Of a DNA stretch of 64,000 nt, positions 1-64,000 are shown piece after piece. The DNA is from a virus, in the IMG/VR virus record IMGVR_UViG_3300030109_006070, positions 8,030 through 72,029 of that record; one strand, written 5' to 3'. Positions within the stretch are counted from its first letter, which is position 1. Every line of letters begins with the position of its first letter. The notes under the pieces were generated by a model. The model worked only from the letters and a program-made list of their open reading frames with translations, made no database searches and was not told where the DNA came from. Both the position numbers and the translations under genes were made by a program.

Positions 1-1
1 C

Positions 2-490
2 AACAAGTCTGAAAAGAAATTTGTGTTTCTTAGAAAACCTACTTCAGCATGGATTAGAGTAGCTAATGAATCTTTACAGTCAGCCTTTGATCACAAGAGA
101 ATATTTTTCGCTGGAGCAGCTATGAACGACGATTATAACAACCAGAGAAAATCTAGAGTGCCTATCGAGCAATTAAAGTTTATTAGAAATGACGCTAATG
201 AAAAAGGGGGCAAAGGAGCCAGAATGATAGATTTTGTAGAGCACCAGAAAGATATGATGGATTTAATTAAGGTCCAATGTGCTCTTATACAAATTACAAC
301 TTCTGTTCAAGGCACCCAAAGCTTTGACTTACCTCCAAACTTAAGAAAGCAAAGCGGGGCTGATAAAGCTCGAAAAGACTCTTATTCAGCTTTAGTTTTG
401 GGGAATTGGATGATGAACATTTTTTATGATATGGAGTCGGATGATATATCAAATACCCAAACGACTTTCACTCCAATGTTTATTTCTTAA
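2..490 (+). CDS. Terminase large subunit, C-terminal nuclease part (5' truncated by window edge)
   Basis: Frame is open from base 2; ends with RKDSYSALVLGNW, resembling the last acidic motif of the terminase RNase H-like domain; directly upstream of the portal. Confidence 0.75.
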   Translation, partial: NKSEKKFVFLRKPTSAWIRVANESLQSAFDHKRIFFAGAAMNDDYNNQRKSRVPIEQLKFIRNDANEKGGKGARMIDFVEHQKDMMDLIKVQCALIQITTSVQGTQSFDLPPNLRKQSGADKARKDSYSALVLGNWMMNIFYDMESDDISNTQTTFTPMFIS

Positions 491-538
491 CTTTTAAAAG
501 TTGAAAGTTAACTTTGTCGTGTAAGATAAATTATATTT

Positions 539-2494
539 ATGGCTAAAAGAAAATATACGAAGCGTTCTGAATATTGGAACAAGTTTACTCATCCTTCACA
601 AGTAGAGGGGCAAGAACCCTCTCCAGAACTTTTAGGAGAACCTTTTTATACTTCTGATGCATCTTATACTGCGACATCAGAAGCTAGAAGGCAGGATGCA
701 TCGACGGGTAAGTTTTCAGGCTCTCGGACCAATAGGGCGGCTTTTGTGACCCAAAAAGAAAGATACTCTAGTATTCGTAGGGGGCTACTGCCTTATGAGT
801 ATGCTGCTGACGGAGTGACTTGTAGAGACGCTATAGAGCTTTGTCAGAAAGCTTATTGTAATGTCGCTGTCTTTAGAAATGCCATAGATATTATGTCAGA
901 GTTTACAAACACTGATATTTATTTAGAAGGAGGTAGCAGAAAAAGTAGAGAGTTCTTTTATGAATGGTTTAAAAGAATTAATATTATCGGTCTAAAAGAT
1001 CAATATTTTAGAGAATACTATAGAAGCGGTAATATTTTCCTATACAGAATAGACGGCAAATTTAAAGCCGACGATTACGCTAGGCTTATTAATCAAGTAG
1101 GATCAATCGGGGCTAACTCCAACAAAATACCCTTGAAGTATATTCTTCTGAACCCATATGATGTTATAGCTAGGAGATCCACTACTTTTACTTCTGGGGG
1201 AGTATACCAAAAAGTTTTATCTGAATATGAGATAGCCAGACTGGGTAGCCCTCAAACTGACGAAGATCTAGCTATATTTGAAGCCTTAGATGGAGATATC
1301 AAAGATTCTATCCAAAAAGGTTCTTACAGTAATAAAGGGATAAAAATAAATTTAGACCCCAAGAGATTATCTTACTCTTTCTATAAAAAACAAGATTATG
1401 AGCCATTTGCAGTTCCTTTCGGATTTCCAGTCTTAGAAGATATCAACGCTAAGATGGAATTAAAGAAAATGGACCAAGCGATTACAAGAACTGTAGAAAA
1501 TGTAATCTTACTTATCACTATGGGTGCTGATCCAGAAAAAGGAGGAGTTAACCCAAACAACATGGCTGCTATGCAAAACTTGTTTAAAAACGAGAGCGTA
1601 GGCAGAGTTTTAGTTTCTGATTATACAACTAAAGCAGAATTTATTATACCAGAGCTTAATTTGGTTTTGGGGCCTGAAAAGTATCAGATACTTAACGATG
1701 ATATTAAGCAAGGTTTACAGAATATTGTAGTTGGCGAAGAGAAATTCAACTCTACCCAAGTCAAAGCTCAAATCTTTATTGATAGACTACAAGAATCTAG
1801 ATACGGGTTTTTAAATGATTTTTTAAATAAAGAAATCAAAAGGATTGCTAAAGATTTAGGTTTCCGCTCTTGGCCAGAAGCTAAAATGAAAGACATCGAC
1901 ATGAGAGATGAGGTTCAGCTTATGAGGGCATCCACTCGACTTATGGAGCTTGGCATCATTACCCCAGAGCAAGGAATGGAAATGTTCCACAATGGAAAGT
2001 TCCCAGAGCCAGACAAATTAGATTCTGCTCAACAAGACTTTTTAGAGGATCGAGAAAAAGGTTATTACAATCCAATTGTAGGAGGTGTCCCAGTTTATTC
2101 TCCCGATGGCGCAGCCAAAGGACCAAAAAAAGAAGCTGGCAGACCAGAAGGGACTACAGATATTCCTTTAGCTAATGCTGCATATTCTAGGTCTAGCATA
2201 CAAAAAACCATCTATAGTATTGATAGCTTTATTCATGATGCTAAAGATAAAATGGTATCTCATTTAGGCGTTTCAGAACTTAGCGAAGCTCAAGAAGAGA
2301 TGGTATCAAATTTGTGCGAATCTATTGTTTGTTCTTATAATAAAGAATATTGGGACGAAACATTAGAATCGTGTGTAAAAGATTTTAACGAAATTGAAAA
2401 TTTGCAAACTTTAAAAGAAGTTTTGGATATTTCAGCTCAACATACTTTAGAAACATACCCAGCCGCCATTTTATATCACAGCCATGAAAAATAG
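539..2494 (+). CDS. Portal protein
   Basis: 651 aa between terminase and protease/capsid genes; portal-like segments (VFRNAIDIMSEF, YYRSGNIFLY, KKQDYEPFAVP, LMELGIITPEQ). Confidence 0.75.
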   Translation: MAKRKYTKRSEYWNKFTHPSQVEGQEPSPELLGEPFYTSDASYTATSEARRQDASTGKFSGSRTNRAAFVTQKERYSSIRRGLLPYEYAADGVTCRDAIELCQKAYCNVAVFRNAIDIMSEFTNTDIYLEGGSRKSREFFYEWFKRINIIGLKDQYFREYYRSGNIFLYRIDGKFKADDYARLINQVGSIGANSNKIPLKYILLNPYDVIARRSTTFTSGGVYQKVLSEYEIARLGSPQTDEDLAIFEALDGDIKDSIQKGSYSNKGIKINLDPKRLSYSFYKKQDYEPFAVPFGFPVLEDINAKMELKKMDQAITRTVENVILLITMGADPEKGGVNPNNMAAMQNLFKNESVGRVLVSDYTTKAEFIIPELNLVLGPEKYQILNDDIKQGLQNIVVGEEKFNSTQVKAQIFIDRLQESRYGFLNDFLNKEIKRIAKDLGFRSWPEAKMKDIDMRDEVQLMRASTRLMELGIITPEQGMEMFHNGKFPEPDKLDSAQQDFLEDREKGYYNPIVGGVPVYSPDGAAKGPKKEAGRPEGTTDIPLANAAYSRSSIQKTIYSIDSFIHDAKDKMVSHLGVSELSEAQEEMVSNLCESIVCSYNKEYWDETLESCVKDFNEIENLQTLKEVLDISAQHTLETYPAAILYHSHEK

Positions 2495-2963
2495 TAATTT
2501 AAATCATAATGAAATTGAAGTTTCCATTTCTGCCGAACAAATCGAGGCAGCTATGACCCCGAAACAAAAAGAGGCTCTAGACAAGAATAAAGACGGCAAA
2601 GTGTCTAAAGAAGACTTCGAAATGCTCCGCAAATCCAAGAGTATGGATAAGAAGCAATATGATAAAATTGACAAGAAAGAACTCAAGCAAGACACTAAAA
2701 AAGAAAAAGTTGAGCATGAGAAGGACGCTATAAAAGACGACAAAAGCAAGATTAAAAAGCTAGATAAAGGCGCTCCTTCCGAAAAGAAGTCTATCGAAAA
2801 GAAAGATCTTAAGAAAGATATGAAGTTCGACAAAGACTCTAAGAAAAAAATGGAAGCCGACTATGGGGATGATAGTAAAAAAATCAAACCTAAAAAAAGC
2901 TACGCTCAAATGCTCACTGATATCGCCGCTGAAAGATACGGTAAAAAAAAAGAAGCGAGCTAA
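2484..2963 (+). CDS. Lys/Asp-rich head-module protein with EF-hand motif
   Basis: DKNKDGKVSKEDF fits the canonical EF-hand loop; overlaps portal stop; ends just after an A9 run. Confidence 0.6.
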   Translation: MKNSNLNHNEIEVSISAEQIEAAMTPKQKEALDKNKDGKVSKEDFEMLRKSKSMDKKQYDKIDKKELKQDTKKEKVEHEKDAIKDDKSKIKKLDKGAPSEKKSIEKKDLKKDMKFDKDSKKKMEADYGDDSKKIKPKKSYAQMLTDIAAERYGKKKEAS

Positions 2964-3160
2964 AAGATAGCGACTTCCTTGATCCGAAGAGACGGTCTTT
3001 TCCTGTTTTATCTGCTCGGGATGTAAAAAATGCAGTAAGTAGCTGGGGTAGATATGAAGGCTCAATGAGTTTCGAAGAGTTTAAAAGTAAACTAACTCAA
3101 AGGGCTAAAAAAATTGGAGCAGAAAGCGCTCTACCTAAAAGCTGGATGGATAAAAAATAA
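2951..3160 (+). CDS. Unannotated -1-frame extension of the 2484 ORF (69 aa, RSELKDSDFLDPKRRSFPV...LPKSWMDKK)
   Basis: Open -1 frame from the A9 run (2943-2951) to TAA 3158-3160, which overlaps the next ATG (TAATG); bounded upstream by TAA 2942-2944 with no start codon near its 5' end. Confidence 0.6.
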   Translation, partial: RSELKDSDFLDPKRRSFPVLSARDVKNAVSSWGRYEGSMSFEEFKSKLTQRAKKIGAESALPKSWMDKK

Positions 3161-4650
3161 TGGATTACAAATACACTGCTACATTTGAAGCTCCTTTAAT
3201 TCCTTGCGAAATAAATGAGGCTTCTTTAATTTCTAAGGCTTCTTTACAAAATTTAGAGCCTTTAGTCCCTAGTGATATAGATTACGACGAAAATGTAGAT
3301 TTAATGGGTGTGGCTTTTAATGCTGCTGTAATTAACCAATTTAATAAAAATGGTGATGGGATGGATACATCTACAGCCTTAAAATATACTAATAAGTTTA
3401 TTCATAAGCCTACAAATATAGAGCATGATAAACAAAAGGTTGTGGGGCATGTTGTTTCTGCTGGATACAGCAAGTTTGGTTCTAGCGAGTTAATGGGAGA
3501 AGAAGAGGTCAAAACTCTTAGAGAACCTTTTAACATTTCTTTGGGAGCTGTCTTATATAAAACAATTAATCCTAATTTTACTAATTTAGTAAAAAATTCT
3601 TTAGATTCAGAAAGTGATCAATATCAGAAGGTTTCCGCTAGTTGGGAAGTGGGATTCAATAGTTATGTTTTAGCTGTTGGAAGCGATAAGCTAAGTGAAG
3701 CTAGAATTATCTCTGACCCCGAAGAAATAGCTAAATTACAGGGTAATTTAAGGAGCTATGGAGGTAATGGGAAAACCGATAAGGGAGAAAAAATCAACAG
3801 GCTTATCATGGGAGATATATACCCATTAGGCATTGCTTACACCCTTAACCCAGCAGCCGATGTAAAAGGTTTATACTCTAAGCCCCCTGAAAAAACTCAA
3901 ATTTTTATAAACGATAAGAGGGATAAAATTTCACAAAATAATAATTTAAATGTAAACAACCAAAAGAACATCATTGATATGGAACTTGAAAATACTCTAA
4001 ACGAACTGAAGGATCTTCTAAAGGAGAAGAAATTCTCTAAGGAGGCTGTTGCTTCCTTAACTGATACCTTTGCCGATGCGATCCGTCAGCGGGACGAACA
4101 ATACCGTAACGATCTCGAAGCAGAGAAATTGCAGAAAGAAGATAAAATTAAAGAATACGAAGACCTCAAAGCTTCTGTGAAGGCGCTTGAGGAAAAGCTG
4201 GGTGCTGCTAGTGAGCGCATTTCTGGTTATGAAAACGAGGAGAAAGCTCAAAAGGCAATTGCTTCGTTTAACTCTCGTATGGATTCAATTGATGAGAAAT
4301 TCGAACTTGATGATCAAGATCGTGAGTTTCTCGCTTCTGAACTTAAAACTTTAGATGATGACGCTTCTTACGAAGCTTTTGCTTCTAAGTTGGATGTTTT
4401 GTGGAAACATAAGAACAAAGAAGTTCAAGAAGAATTTAATTCTCAAATTCAAGCTCGTATTGATGAAGAAGTAGCTAAAAAGCTTTCTAACGCTTCTGTT
4501 GAAGAAGTAAAAATTGAAGAAGCTCTTGACGCTGCTGAAACAGTAGATGCAGAAGTCTCTAATGCAAATGAGGCTATCGCATCTGAAGAACCCTCTTTGC
4601 GTGATAAGTTCAAATCAGCTTTTTCACGCGATAACATTGAAATTTCTTAA
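3160..4650 (+). CDS. Prohead protease fused to coiled-coil scaffold
   Basis: N-half has NKNGDG, NIEHD..VVGH and SASWEV motifs typical of phage maturation proteases; C-half is an acidic coiled coil; lies upstream of capsid genes. Confidence 0.7.
   Translation: MDYKYTATFEAPLIPCEINEASLISKASLQNLEPLVPSDIDYDENVDLMGVAFNAAVINQFNKNGDGMDTSTALKYTNKFIHKPTNIEHDKQKVVGHVVSAGYSKFGSSELMGEEEVKTLREPFNISLGAVLYKTINPNFTNLVKNSLDSESDQYQKVSASWEVGFNSYVLAVGSDKLSEARIISDPEEIAKLQGNLRSYGGNGKTDKGEKINRLIMGDIYPLGIAYTLNPAADVKGLYSKPPEKTQIFINDKRDKISQNNNLNVNNQKNIIDMELENTLNELKDLLKEKKFSKEAVASLTDTFADAIRQRDEQYRNDLEAEKLQKEDKIKEYEDLKASVKALEEKLGAASERISGYENEEKAQKAIASFNSRMDSIDEKFELDDQDREFLASELKTLDDDASYEAFASKLDVLWKHKNKEVQEEFNSQIQARIDEEVAKKLSNASVEEVKIEEALDAAETVDAEVSNANEAIASEEPSLRDKFKSAFSRDNIEIS
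3979..4650 (+). CDS. Probable internally initiated scaffolding protein (223 aa, MELENTLNELK...)
   Basis: In-frame ATG at the start of the coiled-coil half, preceded by an AT-rich linker with TCAC-N15-ATGTAA (3931-3955) resembling the late promoter motif. Confidence 0.45.
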   Translation: MELENTLNELKDLLKEKKFSKEAVASLTDTFADAIRQRDEQYRNDLEAEKLQKEDKIKEYEDLKASVKALEEKLGAASERISGYENEEKAQKAIASFNSRMDSIDEKFELDDQDREFLASELKTLDDDASYEAFASKLDVLWKHKNKEVQEEFNSQIQARIDEEVAKKLSNASVEEVKIEEALDAAETVDAEVSNANEAIASEEPSLRDKFKSAFSRDNIEIS

Positions 4651-4667
4651 TTTAACAAACTAAAATT

Positions 4668-5336
4668 ATGGCATTACGAATTCTACCATTCAGACAATAC
4701 TCTGATCACGATGTCGTTAACATGTACTCCGTTATTGCGAGTGATGTTCTCGATAGCACCACTGGAACAGGCGCTGGCGATGCTGGCGTATTTGTGAAGG
4801 TGTCAGACGGTAACTTCGACAACGATCCTGTAACTTACCAAACGAACAGCTACTTGGGTAACACCAGCTATCCGTTCCTTGGAACTACAGAGATGTATCC
4901 CGAAGTTAATCTCAAAATTACAGGCGCTAAAGGCGAAGATCATGCTCTCGGGCTGACTCTTTATCAAACCGCTAAAAACGACGAGAACGGCGAAAAGCTT
5001 CTTTACAACCCACAGAAACAAGAGGAACTCCAAGCAATGCTCCCAGGGCAAGCTGTTCCTGTAGCAACTAAAGGTATCTTTACTTTATCTTCTGCTGCTT
5101 TTGACGGGCCAATTAGTAGCTATGCCCCAGGAAACAGGATTAAACTTTCTGCGGTTACCGCTGGTAAAGTAACAGGTTTCGCTACCATAGCTCAAAGCTC
5201 TATGACTACTGGAGATTTATTCGCAGAGGATAAAGTCTTTGGTCACGTTCTTGGAACAGGGGTTCGCTCAAGCGTTGGGCCTACTACTGACCAGTTCGCG
5301 GGTAACTACATCGTTGTATCGTTTGATTGTAACTAA
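4668..5336 (+). CDS. Capsid decoration/minor head protein
   Basis: 222 aa, Gly/Thr-rich, beta-like, between scaffold and major capsid gene. Confidence 0.55.
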   Translation: MALRILPFRQYSDHDVVNMYSVIASDVLDSTTGTGAGDAGVFVKVSDGNFDNDPVTYQTNSYLGNTSYPFLGTTEMYPEVNLKITGAKGEDHALGLTLYQTAKNDENGEKLLYNPQKQEELQAMLPGQAVPVATKGIFTLSSAAFDGPISSYAPGNRIKLSAVTAGKVTGFATIAQSSMTTGDLFAEDKVFGHVLGTGVRSSVGPTTDQFAGNYIVVSFDCN

Positions 5337-5359
5337 TAACTAGAGAAAGGCTTTATAAC

Positions 5360-6505
5360 ATGAAAATTACTTTAAAAAGAACTCCAGAACAAGTCGAGCT
5401 TGTAAAAGCTATGGCTTCTCGTAACCGCACTGTGGCATACGAGGCTCAAGTAGCACTTGCTGAATTTATCGGACCAGTTTTGGCCGAGGTTCTCAACAAT
5501 GCTCCTACTGTAAGCAACCTTTTCAATTCGCTTCAATTTGATGCGGATGATAACCCAAGCATCCCGCTTGATCTTTACTACGACATTTCTGACGAAGATT
5601 ACGTCAGAGTGTGGAGTCAGAGTCATGCAGGTGGTCTTCCAAGTAACCAAGTGCTTCCTACAGCTTCCGAGCTTAAGTTAGCTACTTACACTCTTGATGC
5701 CGCCGTTGATTTTGATCGCCGTTACGCAGCAAAGAGCCGCATGGATGTGGTTGGGAAAACTTTTACTCGCGTTGCACAAGAGATCCTTCTTAAGCAAGAG
5801 CGCACTTCCGCTACTCTTCTTATGACTTCACTTGCTGGCGCTTCGATTAACAGCTCCCCACTATTTGAAGACAAGCAGATCTTCAGGACTGTCACCGCAG
5901 ACACTGTTCTTATTGATGACTTCAATAAGCTCATGACTCTTGCGAAGCGCATCAACACTTCTTGGATTGGTGGAACTCCCACTACTCGTACTCGCGGTAT
6001 CACTGATATCGTCTGTTCTCCAGAGGTTGTTGGAAGCATTCGTGCGATGGCTTACAACCCTGTAAACACCACTGCTGTCCCTGACACAACTGAATCTACA
6101 GTTCTTGCAGCTCCTGAACAGCTCCGTAACGAGCTTTATCAGAACGCAGGTCTTGATAGCTTCATGGGTGTTAACATCTTGGAATTTAACGAGATGGGTA
6201 AAGGACAGAAGTTCAACACTATCTTCGACACTGCTGCTGGAACTGCTAGCTACAAGACATTTGATCTTGCTAGAGCTAACCAGTTTAATGGCACATCTGA
6301 CGAAATTATCGTTGGTGTTGATCGTACTCGCGATTCACTCATGCGCGTTGTTGCTACTGATCCAGATAGCAGCAGTGAGCTTAACCTAATCGCAGATGAC
6401 CAGTATAGCGTTCGTCAGAACAAGATTGGTTACTACGGTCAGCTTGAGGAAGGACGAGTTGTCCTTGACAACCGTGTCCTCATGGGACTTATCAAGGGTC
6501 AGTAA
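5360..6505 (+). CDS. Major capsid protein (HK97 fold)
   Basis: 381 aa, last gene of head operon, followed by strong terminator; C-terminal IGYYGQLEEGRVVLD resembles HK97-type capsid ends. Confidence 0.75.
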   Translation: MKITLKRTPEQVELVKAMASRNRTVAYEAQVALAEFIGPVLAEVLNNAPTVSNLFNSLQFDADDNPSIPLDLYYDISDEDYVRVWSQSHAGGLPSNQVLPTASELKLATYTLDAAVDFDRRYAAKSRMDVVGKTFTRVAQEILLKQERTSATLLMTSLAGASINSSPLFEDKQIFRTVTADTVLIDDFNKLMTLAKRINTSWIGGTPTTRTRGITDIVCSPEVVGSIRAMAYNPVNTTAVPDTTESTVLAAPEQLRNELYQNAGLDSFMGVNILEFNEMGKGQKFNTIFDTAAGTASYKTFDLARANQFNGTSDEIIVGVDRTRDSLMRVVATDPDSSSELNLIADDQYSVRQNKIGYYGQLEEGRVVLDNRVLMGLIKGQ

Positions 6506-6525
6506 AAACCCTATCAATTATAAAG

Positions 6526-6557
6526 AAAGCCGTCCCTTCGGGGGCGGCTTTTTTTTT
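6526..6557 (+). terminator. Rho-independent terminator
   Basis: AAAGCCGTCCC-TTCG-GGGGCGGCTTT followed by T run, just after capsid stop. Confidence 0.9.
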
Positions 6558-6589
6558 GTAATTTATTAATTAAGTGTATATAATACTGT

Positions 6590-7039
6590 ATGGCTAAAAA
6601 GAAAACACCTAAAAACAAAGAGGCCCCATTTAAAGAAGTTACTACAGGTCAGGAAAAACCTGCTAAAAAAGGCCTTCTCGAAGAGCTAGAGGAACTTAGA
6701 GCTAATGGAGAAACAAGCACCGCTCGCTACAAGGAAGTGATGCAGGAGATTGAGGTTATCTTCGGGACGGGCGAAACTAATTCTTTTGGCACAAATGATA
6801 TCGAAGTCCTTAAGGATAAATTGGGGAGAATGAGCAAGGCAGACCTGCAAGCTTTTTCTAGAAAAGTAGGAGTCAACCCTTACTACGGCAAAGACGTAAT
6901 CACTGCTAATATTATTAAAGAATTTAATAGATATCAAAGCAGAGGTAATATCGCTACAGCTCCTCTACCAGTTCCCGCTATTCAACTAGATCCAAATAAC
7001 CCCCAACATAAGGAACTTCTTGATTGGTTAGAGGGTTAA
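6590..7039 (+). CDS. Hypothetical protein (head-associated module)
   Basis: 149-aa ORF with GTGTAT motif 10 nt upstream. Confidence 0.55.
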   Translation: MAKKKTPKNKEAPFKEVTTGQEKPAKKGLLEELEELRANGETSTARYKEVMQEIEVIFGTGETNSFGTNDIEVLKDKLGRMSKADLQAFSRKVGVNPYYGKDVITANIIKEFNRYQSRGNIATAPLPVPAIQLDPNNPQHKELLDWLEG

Positions 7040-7066
7040 ATACTAAAAGATAGTGTAATACACTAT

Positions 7067-7552
7067 ATGCCGAACGTATTAGAAGATCTCGCTTCAGGAA
7101 TTGTAGTCACCGAGTTTGATGGGGACACAGGAATTGCCACTGTATCTAATGTCAGTGGTTGGTTATTTGAAAACTTAGGGCAAGTAAACACTTACTTGTA
7201 TACTAACTTCAGTGGAGCAGACGCTACAGGAACTTATGGTTTCATGGATATTGAGGCGCAAAATGTATTAAAGGAATTATACCTTTCTAATTACTACAAT
7301 AAGCAAGCGAGAAACGCCCTTAGAGGCATCACAACCTCTACTGCTAGTGGAGACAACGTATTGTCCTTACGAGACGGAGAAAGCGCTGTTACGTTCGTTA
7401 ATCGCAATGAAGTCTCTAAAGTTTATAGAGGGTTAGCTAGCGACTGCATGGACAAAGTAACGCAGTTATCCGCGCAGTATAATATATACCAAGCTCAACC
7501 TAGGCAATTAGGAGGTATTGACGCAAGCGGAATAGGTATTGTTTATACCTAG
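7067..7552 (+). CDS. Putative head-tail adaptor
   Basis: 161 aa after capsid; helical N-part then LSLRDGESAVTF hairpin as in adaptor proteins. Confidence 0.45.
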   Translation: MPNVLEDLASGIVVTEFDGDTGIATVSNVSGWLFENLGQVNTYLYTNFSGADATGTYGFMDIEAQNVLKELYLSNYYNKQARNALRGITTSTASGDNVLSLRDGESAVTFVNRNEVSKVYRGLASDCMDKVTQLSAQYNIYQAQPRQLGGIDASGIGIVYT

Positions 7553-7785
7553 AGTCCGTGAGAAGCTTTAAGAGCTTTCTTGTCCTCTTTGTATTTAGCA
7601 CGAAGAGAGTCTGCTTTTTTTGAGTCAGCAGCCACAGCAGATAGATAATCTGCCTTTAAGTCAGCTAGAGCTTCTCTGTAAGGCTTCTTAGGAGCCTTTG
7701 CCACTTCCTTCTTAGGGGTTTCCTTTTTAGGAGCAGCTTTTTGAGCTTTAGGCTTGGGTGTAGTTTTCTTTTTAGAATCGCTCAT
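7549..7785 (-). CDS. Small Lys/Ala-rich basic protein
   Basis: 78 aa, histone-like PKK/APKK repeats; co-oriented with the tail tube gene. Confidence 0.55.
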   Translation of the reverse strand: MSDSKKKTTPKPKAQKAAPKKETPKKEVAKAPKKPYREALADLKADYLSAVAADSKKADSLRAKYKEDKKALKASHGL

Positions 7786-7789
7786 TTAA

Positions 7790-7966
7790 TTATGCGTCTG
7801 GATGTGTGTCGAACCAATCTTTACCGTCACCCAAGATTCTATTCTTTCTTCTCATGGGCACATTAGGATCATTTAATTTAAAACCTTTTTTAGCAGGAGC
7901 TTTTTCCTCCCCTTTTGGGGAGGGTAAACTTTCTTTTTTTAGATCTTTTTTATCTGAATTTTTCAT
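7790..7966 (-). CDS. Small basic protein (58 aa, MKNSDKKDLKKESLPSPK...WFDTHPDA), missing from ORF track
   Basis: ATG at 7966, 5 nt after tail tube stop; TAA ending at 7790, 4 nt before the next ATG; fills the gap exactly. Confidence 0.6.
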   Translation of the reverse strand: MKNSDKKDLKKESLPSPKGEEKAPAKKGFKLNDPNVPMRRKNRILGDGKDWFDTHPDA

Positions 7967-7971
7967 AAGTC

Positions 7972-9120
7972 TTACGTAAAGATTGCAGCGTCTCCGCAGC
8001 CACTCATGAATACTCCGTTAGAAGTATCATTTGGGCCACCAATTTGGGTAGAGAAGGTAAGGTCTACAGTTTTATTTGAGCCGATACTAGAAGAGAAGGA
8101 CTGGCTATCAACTTTAAGACCTAGCAAGTTATACCGAACAACCTCATTAGAGTTTGAATCTTTAATTGTAATACTCGCTTCACTTTCACCAAGGTCTAGG
8201 ATACTTGCTAAGTTTTTAGATTGTGTATCAGATACAACAGCGCTGACATTTAAAGTGCAGCTAACTGGGAAATCAACTTCTCTTGCAAATGGGAACCTGC
8301 TACCTAGTCTATCGATTGGAGATCTAGAAAGAGGAACTGAAATAGATGCGCTTTGAACGTGCGCTCCGTCAGCCCCGTCGATCTTAACCAGAGAGTCGGT
8401 TTCTAAATTAGCAAGGCTTAAAGTAATGTCTCCTGGGCGCAATGCTGTAAGCGCACCCCCCGCGAAACCTTCAATTCCACCATTTTCAGTTGGGTTAGGC
8501 AGTTGGATGTTTCTAGCTATGATTGTTCCAGCTTCTTGGTCTACTGCTGGAGTACCTGTAGTAGTCGCGCCAGCAACAGAATTCATATTAGAACCTTCTA
8601 CAGTGACACTAACAGTAGGAAGTGATCCTACAGCCATATCTACCGTATAATCACTGATGTAGCAGTTACCGACACCAATAACTGAATCTGAAGCATTTGG
8701 AGCTTCACCCGCACCAGCTTTATTCAAGTCTTCTCCATTAGGAGAAGTAAGAATAAAAAAGTTAACGCCAGAACCCGCTGTCAAATGGCCTGAAGCAAAG
8801 TTGCCTGATGAGAAGATCGAGTTGGTAATCTTTCTATTATTATTAGATCCTGAATTCTGCACAAAGAAACCCAGCGCTCTTTCGTTAAACCCATCTGTAA
8901 GGTAATAGCTAAAGTCAAGGTTTACAGTAGGAGGGTCTAGAACTAACGAGTCAATCCTCGCAAGATCACCATACTGGTTTACGTCTTGTCGGTTAATAGT
9001 AAAGCTATAATTAGCACTTTGTACTCGACCTAATTGTTCGTGATCGGCTTTTAAATTTAGCGAAGCGTCCTCACTTACAAATAGTCCTTCTGATTGATAA
9101 ATTACTCTGTTTCTGGCCAT
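7972..9120 (-). CDS. Major tail tube protein
   Basis: 382 aa, Ser/Gly/Thr-rich with two similar halves (RVQSANYSF..RQDVNQYG; HVQSASIS..RSPIDRLG); in neck-tail block. Confidence 0.65.
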   Translation of the reverse strand: MARNRVIYQSEGLFVSEDASLNLKADHEQLGRVQSANYSFTINRQDVNQYGDLARIDSLVLDPPTVNLDFSYYLTDGFNERALGFFVQNSGSNNNRKITNSIFSSGNFASGHLTAGSGVNFFILTSPNGEDLNKAGAGEAPNASDSVIGVGNCYISDYTVDMAVGSLPTVSVTVEGSNMNSVAGATTTGTPAVDQEAGTIIARNIQLPNPTENGGIEGFAGGALTALRPGDITLSLANLETDSLVKIDGADGAHVQSASISVPLSRSPIDRLGSRFPFAREVDFPVSCTLNVSAVVSDTQSKNLASILDLGESEASITIKDSNSNEVVRYNLLGLKVDSQSFSSSIGSNKTVDLTFSTQIGGPNDTSNGVFMSGCGDAAIFT

Positions 9121-9169
9121 GATTTAAGATTCTTTCTTTTGTTTACAGTTTTATTGTTAAAATATGAAA

Positions 9170-10021
9170 TTATTGGAAGCGATATCTATACTGATCTATG
9201 TCGAAATCGATGAATCCTACATAAAGTTCGTTAGCTAGGACGTTTCTTGTTCTATCGCTTAACTTAGATGTCCTTACCTTTTCTACACAGAATTTAGTTA
9301 CATCTCCATAAGTATCTGCTAATCCTGTGTAATTAAAACTTCCGTCTTTTAAGTCTCCTAGTTCGTCTATTGGGTATCCAGACATCGGTATAGCTGCTAT
9401 GACTTCATCGACAGAATCCATAAAAATAGATATAACTCCATCTAACTGGTAAGTGTCTTCTGCTAATATTACAGCCTTTGCTTGTGTTTTTGTTCTCTGC
9501 ATTCCACCTAAAGCGAAAGGATCGTTTTCAGCTTGGGATACAGACAAAAAGATGGCTGGAACTACATCGTCATATGGCTGTATGTATGTTAGCGGTCCAG
9601 AGGGAATTCTTGAGTTAACAACATATTTGTTTTCTATGATTAAGTCATCCTCTGTGTCATTAGTCAAATAAACACTAAAATCTTTTACTGCGAACTCACC
9701 AGTGACTGTCATGCTTGTGTTTGTCCCAGAAAATAAAGCTCTTCCGTTTTCAAAATCAAAAACTACCCCATTATCTCGCCCAGAAGTGCTAGCGCCCACA
9801 ACTGAAACACCTGTCGGTATTGTAGCTCCCGCGATTGAAGAATCTGTCACCCACTGTTTATATGGGCTACCGTAAGCTAAATATCTAGAATCCAAGCGAG
9901 GATCTTCGTAGTAATATAGCTGTCCAGTTTTATTGCTGTAAGCTTCTCCTTTTGTTAAAAGGAAATTGTCAAACCACAAAAAGAAAGATGTGGTTAATTT
10001 GTGCTGGAATTGTTCTATCAT
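9170..10021 (-). CDS. Putative tail completion/terminator protein
   Basis: 283 aa immediately upstream of the tail tube gene. Confidence 0.45.
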   Translation of the reverse strand: MIEQFQHKLTTSFFLWFDNFLLTKGEAYSNKTGQLYYYEDPRLDSRYLAYGSPYKQWVTDSSIAGATIPTGVSVVGASTSGRDNGVVFDFENGRALFSGTNTSMTVTGEFAVKDFSVYLTNDTEDDLIIENKYVVNSRIPSGPLTYIQPYDDVVPAIFLSVSQAENDPFALGGMQRTKTQAKAVILAEDTYQLDGVISIFMDSVDEVIAAIPMSGYPIDELGDLKDGSFNYTGLADTYGDVTKFCVEKVRTSKLSDRTRNVLANELYVGFIDFDIDQYRYRFQ

Positions 10022-10602
10022 TTCAAATCTTCGAATCTTTTTCTGTATTTTCTAATAAGTGCGGAAATATAAGGTCTATTTTGGAATCTCCCACCTCTCA
10101 CTTTATTTACACGACTTTGGACCGCTGCGCCCGATCTTCCTCCATCTTTCCTTAATAAATAGCCTAATCCTGACAATCCTCTTTCAATTCCCTCTGCCCA
10201 GCTTCTGCCTGTAGCCCACGGCAATGGTGTAATCGCAAAGATATCTTGTGCTGTGGGTAATGAAACTTCGAACTCTACGCCTATGCCTCTCTTTCTAATT
10301 TCTTGTTTATATGTAAGTTGTATATTTTCTAAAGACTGTAAAATAGGGGATATTGGTTGTTCACCCGAATCAAACCCTATAAATGCGAAAAGATTACTAA
10401 CTCCCCCCAATGTCCCGCTTATGTTGCTACCACTGGCTCCTTGCAATATTTCTATTGTAACAGGATCGGATAAAAATTCTTTAATTAATTCGTTTTTAAT
10501 GTTTTTAAATTTGTTTTTTATATCTTTTTCGAAACCTCTCCTTAGTTCTTTGGGGGCTTGTCTTTGCAAGGCTTGTTGCACATCTAGCGGTAATTTTGCC
10601 AT
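10018..10602 (-). CDS. Putative neck protein
   Basis: Likely start MAKLP at 10602; WAEGIERG...RPYI pattern reminiscent of HK97 gp10-like neck proteins. Confidence 0.45.
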   Translation of the reverse strand: MAKLPLDVQQALQRQAPKELRRGFEKDIKNKFKNIKNELIKEFLSDPVTIEILQGASGSNISGTLGGVSNLFAFIGFDSGEQPISPILQSLENIQLTYKQEIRKRGIGVEFEVSLPTAQDIFAITPLPWATGRSWAEGIERGLSGLGYLLRKDGGRSGAAVQSRVNKVRGGRFQNRPYISALIRKYRKRFEDLK

Positions 10603-10603
10603 T

Positions 10604-11071
10604 TTAATCCACAGGGCTAAGAACAAATGTGTAGAATTGATTTGATGTTAATCCTCTTGGTTGCCCATCGCTTTCAATAATAAATTTTGTTCCATCAAAC
10701 TCCACTCTCCTAGCCTCGCTTATATAGTCATACCCAGCTTGCTCTACCACAATTCTTACAGTTCCGTCAGGAACAACTACTTTGTTTTGTGTGCCAGCTT
10801 GATCTGCTGGTCCGTCATCCGTTAAATATGAAGTGTCCATATTATCATAATAGATCCTTGCGCTAAAAGTTTCAGATTCTGTGGTATATTCTACAGAGCT
10901 ATTTGACCCCGTATTAGTTCTTCTATAAAGAGAATTCCAAGAATTATTTGATGCGATTAGCGTTTTCTTTGCGTTTTTATAAACAGTGATAGTCCTAGCA
11001 AAAGTAGTATGCAAGGTCGCAGCTAAATTTTGAACTTTTGTTATTTGGTCTTGTGATAAAAATCCTGCCAT
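10604..11071 (-). CDS. Putative head closure/stopper protein
   Basis: 155 aa beta-rich (RVEFDGTKFII); first gene of the inverted neck-tail block, GTGTAA 8 nt upstream. Confidence 0.45.
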   Translation of the reverse strand: MAGFLSQDQITKVQNLAATLHTTFARTITVYKNAKKTLIASNNSWNSLYRRTNTGSNSSVEYTTESETFSARIYYDNMDTSYLTDDGPADQAGTQNKVVVPDGTVRIVVEQAGYDYISEARRVEFDGTKFIIESDGQPRGLTSNQFYTFVLSPVD

Positions 11072-11115
11072 GTTGATTTTTACACTTTTATTTATATAAT
11101 AAGATAGGATTAAGG

Positions 11116-11403
11116 ATGAACGCTAAAAAAAATTTAGAAGAATTGTCTAATGATGAGATTTCTAGGCTATTCAAAATGATGTTGTATATGGTTGAAGATA
11201 TGAAAAAAGATCATGATTTTCATTATGAAAAGCTCTATAGCCACATCCCTGAAGAATATCATCCCATCATTCAAACCGCCGACCACTTTACCCCTGATAA
11301 AGTAAATTGGATTAGAAAAAGAATTTTGGATTGCGGCAATGAGTCAATTAGAAATTTATGTTCTAGGATTGATAATTATAAAGTAAGTTTTATATTTAAA
11401 TAA
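11116..11403 (+). CDS. Hypothetical protein
   Basis: 95-aa ORF with AAGG upstream of ATG. Confidence 0.55.
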   Translation: MNAKKNLEELSNDEISRLFKMMLYMVEDMKKDHDFHYEKLYSHIPEEYHPIIQTADHFTPDKVNWIRKRILDCGNESIRNLCSRIDNYKVSFIFK

Positions 11404-11414
11404 GGAAAAAGGTT

Positions 11415-12170
11415 ATGGCTTTAAAATCACTATATTCATTTACTCTCGATCAAGAAAAAGAAATCGAGAAAACTCACACTCGTAAAAACAAGAAAACGGG
11501 TGAAGAGACGACTGTAACTAAGAAAGTTAAGGAAAAAGTTCCTGTAGAGGTTTTTATAAAAAGACCCTCTAGGAGACAGTTGGAGGACGCAGAATTAGAA
11601 TATTCTGTAGAAATGAGTCGCTGTGTTAAAAGAGGAATTCTTACCAAAGCTATGCTTTATAAAAAATATAGCGATACAGGCGGTGTTTGGACAGAAGATG
11701 AAGCTAAAGATTATGGCAAGCTCTACAAAGAGACTTTCGAAATTCAGAACGAATACGTTCGCTTAGAGACTGTAGAAAACAAGTCTGAAGAACAAAAAGA
11801 AAAGCTAGAAAAACTCAAAGAAGATCTAGCTATGATTAGAAGAAAAGTTGTGGACGCGGAAACTTCGATGGAGACTCTTTTTAACCACACCGCCGACAAT
11901 AAAGCTCAAAACAGATTATTACTTTGGTATACTTTAATGCTTACTCATGTTCAAGATGAGTCCCAAGAGGAGCCAGTTCCTTATTTTGAGGGTTTAGACT
12001 TTGAAGAAAAAATGGAAGACTATTATACTAAAGAAGATGAGTCTTCTAGTTTCTATGTAGATTTAATCAAAAAAGTGACAACAGTCTTAGCTTTTTGGTT
12101 CTTTAATCAAGCTTCTTCCCCCGAAGAATTCAATAAACTCATTGAAGATGTCGAAAAAGGTGAAGTTTGA
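11415..12170 (+). CDS. Putative tail assembly chaperone
   Basis: Charged helical 251 aa, two genes upstream of the tape measure; AAGGT SD-like site. Confidence 0.5.
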   Translation: MALKSLYSFTLDQEKEIEKTHTRKNKKTGEETTVTKKVKEKVPVEVFIKRPSRRQLEDAELEYSVEMSRCVKRGILTKAMLYKKYSDTGGVWTEDEAKDYGKLYKETFEIQNEYVRLETVENKSEEQKEKLEKLKEDLAMIRRKVVDAETSMETLFNHTADNKAQNRLLLWYTLMLTHVQDESQEEPVPYFEGLDFEEKMEDYYTKEDESSSFYVDLIKKVTTVLAFWFFNQASSPEEFNKLIEDVEKGEV

Positions 12171-13144
12171 AGGAAGAGTTCTACATCTCTCTAATTGGTG
12201 AGGCTTTCGACGGCTATACAGAAGAGCGTCTAGGGGATAGAACCGTTTACATAAAACATGTAAACATAAGAGATCAGAGGTATTTACATAAATACTATGA
12301 AAAGTATAAAAAGAAAGCTTTAGACAAAGGGGTGGAGACCGAAGAGCAGCGAATAAAATACGTTTTAAAAGAAGGTCTCTGGGAAGAAAAAGACGATATG
12401 CAAATCCAATCTTTGGATTTTGAAATAGATAATCTTAAAAAAACTGTCAACCAATTAATATTGGGTTCTCAAAGGCAAAAATATAGAGAAGAGATAGACA
12501 AAAAGACCGAAGAAGTAATTTCTTTAAAAGGTAAAAGAAAAGAAGTTATAGGCAAAACCGCTGAAGATTATGCCACGGCTCGCAGTGGAGATGAAGTGTT
12601 AAGATTTTTATTGTTTAAAAACAAAGAATTAACTGAACATTTTTTCACAGAGTCAGAGTTTGATGATTTGGAAGCTTGGGAGATAGGAGCGTTAACAAAA
12701 ATGCACTCCGACATACAGTCTAGACTTAGCGATAAAATTATACAAGAAGCGGTGTTAAGGCCCTTTTTTAGTATGTATTTATCTCTTTGTGAGGATGCCT
12801 ACGGCTTTTATAGAAAACCTATCACAGAATTGACCATATATCAGTTGAGGGTTGTTTTGTATGGCAGAATGTTTTTTAACATTTTCCAATTTACCGAAGA
12901 TATTCCAGACAATATTAGGGATGATCCTGAAAAGCTTTTAGCTTATTCTGAATCTAAGAAAAATAATAGTAACAATCCTGTCAGAGATGATGCTGCGGGG
13001 TCTGCTGTTTTTGGAGCTACCGATCAAGACGTTAAAGAGTTGGGAGGCACATCGGGTACAGTTTCTTTAACAGAAGAGGCTAAAAAGCATGGTGGCACAC
13101 TAAACATGGAACAAATGATGCGATTAGCTGGGCATGATGTGTAA
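12167..13144 (+). CDS. Putative second tail assembly chaperone
   Basis: 325 aa directly upstream of the tape measure; TTG start overlapping previous stop, AAGGTG upstream. Confidence 0.5.
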   Translation: MKEEFYISLIGEAFDGYTEERLGDRTVYIKHVNIRDQRYLHKYYEKYKKKALDKGVETEEQRIKYVLKEGLWEEKDDMQIQSLDFEIDNLKKTVNQLILGSQRQKYREEIDKKTEEVISLKGKRKEVIGKTAEDYATARSGDEVLRFLLFKNKELTEHFFTESEFDDLEAWEIGALTKMHSDIQSRLSDKIIQEAVLRPFFSMYLSLCEDAYGFYRKPITELTIYQLRVVLYGRMFFNIFQFTEDIPDNIRDDPEKLLAYSESKKNNSNNPVRDDAAGSAVFGATDQDVKELGGTSGTVSLTEEAKKHGGTLNMEQMMRLAGHDV

Positions 13145-13177
13145 ATCTTTGTGTAATTACAATAAAGGTTTACGGTT

Positions 13178-16100
13178 ATGCCAATTCAAGTACCAGTCAC
13201 ACAAACAGGATTAGAAGCCAGCATTGACGCTGCCGCTAAACGTGCGGGTAAAAATCTTAAGATAAATTTAGGCTCAAGCGCCAAAAGTATTGAGGGTTTG
13301 TCCCAGCCTCTTGGCCGAATCACTGGTAAAGCAGATCAGTTTACTAAATCAATGGAGGCGGCTAACGCCCGTGTGTTAGCGTTCGGAGCTTCTGTTGGTG
13401 TCTTGTCAGCAGTCACAAGAGGATTTCAAGATTTAGTCAGAACTACTATCGATGTAGAGAAACGGTTGACGAGTATCAACTCAATACTTGGTGCTAGCGC
13501 TAAACAATTAGATTCATTCAAAAAAACAATTTTTGATGTAGCTAAAAACACAGAGCAATCTTTTGCCGTGGTTGCAGACGCTGCATTAGAATTAAGTCGT
13601 CAAGGTCTAGAAACCGAACAAGTTGTTAAAAGATTAAATGACTCTTTGATTTTATCTCGTTTGTCTGGATTGGGAGCCGCTGAAGCTGTTGCTGGTTTAA
13701 CCGCTGCTATTAACTCTTTCAACAAAGAGGGTGTCACTAGTGCTCAAGTTCTCAACAAATTGTCTGCGGCAGCGGTTTCGGCTGCGGTTTCAGAAAGAGA
13801 TCTTATCGAAGGTATCAAGCGTTCTGGTTCGGTTGCTATCCAAGCTGGTGTTTCATTTGATGAATTAGTCGGTGTTATCACAGCGGTGCAAACAAAGACT
13901 GCCCGAGGCGGTGCTGTTATTGGTAACTCCTTCAAGACGATTTTCACTCGTATACAAAGTTTGGACAAACTGCAAACCATGCAGAATCTTGGCGTTGAAA
14001 TCACAGATTTGTCAGGGAATGTATTAAGTGGTACAAAGTTAATAGAAAATTTAGCAAAAGCTCTTTCTGATGTGCCTGACGCAAGACGGCTACAGATAGC
14101 AGAAAACCTAGTTGGTAAATTCCAAGTCGCCCCATTCTTGGCTATTTTAGATGATTATAATTCTAAAACTTCTAGAGCAATAGAGGTTACTGCGATTTCT
14201 CAAAAAGCAACAACAGAAGCTTACGAACGAAACAAAGCTTTAAATGAAACATTAGCCGCAGCGATAAACTCTACAGTCGTGAGCGTTCAAGAGCTGGCTG
14301 AAACATTAGGAAAAATAGGTGTTACTGATAATTTAAAAGGTATTATTTCTTTTTTCAATAATTTAGTTTCTGGTTTACAAGATATTTTAGATGGAGATGG
14401 AATAGGCAGTAAGTTCGCTAAAGGAATTGTCGCTGGTATAGGTAATGTTATTAGCGGTCCTGGGTTAGCTATATTTGGAGCAATTATTGCCAAGCTTACT
14501 TTTGATTTAGCTAAGTTCGGAGTCGGATCTTTGAATACGTTCTTCGGTCTAAACAGAGCGGCGAAAGAACAAGCGACCTTACAGGGGCAAATAGCTTCTA
14601 CTCTTCTCGGCAATTCTGATATCCAAAAAAGAATTTTAGCTATAGAGAATTCACAACTCTCAACAGAACAAAAAAAAGCAGCTCAAACAAAGTTCTTCAC
14701 AACCGCTTTAAACGAACAATTGGCGGTAATGACTCGTATGCAGCAGATTTCTGCTAGGGTAACTCCTGGAGTTTTTGCTGGGACAAGAGGAGGTAGAGGA
14801 GGAAGAGCCGCTGGAGGATTTATTCCTAACTATAATTCTGTTCTTGGTTATGGCTCTGAACAGGCAGATATAAATCGTGGAGTGGGGGGAGCGCCAAGTT
14901 CAGCAAAACCCGTTGCTATACCTAACTTTAATTTTGGTGGTGGCCGAAAAGGGACAATGGTGGCTAATAGTAGTGAGTTCATGGTTCCTAATTTTGCGGG
15001 AACTGGAGGCTCTGCTATATTTAATCAAGATATGATTGCTTCTATGGGTCTTCCATCTGGAGCGAAAAAGGTTGGCGCGGCTGGAGGATATATTCCTAAT
15101 TTTGCTAAAAGCAAAATGCCCAACAGAGTAGACGCTTCTTCTTACTTTTATTTAGTTCCAAATATGAACGTAAGAGGTAAACCTCTAGGCGAGAGAACTG
15201 TGGATGGACAAAAAATTGGAGGAGGCATAGCGTATGGTTTAAAAAGAGACCAAGTAGCTAAAGTTTCAGACGGAGAAGAAAACCTTTTATCGAAGAATAT
15301 AAGTTCTTCTATTTTTAAAAATACAACAGCTTTTATACAAAAATTAAAACCTTTAGGTAGAGATGTAAGCCAAAGTCAAATAGAAGAAGGATTTGATACG
15401 ACAAGAGGAGCGAAAGGAGCTTTAAGAGGAGCGATAGGAGCGGCCTTTGAAGTCGGCATCACTAAAGCTCTTGATTACAAAGCGGCTATAAGAGAAAAAG
15501 GAGGAGACTTTGATGTAAGAGGTGGTGTTAATTTAGACAGAGTGCGTCAACTATTTGGATTTCCATTTAATCAAAATACGGGAGATTTAAAAGTAGGTAT
15601 AAGTCCAGACAATGTTATAAGTTTTTATAAAAAAGTAATAAAAGAAAGAAGAGCTGGCGTTTTTGGCGTAAAAGAAAAAAAAGCCAACCAAAGGTTATTA
15701 GCCACTCAAGAGGTAAGGAGACAGAGACCAGATCTTTTTAAAGCAGGAACTAATACCCCCTTGTTCCAAACAAGAAATCAAGCAGAAGCCTTAATAAAAG
15801 AAAGACTTCCCTCAATAGGAAGAAGGTTTAATTTCGCTGGTGGATATATACCAAACTTCGCCGCGCCTTTACAAGAGGCGATAGCAAGAGAGTCTGCCGC
15901 AGGTCTTCCAGTTAGTCAGATAAGAATTAATCAAGATGCATCTCTAAGAAATAGCGCCAACCCAATGGGTCTAGCTGTCACTAATACAAGAGACGAGCCT
16001 ACAGGAGCTATACCTAATTTCGCTAAAACTGCTACCCCCGCGCAAGCGAATGATGCTATGGGTGGATTTGTAGGAAAGTTGCTAGCTGTCCAAGTCGGAT

Positions 16101-19100
16101 TTGCTGCTCTAAGCGGAGTATTGGGTCAAGTCACAAATCAAAACAAAGCTCTGGCTATAGGTTTAAATACATTAAATGTAGCGGTCAGCGCCGCTTTTGC
16201 TGCTCAAGCTTTTGGGGGTTTCGGAAAGAGTATTGGAGGCATTACTTCATTTGCAAGAGGAGGACTAGGGAGAGGGATAGCGGGACAAGGTTTCAAAGAT
16301 ATGCTCGCTGCACAACAATTAGGAGGGATGAGCGTGAAAGCCAACAGGGGTAATACTTTACGCGCTGGAGGTAAATTCGTTGGAGGTTCAGCTTTAGCTA
16401 TCGCTGGTCCTTTGGTGGCGGGGACGGCGGCGGCGGTGGGTCTGGCTACAGCTTTTAATGCTCTACAGGGAACGACTAAAATTCTTAATAAGTCTCAAGA
16501 GAGAGTAGCATCTTCAGCTTCAAAAGCGGCAGCGGTACTAGGAGGATTACAAGCCGATGAAGATGCGAAGGATAGATTTGTAGATAGTAGGTCTGGAGCA
16601 GGGGAAGCTATAGCTACAAAATTTTTAGATAAGACTTTAGTCAGTGGGCTTTTTGAAGAAGGCAAACAGTTCAAAAATCTTTCTACTGCAATTGACACAG
16701 CGTTACAAAGAGGCGCTACCGAGTCAGAAATAGATAAGCTTTTGACTGGACTCAAAGAAGAAACAGGAACAGACTTTTTCAATCTTAAATTAGGAAAAGG
16801 AGGGGGTATAGGATTTGGAAATATTACAACTATCGATAGTAATGAGTTATCTGAATTAAGTAAAGTAATTTCTCGTTTAGGAGAGGCTGATCTCGGTAAG
16901 CGATTCAAAGATATAACCGAAGGTTTAACTGAAGAACAAAGACAAGGTTTGATATCTGGAGATGCAGCCACGATTGCACAAGTAACCAAGCAAACAGGGG
17001 AGGGTGGTAAAACACAATTAAGCCAAGATGCTATAAAGTTGCTAGGGGCAGATTTAAAAGCTGTAGAAGCGGAAAGAGATAAGACTATTGAAAAAGAAAA
17101 GCAGAAAAGAATAGATCAAATAAGATCTGACGTAGCTAAATCACAGCTTTCTTCAGAAATAAATTTAGCTAAAATAAGAGCAGAGGCTATCTCTAGGGAT
17201 GAAATAACCCTAAAAAGAAATGAATTTTTAAATAATCTTAGTGAAGTTCAAAAACAACAAATACAACAAAGAATTTCTCTGAAACAAATAGAGAGCGATA
17301 TAGACGGAAAAATTGCAGATACACTAGTCAAGCAAATTGAAAATATCGAAAACCTAACTTTGGATTCAGAAAAGCAAACAGAGCTTAGAGATAAGTTGGC
17401 TAAATTGTCTTTAGAAGAGTTAGCTTCTCAAGAAAAAGTTAAAGAAGTTTTAGGTGATATATTTGATTTATCTAAAAGAACACCTAAAGAACAAGAGGCT
17501 CTTCGTAAAGGTATAGATGGCGGTGTAGCTGCATTAAGAGCCGAAAGAAAATTAAGAAAAGAGAATTTAAAACTTTCTACTGATGTAGGAATAGCTGATG
17601 CTAAGAGAGCGCAAGATCTTGCTTCCGCGATATCTGCGGCGAGAAGAGAGAATCTAGATAGTTCTAGAACTAGAGAGTTTGATAGGGTTGGAAGATTAGG
17701 TCAAATACAATTAGAAAGAGGAACATTAAATCCAAACTTATCTCCTACCGCTAGAGCAAGAGCGGAAACAGGATTTGTAGCTAGAGAGGGAGAAATTGCT
17801 GTACAAGCGGCAGAAGATAAAGCTGTAGATGAGACAAAAGAAGCAATAATAGAGCTTTCTAATGAGATGAAAAACAAAAATCTTAAAAAAGAATTCGAAG
17901 GTCTCTTAGAAGTGTTAAAATTGTTTGGTCCTGATGTATTAGGACCAGTTAGAGTTAGATTGGCAACAATAGCAGAAGAAGCTTTTATATCTGGAGAGAA
18001 GTCAGACAGAATACCTCTACCAGATTCGGTTTTTATGACTCAACCTCAAAAAGATAAATTAAAAGATGAAGCCAACGAAGTCAAACAAAGAGAAAGGAGC
18101 GTAAAAGGCGCGAAGGATCAAAGAGATATTAATAATGAGTTAGCTGAATCTCAAGAAAGAGTAGCAGATGGATTTAAGTCTTACAGTATTCTATTAAGAG
18201 ATTTTACAATAAGCTTGAGGCAGCAAGCCGAACAATTAAAAGTAGATTTAATTACAGCGCGAGATGGTGCTGCTATTTTATCTAATATAAACGAACAGTT
18301 ATTTACTAATCAAGCTAGAGGGGGTGGCGCTCGCGGGACCGCTAATGCTGCTACAGAGGCAGCTCTTACAGGATTGAGAGATCAAGCGTTTTTAGCTGGA
18401 TCTAGCAGAGAAGCTAGAGGGTTTACTAGACAAATAGATATAGTTAGAGAGCAGCTCACGCTAAAAGCAAAATTTGTTGAATTACAAAAAGATGAAGTAG
18501 CGAATGAAAAAGAGTTAGGAATACTTAAACAACAAATTCTAGAATTAGAAAAACAAAGATTAGAGGTCAACGATAGTCTCACTGCGAAACTGGAAGATGC
18601 TTTCTTGTTTTCAGAAAAAGACATACAAAACAAATTAACCGACAACTTGGTTTCTGGTGCTAGAGAATTTGCCACCACAATCGGTGACGGTATGGCTGAC
18701 GCTATAGCAAAAGGTGAAAACTTAGGAGATATTCTTCGTCAAGCAGCCGCAGACTTTTTCCTAGGGCAAGCTAAAAGTCAGTTTGGGGCAGGTCTTGATC
18801 GAATAACATCAACATTATTCCGTAATAGTGGTGGCCCTGTAGTCGGAGGCTCGGGGGCTAGAGATGATGTGCCAGCTCTTTTGACAGGGGGAGAATATGT
18901 CATGAGAAAAAGCGCTGTCCAAAAATTTGGACCTAGATTTATGGAGGCTATAAATTCTGGTCAGATTCCAGCTTTTAATAGGGGAGGTTTATTTACCCCA
19001 GGGACATTCGGGCAGGGAGCAATGCGTGGCAAACGGTCATTATTAGATTTCGCTACTCAATCATTTACTACGGGAGCGATGGACACAATTTCAGGGGGAG

Positions 19101-19807
19101 CAGGATTTGCATCTATTGCTCTAGAACCTCAAAGCGCGGCTCTCACAATGTTTGGAAGGAGAAATAGTCCTCAATTCCAAAGAGAGCAAGCTTCCAAAAA
19201 TAAAGCCTTTGACCTTTACAAGAGACAAATAGATAAAGAGAAACAAGCAAGAGAGAGTGGTTCGGGTCTTAGTTCAATATTAAAAAATTCTTTATTAGCT
19301 TTTGGCGTTGGATCTTTATTTAATATGGGAACAGCAGGATTAGGTGGCAAAGGGAGCGCACCTAGAGGCATACCTGTTAATCCAGACGGGACAGACATGA
19401 ACTTCTTACAAAGGTTGATGTTGCCATTTAAAAGAGCTACTGGAGGAGCCATTCCTTATGCGGCAGGAATTGATACTGTGCCCACTATGTTATCAGGGGG
19501 AGAGTTTATTATGAATGCAGCCGCCACACAGAGAGTAGGAAGGGGAACCCTTTCTTCTATAAATTCTGGAGGTGGAGGAGGAGGTAATGGAGAGGTTATA
19601 GGAAGACTGGATGAGTTAATTTCTGTTTCAGAAAATAGCGGAGAAACAACTATAAACATTACTGTAAATTCTGATGGCTCATCAAGTGAAGGTGGAAACG
19701 GGAGCGAAGAAGAAACAAATCTAGCCACTAGGATAAGAGATGTAGTTAAGCAGGTTATTGATGATGAGAAGAGGCTAGGGGGATCTTTAAGACAAGCTAG
19801 AGCATAA
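13178..19807 (+). CDS. Tail tape measure protein
   Basis: 2209 aa, Ala/Gly-rich helical; TP901-type N-domain (GGAVIGNSFKTIFTRI); C-terminal DxVPxxLxGGE motifs. Confidence 0.9.
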   Translation: MPIQVPVTQTGLEASIDAAAKRAGKNLKINLGSSAKSIEGLSQPLGRITGKADQFTKSMEAANARVLAFGASVGVLSAVTRGFQDLVRTTIDVEKRLTSINSILGASAKQLDSFKKTIFDVAKNTEQSFAVVADAALELSRQGLETEQVVKRLNDSLILSRLSGLGAAEAVAGLTAAINSFNKEGVTSAQVLNKLSAAAVSAAVSERDLIEGIKRSGSVAIQAGVSFDELVGVITAVQTKTARGGAVIGNSFKTIFTRIQSLDKLQTMQNLGVEITDLSGNVLSGTKLIENLAKALSDVPDARRLQIAENLVGKFQVAPFLAILDDYNSKTSRAIEVTAISQKATTEAYERNKALNETLAAAINSTVVSVQELAETLGKIGVTDNLKGIISFFNNLVSGLQDILDGDGIGSKFAKGIVAGIGNVISGPGLAIFGAIIAKLTFDLAKFGVGSLNTFFGLNRAAKEQATLQGQIASTLLGNSDIQKRILAIENSQLSTEQKKAAQTKFFTTALNEQLAVMTRMQQISARVTPGVFAGTRGGRGGRAAGGFIPNYNSVLGYGSEQADINRGVGGAPSSAKPVAIPNFNFGGGRKGTMVANSSEFMVPNFAGTGGSAIFNQDMIASMGLPSGAKKVGAAGGYIPNFAKSKMPNRVDASSYFYLVPNMNVRGKPLGERTVDGQKIGGGIAYGLKRDQVAKVSDGEENLLSKNISSSIFKNTTAFIQKLKPLGRDVSQSQIEEGFDTTRGAKGALRGAIGAAFEVGITKALDYKAAIREKGGDFDVRGGVNLDRVRQLFGFPFNQNTGDLKVGISPDNVISFYKKVIKERRAGVFGVKEKKANQRLLATQEVRRQRPDLFKAGTNTPLFQTRNQAEALIKERLPSIGRRFNFAGGYIPNFAAPLQEAIARESAAGLPVSQIRINQDASLRNSANPMGLAVTNTRDEPTGAIPNFAKTATPAQANDAMGGFVGKLLAVQVGFAALSGVLGQVTNQNKALAIGLNTLNVAVSAAFAAQAFGGFGKSIGGITSFARGGLGRGIAGQGFKDMLAAQQLGGMSVKANRGNTLRAGGKFVGGSALAIAGPLVAGTAAAVGLATAFNALQGTTKILNKSQERVASSASKAAAVLGGLQADEDAKDRFVDSRSGAGEAIATKFLDKTLVSGLFEEGKQFKNLSTAIDTALQRGATESEIDKLLTGLKEETGTDFFNLKLGKGGGIGFGNITTIDSNELSELSKVISRLGEADLGKRFKDITEGLTEEQRQGLISGDAATIAQVTKQTGEGGKTQLSQDAIKLLGADLKAVEAERDKTIEKEKQKRIDQIRSDVAKSQLSSEINLAKIRAEAISRDEITLKRNEFLNNLSEVQKQQIQQRISLKQIESDIDGKIADTLVKQIENIENLTLDSEKQTELRDKLAKLSLEELASQEKVKEVLGDIFDLSKRTPKEQEALRKGIDGGVAALRAERKLRKENLKLSTDVGIADAKRAQDLASAISAARRENLDSSRTREFDRVGRLGQIQLERGTLNPNLSPTARARAETGFVAREGEIAVQAAEDKAVDETKEAIIELSNEMKNKNLKKEFEGLLEVLKLFGPDVLGPVRVRLATIAEEAFISGEKSDRIPLPDSVFMTQPQKDKLKDEANEVKQRERSVKGAKDQRDINNELAESQERVADGFKSYSILLRDFTISLRQQAEQLKVDLITARDGAAILSNINEQLFTNQARGGGARGTANAATEAALTGLRDQAFLAGSSREARGFTRQIDIVREQLTLKAKFVELQKDEVANEKELGILKQQILELEKQRLEVNDSLTAKLEDAFLFSEKDIQNKLTDNLVSGAREFATTIGDGMADAIAKGENLGDILRQAAADFFLGQAKSQFGAGLDRITSTLFRNSGGPVVGGSGARDDVPALLTGGEYVMRKSAVQKFGPRFMEAINSGQIPAFNRGGLFTPGTFGQGAMRGKRSLLDFATQSFTTGAMDTISGGAGFASIALEPQSAALTMFGRRNSPQFQREQASKNKAFDLYKRQIDKEKQARESGSGLSSILKNSLLAFGVGSLFNMGTAGLGGKGSAPRGIPVNPDGTDMNFLQRLMLPFKRATGGAIPYAAGIDTVPTMLSGGEFIMNAAATQRVGRGTLSSINSGGGGGGNGEVIGRLDELISVSENSGETTINITVNSDGSSSEGGNGSEEETNLATRIRDVVKQVIDDEKRLGGSLRQARA

Positions 19808-20616
19808 TGTATGACACAACACTAAATTACGAAGCTCACTTTTTTATTTCGGGGCGAGATGGCAGTCCATCAGCAAGAGAACTTTCTGGCATAGAAAGTC
19901 TTGATATAGGCTATTCTAATAGCTCTTCTGTTTTAGCCCCTTTAGGATCAAACCGAGGGCTTACAACGGTTGCAGGAGCAACCAGTCAAACCGTTTCTTT
20001 TTCTAGATCTCTAATATATGACGATCCAATTTTAGATTTTACAGGTGAATCTGAAGTAATGAAGGGTAGTTTTAATTATGATAACAACGCTTCTTATGGT
20101 TTTCACAGTGGCTATTTAAATTCTTATTCAGTTAACTGCGCGGTTGGGTCTGTCCCGAAAGTTAATACTAACTTCACCGTTTACGATGAAATGAAAAGTG
20201 GAATAAACGCCACAGGAGCCACTCCAACTAATATATTTATACCAAGCCAAGGTTCTATAACAGCTACTTGTGACAATAGCTCCACTAATAGAGTTGTCGG
20301 CTTTGATTATTCACTCACTCTAAATAAAAAGCCATATTATAGTATAGGTGTTGAAACTCCTGTTGAGGTCAAGCATATTAACCCTATACAATATTCAGCT
20401 AGCGTTCAGATAGAAGTCGATGATATTTTTCTGCAAAGTGGTTTTGATTTTTTATCAACTAGGGAAGATAAATCTGTTTCTTTTTCTGTAAAAGGCCGAG
20501 ACGGAACAACTCTTCAAAATTTAACCATACCGAAAGCTTCACTAGTTTCAGAACAATTGACTTCTAGTTCAGATGGAGCTGTTCGTTTAACCCTTAACTA
20601 TTTAGGTCACTCATGA
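19807..20616 (+). CDS. Tail protein, tail-tube/distal-tail-like paralog
   Basis: Follows tape measure (TAATG overlap); GYLNSYSVNCAVGSVPKV resembles tail tube CYISDYTVDMAVGSLPTV. Confidence 0.6.
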   Translation: MYDTTLNYEAHFFISGRDGSPSARELSGIESLDIGYSNSSSVLAPLGSNRGLTTVAGATSQTVSFSRSLIYDDPILDFTGESEVMKGSFNYDNNASYGFHSGYLNSYSVNCAVGSVPKVNTNFTVYDEMKSGINATGATPTNIFIPSQGSITATCDNSSTNRVVGFDYSLTLNKKPYYSIGVETPVEVKHINPIQYSASVQIEVDDIFLQSGFDFLSTREDKSVSFSVKGRDGTTLQNLTIPKASLVSEQLTSSSDGAVRLTLNYLGHS

Positions 20617-21569
20617 GCGAAAGTTTATTTTACAACAGGGATCAAAATATTTCTGGCATAGCCATACCAGCAAGTTTTTCAGCTTTAATCCTAACTCCTG
20701 TTTATGGTTCTACGGTTGAATTTACAGCCAGAAACCAAAGTTATAATACTGATGATTTTTATTATAATTTAATTCCCATGTCGGTGAATAGTTTAACTGC
20801 TAAATTTGGTTTAAAGTATGACGTAAACGAATCTAACGCGCAAAAATTAGCTGTATTCTTCGAAGCACAATCAGGGAATAATAGTTTTAAGTTCGCACCA
20901 GATAGCTCTAATATATATCAAGAAATGTCGGGAATTTGTGATAGCTATGGAATAAGCTTTGTCAACAACCAGCATTATCAAGTGGCAGCAAGTATAAGCG
21001 TAGACCACGCTCCTACACTTTTGAACTGGTCTGGTATGGGGTCTTTTCCTAATTTATCTTTCCAAGGGTGGAAGCCATCAACAAGCTATAAAAAGTTTGA
21101 TGTTATTTTTAGTGGTATTAATCAGAACAAGTTAGATAACTTTTACTATTGCAGTGGAGATCATAGCTCTACAACTATAAATAGCCCCACAGGGAGTTCT
21201 TCTATGTGGAGCCAAAAATTCTTTTTCGAGCCAGATATAGGCAACCAAACAAGCGTTAATATTAAAGCTGATAAATTAGAATATAAAAACTCTTTTATAC
21301 AAAGGCTAAAAACAAATGACAATATTTCTACTTTTGATATTAGTTACACTTTTAGCAATATTTCTGATGCCCAAACCAAAAGCATGATCCACTTCTTAGA
21401 AAGTAAAGGGGGGTATAGAAGATTTGAACATCAAATACCATCTGTTTATAATAGACCTAAAGTTTATTATTCTGATAGCTGGTCTCACACTTGGAACTAT
21501 ATCAATTCTAATACTTTGACAGTAAACTTTAAACCTGATCCATTAGGAATAATCCCAACAGGAACATAA
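20613..21569 (+). CDS. Minor tail protein
   Basis: Two repeats of FFEAQSG/FLESKGG..F typical of minor tail proteins; internal WKPSTSYKKFDV resembles a carbohydrate-binding insert. Confidence 0.55.
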   Translation: MSESLFYNRDQNISGIAIPASFSALILTPVYGSTVEFTARNQSYNTDDFYYNLIPMSVNSLTAKFGLKYDVNESNAQKLAVFFEAQSGNNSFKFAPDSSNIYQEMSGICDSYGISFVNNQHYQVAASISVDHAPTLLNWSGMGSFPNLSFQGWKPSTSYKKFDVIFSGINQNKLDNFYYCSGDHSSTTINSPTGSSSMWSQKFFFEPDIGNQTSVNIKADKLEYKNSFIQRLKTNDNISTFDISYTFSNISDAQTKSMIHFLESKGGYRRFEHQIPSVYNRPKVYYSDSWSHTWNYINSNTLTVNFKPDPLGIIPTGT

Positions 21570-21570
21570 T

Positions 21571-22668
21571 ATGGCTAGAAACATAATAAAAAGTTATAAT
21601 TCTATAGTCGCAACCCAAGATGCCACTGTAGCTTTTTCGACATCTGACCAAACTCTTAAGCTACACAAAATAGCTCAAGGCCTACAGTATTCTATAGGTT
21701 ACTCTAGGCGAGCATCCAAACAAATTGGCTCTGAAAACTTGTCGTCTAACACTTTTTATCAACAGCCAGATGTAGATTTAAATATTACATATATTCCTGA
21801 ACCTAATTTTTCTAACGAATTACAAGGCAGATTTATTGACGCAAAACCTGACACAAATTTTAAAAATTTCTTTGCTGCTTCTGATGTAAACGATTCTACA
21901 AATTTTTATGTATTAGTAACAAAAAATGGAGAAGACACCTTCTTGAATAAACTGCAATTCCTTACATCTTTAAATTTAAACGGAGACGATGCTATAGGTT
22001 TTGGAAATTGTTTTCCATCTTCTTATGGATTAAATTATTCAGTAGGGACTCTTCCTACCGTATCCACTTCTTACATTTGCTCTAATGCAATATTCGACCC
22101 TCTAACTGGCACATCAATGGAGATGCCAGCTATAAATTTGACAGGAGGAAATAATGATAATGTGGGCAGGTCACGTTTTACCTTTGGTTTAGATTTATCA
22201 AACGCTGGGTTAGAAAAAGCTCCACCAATTGTTAATCCAGACAACACTAATAGTGATGTTACATTACAAAATTTACAAGTAGGAGGGCAAGCAATATCAG
22301 GAAAACATTTAGTTCAATCTGTTGATATGAACGTAAGCCTCGAAAGGGTTTCGTCTTATGGATTGGGTAACGACTACGCTTATAATAGAAAACGTCAATT
22401 TCCCGCAAATGGGACTTTTAGTGTTTCCTCTTTAGTTTCAGGTATGGAGAGTGGTGCTATGACAGGAGTTTTAAACTCTGACCAAAACTATCAATTTGAT
22501 TTAAAGTTAGAAGCTAGCGGAAAACAAATGATTTATCGCGTCGAAGATGCGAGGCTAGACTCTTACAATTATTCTATGAATGTCAACGGCACCATGAGCT
22601 ACGATGCAAATTTCAGCTTTAAAGTGACACAAAAAAAGGGTTTAAAAGTTAGTGGGAGTGCCTACTAG
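21571..22668 (+). CDS. Tail tube-like protein (paralog of 7972-9120)
   Basis: MARN start, GFGNCFPSSY..SVGTLPTVS and HLVQSVDMNVSLER align by eye with the tail tube. Confidence 0.6.
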   Translation: MARNIIKSYNSIVATQDATVAFSTSDQTLKLHKIAQGLQYSIGYSRRASKQIGSENLSSNTFYQQPDVDLNITYIPEPNFSNELQGRFIDAKPDTNFKNFFAASDVNDSTNFYVLVTKNGEDTFLNKLQFLTSLNLNGDDAIGFGNCFPSSYGLNYSVGTLPTVSTSYICSNAIFDPLTGTSMEMPAINLTGGNNDNVGRSRFTFGLDLSNAGLEKAPPIVNPDNTNSDVTLQNLQVGGQAISGKHLVQSVDMNVSLERVSSYGLGNDYAYNRKRQFPANGTFSVSSLVSGMESGAMTGVLNSDQNYQFDLKLEASGKQMIYRVEDARLDSYNYSMNVNGTMSYDANFSFKVTQKKGLKVSGSAY

Positions 22669-23051
22669 TCGTAGTCAATCTTGATATTTTTGCTTTCGTA
22701 ACCTTTTTCTTTAATCCTGTTGGGGTGTTCCGCGCCTTTACGTTCTTTTTTGTAATTGTCGTAAAACTTTTCCTTTACTGGATCTAATCCTCCAGATTTT
22801 TCTGCTCTCTTTGCACTCAATTCAGCAGATAGATCCATCATGTCGCCAATAGTGCCTTTTTTATTATATGTGGCATCCATGTATTGTTGGCTATTAAAAG
22901 GATCGATAGTATTGTCTATAGATGCGTTGGGAGCAAGGAAAACCCTGCTCCACTTAACGTCATCTTCTGAATAAACATGTTCATCATTCATCCCTTGAAA
23001 TACCTCTCGGTATTCTTCTCTTTCAGGATGTTTGTAAACATAAATGGGCAT
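22665..23051 (-). CDS. FmdB-like small protein lacking Zn cysteines
   Basis: MPIYVY..E..EVFQGM..WSRVF start resembles FmdB family; cysteines absent. Confidence 0.5.
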   Translation of the reverse strand: MPIYVYKHPEREEYREVFQGMNDEHVYSEDDVKWSRVFLAPNASIDNTIDPFNSQQYMDATYNKKGTIGDMMDLSAELSAKRAEKSGGLDPVKEKFYDNYKKERKGAEHPNRIKEKGYESKNIKIDYD

Positions 23052-23383
23052 TATTTAATATCTATTTTTTTTGTAGCGGAAACTTCTTTTTTGGGGAGAG
23101 TGATATTTAAAAGCCCGTTCTTTAAAGAAGCTGTGATGTGATCTTCAGAAACTAAATCATATAAAAATAATTTAAATGACTTATTCCTCTGTTCATTTTC
23201 AGCTTGAATTGTTAAAGTATTATCGACAACTTGAATATCCACATCTTTTTTAGTAAATCCAGCTAATTCAAATTCAGCTTGATAAACATCTCCAGAATCC
23301 TTAACTGGATGCCTGTTAAAAGAGATTGATTTATTTTGTTGGTTAGTAATATCTGTTAGTAGGTTGTTAATTAATGAGTTCAT
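23051..23383 (-). CDS. Hsp20 small heat-shock protein
   Basis: ELAGFTKKDVDIQV..TLTI and ITASLKNGLLNITLPKK alpha-crystallin motifs; likely start ATG 23383. Confidence 0.9.
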   Translation of the reverse strand: MNSLINNLLTDITNQQNKSISFNRHPVKDSGDVYQAEFELAGFTKKDVDIQVVDNTLTIQAENEQRNKSFKLFLYDLVSEDHITASLKNGLLNITLPKKEVSATKKIDIK

Positions 23384-23420
23384 ACTTATATATATTAACA
23401 TTAATCATGCCATTTCAATT

Positions 23421-24497
23421 TTACTTAAAAACAAGGGATAAAATAGCTTCGGTAGTTTTCTTGTAAGTCATAGTGTCCCCCATTTTGACACCCTCTGTGT
23501 TAATCTGTCCCGCTTTAGATTCGGCTTTTTCCATAGCGGCGATCACTTGATCTTCGGTCCATGTGTAAAAAACACCATTATTAAAATCATTTTGTTTGGT
23601 AAAAAATACACCATCCTCGCAAGGCATCGTCCCAGAAGATTCAATTAAGATGGAATTTTCTTCTGTAGCCCAGTCTCTATGAGAGGTCTCGTTTAAAACT
23701 ACGCTCCACTTTCCTAAACAAGTAGAATTGAAAGCTGGCAGATTCCAACCTTCGCCTCCTGAAAGACCTGTTAAATCAATATCTATAGCATTTAAAAATT
23801 CGTTAACTTCTGAATTTTTAGCGAGGCGAGGGATTATGTTTAGATTGCTGTAATTGGCTCCTTGGGTTATTTCGCTCCACACCGCTTGCATTTGTTGTGG
23901 GTTAATGAATGGATTACTTACGCAACAAGAAAGTTGATATTTAGGGTTGTTACCGTATTTCTTTAACCAAGATTGAATAATCTTTTTTGTATGCTTTCTA
24001 TTCTCGTATTTACCCATCAGACCGAAGTGAACAACATCTTTAAGATATTCTTTTTCGGTTCTTTTGAAATCTTCATCAAACCCGAGAGGAACGAAATGTG
24101 TATTGTTCAGGCCCTTGTTTTTAAAATTGTTTTGTGCATATTTGGAAGAAAAAATAACACTGTCTTGTAAAGAAGCGATTTTTTCCTCTAGCTTGGTAGG
24201 TTCGCTGCACTCGTAAAATGTAATTAAGTGCTGATCCTTAGTTTTTTTATTTTCTGCCCCATTCAAATGCCACAACTTCAAAGTAGGGGTGCCTTTCGAG
24301 ATTTTGTCCCACCTTTTATTTACACCATCTTCAATATATTTTTTGATATCGTCAGTTAAATCAAAAGCAGAAAGATCTGGGTCACCTGTGGGGAAGATGC
24401 CCAGATCTACGTTTAGCTTTTGAAGCTCTCTGATAATGTTGAAAGAAACATTACCAAAGCTTAAGCTGTTTAAGGGAGCTTCTAAGATTAATTTCAT
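23421..24497 (-). CDS. Glycosyltransferase, GT-B/GT4-like
   Basis: VPLGFD, GKYENRK and SGGEGWNLP motifs. Confidence 0.8.
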   Translation of the reverse strand: MKLILEAPLNSLSFGNVSFNIIRELQKLNVDLGIFPTGDPDLSAFDLTDDIKKYIEDGVNKRWDKISKGTPTLKLWHLNGAENKKTKDQHLITFYECSEPTKLEEKIASLQDSVIFSSKYAQNNFKNKGLNNTHFVPLGFDEDFKRTEKEYLKDVVHFGLMGKYENRKHTKKIIQSWLKKYGNNPKYQLSCCVSNPFINPQQMQAVWSEITQGANYSNLNIIPRLAKNSEVNEFLNAIDIDLTGLSGGEGWNLPAFNSTCLGKWSVVLNETSHRDWATEENSILIESSGTMPCEDGVFFTKQNDFNNGVFYTWTEDQVIAAMEKAESKAGQINTEGVKMGDTMTYKKTTEAILSLVFK

Positions 24498-24860
24498 CTA
24501 AAAGGGAACATCATCACCTTGTACATCACTTGAGCTAGAACCCCCGTCTCCTTCAGCCTTCTTAGAACTCAAGAATTGAAGATCTTTGCCCCTAATAAAA
24601 TACTTACTAAACTTTTTGCCTTCTTTTTCCCAAGACGACATACAAAGCTCTCCATTAACAATAAACTCCCTTCCTTTTGAAAGGTATTTTTCAGCAATTT
24701 CTGCTGTCTTGTCCCAATATTCGATGTCAACAAAGCATTTTGTTTTTGCGTTGGATGTCGAAACGCCAGCTCTTAAACTGACAACTTTTTTACCATTATT
24801 GGTAGTTCTTACTTCTGGGTCTTTAACCAGATATGCGGCGGCTGTAATAGAATTATACAT
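24498..24860 (-). CDS. ssb: Single-stranded DNA-binding protein
   Basis: KDPEVRTT, AEKYLSKG, W residues and acidic DDVPF tail. Confidence 0.92.
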   Translation of the reverse strand: MYNSITAAAYLVKDPEVRTTNNGKKVVSLRAGVSTSNAKTKCFVDIEYWDKTAEIAEKYLSKGREFIVNGELCMSSWEKEGKKFSKYFIRGKDLQFLSSKKAEGDGGSSSSDVQGDDVPF

Positions 24861-25464
24861 AATTTGCTTCTTTTTTTACTTTGTTGATAAACTTGTTGTG
24901 GATGTTTATACATCCTTGGATACTTAAATCAAGATTTTTTGCAATAAACCTCCAAGGAGTAAGCTTATTATTATCTGATCCATATCGCATGTCAATTATT
25001 TTTTTAACTCTTTCATCTTTTTCTGTTTTTAGGCACTCTTTAAACACAACTAAAGCCTCTTCTTTGTTTATGTCTTTAATAAAAGATTCACAACTTGGTT
25101 CGATGTAAGTGTTGTCATCGTCTATAAAACACTCTTTATTTTTCTTCTTTTTGTTAAGAGCATTTAAACATTTCCATTTTGTCTGATTGGCTAAATGAGT
25201 AGAAAATTTTGTGTTTCTAGAGGGGTCGTAGTTTAAAGCTGAATCATAAATGGTCATTTCTTTGTCTTCCACAATTTGTGTTTTATCCAAAACGCATTGA
25301 GGGCTAGACATAAAATGATTTACCATTGTGTGAAATATCCCAGAGTGCCGATCAACTAAAGCTATTAAACTTTGCTGGTCAGCATTGTCCTCTTGTATTT
25401 TAGAAATGAGTGTCAGATCGCTTTCCACTGAACCCATTCTATTATCTGGTTTTCCTTTTTCCAC
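24853..25464 (-). CDS. Phage-encoded sigma70-family factor (regions 2 and 4)
   Basis: DSALNYDPSRNTKFSTHLANQTKW resembles region 2; MRYG..TPWRFIAKNLDLSIQGC resembles the region 4 HTH. Start uncertain (25464, 25437 or 25428). Confidence 0.8.
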   Translation of the reverse strand: MEKGKPDNRMGSVESDLTLISKIQEDNADQQSLIALVDRHSGIFHTMVNHFMSSPQCVLDKTQIVEDKEMTIYDSALNYDPSRNTKFSTHLANQTKWKCLNALNKKKKNKECFIDDDNTYIEPSCESFIKDINKEEALVVFKECLKTEKDERVKKIIDMRYGSDNNKLTPWRFIAKNLDLSIQGCINIHNKFINKVKKEANYV

Positions 25465-25588
25465 AGAATTTTAAAAAAACTCCTGATTATATTTATAATA
25501 TATTTATAAAACGTATACGATTAAGTATTACGTTATACTTTAACTATACCGTAATAGGTATAAATTACGTTTATCCCGTTTCACGGTT

Positions 25589-25616
25589 ATTATACGCCGT
25601 GAGATTAATTTGTCAA
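25589..25616 (-). promoter_or_regulatory. sigma70-type promoter for the sigma-ssb-GT operon
   Basis: Minus strand TTGACA-N16-TATAAT. Confidence 0.7.
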
Positions 25617-25644
25617 CAAAAAAAAATTTTCCTAAAAATCTCAT

Positions 25645-25679
25645 TTGACATTGCTTCGTCCTCCTGCTAAGTGTAAAAT
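25645..25679 (+). promoter_or_regulatory. Promoter for nrdBA (sigma70-like -35 plus GTGTAA motif)
   Basis: TTGACA 25645-25650, TGcTAAGTG at 17-nt spacing, GTGTAA 25671-25676. Confidence 0.55.
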
Positions 25680-25688
25680 CCTTTAACC

Positions 25689-26660
25689 ATGATTTTTGAA
25701 GAGCAAGTATCGAGAAAGCCCGACCATTACCCTTGGGCGCAAGAGTTTATTGAGGCAATGCATAACGGTTTTTGGACCGATAAAGAATTTAGCTTCAGTA
25801 GTGACATTCAGGATTTTAACGTCAATTTGACAGGCAAAGAGAAGGAGATCATAGTGAGAACTCTCTCTGCTATTGGACAAATAGAAGTGGCTGTTAAAAA
25901 GTTTTGGAGTAAACTCGGAGATAATCTTCCCCACCCTAGCCTTACTGACTTGGGATATGTCATGGCTAACGTAGAAGTTATTCATAACAACGCTTACGAA
26001 AGACTTTTAAAGGTGTTGGGGTTGGAAGATGTTTTTGAGGAGAATCTTAAATTAGATTTCATAGAGGGTAGAGTGAATTATCTTCGCAAATATAATCATA
26101 AATTTTACAAAGACTCAAAGAAACAATATGTTTATTCCATCATTCTTTTCACGCTTTTCGTGGAGAATGTTTCTCTCTTTTCGCAGTTTTATATTGTTAA
26201 CTGGTTTAATCGTTATAGGAACGTGCTTAAAGATACAGGCCAGCAAGTCAAATATACTCGCAATGAAGAAAACATTCATGCGTTGGCTGGCATCAAGATT
26301 ATAAACACAATCAGAAGCGAGCACCCCGAGCTTTTTGATGAAGAGCTGGAAGAGAGAATAGCAAGCGAAGCTAAAGCGGCTTTTGTAGCAGAGAGTCAAA
26401 TTGTTGATTGGATGGTAAATGGTTTTAATGAAAAAGGATTGAATGCTGACATTCTAAAAGAGTTCATAAAAAATAGAATTAATGACTCTTTAGAAAAAAT
26501 TGGCTTTCATTCAGCGTTTGATGTTGACACATCTTTGTTGGAAGATACAATGTGGTTCGAAGAAGAATTAATGGGCAATAATGCCACTGATTTCTTTCAC
26601 TCGCGACCAGTTGAGTATTCTAAAAACTCTCAAACATTTGACGCTGACGATCTTTTTTAA
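25689..26660 (+). CDS. nrdB: Ribonucleotide reductase class I beta subunit
   Basis: EVIHNNAY, ENVSLFSQF and EENIH di-iron ligands with radical Tyr; DFF..RPVEY tail. Confidence 0.95.
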   Translation: MIFEEQVSRKPDHYPWAQEFIEAMHNGFWTDKEFSFSSDIQDFNVNLTGKEKEIIVRTLSAIGQIEVAVKKFWSKLGDNLPHPSLTDLGYVMANVEVIHNNAYERLLKVLGLEDVFEENLKLDFIEGRVNYLRKYNHKFYKDSKKQYVYSIILFTLFVENVSLFSQFYIVNWFNRYRNVLKDTGQQVKYTRNEENIHALAGIKIINTIRSEHPELFDEELEERIASEAKAAFVAESQIVDWMVNGFNEKGLNADILKEFIKNRINDSLEKIGFHSAFDVDTSLLEDTMWFEEELMGNNATDFFHSRPVEYSKNSQTFDADDLF

Positions 26661-28306
26661 TGAAAAAATATAAATGGCTAAACAAGGACGCTCGCGATTT
26701 CTTAAAGAGGGGTTATTTGCAAACGGGCGAAACCGCTGAAAAAAGAGGTCATGATATTGCGGTCGCTGCCGAAAAATCTCTCACCATAAAAGGTTTTGCA
26801 GAGAAATTTGAGGATTATTTAGCTCAAGGTTTTTATTCTTTATCTAGTCCTATTTGGGCTAATTTTGGTAGAGAAAGAGGTTTACCTATCTCATGTAATG
26901 GAGTCTTCATTGAAGACCGCATGGACTCTATTTTAGACAAGCAAGCTGAAGTAGGAATGCAAACCAAGCATGGTGCAGGAACTTCAGGTTATTTCGGAGA
27001 ACTTAGATCAAGGGGAGCAGAAATTTCTGCTGGAGGAACCTCTAGTGGTCCAGCTCATTTTATGGAGCTTTTCGATAAAGTCTCATCTGTTGTTTCTCAA
27101 AGCAATGTAAGACGAGGATCTTTCGCAGCTTACCTTCCTATAGATCATCCTGATATTTCTGAATTTCTTAGAATTAGATCTGAAGGAAATCCTATACAAG
27201 AAATGTCATTCGGCGTTTGTATCACTGACGAATGGATGAGGTCAATGATCGAAGGGGATAGAAAAAAACGATCTGTTTGGGCATCAGTAATTAAGAAAAG
27301 GTTTGAAACAGGATACCCATATATCTTTTTCACAGACACAGCCAACGCCAACGCCCCGAAGCCTTATAAAGATAAACGCATGAAAATAACTGCGTCAAAT
27401 CTTTGTAGCGAAATATTTCTTCATGCTAACGAAGAGGAATCATTTGTTTGTTGTTTGTCTTCTCTTAATTTGTTGAAATGGGAAGAAATTAAAAAAACAG
27501 ACGCTATCGAAACTCTGGTTTATTTTCTTGATGCGGTAATGGAAGAATACATCGAGAAGACGGAAGACATTCCTTTTATGAAGGCTTCTCATAATTTTGC
27601 CAAAAAGCAAAGAGCAATTGGAGTGGGTGTGTTGGGTTGGCATTCTTTTTTACAAGAGCAAATGATTTCTTTCGAGAGTATGGACGCTAAATTTCTGAAT
27701 ACAGAAATCCATAAAACAATTAGAAAAAAATGTGATCAAGCCACCGAATCTCTTGCTGTTTTATTTGGTTCTCCAGAACATTTAGATGGTTATGACAGGA
27801 GGAATATGACTACAATGGCCATAGCTCCTACCACTTCTAGCTCTTTCATTCTCGGACAAGTATCTCCCTCTATAGAGCCATTGAATAGTAATTATTTTAC
27901 TAAAGATCTAGCCAAGGGTAAGTTTACTTACAAAAACCCCTATTTAGAAAAGCTTTTAGAAGAGAAAAAAAAGAATACTCAAACTACTTGGAAGTCTATT
28001 TTGCTTAAAGGAGGTTCTGTCCAGCATTTAGACTTTTTATCTCAAGAAGAAAAAGATGTCTTTAAAACATTTGGAGAGATACCGCAAAAAGAAATAGTTA
28101 TTCAAGCGGCTCAACGTCAGAAGTTTATTGATCAAGGGCAAAGTTTAAATGTCATGATTTCTCCGAAATGCCCTCCAAAGCAAGTTAGTGAGCTTCTTAT
28201 ATTTGGGTGGGAGCAGGGGGTAAAAAGTTTTTATTACCAAAGAAGTGCCAATCCTAGTCAAGAGTTAGCTAGATCTATACTAAATTGCTCTTCTTGCGAG
28301 GGTTAA
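26660..28306 (+). CDS. nrdA: Ribonucleotide reductase class I alpha subunit (no ATP cone)
   Basis: PISC, SNLCSEI, APTTSSS, KSFYY, C-terminal CSSCEG. Confidence 0.95.
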   Translation: MKKYKWLNKDARDFLKRGYLQTGETAEKRGHDIAVAAEKSLTIKGFAEKFEDYLAQGFYSLSSPIWANFGRERGLPISCNGVFIEDRMDSILDKQAEVGMQTKHGAGTSGYFGELRSRGAEISAGGTSSGPAHFMELFDKVSSVVSQSNVRRGSFAAYLPIDHPDISEFLRIRSEGNPIQEMSFGVCITDEWMRSMIEGDRKKRSVWASVIKKRFETGYPYIFFTDTANANAPKPYKDKRMKITASNLCSEIFLHANEEESFVCCLSSLNLLKWEEIKKTDAIETLVYFLDAVMEEYIEKTEDIPFMKASHNFAKKQRAIGVGVLGWHSFLQEQMISFESMDAKFLNTEIHKTIRKKCDQATESLAVLFGSPEHLDGYDRRNMTTMAIAPTTSSSFILGQVSPSIEPLNSNYFTKDLAKGKFTYKNPYLEKLLEEKKKNTQTTWKSILLKGGSVQHLDFLSQEEKDVFKTFGEIPQKEIVIQAAQRQKFIDQGQSLNVMISPKCPPKQVSELLIFGWEQGVKSFYYQRSANPSQELARSILNCSSCEG

Positions 28307-28345
28307 ATATTCATTTTTAATAATTAAAAGTGTAATAATTTCTTG

Positions 28346-29326
28346 ATGGAATACGACTTTTCAGACCAAGCCAAAGAGTTTTTAGAGAGCCAAAGCGCTA
28401 AACGCAAGGGTCCGAAAAGCTCTGCTCAAACTCCAGCTAAACCCTCGGAGCGCAAAAAAGGATCGAAAAAAAACCCAAAAGGCTCGGCTGGAGGGGATAA
28501 AAAATCCCCTTCTATAACTTTTTCTGAAAAAATTGTTACTTCTCTTAAAAATAAAGTTAAAGAGCATAACGCTAAATACTCTAAAAAAGTCACCCTCGGT
28601 CAGCTTAAAAAGGTATATAGGAGGGGTGCAGGAGCATTTTCAAGTAGTCATAGACCTGGTAAAAGCAGAGGCCAGTGGGCAATGGCTCGCGTAAATACGT
28701 TTTTAAAAATGGTTCGGGGCGGGAAAGTAAAGGAATCGTATAGAGCTGCTGACGGAGATATCGCTAGAGGCAGTGAAGATTATTATAATGAAAAAATTGG
28801 AGAGGCTTATGTTGATTATAATGAGGTGGAGTTTGGTCTTGCTAAAATAGATCTTTTAAAAGCTAACATTTCAGAAGATGAAATGGATCAAGACATTGAA
28901 GACATCAGTTACTCCGAAGAAGAAAAAAAGACTCTCAATAAACCCTTTAGATTACCTTCTGGTTCAAAAAAGAAATTTGGCGTTTATGTTAAAAGCCCCA
29001 AGGGTAACACAGTGATGGTCAAGTTCGGAGACCCTAACATGGAAATTAAAAGAGATGATCCAGCTAGGCGTAGAAATTTTCGAGCTAGACATAAGTGTGA
29101 TACAAACCCAGGCCCAAAGCACAAAGCCAGATATTGGTCTTGTAGATTTTGGAGCAAAAAGCCTGTTAATAAAATGACTTCTAGCGAGGCTATAGCTTGG
29201 GATGATGAGGAAGTTTTAACAGAATGGGGTTGGGATGATGCTAATTTTGCAGATCATCACGATTTGTTAAATTCTTTTCCATTTTTGTCTGAAATTACAG
29301 AAGTTGTTGAAGAAGAAGGATTATAA
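28346..29326 (+). CDS. Modular basic phage protein, probably virion/late
   Basis: Two basic modules (LKKVYRRGAGAF..QWAMARVN; VKFGDPNM..RRNFRARHKC..ARYWSC) separated by acidic linkers; GTGTAA 10 nt upstream. Confidence 0.6.
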   Translation: MEYDFSDQAKEFLESQSAKRKGPKSSAQTPAKPSERKKGSKKNPKGSAGGDKKSPSITFSEKIVTSLKNKVKEHNAKYSKKVTLGQLKKVYRRGAGAFSSSHRPGKSRGQWAMARVNTFLKMVRGGKVKESYRAADGDIARGSEDYYNEKIGEAYVDYNEVEFGLAKIDLLKANISEDEMDQDIEDISYSEEEKKTLNKPFRLPSGSKKKFGVYVKSPKGNTVMVKFGDPNMEIKRDDPARRRNFRARHKCDTNPGPKHKARYWSCRFWSKKPVNKMTSSEAIAWDDEEVLTEWGWDDANFADHHDLLNSFPFLSEITEVVEEEGL

Positions 29327-29345
29327 GGTATAATCATGCATTTGC

Positions 29346-30194
29346 ATGAAAGTATTGTTTATATCTGACTTCACATTAGAACAGAGACAAGGGGGCGCTC
29401 AAGTCAGCAACAAAATTCTTATCGACAAAGGTAAAGAATTAGGTCTCGATATAAAAGAACACGATCATAATTCTTCGATTACTGATTTTTTTTCACACTA
29501 TGATCTAGTAATCAACTCTAATCTGGAAGCTATTAGTAAAATATCTCCAGAGAAAATGCCTTTAATATTAAAACTGCCTAACTCGTTTAGATTAGAGCAT
29601 GATTCTTGCAGTTATTTACAAGATGACGTAAGGTTAGAATTATTTTCCGCAGCAAATAGAACTTTCTTTTTAAGCGATTACCATTATAGTTTTTTTAAAG
29701 ATTTATACGGAGATTATTTTCATAATGTAGAAATAGTTTACGATGCAGTAGACACTTCAAAGTTCAAAAAATCTTCTGAAGAAAAAAAACATGATGTTGT
29801 TTACTGTGGTTATTTACACCCCTTAAAAGGCTTAAATAATTTACTTAGGTTTGCTAGCCAAAACCCTGACAGGAATATAGACATATTTGGATGGGGAGAG
29901 ATTTCTCCTGATAGGGTATTTAAAGATTATCCAAATATAAAATTTAATGGACCAAGGGATTATGCTGATATTCCAGCTATTTTACAATCAGCTAAAGCTA
30001 TTTTCCACCACCCAATCGTTAGGGAACCATTTTGTAGGATGGTAGGGGAAGCTATTTTATGTGGAGTGGAAGATATTATAGGTGACAAATCAAAAATAGG
30101 AGCTTATCTTGAGTTTGAGAAAGTGGGATATGATGCTTTTAAAAATAGCTGTGAAAACGCTCCGTCTTTATTTTGGGAAAAGATATTAAAATGA
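29346..30194 (+). CDS. Glycosyltransferase GT4-like
   Basis: GGAQ, GYLHPLKG and EPFCRMVGEAILCG motifs. Confidence 0.8.
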   Translation: MKVLFISDFTLEQRQGGAQVSNKILIDKGKELGLDIKEHDHNSSITDFFSHYDLVINSNLEAISKISPEKMPLILKLPNSFRLEHDSCSYLQDDVRLELFSAANRTFFLSDYHYSFFKDLYGDYFHNVEIVYDAVDTSKFKKSSEEKKHDVVYCGYLHPLKGLNNLLRFASQNPDRNIDIFGWGEISPDRVFKDYPNIKFNGPRDYADIPAILQSAKAIFHHPIVREPFCRMVGEAILCGVEDIIGDKSKIGAYLEFEKVGYDAFKNSCENAPSLFWEKILK

Positions 30195-31036
30195 ACTTTA
30201 TTTGTGGTACTTATTTTAAACACCAATGTCGTCTACAGTTAAGTAGTTACAACGACCCCAGAACTTCTGAATTCTTTCCTAAAGAAGATCAAGATTTAGA
30301 TAATAATTTTGTTTTTTGCAAACCAGAACATCTTTCTTTGTTAGACACATATGTTAAAATAGGCTCTATTAAATTAGCTGAAAAATTTAATTTAGTTACG
30401 CATAACTCTGACACCAATTTCGGACAACAAGAAATTGATTATGTTTTAAATTTATTTCCCAATATAGATACTTGGTATACTCAAAATCTTGTAGCTGCAC
30501 ACCCAAAGGTTAAACCAATACCTATTGGGATAGCCAATCCTAAATGGTCGCACGGGAACCAAGATAGGTTTGCTAAAATACAATTAAAAAAAGTAAGTAA
30601 ATTCCAAGAGGTATATGTAAACTTTAACATCTCTACAAATCCAAGAGCTAGACAAGAGTGCTTGGCGAAGATTGGGTTTCCTTACAATTTACAATTAGAA
30701 AAAAACTACCCAGACGCTTCTTCTATAAAAGCTCACGATAATTTTGTTGAATCAACCCAAGATAGGTATTTAAGCGACATGGCAGCTTCTTATTTTACCA
30801 TGTCTCCAGTAGGTAACGGTGTAGATTGTCATAAAACATGGGAGGCCCTCTACATGAAAAGCATACCTATTGTCACCCGCTGGCACGGTGCAGAAGAATT
30901 TAAAAAATTGGGAATTCCCATTGTTATTATTGATGACTGGTCTGAATTTAAAGATGTAGACCTTTCAGCAGATAACTATAAAAAAATATGGGGAGATTTC
31001 GACCCTAAGTGTCTTAATTTTAATTTATTTAAATAA
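30191..31036 (+). CDS. Exostosin/GT47-like glycosyltransferase
   Basis: LVTHNSD, PIPIG, SPVGNGVDCHKTWEALY..IPIV motifs. Confidence 0.7.
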   Translation: MNFICGTYFKHQCRLQLSSYNDPRTSEFFPKEDQDLDNNFVFCKPEHLSLLDTYVKIGSIKLAEKFNLVTHNSDTNFGQQEIDYVLNLFPNIDTWYTQNLVAAHPKVKPIPIGIANPKWSHGNQDRFAKIQLKKVSKFQEVYVNFNISTNPRARQECLAKIGFPYNLQLEKNYPDASSIKAHDNFVESTQDRYLSDMAASYFTMSPVGNGVDCHKTWEALYMKSIPIVTRWHGAEEFKKLGIPIVIIDDWSEFKDVDLSADNYKKIWGDFDPKCLNFNLFK

Positions 31037-31770
31037 TGAAAAAAGTAACTTATATTTTAAACACTTGGCAACGCCCCCATACTTTGAACGACCAAGTAAA
31101 AGCCATATCCAAACAAACAGTAAAATGTAATGAACTTATGATTTGGCAAAATATGCCAGAAAAAAAAGAAAACTCTTTTATAATTCAAGGCGAAGAAAAT
31201 AACTTAAAAGTTTCTCATAACAATTATAATTATGGAGTTTGGGCTAGATTTGCCTTCGCTCTTAATGCTAAATCAGACTACATCTGCTTGTTAGATGATG
31301 ACACAATCCCAGGACACAAATGGTCAGAGAATTGTATTGAGTCTATAGAAAAAGAAGACGGTTTATATGGAACAGTAGGAGTAATTTTTAATGATAAAAA
31401 ATATAAAGATTTTGAAAGGCATGGCTGGCCAAATCCAAACGAAGAAAAAAAACAAGTCGACATTGTGGGACACGCTTGGTTCTTCCACAGAGACTTATTA
31501 AGCGCTTTTTGGAGAGAAGTCAGCCCCCCCGTTAACAATATTTGCGGAGAAGATGTTCATTTTTCTTATTCAATCCAAAAATACTTAGGTCTTAATACAT
31601 ATGTACCACCTCACCCAAAAGACCGTTTATCTCTATGGGGTAGCCAACCTAAATCTGCTATGCAATATGGCGTGGATAATAACGCTATTTCCGTAAACTC
31701 TGACGGGATTGAATTTGGAGAATCTTTGACCCATTATTGCGACAAAGGATTTAAATTACTAAACGTATAA
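31036..31770 (+). CDS. Glycosyltransferase GT-A fold
   Basis: LLDDD (DxD) and GEDVHFS motifs. Confidence 0.75.
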   Translation: MKKVTYILNTWQRPHTLNDQVKAISKQTVKCNELMIWQNMPEKKENSFIIQGEENNLKVSHNNYNYGVWARFAFALNAKSDYICLLDDDTIPGHKWSENCIESIEKEDGLYGTVGVIFNDKKYKDFERHGWPNPNEEKKQVDIVGHAWFFHRDLLSAFWREVSPPVNNICGEDVHFSYSIQKYLGLNTYVPPHPKDRLSLWGSQPKSAMQYGVDNNAISVNSDGIEFGESLTHYCDKGFKLLNV

Positions 31771-32756
31771 TGAAAATTTTATTGTGTTTTGGGACTAGAC
31801 CTGAATGGTTAAAAATAAAGCCACTCACTAAAGTTTTAGATAATTACCAACTTCTTTTTACTGGTCAGCACACAGATCTTTTAAAAGATGTAAAAGCCGA
31901 CTATATTATCGAACAAAGCGATATCGGCAATAGGCTAGACCAAATCGTAGTGAGTTGTCTTGGTCAATTTCCTGCTGGGGATTTTGATTCTGTTTTAGTC
32001 CAAGGTGATACCGCTTCTGCTTTTGCTTGCGCTTTAGCCGCTTTTCATAGAGGTAAAAAAGTTTATTATCTAGAGGCTGGCCTTAGAACTTATAATCTTG
32101 ATCACCCTTATCCAGAAGAAGGGTATAGACAAATGATATCGAGAATATCAGATGTTAATTTGTGTCCGACTACCCTATCCAAAGACAATCTGCTGCATGA
32201 ACTAGTAAAAGGAGAATCTCATGTGGTCGGAAACACAGTGTTGGATAATTTATTACCCTACAAAGAAAAGTGCGAATATCACAATAAGGTTCTTGTCACT
32301 TTGCACAGAAGAGAAAATCATAAACTTATTGATAGCTGGTTTAAACAGGTTAATTTGCTTGCTAAAAACAACACGGATTTAGAATTTTTGTTACCACTAC
32401 ACCCTAACCCTAATGTTAAAAAACATAAACATTTATTAACTGACGTTAATGTTTTAGAACCCTTATCTCACCCTATGCTTTTAGATATTTTAGCTAAATG
32501 TAAATTAGTTATTAGCGATAGCGGTGGGATACAAGAAGAGGGCAGCTTTTTAAACAAAAAGATTATAGTTTGTAGAGAAACAACAGAAAGGCCTGAAGGC
32601 AAAAAATCTGGGCATATCTTTATTTGTAAAAAACCCGAGAGGCTACATGGAATTTTCAATATCCTAAAATATAATTACGAAATCGAAGAAGAGTGCCCAT
32701 ACGGAGACGGTTACTCTTCTTTAAAAATACTTAAATTACTCAATGAAGGACTTTAG
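31770..32756 (+). CDS. wecB: UDP-N-acetylglucosamine 2-epimerase
   Basis: GTRPE, TGQH, VQGDT, EAGLR, TLHRRE, SDSGGIQEE, TERPE, YGDG. Confidence 0.93.
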   Translation: MKILLCFGTRPEWLKIKPLTKVLDNYQLLFTGQHTDLLKDVKADYIIEQSDIGNRLDQIVVSCLGQFPAGDFDSVLVQGDTASAFACALAAFHRGKKVYYLEAGLRTYNLDHPYPEEGYRQMISRISDVNLCPTTLSKDNLLHELVKGESHVVGNTVLDNLLPYKEKCEYHNKVLVTLHRRENHKLIDSWFKQVNLLAKNNTDLEFLLPLHPNPNVKKHKHLLTDVNVLEPLSHPMLLDILAKCKLVISDSGGIQEEGSFLNKKIIVCRETTERPEGKKSGHIFICKKPERLHGIFNILKYNYEIEEECPYGDGYSSLKILKLLNEGL

Positions 32757-33984
32757 AGAAGACATATCTAATATTTATAAAAGGCTTAAAGAAAAAAAAC
32801 CTTTTGCTTTTTCTAAATATGCAGACGGTGAGTACAAAATTCTAGTTAATGAACCAATAACTAATTGTGACAATTGGACCTTTTGCCCCGAAACGCATAA
32901 GGCAGAGCAATCTCTTCTTTTAGAGTCTTTTAAATATAAACATCCTGATTATGTGGTCGGAATAAGCTGTCCATGCTGTCAACCAGTTGAGCATGTTGAT
33001 TGGATGAAAAAAACTGCTCGGGCTAAAAATTTAACTTGGGCGAATTTATTTGTTAATAGCAACTACGATTTTTTTACTAGAGAAATTATTCCTCTTTTTT
33101 CTTCTTGGGATAAAGAAGTTTTTCTTTTTGCTAACGAAGAAGGCCTCGGCAAAGATTTGCCTTTTAATGTAAGTAAATATTTTCCCCTCAACATGAAAGC
33201 TTGGCAAGAGCCATTTCTTTCTCATTGGATAGAGATAGGAGAGAAAAGAGCGAAAAACACAGAAGGAGCACTTTTTTTATTTTCAGGAGGCCCTCTTGGA
33301 AACATTTTAAGCTATAAACTGCATCAAGCAAACCCGTTAAACACTTACATAGACATAGGCTCTACGATAAGCCCTTGGATAGTTGGGAGCAATAGAGATT
33401 ATCATCATGGAGGCGCATCTAGAAATCAAAAATGCACATGGAGCCAAAAAGCAGATTTAGATTTTTCTGTTTTTAAGGGTGGGTGGTCCTACATGGCTGA
33501 AGAGATGAATAACGCGGTTTCTTTACTCCCTAAACAAAAGTCTTTAGATGTTATGGAGTTTGGGTGCGGCGATAGTTCTATTAAGTTATTTAACTTGCTG
33601 AATAATAAATGGGATGTTCGATACGAAGCTTTTGAATCTAATTCAAATTACATTATTGATAACTCAAAAATTAACTGCACTCATTATAACGAAGCAGAAA
33701 TTGAGAGTTTAGATATTGGAAATAAAAAATACGACTTTATACTAATTGATGGCCCGAATGGAGTTTTACGCAAACATTGGTATTCTAAAATTACCAACAA
33801 TGTCAAAAGAGGCACTATTATTCTAATAGATGATTGGTGTCATTTCGAAGAATTTGAGGAGGCGCTTGTTAATGATTTTGGATCTAAAATTAAATATGAA
33901 GTTATAGAAACGAGAAAAGAATTTGACATAAATTCAGCGCCGCATTTAGGATACAAAAGTTGGAAAATAGTAAAAGTTTTATGA
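32743..33984 (+). CDS. GT-D-like domain fused to SAM methyltransferase domain
   Basis: N-part FSKYADGE..GPLG..YIDIGS (GT-D-like); C-part VMEFGCGDS, LIDGP, IDD (class I methyltransferase). Confidence 0.6.
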   Translation: MKDFREDISNIYKRLKEKKPFAFSKYADGEYKILVNEPITNCDNWTFCPETHKAEQSLLLESFKYKHPDYVVGISCPCCQPVEHVDWMKKTARAKNLTWANLFVNSNYDFFTREIIPLFSSWDKEVFLFANEEGLGKDLPFNVSKYFPLNMKAWQEPFLSHWIEIGEKRAKNTEGALFLFSGGPLGNILSYKLHQANPLNTYIDIGSTISPWIVGSNRDYHHGGASRNQKCTWSQKADLDFSVFKGGWSYMAEEMNNAVSLLPKQKSLDVMEFGCGDSSIKLFNLLNNKWDVRYEAFESNSNYIIDNSKINCTHYNEAEIESLDIGNKKYDFILIDGPNGVLRKHWYSKITNNVKRGTIILIDDWCHFEEFEEALVNDFGSKIKYEVIETRKEFDINSAPHLGYKSWKIVKVL

Positions 33985-34667
33985 TTACGAATACGGTTTA
34001 CTCCCACAGTTCTTATTTTGATGTCTTAGAAATTTTCTTGGATCGGTGGAATTTATTTTATGGTGAAGATATAACTGTCTTCGCAGATAAAAAGTATAAA
34101 GACTACGACACTATTATCTATGATGATAAGTTAAGCTATACAGAAAGATTGATACAGTGTCTAGAAAACACAGACTGCGATATATTGCTCTATCAACACG
34201 AAGATATGTTTTTGTATAAGGAGCCTAATTCTAAAAAACTAAAAGATTATGAAAAAATATTAACTGATAGCAACAATTCTTTTATTAGACTAACTAAAGC
34301 TGGAGCTTGTAATTTTTCGAAAAGCCATTTATGCGAAACCTTATTAAATATTTCTAAAGATTCAAAAAATTTTTTTGCTGTTCAATCGGCACTTTGGAAA
34401 AAAGTTGATTTAATTAAATTTTTAAAAGAAGCGGGGTCTTTAAGCATATGGGATCTTGAGTGGACATCTCCTCAAATAAATACAAAAGCATCTTTGTTTG
34501 GTTTGTCTCATTTCGATAATGAGCCTCCAAGGGGAGGGCACTTTGACTCAAACGTATGGCCTTATATTGCCACAGCTATAAATAAAGGAAAATGGAATTT
34601 TGGAGAATATGAAAAAGAGTTTTCTGAAATAGATAAAGTTTTAATCAACAAAAGGCCAAGATATTAA
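33981..34667 (+). CDS. Putative glycosyltransferase
   Basis: QHEDMF, QSALWKK, SIWDLE, AINKGKW pattern of polysaccharide-locus GT-A-like proteins. Confidence 0.55.
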   Translation: MITNTVYSHSSYFDVLEIFLDRWNLFYGEDITVFADKKYKDYDTIIYDDKLSYTERLIQCLENTDCDILLYQHEDMFLYKEPNSKKLKDYEKILTDSNNSFIRLTKAGACNFSKSHLCETLLNISKDSKNFFAVQSALWKKVDLIKFLKEAGSLSIWDLEWTSPQINTKASLFGLSHFDNEPPRGGHFDSNVWPYIATAINKGKWNFGEYEKEFSEIDKVLINKRPRY

Positions 34668-34668
34668 G

Positions 34669-35265
34669 ATGGAAGAGTGGTGTATTGTTGTTCAGGGTCC
34701 ATCTGATTCTGTGTCAGAAATAAAAAGGTCAACCGAAGGTTATAAAACCATATTTTCTACATGGGTGGGTGACGAGCCTAAGTATTCTAAAGACGACGAT
34801 GTAATTTTTAATGAAAAACCCAAGGAGGTAGGAATCGGGAATTTGTATTATCAGCAGACATCGACAATGAACGGTTTGCTAAAAGCGCAAAAGTTAGGTT
34901 TTAAAAATGTTTTTAAAACAAGAAGTGATTTTATACCTACGAACATAAATGAACTTATTAAGGGCTTTACCCATAAATTAAATTTATTCTTTTGGCACAA
35001 TTATACTGGCGGTTATATTTGTGATTATTTTATGGCTGGAGAAACAGACTTAATGATAAAGTTGTGGAAAAAAAAGAGTGATGAAGGTTATAACTTCGCA
35101 GAACGCATGATAACCGAAAATTTCTTTGAAATGGGATTAAAAGAAGAAGACTTCGAATTTTATTTAAACAAACTCAATGAAAAAAATGACATTTTCTGGA
35201 CAAAATACGATAAATTTCTATCATCCTATAAGTCAGACGAGCTAGCTCTTGATTTTATAAAATGA
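34669..35265 (+). CDS. WavE-like polysaccharide biosynthesis protein
   Basis: IVVQGP, STW, N..YQ..ST.NGL, KTRSD, DYFMAG motifs. Confidence 0.7.
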   Translation: MEEWCIVVQGPSDSVSEIKRSTEGYKTIFSTWVGDEPKYSKDDDVIFNEKPKEVGIGNLYYQQTSTMNGLLKAQKLGFKNVFKTRSDFIPTNINELIKGFTHKLNLFFWHNYTGGYICDYFMAGETDLMIKLWKKKSDEGYNFAERMITENFFEMGLKEEDFEFYLNKLNEKNDIFWTKYDKFLSSYKSDELALDFIK

Positions 35266-35990
35266 ACAATAATTACAACAAAGACGCATTTTCTTCAAAT
35301 TCGGAAAGAAGATATAGCAACTGGGAAGGAACAGTGTTAAGCTATACTTTTGATTTTGTTAAAAAAATTGAGAACAAAATAGATCTAGAAAAAGTCAACC
35401 ATGTTTTAGATATTGGCTCCAGAGACGCTTGTCAAAGCTTAGAGCTATCTGACTGGTTCCCGAATTCTACGGTTCATTGTTTTGAACCAGTTCCAGAAAC
35501 TGCTGCTTGGTGTAAAAACAATATTAAAGATAGAAAAAATATTCTTTTTTATGAAAAAGCAATTGGTTCTATTGACGGCAGCGTTAAGTTCCACAAAGTG
35601 GTCAATGGAAATATAGGAGCCAGCTCTCTATATCGCACTAATAACGAGCATCACCATGCGCGAACTTGGGCACAAGAAGAAATTGAAGTTGAGTGTATTA
35701 GGGGAGATTCCTTTATAAAAGAAAACGCAATAAACCAAATTGATTTAATATGGATGGATGTACAAGGAGCGGAAATAGAAGTCTTAAACAGTTTTGGGAG
35801 CGACTTAGAAAACATTAAAGCTATTCATTCTGAAGTCGGATTGGGGAAAATATATGAAAAGTCGACTGTAAAAAATGAATTAATAAACTTTATGGAAGAC
35901 AAAGGGTTTGTAGTCGAATGTTGCCTGTCGAATGCTTTAGGGATTGAAGAAGATATTGTCTTTGTAAATAAAAAATTTATTTTAAAATGA
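35262..35990 (+). CDS. FkbM-family methyltransferase
   Basis: LDIGS, FEP, GASS, WMDVQGAE. Confidence 0.9.
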   Translation: MNNNYNKDAFSSNSERRYSNWEGTVLSYTFDFVKKIENKIDLEKVNHVLDIGSRDACQSLELSDWFPNSTVHCFEPVPETAAWCKNNIKDRKNILFYEKAIGSIDGSVKFHKVVNGNIGASSLYRTNNEHHHARTWAQEEIEVECIRGDSFIKENAINQIDLIWMDVQGAEIEVLNSFGSDLENIKAIHSEVGLGKIYEKSTVKNELINFMEDKGFVVECCLSNALGIEEDIVFVNKKFILK

Positions 35991-36745
35991 AAATTGCTTT
36001 TTGTATATCAGGGTTATTTAAACCCAGCACCACACATTCCGCAGCGTATGAAAATAAATTTGCATATTTAACTGAAAAGATAAAAGAATACAAGGCTGAT
36101 ACCTTTATATATTCTTTCTCTAAAGAAATCGAATCTGAAGTTGTTAACATCTTTGAACCAAAAGATTTTAAGTTCGAAGTACAGAAAGAATTTGAAGATA
36201 AAGTAGCCAATATAAATAGCATATTAGACAAAGGCACCGCGAAAAGAGTCTTTAGTATGTTTTATTCCAGAAAAAAGGTTTGCGAATTAAGAAAAAAGTT
36301 TGAAAAAGAAAATAAAACAAACTACGATGTGGTTGTTTTGTGCAGACCAGATTTAGGTTATGTATCTACCGAAAATTTTAAAATTCCAAATTTACATGAA
36401 ATAGACGCTGATTATCTATATTCGATGTATTGGAATCAATTCAACGCAGGAATGCCAGATTGGTTTTTCATTTCTAACCCTCAAAATATTGATTTTTTGT
36501 CGAGAATTTATGACAAGCTCCCATTATATTTAAAACATAACAGTGACTATAAAAAATCTATCACTAGTGGATTTCCATACAGCAATTCAGAAAACAGATT
36601 TTCTCAAGAAATATTCAATAAATCTCCTCGGCATTCTGAAAAAATAGACGAAATATACATGTTAAACCAGCATGTTTTGTTGAAATATTATTTATTAGAG
36701 AATGATAAATTTTCTTTAGACTTTTTAAAATTCTCTGACCATTGA
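35987..36745 (+). CDS. Putative glycosyltransferase (MKIAxCxSG family)
   Basis: MKIAFCISG, SMFYS, YDVVVLCRPD, DWFF motifs. Confidence 0.55.
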   Translation: MKIAFCISGLFKPSTTHSAAYENKFAYLTEKIKEYKADTFIYSFSKEIESEVVNIFEPKDFKFEVQKEFEDKVANINSILDKGTAKRVFSMFYSRKKVCELRKKFEKENKTNYDVVVLCRPDLGYVSTENFKIPNLHEIDADYLYSMYWNQFNAGMPDWFFISNPQNIDFLSRIYDKLPLYLKHNSDYKKSITSGFPYSNSENRFSQEIFNKSPRHSEKIDEIYMLNQHVLLKYYLLENDKFSLDFLKFSDH

Positions 36746-36746
36746 C

Positions 36747-37460
36747 ATGGATGACAAAATAACATTAAAAAACATTGAGCTATCTAAAGTGTCTCAAGAT
36801 TTATACGATGCCTTCAATAGCTTTATCTTGAGTGATGATACAAGACTATTCAATAAGCTTGTTTCAAGAGCCTTGTTATATAATGAAGTTAAGGATATCC
36901 CAGGAGATATAGTGGAATGCGGTGTTTTTAAAGGGACGGGCATGTATACATTTTTAAAACTAAAAAATATATTCAACCCTAATTCATCAAAAAAAGTTTT
37001 AGGATTTGATTTCTTTAATACTAAAGAATTAATGGACTCTATTTCTGACGAAACAGACAAAAATACAATGGATGTTTTATTCTCTGAAAGAGCCTTCGAA
37101 CACAAAGTTTCATTTAAAGAAAATCTCGCTAATCAAATACGCAATCATAAATTTACAGACTCTGACTTTATGTTAGTAGAAGGAGATATTTCTTCAACTA
37201 CAAAAGAATTTTCAGAAAAAAATCCTGGGTTTAAGATATCTCTCTTATACATGGATGTTGATTTAGAGACCCCCACTTATAATGCCTTGAATAACCTTTG
37301 GGACAATATGACAAAAGGAGGATTAATTGTTTTTGATGAATACGGCTATCATAAATGGAGTGAGTCAAAAGGTGTTGATAAGTTTATTAAAGAAAAAAAT
37401 TTAGACATAAAGTCTTTAAATTGTTTGTGTCCGACAGCTTATATAAAAAAACATGATTGA
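36747..37460 (+). CDS. TylF/MycF-family O-methyltransferase
   Basis: PGDIVECGVFKG, GFDFF, MDVDL, VFDEY, GVD. Confidence 0.88.
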   Translation: MDDKITLKNIELSKVSQDLYDAFNSFILSDDTRLFNKLVSRALLYNEVKDIPGDIVECGVFKGTGMYTFLKLKNIFNPNSSKKVLGFDFFNTKELMDSISDETDKNTMDVLFSERAFEHKVSFKENLANQIRNHKFTDSDFMLVEGDISSTTKEFSEKNPGFKISLLYMDVDLETPTYNALNNLWDNMTKGGLIVFDEYGYHKWSESKGVDKFIKEKNLDIKSLNCLCPTAYIKKHD

Positions 37461-38811
37461 TTTTGTTATATTTGATTTAGATGGAGTGTTGGTAGAGACC
37501 AAACACATTCATTTTGATGCTTTAAATAAAGCTCTGGCCGAAATTGATCCAAAATTTTGCATAAGCAAATCAGACCATTTGAATATCTTCGACGGTTTAA
37601 AAACCCGAGATAAGTTAAACATTTTAAGCGACTCTTTTGGCTTGCCACCACACACTCACGATAATATATGGCAAACCAAACAAAAAATTACTTCTGAAAA
37701 ATTTTCCACTATCAAACCTGATTTAAAATTAATTGAGGCTTTTAATTGGTTGCGCTCTCGTAATATAAAGATGGCGTGTTGCTCGAACGCCATCCGAAAA
37801 TCTGTTTACGGAATGCTTTGTCGCGCTGGCTTAATTGAATTCTTTGATTATATCTTATCCAATGAAGATGTAGAAAATTCAAAACCTCACCCTCAAATGT
37901 ATTGGGAGGCTATGTCGGCTTTTAAGGCCAACCCAGAAAATACATTAATTATTGAAGATTCTCCTAATGGCCTGTTAGCCGCTCAACGTAGTGGCGCTAA
38001 TGTCTGGAGAGTAAAAAGCCCACAAGAAATAACAATAAAAACTTTAACATCGCAGTTAAGCGGTAACAAAAAACTTATGACTACTCGTTGGCAAGATTCA
38101 AATTTAAACGTCTTAATCCCTATGGCGGGTGCGGGTAGCAGGTTCCAAGCCGCAGGATATACCTTCCCGAAGCCATTAATAGAAGTCAGAGGTCAGCCGA
38201 TGATTCAAACAGTTGTGGAAAACCTTAATTGTGAAAGCCCTCATACTTTTATTGTCCAAAAATCTCATCGTAACAAATATAATTTAGACACTCTTCTAAA
38301 TTTAATTTCTCCCGATTGCCATATTATAGAAGCAGACGGGATAACCGAAGGAGCGGCTTGCACTACACTGTTAAGTAAAGATGTCATCAATAACGATCAA
38401 CCTCTTTTGATCGCTAATTCAGATCAATACGTAGATTGGGATGCTAGCGAATTTTTGTATAAAATGCAGGAACAAGATGCTGACGCTGGAATCCTTACCT
38501 TTAAATCAACCCACCCCAAATGGTCTTTTGCTAAAGTTGACGATAACGGTAGCGTCACTGAAGTAGCGGAGAAAAATCCTATCTCTGATATAGCTACAGT
38601 TGGCATCTATTACTGGAAAAAAGGTTCTGATTATGTAAAATATACAGAGCAAATGATAGAAAAAAACATAAGACATAACAATGAGTTCTATGTATGCCCT
38701 GTTTTTAATGAGGCTATTAAAGACGGTAAAGTAGTTAAAACCTTTAATATAGAAAAGATGTGGGGTTTAGGAACCCCCGAAGATTTAGATTTTTTCTTAA
38801 AAAGCAATTAA
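37453..38811 (+). CDS. HAD phosphatase fused to sugar-phosphate nucleotidyltransferase
   Basis: FDLDGVL, KPHP, IEDS (HAD); LIPMAGAGSRF..PKPLI, NSDQ, EKNP, GTPEDL (NTP transferase). Confidence 0.9.
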   Translation: MIDFVIFDLDGVLVETKHIHFDALNKALAEIDPKFCISKSDHLNIFDGLKTRDKLNILSDSFGLPPHTHDNIWQTKQKITSEKFSTIKPDLKLIEAFNWLRSRNIKMACCSNAIRKSVYGMLCRAGLIEFFDYILSNEDVENSKPHPQMYWEAMSAFKANPENTLIIEDSPNGLLAAQRSGANVWRVKSPQEITIKTLTSQLSGNKKLMTTRWQDSNLNVLIPMAGAGSRFQAAGYTFPKPLIEVRGQPMIQTVVENLNCESPHTFIVQKSHRNKYNLDTLLNLISPDCHIIEADGITEGAACTTLLSKDVINNDQPLLIANSDQYVDWDASEFLYKMQEQDADAGILTFKSTHPKWSFAKVDDNGSVTEVAEKNPISDIATVGIYYWKKGSDYVKYTEQMIEKNIRHNNEFYVCPVFNEAIKDGKVVKTFNIEKMWGLGTPEDLDFFLKSN

Positions 38812-38815
38812 ATTT

Positions 38816-39532
38816 ATGACATTCTTAATTCCTTGCGCTGGTTTAGGCGCTAGATTCCATTCTAAAATCCCCAAGCCTCTTATTGAGGTTCTAGATGGTC
38901 GCCCGATGCTTGAGCTTGTATTAGAAAACTTAAGACAGCGAGAGGATGATCGGTTTATCTGCTGTATTCTCAAAGAACATGATTTAAAATTTAATCTTTC
39001 TCAAGAAATTAAAAAGTTTGCTCCTTATGTAGACATTTGCGTTGTAGAAAAACTAAAAGATGGCCCAGCTTCTACTTGTTATGAGGCGAAAGATCTAGTA
39101 GATCAGGACGATGAATTAATCATTATAAACTGCGATCAAATTATCGAAGATTTTAATATCGAGGCGTTTTTAAGATTTGCTCATTCACACGATTATGACG
39201 GCGTTTTAGGAACATTCTTTTCTCGCTCTCCTAAAAACAGTTATGTTAAATTAAACGATGACGGCCTTGTCGTCGAAGCTCAAGAGAAAAAAGTATTGAG
39301 CGAATACGCGACAAATGGGCTACATTATTGGAAGAAAACTTCCTATTTCTTTGATTCTTATCGTGTTATGGTCGAAAAAAACGCTCGCACTTTAAATGAA
39401 TTTTATGTAGCTCCTTCATATAATTATTTAATTAATGATGGAAAAAGAATTGGAGCTTATCACTTTAACGAGCATTATCCAATTGGAATACCAAGTGATT
39501 TAAATTATTATAAAAACTTTAAAACAAAATGA
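38816..39532 (+). CDS. Second sugar-phosphate nucleotidyltransferase
   Basis: LIPCAGLGARF..PKPLI, NCDQ, NEFYVAP, GIPSDL; paralog of the preceding C-domain. Confidence 0.85.
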   Translation: MTFLIPCAGLGARFHSKIPKPLIEVLDGRPMLELVLENLRQREDDRFICCILKEHDLKFNLSQEIKKFAPYVDICVVEKLKDGPASTCYEAKDLVDQDDELIIINCDQIIEDFNIEAFLRFAHSHDYDGVLGTFFSRSPKNSYVKLNDDGLVVEAQEKKVLSEYATNGLHYWKKTSYFFDSYRVMVEKNARTLNEFYVAPSYNYLINDGKRIGAYHFNEHYPIGIPSDLNYYKNFKTK

Positions 39533-40731
39533 AAAGCTTATTTAGAGACAAAGTGGACGAAAACAAATATTACATCGCCACCTATCACCTTAAGTCCTCT
39601 CCTTCTTCGACTTTACGCGAAGCTGCATTTAATTTGGCAGTAGGCCAATCGATTGGAAACCCTGCGAAACGAGCAGAAATGGAAACGGAAGAAATGTTTG
39701 AAAATCATGCTTGTATTGTTTTAGCTGATGAATCCGAACTAGAAAAGAAAGTGGAAGGTGATGTTTCTATTGCATTCCCTGAAGCAAATATTGATTTTGC
39801 CACAGACGGTATTTCTCAATTACTTGTGCAAACAATGGGGGGGCAGATGGATATTGACGTAATCGAAAAATGTAGGATGCTTGATATTAAATTTACACCT
39901 ACTATGCTATCGTGCCTTAAGGGTCCAATTATTGGACTTAAAGAAATTAAAGAGCACTGCAAAATTCCTGATGATCAGGTAATTTTAGGAGGAATTACTA
40001 AGCCTAAAATTGGTCTTACTCCTGAATTACATTTAGAGCTAGTGAAAAGACTTGTCGATGGAGGTTGTAACTTTATTAAAGAAGATGAAATCTTATCGGG
40101 AGCTGCTCACTGCCCACTAGAAAAAAGAGTTGAGCTAGTATCTAACTATTTAGCGAATTGCGGATCTCCTGTATTTTATTGTGTTTCCATCCATTCAGAC
40201 CCCGCTTATTTGCTTAAGCGTGTCCAACAAGTATATGACTTAGGAGGTAACGGAATTCATGTAAATTTTCATTGCGGCCTCGGAGCTTATAAATCGATAA
40301 GGGAGACTGAATTACCTCTTTTGATGCATTACCAAAAAAGCGGAGATAGAGTATTAAACCATCATTCTCATCGCTACAGCATTGAACCCTCTTTGATGTT
40401 TAAGCTTGTTTCGTTATCTGGCTGCGGAACCCTTCACGCAGGTATGATTGGAGGCTATCTTGAAAGCGGAGATGAAGAAGTTAAAAATATAATGTCAATT
40501 CTTAACTCTCAAAATTCAGTTCCAGCTTTGAGCTGTGGTATGCACCCAGGTTTAGTTAAACATATCCAAAAAACTGTAGGCCATGCTAACTGGATGGCCA
40601 ATGTTGGAGGAGCAATAACTTCGCACCCTATGGGGACTGCCGCAGGAGCAAGAGCAATGAAACAAGCAATAACAGAAGATTACGGCAAAGAGTTTGGTGT
40701 CGCAGCCACGAAATGGGGAATTGAAATGTGA
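39529..40731 (+). CDS. RuBisCO-like protein (form IV)
   Basis: KPKIGL, FIKEDE, HAG, SCGMH and GGAITSHPMGTAAGARA motifs; carboxylase residues substituted. Confidence 0.9.
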   Translation: MKSLFRDKVDENKYYIATYHLKSSPSSTLREAAFNLAVGQSIGNPAKRAEMETEEMFENHACIVLADESELEKKVEGDVSIAFPEANIDFATDGISQLLVQTMGGQMDIDVIEKCRMLDIKFTPTMLSCLKGPIIGLKEIKEHCKIPDDQVILGGITKPKIGLTPELHLELVKRLVDGGCNFIKEDEILSGAAHCPLEKRVELVSNYLANCGSPVFYCVSIHSDPAYLLKRVQQVYDLGGNGIHVNFHCGLGAYKSIRETELPLLMHYQKSGDRVLNHHSHRYSIEPSLMFKLVSLSGCGTLHAGMIGGYLESGDEEVKNIMSILNSQNSVPALSCGMHPGLVKHIQKTVGHANWMANVGGAITSHPMGTAAGARAMKQAITEDYGKEFGVAATKWGIEM

Positions 40732-40744
40732 GGTTAATATAATT

Positions 40745-41068
40745 ATGAAACTTTTAGATATAGAAGAAATGAAAGGGGGCTGGTTTGTCGGAGACTTTGA
40801 TCCCAGCGCTTATAAAACAAAAGATTTTGAGGTAGGATATAAATTCCACAAAAAGGGCGAGCCTTGGGATAAGCACTATCATGAAAAATGCACTGAAATT
40901 AATTTTTTGATGAAAGGGGTGATGAAGATGCGCGGTCAAATCTTAAAGAGTGGCCAAATATTCATCATGGAACCTTTTGAGGTAGCTGATCCCGAGTTCA
41001 TCGAAGATTGTCATGTAGTTGTTGTCAAAACTAATAGTGAAAAAGGAGACAAAATTTGTGTCGAATGA
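40745..41068 (+). CDS. Cupin-fold protein
   Basis: GGWFVGDF, HYHE..E..KG cupin motif; likely start ATG 40745. Confidence 0.75.
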   Translation: MKLLDIEEMKGGWFVGDFDPSAYKTKDFEVGYKFHKKGEPWDKHYHEKCTEINFLMKGVMKMRGQILKSGQIFIMEPFEVADPEFIEDCHVVVVKTNSEKGDKICVE

Positions 41069-41481
41069 TTGTAATATCACACAGAGGAAACTTATCTGGC
41101 AAAGACCCAGACAACGAAAATAGGCCCGAACAAATTTATAAAGTTTTAAATTTGGGTTACCACTGTGAAGTAGATATTTGGAAAAAAGACGGAGCTTTCT
41201 ACTTGGGCCATGATGAACCCATGTATGAAATAGACTCAAATTTATTGAGCAATAAAAATTTGTGGATTCACGCTAAAAATCTAGAAGCTTTGCACTCTTT
41301 GCCGACAAGCTTAAGATATTTTTGGCATCAAACAGACGACTACACTTTAACATCTGATAATTTTATTTGGACTTTCCCCGACAAAGAAATTTGCGAAAGG
41401 TCAATCATTGTTGATAATAACAAAAACTGGAAAGATAAAAACTATAAATGTTTAGGTGTTTGCACTGATTGGGTTTTATGA
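41065..41481 (+). CDS. Short GDPD/PLC-like phosphodiesterase
   Basis: ISHRGN, EN, EVDIW, LGHD, HAKN, GVCTD. Confidence 0.75.
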   Translation: MIVISHRGNLSGKDPDNENRPEQIYKVLNLGYHCEVDIWKKDGAFYLGHDEPMYEIDSNLLSNKNLWIHAKNLEALHSLPTSLRYFWHQTDDYTLTSDNFIWTFPDKEICERSIIVDNNKNWKDKNYKCLGVCTDWVL

Positions 41482-42323
41482 AAAAAATTGTTGTTACGGG
41501 AGGAGCGGGATTTGTTGGCTCTCATTTATGTAAAAAATTGGTGGATTTAGGTCATCATGTTACATCAATTGATAATTATTCGACAGGATCTTTTAACAAT
41601 CATGTAACAGGAGCTTTTTATTTTAACCGAGATATTTCTAATATGAAGGAAATTTCGGGACTCTTTGAGAATGTAGATGTTGTTTTTCATTTGGCTGCTC
41701 TTGCTCGTATACAGCCCTCTTTTCATTTTCCCTCTGAATACTTTCAGTCAAACGTGCAGGGGACTTTTAATTTATGTGAAATTTGCAAAAAAAATAATAT
41801 TTCCATAATTTTTTCAGGTTCTTCCTCCCACCATAGCGGTAAGTTTAAAAATCCTTATACGTTCATGAAAGACGTTTCCGAGGAAATGCTGATTTTGTAT
41901 CATAAAATATATGGCCTAAATCAATCTATCGCTAGATTTTATAATGTTTATGGCCCGAATCACATAGAAGTCGGTGAATATTCTACAGTTATAGCTAGAT
42001 GGGATAAAGCTCATAGAGAAAAAAAATCAATTACTATTTATGGGGACGGGAGCAAGGAAAGAGATTTTACTCATGTCGAAGATATTGTAGAAGGATTAAT
42101 TAAAATATGGCAAACTCAAAGCTATGGGCACACTTTTGAATTAGGCAGAGGTAGAAAATTTTCTTTAAAGGAAGTTGCGGAGATGTATAGACCTTCTTTT
42201 GGAATTGTATATGAACCAGACAAAAAAGGAGAAGCGCAAAGCGTTCTGTGCGATAGCTCTTTAGCGAAGCAAATCTTGAACTGGGAACCTAGATTTAATT
42301 TAGAAGATTGGATTTTAAAATGA
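41478..42323 (+). CDS. NAD-dependent sugar epimerase/dehydratase
   Basis: TGGAGFVG, HLAA, PYTFMK (YxxxK), YNVYGP, RDFTHV. Confidence 0.9.
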   Translation: MKKIVVTGGAGFVGSHLCKKLVDLGHHVTSIDNYSTGSFNNHVTGAFYFNRDISNMKEISGLFENVDVVFHLAALARIQPSFHFPSEYFQSNVQGTFNLCEICKKNNISIIFSGSSSHHSGKFKNPYTFMKDVSEEMLILYHKIYGLNQSIARFYNVYGPNHIEVGEYSTVIARWDKAHREKKSITIYGDGSKERDFTHVEDIVEGLIKIWQTQSYGHTFELGRGRKFSLKEVAEMYRPSFGIVYEPDKKGEAQSVLCDSSLAKQILNWEPRFNLEDWILK

Positions 42324-43369
42324 AAAAAATTATTATTACAGGAGTAACGGGTCAAGATGGTAGCCTTATGGCAGACTATCTTTTAAAAAACACAAAACAC
42401 ACAATTATTGGTGGAGCTAGGAGGCTTAGTGTTAAAAATCACAAAAATATCAAACATCTGGAAGACAATGAAAGATTTTTTCTTATAGACCTCGATGTAA
42501 CAGACCCTCAAAATACAGACAGGGTTTTGGCTGAACATAAGCCTGATTATTTTATTAATTTTGCGGCCAACTCTTTTGTAGGTAGCAGTTGGGAAATGCC
42601 GACTCAACACATGCAAACAAATGCGATGGCTGTATTGCATCAGCTAGAGGCCATTCGTAGACACGCTCCGAAGTGCCGATATTACAACGCTGGTAGCTCT
42701 GAAGAGTTTGGTGATGTTGTAGAGTCTCCACAGACAGAATCTCATCCACTGCGCCCTAGAAGCCCATATGGAGCCTCTAAATGCGCCGCTAGACATTTAG
42801 TTAAAGTCTATAGAGATTCTTACAATATTTACGCTGTACAAGGCTTTTTATTTAATCATGAAGGAGTCAGAAGGGGGGAAGAGTTCGTTACTCGTAAAAT
42901 TACTAAAAATGTAGCTAGAATTCTCGTAGAGTATGAAACAGGACAAGTTACAAAACCACTAGAATTGGGTAATCTTGACTCCAAAAGAGATTGGAGCGAT
43001 GCAGAAGATTTCGTAAGAGGTATATGGCTGATGCTCAATCAAAACAGAGAAAACGCAAAAGATTATGTTTTATCTTCTAATGAAACGCATACAATTAGAG
43101 AATTTGTAGAAGAAGCTTTCAACTTTGCTGGTTTTCATAGGAGCATCTGTCGATGGGACGGTGAAGGTTTAGAAGAAAAATACTTTCATGGTCGTGACCT
43201 TCTTGTAGAAATTAATAAAGACTTTTACAGACCAGCGGAAGTTGATTTATTGTGGGGAGACTCTAAAAAAGCTCGCGAAGAGCTTGGTTGGGAACCTAAA
43301 ACCTCTTTTGTCCAATTGATCAAAAAAATGATTGACGTAGATGTGGCGGCGGTTTACCCTTACCCGTGA
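42320..43369 (+). CDS. gmd: GDP-mannose 4,6-dehydratase
   Basis: TGVTGQDGS, SSEEFG, PRSPYGASK, FNHE, FVTRKIT, RDW, RPAEVD. Confidence 0.95.
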   Translation: MKKIIITGVTGQDGSLMADYLLKNTKHTIIGGARRLSVKNHKNIKHLEDNERFFLIDLDVTDPQNTDRVLAEHKPDYFINFAANSFVGSSWEMPTQHMQTNAMAVLHQLEAIRRHAPKCRYYNAGSSEEFGDVVESPQTESHPLRPRSPYGASKCAARHLVKVYRDSYNIYAVQGFLFNHEGVRRGEEFVTRKITKNVARILVEYETGQVTKPLELGNLDSKRDWSDAEDFVRGIWLMLNQNRENAKDYVLSSNETHTIREFVEEAFNFAGFHRSICRWDGEGLEEKYFHGRDLLVEINKDFYRPAEVDLLWGDSKKAREELGWEPKTSFVQLIKKMIDVDVAAVYPYP

Positions 43370-43713
43370 GCAAGTCCAAAGGCCCTAATAAAAGAGAAAT
43401 ATTATTTCGCTTACTAGAGGTTCCCGACAAAGGCAGAAGGCCTTTTTTCGCTAGAGAGATGAAGATGCTCAACGATTTGTGTGAGCGCTATTCTCAAGAA
43501 TTTATGGCGATTGTATCTTTTAGCAAGAAGTTTGACTCTTTAGCTTACCTTGTCAGCGACAAGCTTAAAAAGAGGCTCGACGAAAAATATAGAGCTTTCA
43601 ATTTTAAAGTTGACTTGTCTAAATATAAGACCTATAATATAGGCAAGAAGGTGGGGGCTGATGGAAATGTTACCCGCAAAAATAAAACTATAAAAGATTT
43701 TTTAAATGAGTGA
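43366..43713 (+). CDS. Hypothetical protein
   Basis: 115 aa, GTG start overlapping gmd stop. Confidence 0.55.
   Translation: MSKSKGPNKREILFRLLEVPDKGRRPFFAREMKMLNDLCERYSQEFMAIVSFSKKFDSLAYLVSDKLKKRLDEKYRAFNFKVDLSKYKTYNIGKKVGADGNVTRKNKTIKDFLNE
43610..43638 (+). promoter_or_regulatory. sigma70-type promoter upstream of the recA/replication operon
   Basis: TTGACT-N17-TATAAT. Confidence 0.7.
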
Positions 43714-44815
43714 AGGACCACAACCAAACGATATTCTAGGTAATTTTTTGAAATCAAATAAAACGGATCATTACAATTTTGAGAAAGAGGTTGATTACAA
43801 AGTTTCTAGCGGCTCTTTGCAGTTCGACTTAAACATGAACGGAGGTTTTGGGCCTGGGTTACATCGTTTCACTGGCCTTACAGAAGGGGGCAAAACTTCT
43901 GAAGCTTTAGAGGTTATGAAAAATTTTCTAAACACCGTGGAAAAACCGAGGGGCTTATATATCAAAGCTGAAGGAAGGCTCTCTCCAGAGGTAAGAAAGA
44001 GATCAGGTGTAAAGTTTGTGTGGTCAGCAGACGAATGGGTAGACGGCACTTGTTTTGTTTTAGAGACAAATATTTATGAAACAGCAATGACCTGCATCAA
44101 ACAACTAATAGATGATGTAAAAAACCCACAAAAATATTGTTTTATATTAGACTCTGTTGATGGTTTAACAGCCAAAAATGACACCGCTAAAGGTTTTGAT
44201 GAGTTTGCTAAAATAGCTTCTGGAGCTTCTATCGCGGCTAGATGGTGTGCTCAAACCAGTATCGCTTTGGGCAAAAGAGGCCATATGGCGATATTTATCA
44301 GTCAAGTTAGATCGCAAATGAAAGATAAGTATTCTAAAGAGCCTGATAATGTAGGGCTGGCTACAGGAGGATATGCTTTACAGCATTACGCTAATACTTG
44401 TATTCAATTTCAACCTAGAATTAAAGCAGATTTGATTCTGCAAAACCCTAGTTTGAAAGCTATCGATGAGAAAAAAAACCCTATCATTGGACACTTCGCG
44501 AAAGTGTTGATAGCTAAATCTCCTAATGAAAAATCAAATGTAAGATTATCTTATCCTGTAAGATATAACAGATCGGGAGGCAATTCCATCTGGATTGAAA
44601 AAGAAATTGTGGACTTGTTATACGCTTGGGAGTTTGTGGAAAAGAAAGGGTCTTGGATTAAACCTACTGAAGATTTTCTAGACCTGTTAAAAGAAAACAA
44701 ATTAGACTTTCCAGAACAAATACAGGGTGATAATAATCTTTTTAAAGTTCTTGATGAAAACCGTGATCTTTGTGATTTTTTGATGAAGTATTTCAAAGAG
44801 CAAATTGCAGCATGA
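43706..44815 (+). CDS. recA: RecA/UvsX-like recombinase
   Basis: SSGS..D, Walker A GLTEGGKT, LDSV, ISQVR, TGGYALQHYA. Confidence 0.88.
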   Translation: MSEGPQPNDILGNFLKSNKTDHYNFEKEVDYKVSSGSLQFDLNMNGGFGPGLHRFTGLTEGGKTSEALEVMKNFLNTVEKPRGLYIKAEGRLSPEVRKRSGVKFVWSADEWVDGTCFVLETNIYETAMTCIKQLIDDVKNPQKYCFILDSVDGLTAKNDTAKGFDEFAKIASGASIAARWCAQTSIALGKRGHMAIFISQVRSQMKDKYSKEPDNVGLATGGYALQHYANTCIQFQPRIKADLILQNPSLKAIDEKKNPIIGHFAKVLIAKSPNEKSNVRLSYPVRYNRSGGNSIWIEKEIVDLLYAWEFVEKKGSWIKPTEDFLDLLKENKLDFPEQIQGDNNLFKVLDENRDLCDFLMKYFKEQIAA

Positions 44816-45219
44816 AGTTTATTGATCGATATGGAAAAGAAAGAAATCTCAAAAACGCAAAGAAATATTTAATTGATTGGGACAAGCCCAGTAGGAGCAA
44901 GTTCCAAACAAACGTAAAAAAATTCCTGCGATTATATTGGGAGAATGATATTGTGTTTGAAGAGTTTAGAGTTGTCGGCAGCAGATTGACTTTGGATTTC
45001 TACAATGCTAATAAAAAAATAGCCGTGGAAGTTCAAGGCGCTCAACATACTAAATTCGTTAAACACTTTCATAAAAATCATTTTAAATATGCCGATCAAC
45101 TCAAAAGAGACGAGCAAAAATTAAATTTCTGCCAAGCAAACAAAATACAACTAGCTGAAGTTTATCCACAAGACGAAATACAAGCATCTTTATTTAGCGA
45201 ACAAGATATTTATTTATGA
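44812..45219 (+). CDS. DUF559/Vsr-like PD-(D/E)xK endonuclease
   Basis: LDFY..IAVEVQGAQH..RD..K motif. Confidence 0.7.
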   Translation: MKFIDRYGKERNLKNAKKYLIDWDKPSRSKFQTNVKKFLRLYWENDIVFEEFRVVGSRLTLDFYNANKKIAVEVQGAQHTKFVKHFHKNHFKYADQLKRDEQKLNFCQANKIQLAEVYPQDEIQASLFSEQDIYL

Positions 45220-45458
45220 ATTTACCAGAAGGAAGTGAAGAGGGGGAATTTTGTATCCCTACAGAAATGGTTGATAAGCTTTATGAATTATCTGGAGGAG
45301 CTGATAAATATAAAGGTGTGATTATGGCTGTGTCTTCTGAAAATGGTAAGCCACTTATCTATTGTAAATTTGACTGCGGTATGACAGAGTTTGCCTTAAC
45401 AAAAGCTTTAGAAAATCATTTCACCCAACCATCTACCGAGTTACCAGATCCAGAATAA
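45216..45458 (+). CDS. Hypothetical protein
   Basis: 80 aa, translationally coupled at both ends. Confidence 0.55.
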   Translation: MNLPEGSEEGEFCIPTEMVDKLYELSGGADKYKGVIMAVSSENGKPLIYCKFDCGMTEFALTKALENHFTQPSTELPDPE

Positions 45459-46975
45459 TGATATATAATTTTGAATTAGAAAAACAGTTATTAGCTGGAC
45501 TACTTAAAGAGCCAGAAAGTCTTGCGGAAATTTCTAATTTTATTAGCAATTCTGATTTTTACTCTAAGCAAAGCTCTCTGCACTCTGCTATTTTTAGAAT
45601 AATCCAACAAGCCATTGATGCTGGCGACGAAATTGACGAAATCATTATCGCTCAACGAGTGAACGATGTCGGGCTATCTTTTGAGGACAATCTTAATCCT
45701 TCAGATTACATTAAGTCTTTATCTTTAAGAAAAGTTCCCAAAGGTAATATATTAAAAACAGCTAAAGAGCTTAAGAAATACAGCATAAGGAGAGAAATTT
45801 TAGAATCTTCTCAAGAGATAGCGAAGAAGATGAAAAGTATTTCTCCTGAATCTTCATATAGGGATATCATCGAAGTCGCTGATAATGTTTATAATTCTCG
45901 TATTAACCTTTATGAAATAGGAAACGATACTCCAGAGAATATTTATGAAGAAATGGAGGCTCTCGTCGAAGAGCGCGGCGATAATCCTGTAACAGAATTC
46001 GGGATGATGGGGCCGCATCCAAAAGTTAATGATATTTATGGATCTCTTCTTAGGGCTGGAAACATCACGGTTATTGTAGCTCGTTCGGGAGTGGGCAAAA
46101 CACAGTTTTGCATGGATTACTCGACTAAGGTCAGCTTGCAGTATGATGTGCCTGTTTTACATTTTGATAATGGCGAGATGAGTAAAGAAGAACTTATAAT
46201 GAGACAGTGCGCGGCTCTATCAGGCGTTCCTATGCACTTGTTGGAAAGCGGTAAATGGAGACAAGCTGGAGAAAATGTGGTCGATAAAGTAAGATCTGTA
46301 TGGCCAAAGATAAAAAATCTAAAGTTTTATTATTATAATGTAGGAGGCATGGATGTTGATTCTATGGTAAATACTTTGAAAAGATTTTACTATGCGAAAG
46401 TAGGCAGGGGGAATCAAATGGTTTTTTCTTTTGATTATATTAAGACTACATCGGAAAACATCTCCAACAAATCAGAGTGGCAAGTAGTCGGAGAAATGGT
46501 GGATAAATTTAAAAAGTGTGTTCAAAAAGAAATCCTTCATGACGGCAATCCAGTGATACCTATGATCACATCTGTTCAATCTAACAGATATGGTATCACA
46601 ACAAACAGAAACTCTGAAAACATAGTGGACGATGAATCTATTGTTTCATTGTCAGATAGAATCACTCAATTCTGCTCTCATATGTTTATTTTGCGGAGTA
46701 AAACTGCTGATGAAATGGAGACAGAAGGCGGGAGGTTTGGCACTCATAAGCTTATTAATGTGAAAGCTCGTCACTTAGGTAGCGACATCGCGGGTGCAGT
46801 TGAGCCAGTAAGAATAGGAGATTCTTTAAGAAAAAATGCTATTAATTTAGATTTTAATAATTTTAATATTACAGAACGCGGAGATCTTAGAGATATTGCT
46901 CGCGTTCTAGATGGTCACGAAGAGTTAGATAATGATGGAGTCCAAGAAACAATCCCAGACTTTGATCAATTCTGA
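45458..46975 (+). CDS. dnaB: Replicative DnaB-like helicase
   Basis: DnaB N-domain, ARSGVGKT, GEM, FDY, QSNR motifs. Confidence 0.9.
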   Translation: MIYNFELEKQLLAGLLKEPESLAEISNFISNSDFYSKQSSLHSAIFRIIQQAIDAGDEIDEIIIAQRVNDVGLSFEDNLNPSDYIKSLSLRKVPKGNILKTAKELKKYSIRREILESSQEIAKKMKSISPESSYRDIIEVADNVYNSRINLYEIGNDTPENIYEEMEALVEERGDNPVTEFGMMGPHPKVNDIYGSLLRAGNITVIVARSGVGKTQFCMDYSTKVSLQYDVPVLHFDNGEMSKEELIMRQCAALSGVPMHLLESGKWRQAGENVVDKVRSVWPKIKNLKFYYYNVGGMDVDSMVNTLKRFYYAKVGRGNQMVFSFDYIKTTSENISNKSEWQVVGEMVDKFKKCVQKEILHDGNPVIPMITSVQSNRYGITTNRNSENIVDDESIVSLSDRITQFCSHMFILRSKTADEMETEGGRFGTHKLINVKARHLGSDIAGAVEPVRIGDSLRKNAINLDFNNFNITERGDLRDIARVLDGHEELDNDGVQETIPDFDQF

Positions 46976-48002
46976 AGACTTCCAAGGAATCTTGGAGTCG
47001 ATAGGTTATAGCCTTATAGATTGCGGGGATCATTGGAGAACTCAAGCTTTGTATAGAGACGGAGATAACAACACTGCGGTTAAGATATACAAAAACACTG
47101 GGGTTTGGATGGATTTTGTGGAAAACAAAGGCTCTAAACCTTTTGAAGCTTTAATACGCCTGACCCTTAAAGATCAAAAACAAATAGAAGAAATTTTAGC
47201 CAATTCTTCCACAAACACAGTAACTACTTATTGCCCTAACGAAAAAATTCAAATGGAGAAAATTTACCCAAACTCTTCTTTAGAGAAATTATTCCCTAAC
47301 TATAACTTTTATAAGAAAAGAAACATTTCGGAAAAAACCCAAAAAACTTTTGAAGTAGGTTTAGCGGGAGTGGGAAAGATGTATAGAAGAATGGTTTTCC
47401 CTGTGTATAATGAACATGACCAAATTATCGGCTTTTCAGGAAGGAAAGTTGATGACAATAATGATTATCCTAAATGGAAACATATAGGTAAGCGTAACAA
47501 TTGGGTTTATCCAGCTTTTAATAAAAATACTGGCGTAGATGAAGAAATTAATTTAAAAAAAGAAGTAATTTTAGTAGAAAGTATAGGTGATGCATTGGCT
47601 CTTTACGAACAAAATATCAAGAATGTTCTTGTCATTTTTGGCTTATCTGTCAATAATAACATTATTAATTATCTTAGTGGTAGGTCTATCACTCATATAT
47701 ATATTTCAACAAATAATGATGAGAATAGTGGGTACAATAGAGGGTTTATTGCAGCGTTAAAGAGTTTCTTGAAACTCTCTAATTACTTTGATCTTAATGC
47801 TTTAAGTGTAAAATTTCCCCCAAAGGCGTATAATGATTTTGGTGATGCTCATTTAGATGATTGTGACATTAAGAAATATTGGTGTGAAAAATCAATAGAT
47901 CAAGATGCACAGCTAAAATTTATTTGCGATTTTGTTAAAAACAACTCTTCAAGTTTCACTAAAAAAGAAATAAAGACCGCTTTATTACTTAGTGATGACT
48001 GA
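46932..48002 (+). CDS. dnaG: DNA primase (TOPRIM)
   Basis: RMVFPV..IIGFSGR, PKW, LVESIGDAL, NDFGD; follows helicase. Confidence 0.8.
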   Translation: MMESKKQSQTLINSEDFQGILESIGYSLIDCGDHWRTQALYRDGDNNTAVKIYKNTGVWMDFVENKGSKPFEALIRLTLKDQKQIEEILANSSTNTVTTYCPNEKIQMEKIYPNSSLEKLFPNYNFYKKRNISEKTQKTFEVGLAGVGKMYRRMVFPVYNEHDQIIGFSGRKVDDNNDYPKWKHIGKRNNWVYPAFNKNTGVDEEINLKKEVILVESIGDALALYEQNIKNVLVIFGLSVNNNIINYLSGRSITHIYISTNNDENSGYNRGFIAALKSFLKLSNYFDLNALSVKFPPKAYNDFGDAHLDDCDIKKYWCEKSIDQDAQLKFICDFVKNNSSSFTKKEIKTALLLSDD

Positions 48003-49020
48003 TCCTCAAACACCTTTATCTGCGAGTAGAATTAAGACAGCGCAATCGTGCTCTTGGTTGTATTGGTGCAAATATAAGCTCGGTCTCCCCGAAAAAGGAA
48101 ATGATGGCGCTCGCAGAGGATCAATATGTCACCTCATCTTTGAAGTTCTCGGAGTTAAAAAGAGAAAAAAATATTTTAATAAAATTATAAAGACTCAAGA
48201 TGTCTTTTGTATTCCGTCTATTAAAAGGTTAATTTTAAAACATGCGGTAAGAGAAGGTATTGATGACCATGACAACGTAGAGCTAATGAAAGATATGATC
48301 TTCAACGGCTTGTCTTATGATTTTTTTGGAGGAGACTCATCCAAGCCTACAAAAGAATACTCTGAAAAAGATTTTGAGATAGTCAAAAACGATGGAGATG
48401 TAAGATACAAAATAAGAGGTTTCATAGATAAGCTTTTCTTGTATAAAAGCGAAAAATTTGCTCTTATAAGAGATTTTAAAACAAGCAAAGACGTTTTTAA
48501 AGGTAAAGATCAAACGGATAATCTGCAAGATTTGATGTATAGTTTGGCAGTGCAAAAACTTTTCCCAGATTACTCTAATAGAATAAGTGAGTTTTTATTT
48601 TTAAAGTTCGATTTAGACCTTGATGCTTCTAAATCTGGGATTGTTAGAATGAAACCTTTAGACCCTGACGAGTTAAAAGGTTTTGAACTACAACTTTCAG
48701 AAATACAAAAGTATTTAGATAATTTTTCAGAGAGAGACGCTAAATATAATTTTGCCGCTTACCAAAGCTTCCCTAAAGATGGATCTTTTAGCGGTAAGCT
48801 CCTTTGTGGTTTCGCTACTCAAAAAGGAGAATTAAAAAAAGACGGCTCCCCTAAGTGGCACTGTCCTATGAAGTTTGATTTCTTTTACTACGAAGTTTAT
48901 GACGCAGAAGGAAAGACTTTGAAAAGTTATTTTGAAGAGGATTTTTCAGAAAGCTTTGTCCCCGATGGAGGATCATATGAGATGAGATATTATCAAGGCT
49001 GTCCCGCACATTCTTCTTGA
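47995..49020 (+). CDS. Cas4/RecB-like PD-(D/E)xK exonuclease
   Basis: LSASRI..C, GSICH, RGFID, DFKTSK, Q..MY and C-terminal cysteines. Confidence 0.8.
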   Translation: MTDPQTPLSASRIKTAQSCSWLYWCKYKLGLPEKGNDGARRGSICHLIFEVLGVKKRKKYFNKIIKTQDVFCIPSIKRLILKHAVREGIDDHDNVELMKDMIFNGLSYDFFGGDSSKPTKEYSEKDFEIVKNDGDVRYKIRGFIDKLFLYKSEKFALIRDFKTSKDVFKGKDQTDNLQDLMYSLAVQKLFPDYSNRISEFLFLKFDLDLDASKSGIVRMKPLDPDELKGFELQLSEIQKYLDNFSERDAKYNFAAYQSFPKDGSFSGKLLCGFATQKGELKKDGSPKWHCPMKFDFFYYEVYDAEGKTLKSYFEEDFSESFVPDGGSYEMRYYQGCPAHSS

Positions 49021-49044
49021 CCTTTTTGGTAAGTGCTCTACAGT
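49017..49044 (+). promoter_or_regulatory. sigma70-type promoter for polymerase genes (near-leaderless)
   Basis: TTGACC-N16-TACAGT; ATG follows 7 nt later. Confidence 0.5.
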
Positions 49045-49051
49045 ATTATTA

Positions 49052-49810
49052 ATGATACCTGTATTCAAATCCACCTACTCAATAGGGAAGAGTATATTGA
49101 CTCTTGATGATAGTGAGAAAGAAGGTGGTCCAGATAGTATTTTTGCGATTTGCGAAGAGAACGACATTAAGTCACTGGTTCTTGTTGAAGATTCAATGAC
49201 TGGCTTTGTCACAGCTCATAACAAATGCAAAGAGAAGGGGATGGATTTAGTTTTTGGTTTAAGATTGATTTGTTGCAACGATATCTCTCAAGATGATAAT
49301 TCAGATCACAAAATTGTTATTTTCGCAAACGATGATGATGGCTGTAGGCTGCTATACAAAATCTACTCTCACGCTCACACAGGTAATGGCAAAGTAGATT
49401 TTAAGTTTTTGAATTCGGTGTGGGATGACAGCGTAAAATTAATCATACCGTTTTACGATTCTTTTATCTTCAACAATAATTTTCACTTGAGAAAATGTGT
49501 TCCTGACTTCAACAATATAAATCCTACATTTTGGGTCGAAGATAACGGATTACCTTTTGATCAGCTTTTAAAAGAGAAAGTCCTGAAGTTCGCTCAAGGC
49601 AATCTTTTTACAGAAAATAGACCGATAAGAAAAGTTAAAAGCATTTTTTATAAGAATAGGGAGGATGTCGAGGCTTTACAAACATATAAAATCCTTTGCA
49701 ATAGAAACTTTGGAAGAGTTGCAACTTTAAGCTGTCCTAATTTAAACCATTTCGGCAGTAATGAATTTTGCTTTGAATCATATTTAGAAAATGAACGAAC
49801 CACTGCTTAG
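49052..49810 (+). CDS. Stand-alone PHP domain of DNA polymerase III alpha (probably inactive)
   Basis: KSTYSIGKS, VEDSMTGF, VFGL, G..L.KIYS match DnaE N-terminus with His ligands missing. Confidence 0.75.
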   Translation: MIPVFKSTYSIGKSILTLDDSEKEGGPDSIFAICEENDIKSLVLVEDSMTGFVTAHNKCKEKGMDLVFGLRLICCNDISQDDNSDHKIVIFANDDDGCRLLYKIYSHAHTGNGKVDFKFLNSVWDDSVKLIIPFYDSFIFNNNFHLRKCVPDFNNINPTFWVEDNGLPFDQLLKEKVLKFAQGNLFTENRPIRKVKSIFYKNREDVEALQTYKILCNRNFGRVATLSCPNLNHFGSNEFCFESYLENERTTA

Positions 49811-50423
49811 ATTTAACAAAAAACAAAGATATATAGTCTTTGACACAGAAACTGAAGGATTGAATTTAATTACCTCTAGGCCTTGGCAGGTCGCTTGGCT
49901 AGTGGTTGAGGGCGATAAAATTGTGGCTCGGAATGATATGTTCATTCATTGGCCTAATCTTAATGTTTCAGAGGGAGCCGCTAAAGTGACAGGGTTTTCC
50001 ACAAAAGAATACAATAAGAAATGCAAGGCTCCAAATCAAGTATGGGAAGAATTTTCTAAAGATCTTTATGATGAAAATAACTTGATCGTCGGACAAAATT
50101 TATTAGGTTTTGATGTTTACATGGTAAATATTTGGAGAAAGTTGATGGGTAAAAAGCCTGACTATTCATTTGTTTCTAGGATTATAGATACAAAATCTTT
50201 AGCTACCGCCATTGCAAAAAAAATTCCTGTAGACAAGGATGATTTTATTGGGTGGCAATACAGACTTTTAAACCACAAAGAAAGAGGTCTTAAAACCTCA
50301 CAAGCGACACTTTTGAAGAACTATAATATCGATCACGATCCCAAAAGATTGCATGATGCGCTGTATGACATTGAAATGAACTTCAAAGTTTTTCGTAAAC
50401 AACTTTTTGATTTAGAGATATGA
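49791..50423 (+). CDS. DEDDh 3'-5' exonuclease (DnaQ-like)
   Basis: FDTETEG, N..GFD, IDT, HDALYD. Confidence 0.9.
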   Translation: MNEPLLRFNKKQRYIVFDTETEGLNLITSRPWQVAWLVVEGDKIVARNDMFIHWPNLNVSEGAAKVTGFSTKEYNKKCKAPNQVWEEFSKDLYDENNLIVGQNLLGFDVYMVNIWRKLMGKKPDYSFVSRIIDTKSLATAIAKKIPVDKDDFIGWQYRLLNHKERGLKTSQATLLKNYNIDHDPKRLHDALYDIEMNFKVFRKQLFDLEI

Positions 50424-52975
50424 GCAACTCCAGTTACACAGGTTATAAAACTCCTTTTCCAGTCGGCGTAAAGCTGCCAGAAATTAAAATAGAAAAAAAA
50501 TATTACGAAGAAGTCTCTTGTGGAGACCTGGAGGATAACTATCAGTTTCTTAGGAAGCTATGCTTTAAAAGATTAAAGGAGAAGGGGATAGATAAGTTAG
50601 ATAACTCTCAAGTTTACTACGATAGATTAAAAGAGGAGCTTTCTATCTTTCAAGAGTTGGGTTTCGTAGATTACATCCTGCTAAACTGGGATATAATGAA
50701 TTTTTGCCAAGAAAACGATATCCCTACTGGAGCTGGAAGAGGAAGCGCAGCAGGTTCTTTAGTTTTATATGTTATAAGCGTCACTAATATTGATCCTATT
50801 GAATATGATTTGTTTTTTGAGAGGTTCGTTTCTAAAAGTAGGGCTAAAAAAATAGAACACAATGGTGAAACTTTTCTAGATGGCAGCTTGCTTGCTGATG
50901 TCGATAACGATATCTCTTACGATAGAAGAGCTGAAGTCATCCAATATATTGAAAAGAAGTATAAAGGTAAGACTTCTAAAATTTTAACTCTTAATACTCT
51001 AAGCGGCAAACTCTGCATGAAAGAATGCGGCAAAATTGTAGAGGAGCTATCAGAAATGGATGTTAATCAAATTAGTGACACCATCCCTAAAAACTTTGGC
51101 ATCGTTTCTAAGCTTAGAGCCGCTTATGAAGAAAGCGAGACATTCAAAGCTTATGCTGACAAGTATCCTAAAGTATATAAAATAGCGAAAAAATTAGAAG
51201 GTTTAAACAAAAACACTGGAGTTCACCCTTCTGGAATATCTATTTCTTTTTATGATCTGGAAGATATCATGCCATTACAACTGACAAATGATGAAGCTTT
51301 AGTTTCTGGTTATGACATGAATGATGTGGCTAGTTTAAGTGTTAAATTCGACATTTTGGGACTTAGAACTCTTTCGGTTGTCCATGATGTTTGCAAGCAA
51401 ATAGGTATTCAAGCTTCAAACATAAATCCTCATGATGAGTTAATTTATACAGCCCTTTCTAATTTAAGATCTCCCCAAGGATTATTCCAAATCGAAGCTG
51501 AAACTAATTATAAAGTTTGTAAACTTATATCCCCTCAAAACTTAGAGCAATTATCGGCAGTAGTTGCTATAGCAAGACCTGGAGCTTTAGATTTCAAAGA
51601 CAGATATGCAGAGTATGTTAAGACAGGAGATTTCCAGTCTGTTCATGAATATTTTGATGATATCTTGAGCTACACAGGAGGTATTCCCCTTTACCAAGAG
51701 CAGTTAATGAAAATGGCTGTTAAAGTCGGATTTAGTCTCGATGAAGCGGAGCAGTTACGGCGTATAGTCGGAAAGAAAAAAGTTGATCAAATGCCAGCTT
51801 GGAAAATTAAGATCGAGGAAAAGATTCAAAAAAACAAATTAGATCCAAATATTGGAGATGTTTTATGGAGAGTCGCCGAAGATTCTGCGAACTATTCTTT
51901 TAACAAATCTCACTCCATTAGTTATGCATATTTAGCGGCTATAACCGTTTATTTAAAATTTAGTTATCCTCAAGAATTCTTTTTAAGTCTTTTAAAATAT
52001 GCCAAGTATGAACCTAATTCTCATGAAGAGATAGCTAAGATATCTCAAGAGCTTTCGCATTTTGATATAAAATTATTGCCTCCTGATTTAAATAAATCAG
52101 ATATCGATTTTAAAATCGAAGGCAAAAACATTCGATATGGTCTGAACTCAATTAAGGGTGTTTCTACTAAAGTTTTGCAGTCACTGTTGGATTTCAGGGA
52201 AGATTCTTTTTCTAATAAATACGAGGTATTTTTATCTGCCAAGCAAGCTAGTTTAAACATCGGGATGCTTTCTGCATTAATCCAAGCTGGCTTGTTAGAT
52301 TCTTTTGTAAAAAGCAATCGTCCTCGCTTAGTTTTAGAAGCCCAGACATTTAATATCCTTACAGACAGAGAAAAAAGAAATCTTATATCTATGGGGGAGA
52401 GATATGATTATGATATCATAACCGCTATCCATGAAGTGAAAAAAGAGGGCATGGTGGGAGATGATAACAGGAAGATCTTCGCTGATAAACGATTTGAAAC
52501 ATTCCGTAAAAAATTCCAACCATATAAAGATATTTACGAGATGAATAAAGAGCATATTAAATATGCTAATTGGTTTTTTGAAGAAAAGCTTTTAGGATAT
52601 AGTTACTCCTACAACATAAGACAGGTTTTTAGCTATGAAGGGGATTTTCATTCCGCAGATACAGTAAAAGATCTAAATGAGCGATCTAATATAAAATTTG
52701 TGGGAGTTTTAACCGATATTATGCGTAGAACTAGCAGAAATGGCAATAAATATGCCCGTCTTACAATGCAGGATGAAGGAGGCGTTTTAGAGGGGCTTTT
52801 CTTAGACAGCGCTAGAGACGCTCGGTTGACAGATTACTTAAATTCTGGAAAGAAATTGCCCAAAAAGTCCGATGTCGTGATAATATATGGGTCAAAAGGA
52901 GATGATATTGTGTTTGTAGACAAAATATTTCCTCTTAAAGATAAAATCTACATGAAACTATCTGAACTTAAATAG
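50420..52975 (+). CDS. dnaE: DNA polymerase III alpha, catalytic part
   Basis: GRGSAAGS, FERF, DVDND, HPSG, KFDILGL, YQEQ, YSFNKSH; OB domain at the end. Confidence 0.95.
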   Translation: MSNSSYTGYKTPFPVGVKLPEIKIEKKYYEEVSCGDLEDNYQFLRKLCFKRLKEKGIDKLDNSQVYYDRLKEELSIFQELGFVDYILLNWDIMNFCQENDIPTGAGRGSAAGSLVLYVISVTNIDPIEYDLFFERFVSKSRAKKIEHNGETFLDGSLLADVDNDISYDRRAEVIQYIEKKYKGKTSKILTLNTLSGKLCMKECGKIVEELSEMDVNQISDTIPKNFGIVSKLRAAYEESETFKAYADKYPKVYKIAKKLEGLNKNTGVHPSGISISFYDLEDIMPLQLTNDEALVSGYDMNDVASLSVKFDILGLRTLSVVHDVCKQIGIQASNINPHDELIYTALSNLRSPQGLFQIEAETNYKVCKLISPQNLEQLSAVVAIARPGALDFKDRYAEYVKTGDFQSVHEYFDDILSYTGGIPLYQEQLMKMAVKVGFSLDEAEQLRRIVGKKKVDQMPAWKIKIEEKIQKNKLDPNIGDVLWRVAEDSANYSFNKSHSISYAYLAAITVYLKFSYPQEFFLSLLKYAKYEPNSHEEIAKISQELSHFDIKLLPPDLNKSDIDFKIEGKNIRYGLNSIKGVSTKVLQSLLDFREDSFSNKYEVFLSAKQASLNIGMLSALIQAGLLDSFVKSNRPRLVLEAQTFNILTDREKRNLISMGERYDYDIITAIHEVKKEGMVGDDNRKIFADKRFETFRKKFQPYKDIYEMNKEHIKYANWFFEEKLLGYSYSYNIRQVFSYEGDFHSADTVKDLNERSNIKFVGVLTDIMRRTSRNGNKYARLTMQDEGGVLEGLFLDSARDARLTDYLNSGKKLPKKSDVVIIYGSKGDDIVFVDKIFPLKDKIYMKLSELK

Positions 52976-52986
52976 TGTAAAGAATT

Positions 52987-55437
52987 ATGATGGGTCTAAC
53001 TGATTTCAATTTAACCCCCAAAGCAAAGAAGGGACTAAAAGATTCTCAAAAATTTGCAGAAGCTAATGGTCATACCTTAGTAACCACTGCACATCTAGTG
53101 TATGGTTGTCTAATTAACATTTCTGATAGCTGCGCTGTCAGATTAAAAACTTATGGTATTTCTTTCGAGGGAGATAAGTTTATTAAATTATTTAAAAAAT
53201 ACGCTTCTGAAAACAAAGATTACTTCCAAGCTTCGAAAGGCCAAGGCGGTTGGCATGAAGATGTAAATGAAATCATATTTTTTGCTAAAGATTTTTCTGA
53301 CAATTTTGATAGCTACTTTATAGGTATAGAACACATTCTATATACTATTTTGGATATGGAGGGTCACTTTATCGAATACATGAAGGCTAATGGGATCGAC
53401 ACCATACATGCTAAAGATATTATTGAGACTTATATTTTAGAGACCAGTATCCCTCCTACAGATCAATTAAAAAATATTATTTTAGATCCTGCTAGATTAG
53501 ATATAGAAGGTAAATTTAAAATAAAAACAAAAAAAGAAGCTGGCGAAGGACCGCTGCCTAATTTGACAAAATATTGCGTCAATTTGAACGAAAGATTTGT
53601 TTCTCAAAAATCTTCTAAAGTTTCAGGCAGAGATAAGGAAATTCATGAACTAGTAGAAATTTTATCCAAAAAGAACAAAAGTAATGCGATTTTAGTAGGG
53701 GATGCGGGTGTCGGCAAAACAGCAATAGTAGAAGGCCTTGTCCAAAAAATAATCAGTCAGGAATGCCCCCCTCATATGTCTCTGATGCAAATTTGCGCTG
53801 TAGATATAAGCGCTATGATAGCTGGCACAAAATATAGAGGAGAGTTCGAGGAAAGGTTTAAATCTCTTATAGCTGAAGTGGAGAAAGAACCAAACATTAT
53901 TCTGTTTTTTGATGAAATCCACACTATAATTGGTGCTGGAAATTCTGAAGGCGCAGTTGACGCTTCTAACATGCTCAAACCAGCTTTAGCGAGAGGTGAC
54001 ATAAAATGTATAGGAGCCACAACAGCTCAAGAGTATAAAAAATTCTTTGAGAAAGACACTGCTATGAAGCGGAGATTCGATAAAATTTTTGTAGAGGAGC
54101 CTTCTAAAAGCGCCACTAAAGAAATTGTGATGAATGCTTTGTCTTATTACGAAGATTTCCACCATGTGAAATACACAGAAGGAGATATAGATACTATTAT
54201 TGATTTATGCGAAAAATTCTTAAGCAATAAAAGATTCCCAGATAAAGCTTTTGATATAATTGATCAATTAGGGGCTAGAACAAAAATTAAATATAATGAG
54301 GTTCCTTCTAATGTGGAAGATGTAAGAACTGCTTTTTGTGAGTTTTTAATGGGGACTTCTGAAGATGAAAAAATAGATGAAGATAAATTTACAATTCTTC
54401 TAAAAGATTATCTTGAGGTGATGGCCCGTTATGGAGAAAAAAAAGGAAGAAAGCAAAAGATAAGGCAAAAAGATATTCTTTCTGTTTTTAAAGATAAAAC
54501 TGGCTTGTCTCCCAAAACAATAGCAAAAAACACTTCTTCTTTTTCAGGCTTCGCTAAACAAATGAATAGTGAAGTCTTTGGTCAAGAAGATAATATCGAA
54601 GTGATTCATAACACTCTAGCTTGCGTAAAAGCAGGTTTAAATGACCCTTCGAAGCCTTTAAGTAATTTTCTTTTTATCGGAGACACAAGCGTGGGTAAAA
54701 CTTTTACAGCTAAAAAGATAGCTAAATATTTTCTAGGTAATGAAAAGTCTTTCTTGCAGCTTAATATGAGTGAATATCAAGACAAGACGGGCATCTCTAA
54801 ATTAATGGGGGCTAATGCGGGTTATGTAGGCTATGAAGAGGGAGGTCTTCTTACAGAGTTTGTTAGGAATAATCCTAACTGTGTGATTCTATTTGATGAA
54901 GTAGAGAAGTGTGAACCTAAAGTCTTAGATATTCTTTTGCATATTTTAGATGAAGGCTACGCTACAGACAATTTAAATAGAGAAATCGATTTTACTAAAT
55001 CAATAATTGTGATGACTTCTAATTTAGGCCATAGAGAAAAGTCTAAAAAAAGCATGGGTTTTATTCCAACCAAGCAAGACGAAAAAAGCGTTTATCACGA
55101 ATCAATTAAGAAATATTTTAGACCTGAACTATTAGCTCGCGTTGATGAAGTTTTAGTGTTTAACGAGCTGGGCGAGAGGGAGTTGAGAAAAATTATTAAA
55201 AAAGAGCTAGAACAGATACAAATTAGGCTTAAAGAAAGATCTATAGATATCTCGTTCAAAAAAAACGTAGAGAAATATATTTTTAATGAAATTAAAAACA
55301 AAAAAAATCACGCCAGACAAATAAAGAATTTGGTAAAATCTCTCATTCAAATACCTATTTCAAATTATATTGTCAAAAACAGAAATATAGAGAAAATTTC
55401 TCTAAATGTGGTTGACAAAGCATTAGACTTCGCCTAA
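52987..55437 (+). CDS. clpC: ClpC/ClpA-type AAA+ ATPase
   Basis: Clp N-domain, two Walker A motifs (GDAGVGKT, GDTSVGKT), GYVG pore loop, MGF ClpP-docking motif. Confidence 0.85.
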   Translation: MMGLTDFNLTPKAKKGLKDSQKFAEANGHTLVTTAHLVYGCLINISDSCAVRLKTYGISFEGDKFIKLFKKYASENKDYFQASKGQGGWHEDVNEIIFFAKDFSDNFDSYFIGIEHILYTILDMEGHFIEYMKANGIDTIHAKDIIETYILETSIPPTDQLKNIILDPARLDIEGKFKIKTKKEAGEGPLPNLTKYCVNLNERFVSQKSSKVSGRDKEIHELVEILSKKNKSNAILVGDAGVGKTAIVEGLVQKIISQECPPHMSLMQICAVDISAMIAGTKYRGEFEERFKSLIAEVEKEPNIILFFDEIHTIIGAGNSEGAVDASNMLKPALARGDIKCIGATTAQEYKKFFEKDTAMKRRFDKIFVEEPSKSATKEIVMNALSYYEDFHHVKYTEGDIDTIIDLCEKFLSNKRFPDKAFDIIDQLGARTKIKYNEVPSNVEDVRTAFCEFLMGTSEDEKIDEDKFTILLKDYLEVMARYGEKKGRKQKIRQKDILSVFKDKTGLSPKTIAKNTSSFSGFAKQMNSEVFGQEDNIEVIHNTLACVKAGLNDPSKPLSNFLFIGDTSVGKTFTAKKIAKYFLGNEKSFLQLNMSEYQDKTGISKLMGANAGYVGYEEGGLLTEFVRNNPNCVILFDEVEKCEPKVLDILLHILDEGYATDNLNREIDFTKSIIVMTSNLGHREKSKKSMGFIPTKQDEKSVYHESIKKYFRPELLARVDEVLVFNELGERELRKIIKKELEQIQIRLKERSIDISFKKNVEKYIFNEIKNKKNHARQIKNLVKSLIQIPISNYIVKNRNIEKISLNVVDKALDFA

Positions 55438-55440
55438 TAT
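55412..55440 (+). promoter_or_regulatory. sigma70-type promoter
   Basis: TTGACA-N17-TAATAT at the end of clpC. Confidence 0.65.
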
Positions 55441-55485
55441 ACTCCTATGGTCGCCTTAAATATTGAGGTGGTTTTGCTCATGTCG

Positions 55486-55520
55486 AGAAACCCTCCCTTG
55501 AAAAAGGGGGGGTTTCTTTT
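55486..55520 (+). terminator. Rho-independent terminator
   Basis: AGAAACCCTCCC-TTGAAAAA-GGGGGGGTTTCT then TTT. Confidence 0.8.
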
Positions 55521-55530
55521 ACTATAGACA

Positions 55531-56595
55531 ATGAAACTTTCTTCGCTTTTTAAAGGAAAAGTCTACGCTTTCCCTCAAACACAAAATCAAGATCAAGATT
55601 TAGCTTTTGCTAAAAAAGTTGTTGGAAAAGTTAATCCTTCCCTAGAAATTGATAGCATTTCTGTGGGCAAAATTGAAGATAACTATGATGTTTTTTTGAT
55701 AAAAGATAAAAACAAAAACAACTACAAACTTAAAATATCTCTAGACGATTCAGATGGGGTTTTAAAAAAAGAAGCTAACATTATAAAAAACTGCCAATCA
55801 AAAACCGTTCCCACCTTTAAGAGTTATGGCCAAATTAAAATTGGAGAAGACATTTCTTATTTGTTTACTTCTGTCCCTGAATACGAAAGCGTCAGAAACT
55901 ACGGAAGATCGTGTTTAATGGAAAATTTAAATTTGTTTTTTAGAAACTATGTAGATTTTCAAAAGACAAAATCAGTCAAGCCGACATATAATACATCTTT
56001 AAAGAAATTTTTGTTAAATTTAGACCCTGTTAATTATTTACCAAAAGACTCCCTGCAAGCTTTCGAAAGTTATACAGATTACCCTTTATGCCGTAAATTC
56101 ATGAACGATTTAAGAGAAGAGTCTTTATCTTTAATAGAAAACGTAGATCTACCTTATAAATTTAAATGTCATGGGGGCTTATCTTTAGATAGTATTTTTT
56201 TTGATAAAAAAATGTTTTACTTTGATAACTTTGAGTTTGTTTTTATGGGTCACCCATTTATAGATTTAACAGATTTGCTATTAGAGTTGGGTATACCTGA
56301 AGAGAGTCAGTATGCAATTCTATCTAAATTCTGCTTAGAAACAAAAATCCCTGAAGATAGAGAGCTTTTTGACAAATTATACCAAATACAGTTGAGAAAG
56401 AAGCTGGGGGATCTTATATCTAACTACATAAAAGAAATTTATGTTTATGATTCTTACAGATATGATAATATCTTGAATATAGCTGATGTCTTTTCACATT
56501 GTTACGAAAGGTTCTGTAAAATAGAAATCTTCAATAAAAATAGAGATTTTATAATGAAAACAATCTGTGAGCCTATTTTTGGTGTAAAAGCTTAA
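55531..56595 (+). CDS. APH/choline-kinase-fold protein, possibly a pseudokinase
   Basis: YKLK..E, CHGGL (HGD-like), FDNFE, GHPFIDL. Confidence 0.6.
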   Translation: MKLSSLFKGKVYAFPQTQNQDQDLAFAKKVVGKVNPSLEIDSISVGKIEDNYDVFLIKDKNKNNYKLKISLDDSDGVLKKEANIIKNCQSKTVPTFKSYGQIKIGEDISYLFTSVPEYESVRNYGRSCLMENLNLFFRNYVDFQKTKSVKPTYNTSLKKFLLNLDPVNYLPKDSLQAFESYTDYPLCRKFMNDLREESLSLIENVDLPYKFKCHGGLSLDSIFFDKKMFYFDNFEFVFMGHPFIDLTDLLLELGIPEESQYAILSKFCLETKIPEDRELFDKLYQIQLRKKLGDLISNYIKEIYVYDSYRYDNILNIADVFSHCYERFCKIEIFNKNRDFIMKTICEPIFGVKA

Positions 56596-56597
56596 GT

Positions 56598-57119
56598 ATG
56601 CCACTACCATCACCTAGAGACGGAGAAAAGAAGTCTAAGTTCATGAGTCGCTGTATGGTTGATCTCACGGCCAAAGACGAATTTAAGGACGTAAAACAAA
56701 GAGCTGCTGTGTGCGCCTCTCAATTTGATAAAGCTGAAAGTAAAGCTTCTGTTGTTGTCGTTAACCCTTGGGATGAAACTGAAAACTTTATGTTTTTTAG
56801 TGATTCAGCTAAAACCGCCAATAAACACTATTTTGAAACTAAAGAAGAAGCTTTAAAAGATGCTAAAAAATTAGGCCTTAAAGGTTTTCATAGCCATAAA
56901 ACAGATACTGGTAAAACTTTATATATGGCTGGACCAAGCCACGAAGCTTTCATGAAGCGTCATGATGAAGTTTTGAAAGAAAAAGAATCAGATAGCAGTC
57001 TTTGGGAAAACATTAGAAAAAAGAGGGAAAGAATTAAAAGTGGCTCTGGAGAAAAGATGCGTAAAAAGGGAGACAAAGGCGCTCCAACTCCCGAACAAAT
57101 TAAAAAAGCTAAAGATTAA
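56598..57119 (+). CDS. Modular small basic phage protein, probably virion/late
   Basis: Three modules (MPLPSP..FMSRCM..QRAAVC; KLGLKGFHSH..YMAG; LWENIRKKRERI..GAPT); GTGTAA 10 nt upstream. Confidence 0.6.
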   Translation: MPLPSPRDGEKKSKFMSRCMVDLTAKDEFKDVKQRAAVCASQFDKAESKASVVVVNPWDETENFMFFSDSAKTANKHYFETKEEALKDAKKLGLKGFHSHKTDTGKTLYMAGPSHEAFMKRHDEVLKEKESDSSLWENIRKKRERIKSGSGEKMRKKGDKGAPTPEQIKKAKD

Positions 57120-57158
57120 TTTATGTAGAAAAAAAGCTTTAGATGCTTAGTATTCTAC

Positions 57159-57641
57159 ATGATTGTTCAGTATTATAAGCCTAACTCTAAGAATACGGGC
57201 TGCGCGTTTAGTTTTGATATCGGAGCTAATAACAAAAACCAAGAACCTTGTGTTTATATTCGTGCTGTCAAACAATATTCTTGGAATGACAAAACGCGAA
57301 CAGGCTCTTTTTCTGAAAACGCAAAAGATCCCGATAAGTCAATTTCTATAAAATTAAACGAAAATGAAATAGGTGGATTTATCCATGCGATAGAAAAATA
57401 TACAGAGTTTTCTGCGTTTCATTCTTACGAAGATAATAAAACTTCGATTTCATTTAAGCCTTATAAAAAGAAAGATGGCACTGCCGCTTTTTCTTTCGGA
57501 GTGACTCGTAATTCGGCTAATAAGTTTGGTATTGGTGTCGAAATGTCAGAAGCTTATAATCTTCTAGAGTTTTGCAAATTTTACCTACAGGAGCTTTATA
57601 TTAATCGTCTCACAAAAAATAATAGCTTGCGCGATAAATGA
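57159..57641 (+). CDS. Hypothetical protein, possible PC4/Whirly-like ssDNA-binding fold
   Basis: Two beta-sheet plus helix repeats (ISIKLNENEIG; GVEMSEAY). Confidence 0.45.
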   Translation: MIVQYYKPNSKNTGCAFSFDIGANNKNQEPCVYIRAVKQYSWNDKTRTGSFSENAKDPDKSISIKLNENEIGGFIHAIEKYTEFSAFHSYEDNKTSISFKPYKKKDGTAAFSFGVTRNSANKFGIGVEMSEAYNLLEFCKFYLQELYINRLTKNNSLRDK

Positions 57642-59530
57642 GTAAAAAAAAGACTGTATTAATACATTCTAATTTCTGTCGAGCTTATACAGGTTTTGGC
57701 AAAAACAAAAAGAATATTTTACGTTATCTTTATAATACTAACAAGTATAACATTGTAGAATTAGCCAACGGCGTACAGTGGGATGACCCTACTACAAAGC
57801 TTTTGCCTTGGGAGTGTAGAGGAGCTATGCCACCACCCAATGAGCTGGAAGGATTGACTCCTGAAGAGCAAAGGTCACAGGGCTATGGCCTTAAGTTGGT
57901 TGATAGAGCTATAAAAGAGTTTAAGCCAGATGTTTATATTGGCATGGAAGACATTTGGGCCTTCAACAGTTATCATACTAAACCTTGGTGGAATAAAATC
58001 AACACTATGATTTGGACAACTTTAGACAGTTTGCCTATTTTGCCACAAGCAATTGAGTATGCGCCAAAAATTAAAAACTATTATGTTTGGGCTTCTTTCG
58101 CAGAAAAAGCCATGAAAGAGATGGGTTACTATAATGTAAAAACTTTAAGAGGCTCTTTAGATACGACCAAGTTCTTCCGATTTAATAACGAGAAAAGAAT
58201 ACAATTAAGAAAAAAACACAATTTATCAGATGAATACATTATTGGTTTTGTTTTCAGAAATCAATTAAGAAAAAGCGTTCCGAATATATTAGATGGCTAT
58301 AAAGCTTTTAGAGAAAAAGAGCCGAAAGCGAAACTTCTTTTGCACACTCATTGGTCTGAAGGTTGGGATATTCCAAGATTACTTAAAGAAAAAAATATTA
58401 ACCCCGAAAATGTTTTAACCACTTATGTTTGCAATAAATGCGGGACATATCATATCTCTCCGTTCAAAGGTCAAGAGCATCGCTGTGGTTCTTGTGGCGC
58501 AGAGAAATCCGTAAACACCACTAATACAGGTAGAGGGGTCACTGATGCTCAATTAAATGAAATTTACAATTTAATGGATGTTTATTGCCATCCTTTTACT
58601 AGTGGTGGCCAAGAAATACCTATTCAAGAAGCTAAATTAACAGAATTAGTCACCTTGGTAACTAATTACTCCTGTGGAGAAGATAGTTGTTCAAAAGAAT
58701 CAGGAGGATTGCCTTTGGAATGGAGTGAATACAGAGAGCCTGGGACTCAATTTATTAAGGCTTCTACTTGTCCTTTAGATATCGCTCGCAAATTAGAACT
58801 TGTTCACGCAATGGGGGACGATGAAAGAAAGGCGATGGAAAAAAAATCTCGTCAATGGGTTATAGATAATTTTAGTGTGGAAGTTATCGGTAAACAGTTA
58901 GAAGATATAATTGATGAGATGCCGCCGATAGATTATGATTTTGAATCTAAAAGTCTTGATTATAACCCTGACTATCAACCCAAGAGCGATTATACTTCTA
59001 ATGAAGAGTTTATCATAGATATTTATAAAAACATCTTGTGCGACGATGTAGATGAAAATTCTCAAGGCTTTAAGCATTGGATGTCACAATTGCAAGCTGG
59101 AAAGAATCCTGTTGAGGTGGTTAATTATTTCAAAAATGTGGCGAATCAAGAAAAGCAAAAATCAAACACTCCAAGCTTAGAAGATCTTTTATCTAAAGAG
59201 GGAGAATCTAAAAAAATAGCTGTAGTTATACCCAGCAGCGAGGTGGATGTTTTACTAGTAAACGCTCTTCTTAAAAATCTAAAATCACAATACAAAAAAT
59301 ATAATTTGTACATTTTTACACAGCCTCAATTTTATCCTTACGTGGATGATAATCCTGCTGTTTATAAATTGCTTCCTTATAGTCCTTCGATAGAAAATCA
59401 ATTGTTAATGGAGGGAGTGGGAGATCACGAAGGGTATTTTGATATGGTTTTTTATCCTCATGCTACCACGCAAAAAGCTCTCTCTTACTTACATAACGGA
59501 TCTAATAAACATCAATTTTCCTTAAGATAA
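57638..59530 (+). CDS. Multidomain glycosyltransferase (GT4-like with Zn-ribbon insert and GT9-like C-terminus)
   Basis: TGFG, RNQLRK, CNKC..CGSC, SGGQEIPIQEA; C-terminal DVLLVNALLKNLK..DNPAV. Confidence 0.75.
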   Translation: MSKKKTVLIHSNFCRAYTGFGKNKKNILRYLYNTNKYNIVELANGVQWDDPTTKLLPWECRGAMPPPNELEGLTPEEQRSQGYGLKLVDRAIKEFKPDVYIGMEDIWAFNSYHTKPWWNKINTMIWTTLDSLPILPQAIEYAPKIKNYYVWASFAEKAMKEMGYYNVKTLRGSLDTTKFFRFNNEKRIQLRKKHNLSDEYIIGFVFRNQLRKSVPNILDGYKAFREKEPKAKLLLHTHWSEGWDIPRLLKEKNINPENVLTTYVCNKCGTYHISPFKGQEHRCGSCGAEKSVNTTNTGRGVTDAQLNEIYNLMDVYCHPFTSGGQEIPIQEAKLTELVTLVTNYSCGEDSCSKESGGLPLEWSEYREPGTQFIKASTCPLDIARKLELVHAMGDDERKAMEKKSRQWVIDNFSVEVIGKQLEDIIDEMPPIDYDFESKSLDYNPDYQPKSDYTSNEEFIIDIYKNILCDDVDENSQGFKHWMSQLQAGKNPVEVVNYFKNVANQEKQKSNTPSLEDLLSKEGESKKIAVVIPSSEVDVLLVNALLKNLKSQYKKYNLYIFTQPQFYPYVDDNPAVYKLLPYSPSIENQLLMEGVGDHEGYFDMVFYPHATTQKALSYLHNGSNKHQFSLR

Positions 59531-60672
59531 TGTCTCATTTAATTGAAGAATACGCTAAAAGCTTGGGTGTCAAGATATCATCTCCCGTTGTAAAAGATCA
59601 TTACTTTCCTGTTTTATTTGATAAATATATAACTATTCATCAGGCTTCGAATATGCCCTCGAAGACTTATTCTCATTACGATGTGGCTTTAAGTCTTTTA
59701 AAACCATTTTTAGAAAGAGCAAAAATAAAAGTTATACAATTGGGCGGGGACGTTAAAATAGAGGGAGCAGACGCAGCTTTAAGTGTTTCATTTAAACAGC
59801 AGTCTTTTATATTATCAAAATCTTTAGCTCACTTAGGCTGTGACAGCGCACTTTCTCAATTAGCTAGTCATAAAAAGATTCCGACAGTGACTTTATGTGG
59901 AAACGCTTTTTCTTCTAATGTGAAGCCTATTTTTTCTAGCGGTTCTTTAAATGTTACTTTAGAGCCAGAGTGGGATAAGAAACCGTGCTTTAACATTCAA
60001 GACCCTAAAAAACAAATAGATACAATTAATCCTGAAGTTGTAGCCCAGTCAGTTTTAAATTTTCTTAAGATAGAAAAAGAAGACATTAGATTTACGACCA
60101 AATACATAGGCTCATCTTTTCTTAAGCCTATTGTAGAGGTTATCCCTACTTCCTTTTCGCCTTTAAGGTTACAGCAAAATCAAAGATTAATGGTGCGTTG
60201 TGATTATGGCTGCGACGAAGATTCTTTTTTACATTATTGCACTAAATACCCAGTAATGATTACATCTAAAGATTTAATTCAGCCTCACGGACTTCAAAAA
60301 ATTGCTCATAATGTAAGTAATTTTTACTTATTCGTGGATGATAGTTGGGATACTATTCCTGATAATTATTTTAATATACTTAAAAATATGAACATTGATT
60401 TAAGTATGGTTGTAAAAGAAGAAAAACATTTAAATGGTATTAGAAATAAATATTTTGATATACCCGTTGTTCCTTACCCTGTGCCAAAAGAAGCTCCATG
60501 TGAGATTAATGATGATAGCAGGTTTATGTCTTCTCTAAGGCTCATAGAAGGCGGGAAAGAGTATTTAAGTTATGCTCATTGGGAAAAAAAGCTTGACAAT
60601 AACAATAAAGTGTTAGATACTCCTGAATATTGGAGACAATCAGATCATTTTTATATTTATGAGCGCGACTAA
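59530..60672 (+). CDS. GT9-like C-terminal domain protein
   Basis: HLIEEY, ITIH..SKTY, IQLGG, HLGCDSALSQLA..IPTVTL. Confidence 0.65.
   Translation: MSHLIEEYAKSLGVKISSPVVKDHYFPVLFDKYITIHQASNMPSKTYSHYDVALSLLKPFLERAKIKVIQLGGDVKIEGADAALSVSFKQQSFILSKSLAHLGCDSALSQLASHKKIPTVTLCGNAFSSNVKPIFSSGSLNVTLEPEWDKKPCFNIQDPKKQIDTINPEVVAQSVLNFLKIEKEDIRFTTKYIGSSFLKPIVEVIPTSFSPLRLQQNQRLMVRCDYGCDEDSFLHYCTKYPVMITSKDLIQPHGLQKIAHNVSNFYLFVDDSWDTIPDNYFNILKNMNIDLSMVVKEEKHLNGIRNKYFDIPVVPYPVPKEAPCEINDDSRFMSSLRLIEGGKEYLSYAHWEKKLDNNNKVLDTPEYWRQSDHFYIYERD
60593..60621 (+). promoter_or_regulatory. sigma70-type promoter
   Basis: TTGACA-N17-GATACT, 37 nt before ATG 60659. Confidence 0.55.
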
Positions 60673-61444
60673 AACAACAAAGAAGAAAGCAGCCAAGAAG
60701 TTTTACGGACCTGACGCATATAAGCGTAATGTTCACGGCTTGTTAGAGAACGTAGACTACGAGTTTAACGAGGACGGAACAGTAAACTGGAGAGCTATGA
60801 TCAAGCCCGAGTTCCTTTACCCTAATAAGGGTTGGTTCGATATTCGCAATAAACCTGTCCCTACGTCTACAGAAGATTTAGATGATAAGCAGCTTCTAAT
60901 TATGCTCGGCGGCATCAAGGAGCTAGCCAAGCTTAGAGGATACAATGCTATTGATTATAAGGTAGAAAATGTCGCAGATGGTTATGTTGTTGCAAAATGT
61001 CAGATTGAATGGATGGATAATTATGAAACTAACCCTCACGGTTTGTGCCCTAAATACACAGATGTAGCCAACGCTACTCTTGCGAATACAGATAATTTTT
61101 GCGCTAAGTTTCTAGAAACAATCGCTTGTAACCGCGCTTTTGTTCGTTGCGTTCGTAATTATCTCAATATTCACATTGTCGGAGCAGATGAGATTGATAA
61201 GTCTCAAGGCTCTGGTCAAGCAGTAGAAGCCGATGCAATTGCTATCCCAATTACCCCTGTGGACCTTTTGACTAAGACTTTAAGAGATAAGCACGGAGTA
61301 GATTCATTTGATTCATGCAAAGACGTTCTGCGTGATTTGTGGAAGAGCGAAAAGTATCGTAACGAAGAAGCTAAAAAATGGAGTTCTTTTTCCGATATCC
61401 CAGCCAGAGAAGCTAGAAAGCTTATTGTGGCTTTGAATAAATGA
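60659..61444 (+). CDS. Hypothetical protein, possible Rad52-like ssDNA annealing protein
   Basis: ETIACNRAFVRCVR..LNI..EI resembles the A.T.A..RA helix of annealing proteins. Confidence 0.4.
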   Translation: MSATKTTKKKAAKKFYGPDAYKRNVHGLLENVDYEFNEDGTVNWRAMIKPEFLYPNKGWFDIRNKPVPTSTEDLDDKQLLIMLGGIKELAKLRGYNAIDYKVENVADGYVVAKCQIEWMDNYETNPHGLCPKYTDVANATLANTDNFCAKFLETIACNRAFVRCVRNYLNIHIVGADEIDKSQGSGQAVEADAIAIPITPVDLLTKTLRDKHGVDSFDSCKDVLRDLWKSEKYRNEEAKKWSSFSDIPAREARKLIVALNK

Positions 61445-61899
61445 TTAAAAGAATTCTAAACCCTCAAGAATTCAAAGTTCTTTTGGATGACATTTTCCCT
61501 CTTTTCGATATGGAAAATGAAAAACAAGGCCATGCTTTGTTGAAACATAATAAAGAGTATATTTTTAATGCTTTTGGCGACAAGTCTATTTTGGCTTGGG
61601 ATTTCTTTGTGTGGGGAAATATAAATGATGCTGGTAAATTCGATGCTGTAATTGCATTTTTAAATAATAAAAATGAGAAATTCGGGGAAGAAATTTTTGC
61701 AGAGTATGTTTGGCTCTCTAAAAATCCAAGGGTAGGTCAAAAGCTTTTAGGGACCGCTATGAAATTTGCTAGAGAAAAAGAATTTAAATACGCCATGATG
61801 AGCTGTGTAGAAGCCCACCCAAAAGCCCGTAAAGTAGCTAGATTCTACGAAAAAATGGGCTTTATTAAAGATTCAGAAACATACATCGCTAAAATATGA
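61441..61899 (+). CDS. GNAT-fold acetyltransferase
   Basis: VGQKLL..A and ARFYEKMGF motifs. Confidence 0.75.
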   Translation: MIKRILNPQEFKVLLDDIFPLFDMENEKQGHALLKHNKEYIFNAFGDKSILAWDFFVWGNINDAGKFDAVIAFLNNKNEKFGEEIFAEYVWLSKNPRVGQKLLGTAMKFAREKEFKYAMMSCVEAHPKARKVARFYEKMGFIKDSETYIAKI

Positions 61900-62114
61900 A
61901 CCAAAGAGTTGCTAAAAGACTTAGAAGAATCTGTAATCCTGTTGACACTGTTTCAAAGAGGGTTTATCGTCGACTAAAGAAACAATACACTAAATTACCA
62001 CACCATGCAAAAAGAGATTTCCTCGACCTCCTCGAAGCCACATTCGCCGAAATCGGAAAAGTCCCCTTGGACAAAGAACAAAGTGGGATCATTCTGGATA
62101 AAGAACAACGATAA
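61896..62114 (+). CDS. Small basic hypothetical protein
   Basis: ATGA overlap with GNAT stop; MNQRVAKRLR..YRRLKK. Confidence 0.5.
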   Translation: MNQRVAKRLRRICNPVDTVSKRVYRRLKKQYTKLPHHAKRDFLDLLEATFAEIGKVPLDKEQSGIILDKEQR

Positions 62115-62238
62115 CGGTAGGCAATATCTCTCTGGAGAGATAATTGTAGACGGTAAAAAAATGCCCTGCTTAATCTTTAAAAACGATTACCAAGAAGGCA
62201 ATACTCCTCATTTCCATATTTACTCTGTAGGAGAGTAA
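62005..62238 (+). CDS. DUF736-like small beta protein
   Basis: VGSFW..GRQYLSG..IFKN..P.F.IY pattern. Confidence 0.55.
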   Translation: MQKEISSTSSKPHSPKSEKSPWTKNKVGSFWIKNNDNGRQYLSGEIIVDGKKMPCLIFKNDYQEGNTPHFHIYSVGE

Positions 62239-62244
62239 ATATAA

Positions 62245-62652
62245 TTATGCTGGAGGCTCTCCAGTCGGCGGTGGGGGCGGTGGAGTCTCAATCCAAGTCC
62301 TTAAAGCGGGGATAGCGGCAGTAATTGCATTCATAGCAGTAGCAACTTCTGGCACTTCATTAATACAATCCCAAAAAGTTTTTCTTCCGTTTGTTCGGCT
62401 CGGGACATTTAAATATTGCACACCTTCGTTGTCTGGGGTTTCCCAAATTTTTTCTTGTCCAGAAGTCCCGTTGTAAGGCAGACACTCGACGTTGATACTT
62501 CCTTGGTCGTTTCCTGAAGCATTAATCTGCGGTGCAAAAATATTGATAGAGCGCAACCAAACAGCGTCGAACTCCTGTTCTGGAACAGCAGGGACAATGT
62601 AAGGCTCGGGTCTCGGGATAGGGTCTCCTAATTTTTCTTGTTTTTTCGGCAT
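62245..62652 (-). CDS. Hypothetical protein, possibly tail-fibre associated
   Basis: 135 aa with Pro-rich ends; GTGTAA motif upstream. Confidence 0.55.
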   Translation of the reverse strand: MPKKQEKLGDPIPRPEPYIVPAVPEQEFDAVWLRSINIFAPQINASGNDQGSINVECLPYNGTSGQEKIWETPDNEGVQYLNVPSRTNGRKTFWDCINEVPEVATAMNAITAAIPALRTWIETPPPPPPTGEPPA

Positions 62653-62767
62653 GGCTTTCTTGTATTATATATTTTATTACACTTTTTTATACAAAAAATG
62701 ATTTTTAATTTAATACTAGAAATAACCAATCTACCCCATATAATTATAGGAAATAGACACTTTAATA

Positions 62768-62989
62768 ATGAAAACAATTGAATTTTCCGAAAACGAGATC
62801 AACGTATTAGTTCAGCTTATAGATATTGCAGTTAAAACTGGGGGCTTGAATGTAGCACAAGCTGGTGTTGCTTTAGCTGCCAAAATATCTAGTGGTGAGG
62901 TTTCACCGCCAGAGGTAGACAGTTCTCCAATTTTTGCAGAACCCGCTGAACTGGTAAATGTTCCTGAAGAGCAGGAAGAAGAAGCTTAA
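62768..62989 (+). CDS. Small acidic hypothetical protein
   Basis: 73 aa; LIDIAVKTGGLNVA helix. Confidence 0.55.
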   Translation: MKTIEFSENEINVLVQLIDIAVKTGGLNVAQAGVALAAKISSGEVSPPEVDSSPIFAEPAELVNVPEEQEEEA

Positions 62990-62995
62990 TTCTTC

Positions 62996-63682
62996 TTATA
63001 CAAAAAACGACTTTAAATGCCCCACCCTTAGTTTAGGGACAACTAAAGGCTTTATATCAGTTACTTCGTAGCAGTTTTTGCAAAAACTGACATCTTCGAA
63101 GCTTAAATCATTTAACTGGAAAGTCCCTCCTTTTTTATCGTCGCAACCGTCAATAGTTACTGCATTCAAAGGAAAGTAAGGATATTCCATTTCTTCTATA
63201 ATAGATCTGTGCATTCTTACAAAACCAAATCCACACCAATCTACTTCAACTAATTTATTTGGTTCTTCTTTAGCTGTTTTTTCTAACCACTCGACTGAAG
63301 TAAATGGCATGTGGTAGTTTTTTCTAAAATAATCCTCATCCCAATTTCCAACCATTGCTTTGTCGGAGTAATCAGATCGATACCAACCGCACAAAAACTT
63401 TTTGTCTTTAGGCATATTCATCATATACTCTATTTGTTCTATATTAAATTGGACATCAGAATCGATCCAGAAAAGCCATTCAGCTTTTGGTGGGGTAGTA
63501 TCTGTAAATCCCCCGCCTCCTGTAGCTAAAAAATTTCTAGCGAAGTTTAAAAATAAGCCGTTACAAGTTAAAATGGCTGAATTATTTTTGTCGCACCAAG
63601 TTTGCAATTCTAAATATTGCCCCATACATTTACCTTGGATTCCTCTGTGATCGATAGGAACTAAAAACACACAATCTAGCAT
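62996..63682 (-). CDS. Glycosyltransferase GT-A/GT2-like
   Basis: ARN, WIDSD, GFGF, EDVSFC, VGHLK motifs. Confidence 0.8.
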   Translation of the reverse strand: MLDCVFLVPIDHRGIQGKCMGQYLELQTWCDKNNSAILTCNGLFLNFARNFLATGGGGFTDTTPPKAEWLFWIDSDVQFNIEQIEYMMNMPKDKKFLCGWYRSDYSDKAMVGNWDEDYFRKNYHMPFTSVEWLEKTAKEEPNKLVEVDWCGFGFVRMHRSIIEEMEYPYFPLNAVTIDGCDDKKGGTFQLNDLSFEDVSFCKNCYEVTDIKPLVVPKLRVGHLKSFFV

Positions 63683-63688
63683 ATAATA

Positions 63689-63716
63689 ATTATAGATTTT
63701 AAATCTATAAAATCAA
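63689..63716 (-). promoter_or_regulatory. sigma70-type leaderless promoter overlapping a perfect inverted repeat
   Basis: Minus strand TTGATT-N16-TATAAT, ATG 6 nt later; TTATAGATTT-T-AAATCTATAA at 63690-63710. Confidence 0.5.
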
Positions 63717-63720
63717 CTTA

Positions 63721-64000
63721 TTATCCGTACCTCCAGTAAGATCCATCAGAGTACACTGGAGCGACAGCGCTTCCTCCTGCATACACTGTGCTACCTAATG
63801 AGGAAGATCCAAATGTGTAGTAAGAGTTATTGACCATAGCTCTTTGACCCGCTGGAGAAGCTGAAGGGAGACTTCCTATAGCATAAACTTTTGTTTTTAT
63901 TGTTCCATCAACATCTAGCTTAACAGATGGATCAGTTGTTCCAATGCCAACATCTCCTCCGTCTTCGATAACCAAAGCGCTTGCGTTATTACCTACAATG
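63721..64000 (-). CDS. Tail fibre C-terminus (5' truncated)
   Basis: GDVGIGTTDPSVKLDVDG repeat and LPSA..G.RA.V..PVYSDG..W terminal domain typical of fibre proteins. Confidence 0.7.
   Translation of the reverse strand, partial: IVGNNASALVIEDGGDVGIGTTDPSVKLDVDGTIKTKVYAIGSLPSASPAGQRAMVNNSYYTFGSSSLGSTVYAGGSAVAPVYSDGSYWRYG

What the first reader, a model, noticed from the sequence alone, without database searches (positions are those of the whole stretch)
37453..41481. Phage-encoded RuBisCO-like protein at the core of a candidate unusual nucleotide-sugar pathway
Seen: five tightly coupled genes, HAD+nucleotidyltransferase, second nucleotidyltransferase, RLP, cupin and GDPD-like phosphodiesterase, inside a glycan cluster. 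By eye the RLP keeps the K175/K177 equivalents (KPK), the carbamylation/Mg motif (KEDE) and phosphate-binding loops, but appears to have E60>Q, N123>Q, H294>Q, R295>K and K334>Y. Known: form IV RLPs do enediolate chemistry on sugar phosphates in methionine salvage and branched-sugar (apiose/hamamelose) catabolism. Inference: this RLP is not a CO2 fixer and no methionine-salvage genes are nearby, so it may work anabolically, isomerising or rearranging a ketose phosphate that is then nucleotide-activated, dephosphorylated and transferred by neighbouring GTs. That would be a new role for the RuBisCO fold in viral glycosylation.
Basis: partly seen in the sequence, partly recalled or inferred. Interest (0 to 1): 0.9.

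Follow-up and report, generated by a model that had tools for sequence, protein, structure and literature searches.

The report
Phage RuBisCO-like enzyme in sugar-activation cassette
A tailed phage carries an intact RuBisCO relative that cannot fix CO2 and sits in a tightly coupled sugar-activation gene set, where a closely related phage has an ordinary sugar-phosphate isomerase instead, so it probably prepares an unusual sugar phosphate for a surface glycan, a job never tested for this enzyme family.

Summary
Window 37453-41481 encodes five coupled genes: a HAD-nucleotidyltransferase fusion, a second nucleotidyltransferase (NT), a RuBisCO-like protein (RLP), a small metal cupin and a 138-aa miniature GDPD-type phosphodiesterase. 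They lie in a phage glycan cluster (29346-43369).

The RLP keeps the Lys-carbamate/Mg centre and lacks the carboxylation residues. In a 68-row tree it forms its own clade (100/99), apart from RbcL-, MtnW- and OiaX-type sequences. This matches the 'form IV-like' phage/Beckwithbacteria clade of Jaffe et al. 2019, whose function is unknown. This scan has met the same cassette at least a dozen times on other DNA.

Linkage is strong but asymmetric.
- An NT accompanies the RLP in 87 of 88 locus groups, and fusions exist.
- Loci seeded with the phosphodiesterase hold an RLP in only 7 of 80, so the RLP is an optional front end, not the core.
- A sibling phage (DnaB 94% identical) has an NT fused to an RpiB-type sugar-phosphate isomerase in the RLP's slot.
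- The HAD type and the RLP are anticorrelated.

Best reading (about 0.5): the RLP isomerises or epimerises a sugar phosphate by enediolate chemistry to feed nucleotide activation. The substrate, the nucleotide and the phosphodiesterase's role are unknown.

The parts
29346..32756 (+). Upstream glycan genes: GT1-like (29346-30194), RXYLT1_C/GT47-like (30173-31036), GT2 (31036-31770), UDP-GlcNAc 2-epimerase (31770-32756).
   Evidence: Pfam: Glycos_transf_1 E 2.9e-7; RXYLT1_C E 4.9e-8; Glycos_transf_2 E 1.3e-7; Epimerase_2 E 9.4e-62.
35262..35990 (+). FkbM-family methyltransferase, a recurrent neighbour of the cassette.
   Evidence: Methyltransf_21 E 1.9e-19 and TIGR01444 E 3.8e-24. Present in 13 of 86 RLP locus groups and in 26 of 160 cupin- or GDPD-seeded loci.
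35987..36745 (+). DUF7796-family protein of unknown function. It is a fifth recurrent partner and a candidate transferase (inference).
   Evidence: No Pfam hit for the window copy, but 11 of 23 aligned relatives match PF25072, best E 1.3e-9. Found in 36 of 86 RLP locus groups. Fused to the mini-GDPD in L012:8206-9276. No PDB sequence match.
36747..37460 (+). TylF-like O-methyltransferase.
   Evidence: TylF E 6.1e-13 and Methyltransf_24 E 1.6e-6. Beside the RLP in 6 of 72 viral loci.
37453..38811 (+). HAD (beta-phosphoglucomutase-like) domain fused to nucleotidyltransferase NT1.
   Evidence: HAD_2 E 2e-32; TIGR02009 90.9 bits, below its cut-off of 153; NTP_transferase E 4.9e-14. DLDG motif in the translation. 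Best PDB matches are 4evw at E 2.3e-21 for the NT part and TM_1254 and beta-PGMs for the HAD part. In the NT tree NT1 lies in a 23-row clade (support 97) of HAD-fused and SAR11-type NTs.
38816..39532 (+). Nucleotidyltransferase NT2, of the subtype that sits beside the cupin and RLP.
   Evidence: NTP_transferase E 2.1e-13. Lies in a 19-row clade (support 96), of which 14 rows are cupin- and RLP-adjacent NTs. 59% identical to the NT of L002.
39529..40731 (+). RuBisCO-like protein of the 'form IV-like' clade.
   Evidence: PF00016 E 2.7e-30. No NCBIfam cut-off is met. Clade support 100/99. K158, K160, K184, D186, E187 and H303 are invariant in 20 relatives.
40745..41068 (+). 107-aa metal-binding monocupin, phosphomannose-isomerase-like by fold.
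   Evidence: H44 and E51 are invariant and H46 is at least 90% conserved. Top fold hit 7zvm.
41065..41481 (+). 138-aa miniature GDPD-type phosphodiesterase.
   Evidence: H6, R7, E18, N19, E35, D37 and H49 are invariant in 33 sequences.
41478..42323 (+). SDR epimerase/reductase, coupled to the cassette by an ATGA overlap.
   Evidence: Epimerase E 5.6e-44. Start at 41478 read. SDRs lie near the RLP in 27 of 86 groups.
42308..43369 (+). GDP-mannose 4,6-dehydratase-like enzyme.
   Evidence: GDP_Man_Dehyd E 2.6e-105; TIGR01472 323.8 bits, below its cut-off of 415. 88% identical in sibling phage L198.

Best explanation
The RLP is an active, Mg-dependent, non-carboxylating enzyme. It enolises a sugar phosphate, most likely a pentulose or hexulose phosphate, and returns it as an isomer or epimer. 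That product, directly or after the cupin (an aldose-ketose isomerase by fold) and a HAD mutase or phosphatase, is joined to a nucleotide by the dedicated nucleotidyltransferase. The result is an activated unusual sugar, or a sugar/alditol phosphate. The SDR, GMD-like and methyltransferase genes tailor it, and neighbouring transferases put it on a surface glycan.

The RLP is one of several interchangeable front ends (RLP, RpiB-type isomerase, HAD) of a wider NT + mini-phosphodiesterase + DUF7796 module.

Shown: gene identities, linkage, fusions, the swap in a sibling phage, and retention of the metal centre.
Inferred: every chemical step, the nucleotide used, the target glycan, and the role of the mini-phosphodiesterase. 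The phosphodiesterase may make or trim a phosphodiester-linked unit.
For: 1. Catalytic core. K158, K160, K184, D186, E187, H267 and H303 are invariant in 20 relatives at 52-89% identity. The P1 phosphate loops are retained.
2. NT linkage. An NT lies within 4 kb of the RLP in 70 of 72 viral and 38 of 42 cellular loci, and in 87 of 88 RLP-bearing dereplicated groups.
3. Shuffled order and fusions. Gene order varies between loci. Fusions exist: RLP-NT (P0126, 667 aa) and NT-cupin (L027, L040, L022).
4. Swap in sibling phages. L198 shares DnaB at 94%, primase at 87%, GMD at 88% and the mini-GDPD at 60%. It has an NT fused to an RpiB/LacAB isomerase (PF02502, E 6.7e-34) where this window has NT2 + RLP + cupin. 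L197 is the same (E 1.6e-31). The NT-RpiB fusion occurs in 12 of 274 loci, and 0 of those 12 have an RLP.
5. Cupin fold. It is closest to the small archaeal phosphomannose isomerase 7zvm, 25% identity, rmsd 1.9. The NT-cupin fusion mirrors the NT + cupin layout of type II PMI-GMP enzymes (recalled).
6. NT similarity. The NTs resemble sugar-1-phosphate NTs: rmlA_long 55 bits, Arch_glmU 50 bits, HddC structures at E about 1e-6.
7. Glycan context. This holds here and in cultured carriers: GT2 beside the Nonomuraea cassette and GT41 beside the Azospirillum one.
Against: - There is no biochemical evidence for any member of this clade.
- The RLP is absent from most relatives of the module: 73 of 80 GDPD-seeded loci and 33 of 80 cupin-seeded loci. 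The module therefore works without it.
- One locus (L077) has the RLP with no partner within 8 kb on either side at tblastn E 1e-4.
- No kinase or canonical phosphomutase is conserved in the cassette.
- The explanation gives the mini-GDPD no necessary step, although that gene is more conserved than the cupin (61 against 48 of 86 groups).
- The RpiB swap may make a different product rather than replace the RLP's function.
- The HAD/RLP anticorrelation comes from three differently seeded samples without control for relatedness.
- Only the best 80 of 454 cupin relatives and the best 80 of at least 589 GDPD relatives were examined.
Confidence: 0.5

Rival explanations
1. Methionine-salvage-like logic on another substrate. 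The RLP acts as a diketone enolase (as MtnW does). A phosphoesterase (HAD or the mini-GDPD) then frees an aci-reductone. The metal cupin acts as a dioxygenase (as MtnD does), giving a keto acid or a shortened acid that is then nucleotide-activated.
For: - The triad of RLP + HAD/phosphoesterase + metal cupin parallels MtnW-MtnX-MtnD (recalled pathway).
- The cupin keeps an H-x-H...E metal site.
- The cupin profile also hits quercetin and acetylacetone dioxygenases.
- The MtnW model scores 122.5 bits on the RLP.
Against: - The RLP lies outside the clade that holds an MtnW-passing sequence. It scores far below the cut-offs: 122.5 against 409, and 92.6 against 513.6.
- The best cupin fold match is an isomerase, and no acireductone dioxygenase is among the 50 listed hits.
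- The cupin is missing from 38 of 86 RLP groups, and the HAD from nearly all of them.
- An RpiB isomerase, not a dioxygenase route, fills the slot in sibling phages.
Confidence: 0.1
2. The RLP does carbon-carbon chemistry rather than simple isomerisation. Its enediolate could attack or lose a one-carbon or two-carbon unit, making a branched-chain or chain-shortened sugar phosphate. Alternatively it acts after activation, on an NDP-ketose.
For: - Characterised RLPs of the apiose pathways decarboxylate or transcarboxylate (name of the NCBIfam OiaX model; Carter et al. 2018, seen only in the reference list of PMC6389311).
- The family has unique invariant residues (Q106, Q269, K270, D273, Y310, C336) that no known form shares.
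- RLP-NT fusions would also suit an NDP-linked substrate.
Against: - The OiaX model scores only 113 bits against a cut-off of 700.
- Replacement by a plain RpiB isomerase in sibling phages argues for simple isomerisation.
- No donor-forming enzyme for a one-carbon unit is conserved nearby.
Confidence: 0.15
3. Two unrelated things sit side by side. The cupin, HAD, NT, GMD-like enzyme and SDR form an ordinary GDP-mannose to GDP-6-deoxyhexose route. The RLP is a salvage or stress enzyme with no role in the glycan, or is an inactive passenger.
For: - The cupin is PMI-like and the HAD is beta-PGM-like.
- The GMD-like enzyme and the SDR follow directly.
- The module exists without the RLP in most relatives.
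Against: - An NT accompanies the RLP in 87 of 88 groups across viruses, bacteria and archaea, with shuffled order and RLP-NT fusions.
- A GMD-like gene lies within 4 kb in only 13 of 72 viral and 6 of 42 cellular loci.
- The RLP's catalytic residues are invariant, which does not fit an inactive passenger.
- ATGA translational coupling joins the RLP gene to NT2.
Confidence: 0.12

Closest known systems
'Form IV-like' RuBisCO-related proteins of phages and Beckwithbacteria (Jaffe, Castelle, Dupont and Banfield, Mol Biol Evol 2019, PMC6389311; passages read)
   Same: Both are phage-borne, highly divergent RLPs that keep only some key residues. Both group with Beckwithbacteria sequences and stand outside all other RLPs. 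Here a Beckwithbacteria MAG sequence (L087) falls in the same 100/99 clade.
   Different: The paper leaves the function open. Its main text does not contain the words nucleotidyl, cupin, glycos, polysaccharide or phosphodiesterase. Its supplementary figures, which show genome fragments, could not be opened.
MtnW / YkrW 2,3-diketo-5-methylthiopentyl-1-phosphate enolase (form IV RLP of methionine salvage)
   Same: Same fold, the same Lys-carbamate/Mg centre, and the P1 phosphate loops are retained. It also has a HAD and a cupin as pathway partners in Bacillus (recalled).
   Different: Scores are 122.5 and 92.6 bits against cut-offs of 409 and 513.6. It lies in a separate clade. No methionine-salvage genes were found among the ORFs scanned.
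RpiB/LacAB sugar-phosphate isomerases
   Same: They occupy the same slot, fused to the NT, in sibling phages. They also work through an enediol(ate) on a sugar phosphate (recalled).
   Different: The fold is unrelated. This is a functional analogy inferred from gene replacement, not homology.
Type II phosphomannose isomerase / GDP-mannose pyrophosphorylase (AlgA, ManC type)
   Same: It combines an NTP_transferase with a cupin isomerase. NT-cupin fusions occur in relatives of this cassette. The cupin's best fold match is a phosphomannose isomerase.
   Different: Here the two are separate genes, the cupin is only 107 aa, and no Pfam PMI model matches it. The comparison with AlgA/ManC is from recall.
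Glycerophosphodiester phosphodiesterases (GDPD, for example 7e0v and 1v8e)
   Same: The N-terminal catalytic motifs (HRG, EN, ExD, HD) are shared, and GDPDs are the top fold hits.
   Different: It is about half the size (138 aa against about 220-255), with most barrel helices missing in the model. There is no Pfam GDPD hit. The nearest Atlas clusters are unnamed viral proteins.

Membership tests
RuBisCO large-subunit superfamily | Match to the catalytic and N-terminal domain models above Pfam's gathering scores. | tested here: met
   PF00016 106.1 bits (cut-off 30.1); PF02788 25.7 bits (cut-off 20.7).
Bona fide RuBisCO (forms I-III) | Reaches the NCBIfam cut-off for form I, II or III. | tested here: not met
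   TIGR03326 153.6 against 497; NF003252 140.4 against 438; NF010002 101.2 against 489.
Bona fide RuBisCO (forms I-III) | Carboxylation residues N123, H294, R295 and K334 (spinach numbering, recalled). | tested here: not met
   The aligned positions are Q106, Q269, K270 and Y310 (alignments to solved RuBisCOs). They are invariant or nearly so in the family.
Bona fide RuBisCO (forms I-III) | Groups with carboxylases in a tree. | tested here: not met
   The 30 family rows are separated from all 38 other rows, including P0162 (which passes NF003252), by a 100/99 branch.
MtnW DK-MTP-1-P enolase | Reaches the equivalog cut-off and groups with MtnW. | tested here: not met
   122.5 against 409 and 92.6 against 513.6. 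P0240, which passes NF007095, lies on the other side of the 100/99 branch.
MtnW DK-MTP-1-P enolase | Methionine-salvage neighbours (MtnA/B/K/X/D). | tested here: not met
   No such Pfam or NCBIfam family appears among the 30 window ORFs scanned between 25689 and 60672. The rest of the 72-kb record was not scanned for them.
OiaX/OiaT apiose-pathway RLPs | Reaches the OiaX equivalog cut-off. | tested here: not met
   113.2 against 700. OiaX-like P0204 is in a separate clade.
'Form IV-like' phage/Beckwithbacteria clade (Jaffe 2019) | Phage-borne, groups with Beckwithbacteria RLPs, stands outside other RLPs. | tested here: met
   72 viral loci. The Beckwithbacteria MAG locus L087 lies inside the clade. 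Direct comparison with the paper's own sequences was not possible.
NTP_transferase (sugar-phosphate nucleotidyltransferases) | Pfam PF00483 above the gathering score. | tested here: met
   52.9 and 50.9 bits against a cut-off of 21.2. No NCBIfam equivalog cut-off is met, so substrate and nucleotide are unassigned.
HAD, beta-phosphoglucomutase subfamily | Reaches the TIGR02009 / TIGR01990 cut-offs. | tested here: not met
   90.9 against 153.35 and 70.5 against 189.4. The general HAD_2 model is met at 113.2 bits. It is a relative of unknown specificity.
GDPD phosphodiesterases | Pfam GDPD model; full (beta/alpha)8 barrel of about 220-250 aa. | tested here: not met
   No Pfam hit at E up to 5. 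The protein is 138 aa, and its model has the strands but few helices.
GDPD phosphodiesterases | Catalytic His/Arg/Glu/Asp motifs and a GDPD-like fold. | tested here: met
   H6, R7, E18, N19, E35, D37 and H49 are invariant in 33 sequences. The profile hits 7e0v at E 4.8e-5. The top Foldseek hits are GDPDs with probability 0.99-1.00.
Metal-binding cupins (phosphomannose-isomerase-like) | Cupin motif 1 with two His and a Glu; cupin fold. | tested here: met
   Motif read. H44 and E51 are invariant and H46 is at least 90% conserved. 7zvm matches at E 1.5e-5, TM 0.69. The Pfam Cupin_7 hit is only 15.9 bits against a cut-off of 27. Isomerase activity was not tested.

The most novel reading that the evidence does not exclude
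This RLP clade is a biosynthetic sugar-phosphate isomerase or epimerase, interchangeable with an RpiB-type isomerase, that feeds a dedicated nucleotidyltransferase. That would be the first anabolic, glycan-building role for the RuBisCO superfamily. It would make an as yet undescribed activated sugar or sugar-phosphate unit on the surfaces of SAR11, CPR bacteria, DPANN archaea and the hosts of many phages and giant viruses.
Probability: 0.45. Interest if true: 0.8.

Novelty: new variant of a known kind. Interest (0 to 1): 0.62.

Why it matters
The RuBisCO superfamily is known for CO2 fixation and for a few catabolic or salvage reactions. A large, widespread clade has had no function since it was reported in 2019. 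Its carriers include phages, giant-virus contigs, SAR11, CPR bacteria and DPANN archaea.

Fixed linkage to a nucleotidyltransferase, together with replacement by an RpiB isomerase in a sibling phage, gives a concrete and cheap assay design. It also points to an unknown surface-glycan building block in some of the most abundant marine microbes and their viruses.

Separately, the wider NT + mini-phosphodiesterase + DUF7796 module is common in viral contigs: at least 589 relatives of the phosphodiesterase were found. It is entirely uncharacterised.

Tried and rejected
1. Phage collection searches. tblastn with the RLP and megablast with window 1-20000 found nothing in the phage collection. The tool notes that records of or near this genome may be left out.
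2. PHROGs. It gave no family for five large ORFs (539, 3160, 5360, 7972, and none useful for 57638).
3. Contexts of individual homologs. I used the search for related loci instead.
4. Residue-signature classifier. My automatic rule for 'bona fide' rows failed because the N123 column was misaligned in the 133-row MAFFT alignment. I labelled outgroup clades with NCBIfam scores instead.
5. Wrong ORF. The row L111_RLP was a wrong overlapping ORF from a GC-rich contig (branch length 3.7). I dropped it from the careful tree.
6. DUF7796. The family has no PDB sequence match at E up to 1, and the Atlas holds no model.
7. Literature.
- No paper holds rubisco-like + nucleotidyltransferase + cupin.
- Five papers hold RuBisCO-like protein + phage + polysaccharide, and none has 'RuBisCO-like protein' in its title or abstract, judged from the listing.
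- 'Form IV-like' + rubisco gives only Jaffe 2019 and one Arctic preprint.
- The SAR11 + rubisco-like listing showed nothing on this cassette; titles and abstract starts only were seen.
- None of the 12 listed papers contains 'RuBisCO-like protein'.
8. Other readings considered and dropped.
- A choline-phosphate route (GDPD + LicC-like NT).
- CDP-glycerol.
- An AMP-pathway-like recycling of NMP.
None explains an RLP or RpiB front end, and no DeoA or E2b2 gene was seen.

Full report
WHAT IS THERE

The window is part of a 72-kb IMG/VR virus record, about 65% complete. It carries a 2209-aa tape measure, both RNR subunits, DnaB, a primase, a family-A-like DNA polymerase and a Lon-like protease, so a tailed phage is a sound reading.

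Between the RNR genes and a RecA-like gene lies a + strand glycan cluster, 29346-43369. In order it holds:
- GT1, an RXYLT1_C/GT47-like protein, GT2 and UDP-GlcNAc 2-epimerase
- three ORFs without any family
- an FkbM methyltransferase, a DUF7796 protein and a TylF-like methyltransferase
- the five genes of the finding
- an SDR and a GDP-mannose-4,6-dehydratase-like enzyme.

| Gene | Coordinates | Size |
|---|---|---|
| HAD + NTP_transferase fusion (NT1) | 37453-38811 | 452 aa |
| NTP_transferase (NT2) | 38816-39532 | 238 aa |
| RLP | 39529-40731 | 400 aa |
| Cupin | 40745-41068 | 107 aa |
| GDPD-like protein | 41065-41481 | 138 aa |

ATGA overlaps at 39529, 41065 and 41478 couple them to each other and to the SDR.

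THE TWO SMALL PROTEINS

Neither reaches a Pfam threshold. I built alignments from relatives in fetched loci (A2 with 33 sequences, A3 with 30) and folded both.

The GDPD-like protein:
- Its model has pLDDT 97.7.
- The best Foldseek hits are all glycerophosphodiester phosphodiesterases. 1v8e scores E 1e-3 at probability 1.00, and TMq is 0.5-0.6 against chains about twice as long.
- Its profile hits GDPD 7e0v at E 4.8e-5 over the N-terminal catalytic motifs.
- H6, R7, E18, N19, E35, D37 and H49 are invariant.
- It is a miniature GDPD. The nearest Atlas clusters are unnamed viral proteins.

The cupin:
- Its model has pLDDT 96.3.
- It is closest to the small phosphomannose isomerases of Thermococcus: 7zvm, E 1.5e-5, TM 0.69/0.71, rmsd 1.9, 25% identity. 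KdgF and several dioxygenases rank lower.
- H44 and E51 are invariant and H46 is at least 90% conserved.

THE RLP

No NCBIfam equivalog cut-off is reached:

| Model | Score (bits) | Cut-off (bits) |
|---|---|---|
| Form III | 153.6 | 497 |
| RbcL | 140.4 | 438 |
| MtnW (NF007095) | 122.5 | 409 |
| MtnW (TIGR03332) | 92.6 | 513.6 |
| OiaX | 113.2 | 700 |

All solved structures are about equally distant; the best are 9dyp, 8dht and 3nwr at E about 1e-24 to 1e-25.

From the HMMER alignments to solved carboxylases, with spinach numbering recalled:
- Kept: K175/K177 (K158, K160), K201/D203/E204 (K184, D186, E187), H327 (H303), S379 and G381 (S335, G337), G403/G404 (G360, G361).
- Changed: Q106 for N123, Q269 for H294, K270 for R295, D273 for H298, Y310 for K334, C336 for G380.

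These residues are invariant in 20 relatives at 52-89% identity. They recur as one signature through the clade.

A quick 133-row tree put the family in a 52-row clade with SH-aLRT 100. In that tree I dropped nothing, but one row, L111_RLP, was a wrong ORF.

A careful 68-row tree used 30 family rows and 38 others that I chose from the 133 to cover each outgroup clade. It separates the family from everything else with 100/99 support. On the other side lie a sequence that passes the RbcL model (P0162), one that passes the MtnW model (P0240) and OiaX-like sequences.

The root is not inferred.

WHAT IS KNOWN

Jaffe et al. 2019 (PMC6389311; I read the passages on IV-like forms and phage) reported about 80 non-redundant RLP-related sequences on putative phage, plus two sequences from Beckwithbacteria. 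[quoted passage not shown] The authors called them form IV-like and left the function unclear.

A Beckwithbacteria MAG locus (L087) falls in my clade, so this is most likely the same clade. I could not compare with their sequences.

The paper's main text contains none of the words nucleotidyl, cupin, glycos, polysaccharide or phosphodiesterase. No paper in the library joins rubisco-like, nucleotidyltransferase and cupin.

This scan has flagged the same cassette on other DNA at least a dozen times, with the same reading. Those notes are leads only. I re-tested the linkage myself.

LINKAGE, SEEN FROM THE RLP

A pattern scan with the RLP gave 72 viral loci, including giant-virus MAG contigs. A scan with alignment A1 gave 42 cellular loci. 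These come from:
- many Pelagibacterales
- Saccharibacteria, Patescibacteria and Beckwithbacteria
- Woese-, Nano-, Pace- and Micrarchaeota
- Verrucomicrobia and Elusimicrobia
- the cultured Nonomuraea rosea and Azospirillum oleiclasticum.

Partners within 4 kb of the RLP at tblastn E 1e-4:

| Partner | Viral loci (of 72) | Cellular loci (of 42) |
|---|---|---|
| NT | 70 | 38 |
| Cupin | 52 | 14 |
| Mini-GDPD | 52 | 22 |
| Beta-PGM-type HAD | 3 | 0 |

With HMM profiles, after dereplication at 90% RLP identity into 86 groups, the mini-GDPD is within 4 kb in 61 groups and the cupin in 48. SDRs occur in 27 groups, FkbM in 13 and TylF-like in 6. DUF7796 occurs in 36.

Gene order is shuffled from locus to locus. 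Fusions occur: RLP-NT (P0126), NT-cupin (L027, L040, L022) and mini-GDPD-DUF7796 (L012).

Exceptions:
- L077 has the RLP alone.
- Three short or cut contigs could not be judged.

LINKAGE, SEEN FROM THE PARTNERS

I ran the reverse test. The cupin profile found 454 viral relatives, and the mini-GDPD profile at least 589. The tool kept the best 80 of each. Results:

| Seed | RLP | RLP, loci of at least 11 kb (full flanks) | NT | Mini-GDPD | Cupin | DUF7796 | HAD |
|---|---|---|---|---|---|---|---|
| Cupin (80 loci) | 47 | 32 of 55 | 78 | 57 | 80 | 45 | 26 |
| Mini-GDPD (80 loci) | 7 | 6 of 43 | 75 | 80 | 19 | 55 | 45 |

So the widespread unit is NT + mini-GDPD, often with DUF7796. The RLP is an optional addition to it.

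Pooling all 274 loci gives 194 groups, of which 137 have a locus of at least 11 kb:
- RLP and beta-PGM-type HAD together: 7 groups. RLP alone: 81. HAD alone: 29. Neither: 20. Fisher odds ratio 0.06, p 1e-10.
- An NT accompanies the RLP in 87 of 88 groups.
- All six parts found in this window co-occur in only 3 of 137 groups.

This table mixes three kinds of seed and does not control for relatedness. It is an indication, not a frequency.

A FastTree of 131 dereplicated NT domains places the two NTs apart:
- NT1 lies in a 23-row clade (support 97) of HAD-fused NTs plus the cupin-less, RLP-adjacent SAR11 type.
- NT2 lies in a 19-row clade (support 96), of which 14 rows are cupin- and RLP-adjacent NTs.

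The window thus combines two subtypes of the module.

THE SWAP IN A SIBLING PHAGE

L198 and L197 are close relatives of this phage. L198 matches the window as follows:

| Gene | Identity to window |
|---|---|
| DnaB | 94% |
| Primase | 87% |
| GMD-like | 88% |
| o135 | 90% |
| o115 | 86% |
| Mini-GDPD | 60% |

In the slot where the window has NT2, the RLP and the cupin, L198 has one 382-aa protein. It is an NT domain followed by an RpiB/LacAB sugar-phosphate isomerase domain (PF02502, E 6.7e-34). L197 has the same at 391 aa (E 1.6e-31), followed by a cupin.

Such NT-RpiB fusions occur in 12 of 274 loci, and none of the 12 holds an RLP. Other RLP-less loci have an NT fused to a C-terminal HAD of the acid-phosphatase/PNKP type (L122, L142, L148).

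The variable front end of the module is therefore always an enzyme that works on sugar phosphates. In the nearest relative it is an aldose-ketose isomerase.

HOW IT MOST LIKELY WORKS

Shown:
- an intact metal centre and an intact P1 phosphate site in the RLP
- obligatory company of an NT
- fusions
- a glycan context
- replacement by an RpiB isomerase.

Inferred:
- The RLP abstracts a proton next to the carbonyl of a ketose phosphate on its Mg-carbamate centre. It returns the proton elsewhere, as the characterised isomerase-type RLP does (recalled), giving an epimer or a positional isomer.
- The cupin, where present, interconverts ketose and aldose.
- The HAD moves or removes a phosphate.
- The NT makes the activated form.
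- The SDR, GMD-like enzyme and methyltransferases tailor it.
- DUF7796 or the GTs transfer it.

Whether the NT acts on an anomeric phosphate or a terminal one is open.
- The anomeric case gives an NDP-sugar. It is supported by similarity to RmlA, GlmU and HddC-type enzymes.
- The terminal case resembles the CDP-ribitol, CDP-arabinitol and CDP-6-glucitol routes (recalled; the CDP-6-glucitol paper was seen only as a title and abstract start).
- An NT-RpiB fusion without a mutase, frequent SDRs, a GDPD-type enzyme and an RXYLT1-like GT would all fit a phosphodiester-linked pentitol or pentose phosphate. That is speculation.

The mini-GDPD has no assigned step in any version. This is the main gap.

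VERDICT

The RLP is real, non-carboxylating, in its own clade and tied to nucleotide activation in glycan loci. However, it is an interchangeable accessory of a wider uncharacterised module rather than its core. The clade itself is already in print, and the scan has seen the cassette many times.

The new elements here are:
- the reverse linkage test
- the two NT subtypes
- DUF7796 as a fifth partner
- the RpiB swap in a sibling phage, which turns 'some sugar chemistry' into a specific, testable claim.

Noticed in passing
window 35987-36745; L012:8206-9276: The 252-aa ORF without a family belongs to DUF7796 (PF25072). It recurs beside the cassette in 36 of 86 RLP groups and in 55 of 80 GDPD-seeded loci. 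It is fused to the mini-GDPD in one locus. G9, D114, R120, D122 and D158 are invariant. Its fold and function are unknown.
   Followed up: partly
L198:4856-6004 and L197:4516-5691: These are nucleotidyltransferase-RpiB/LacAB isomerase fusion proteins (382 and 391 aa) in sibling phages. 12 such fusions occur among 274 loci. I know of no described enzyme with this architecture (recall only, not searched).
   Followed up: partly
P0172 (583 aa): This protein has a TIR domain (PF13676, E 3.3e-13) fused to the N-terminus of a RuBisCO-like protein. It is not in the window's clade (29% identity).
   Followed up: no
P0165 (726 aa) and P0177 (742 aa): These are IF-2B-family (ribose-1,5-bisphosphate isomerase-like) domains fused to a RuBisCO large subunit. 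That joins two steps of the archaeal AMP pathway in one protein.
   Followed up: no
window 30173-31036: This GT matches the C-terminal domain of RXYLT1, the animal ribitol-phosphate xylosyltransferase (PF24785, E 4.9e-8). It could hint at a ribitol-phosphate-type acceptor, or could simply reflect a shared GT47-like fold.
   Followed up: no
L077 (MAG contig CAZXLK010000001.1), RLP at 7986-9176: This RLP is 50% identical to the window's and has no NT, cupin or mini-GDPD within 8 kb on either side. It is the only clear solitary case among loci with full flanks. Its close relative L105 has an NT and a cupin.
   Followed up: no
L110 (Nonomuraea rosea JCM 17326), 5072-12896: Here the cassette (mini-GDPD, RLP, cupin, NT) sits between a phage-type integrase and a GT2, an AdoHcyase-NAD-like dehydrogenase and a dNK-like kinase. 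It looks like a mobile island in a cultured actinomycete.
   Followed up: partly
L208:5324-8432: This is an RLP-less variant of the module. It holds an HpcH/HpaI aldolase, the mini-GDPD, a HAD-NT fusion and a CTP_transf_3 cytidylyltransferase (CMP-sugar synthetase type) in a row, followed by two DUF7796 genes.
   Followed up: no
window 52987-55437: This is an 816-aa Lon-like ATP-dependent protease (phrog_4871, E 1.7e-207) directly after the DNA polymerase gene.
   Followed up: no
window 37453-39532 and L094:7240-9966: Two nucleotidyltransferases of different subtypes lie beside one RLP, both here and in several SAR11 loci, where NTs flank the RLP on both sides. It is unexplained why one cassette needs two.
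   Followed up: partly
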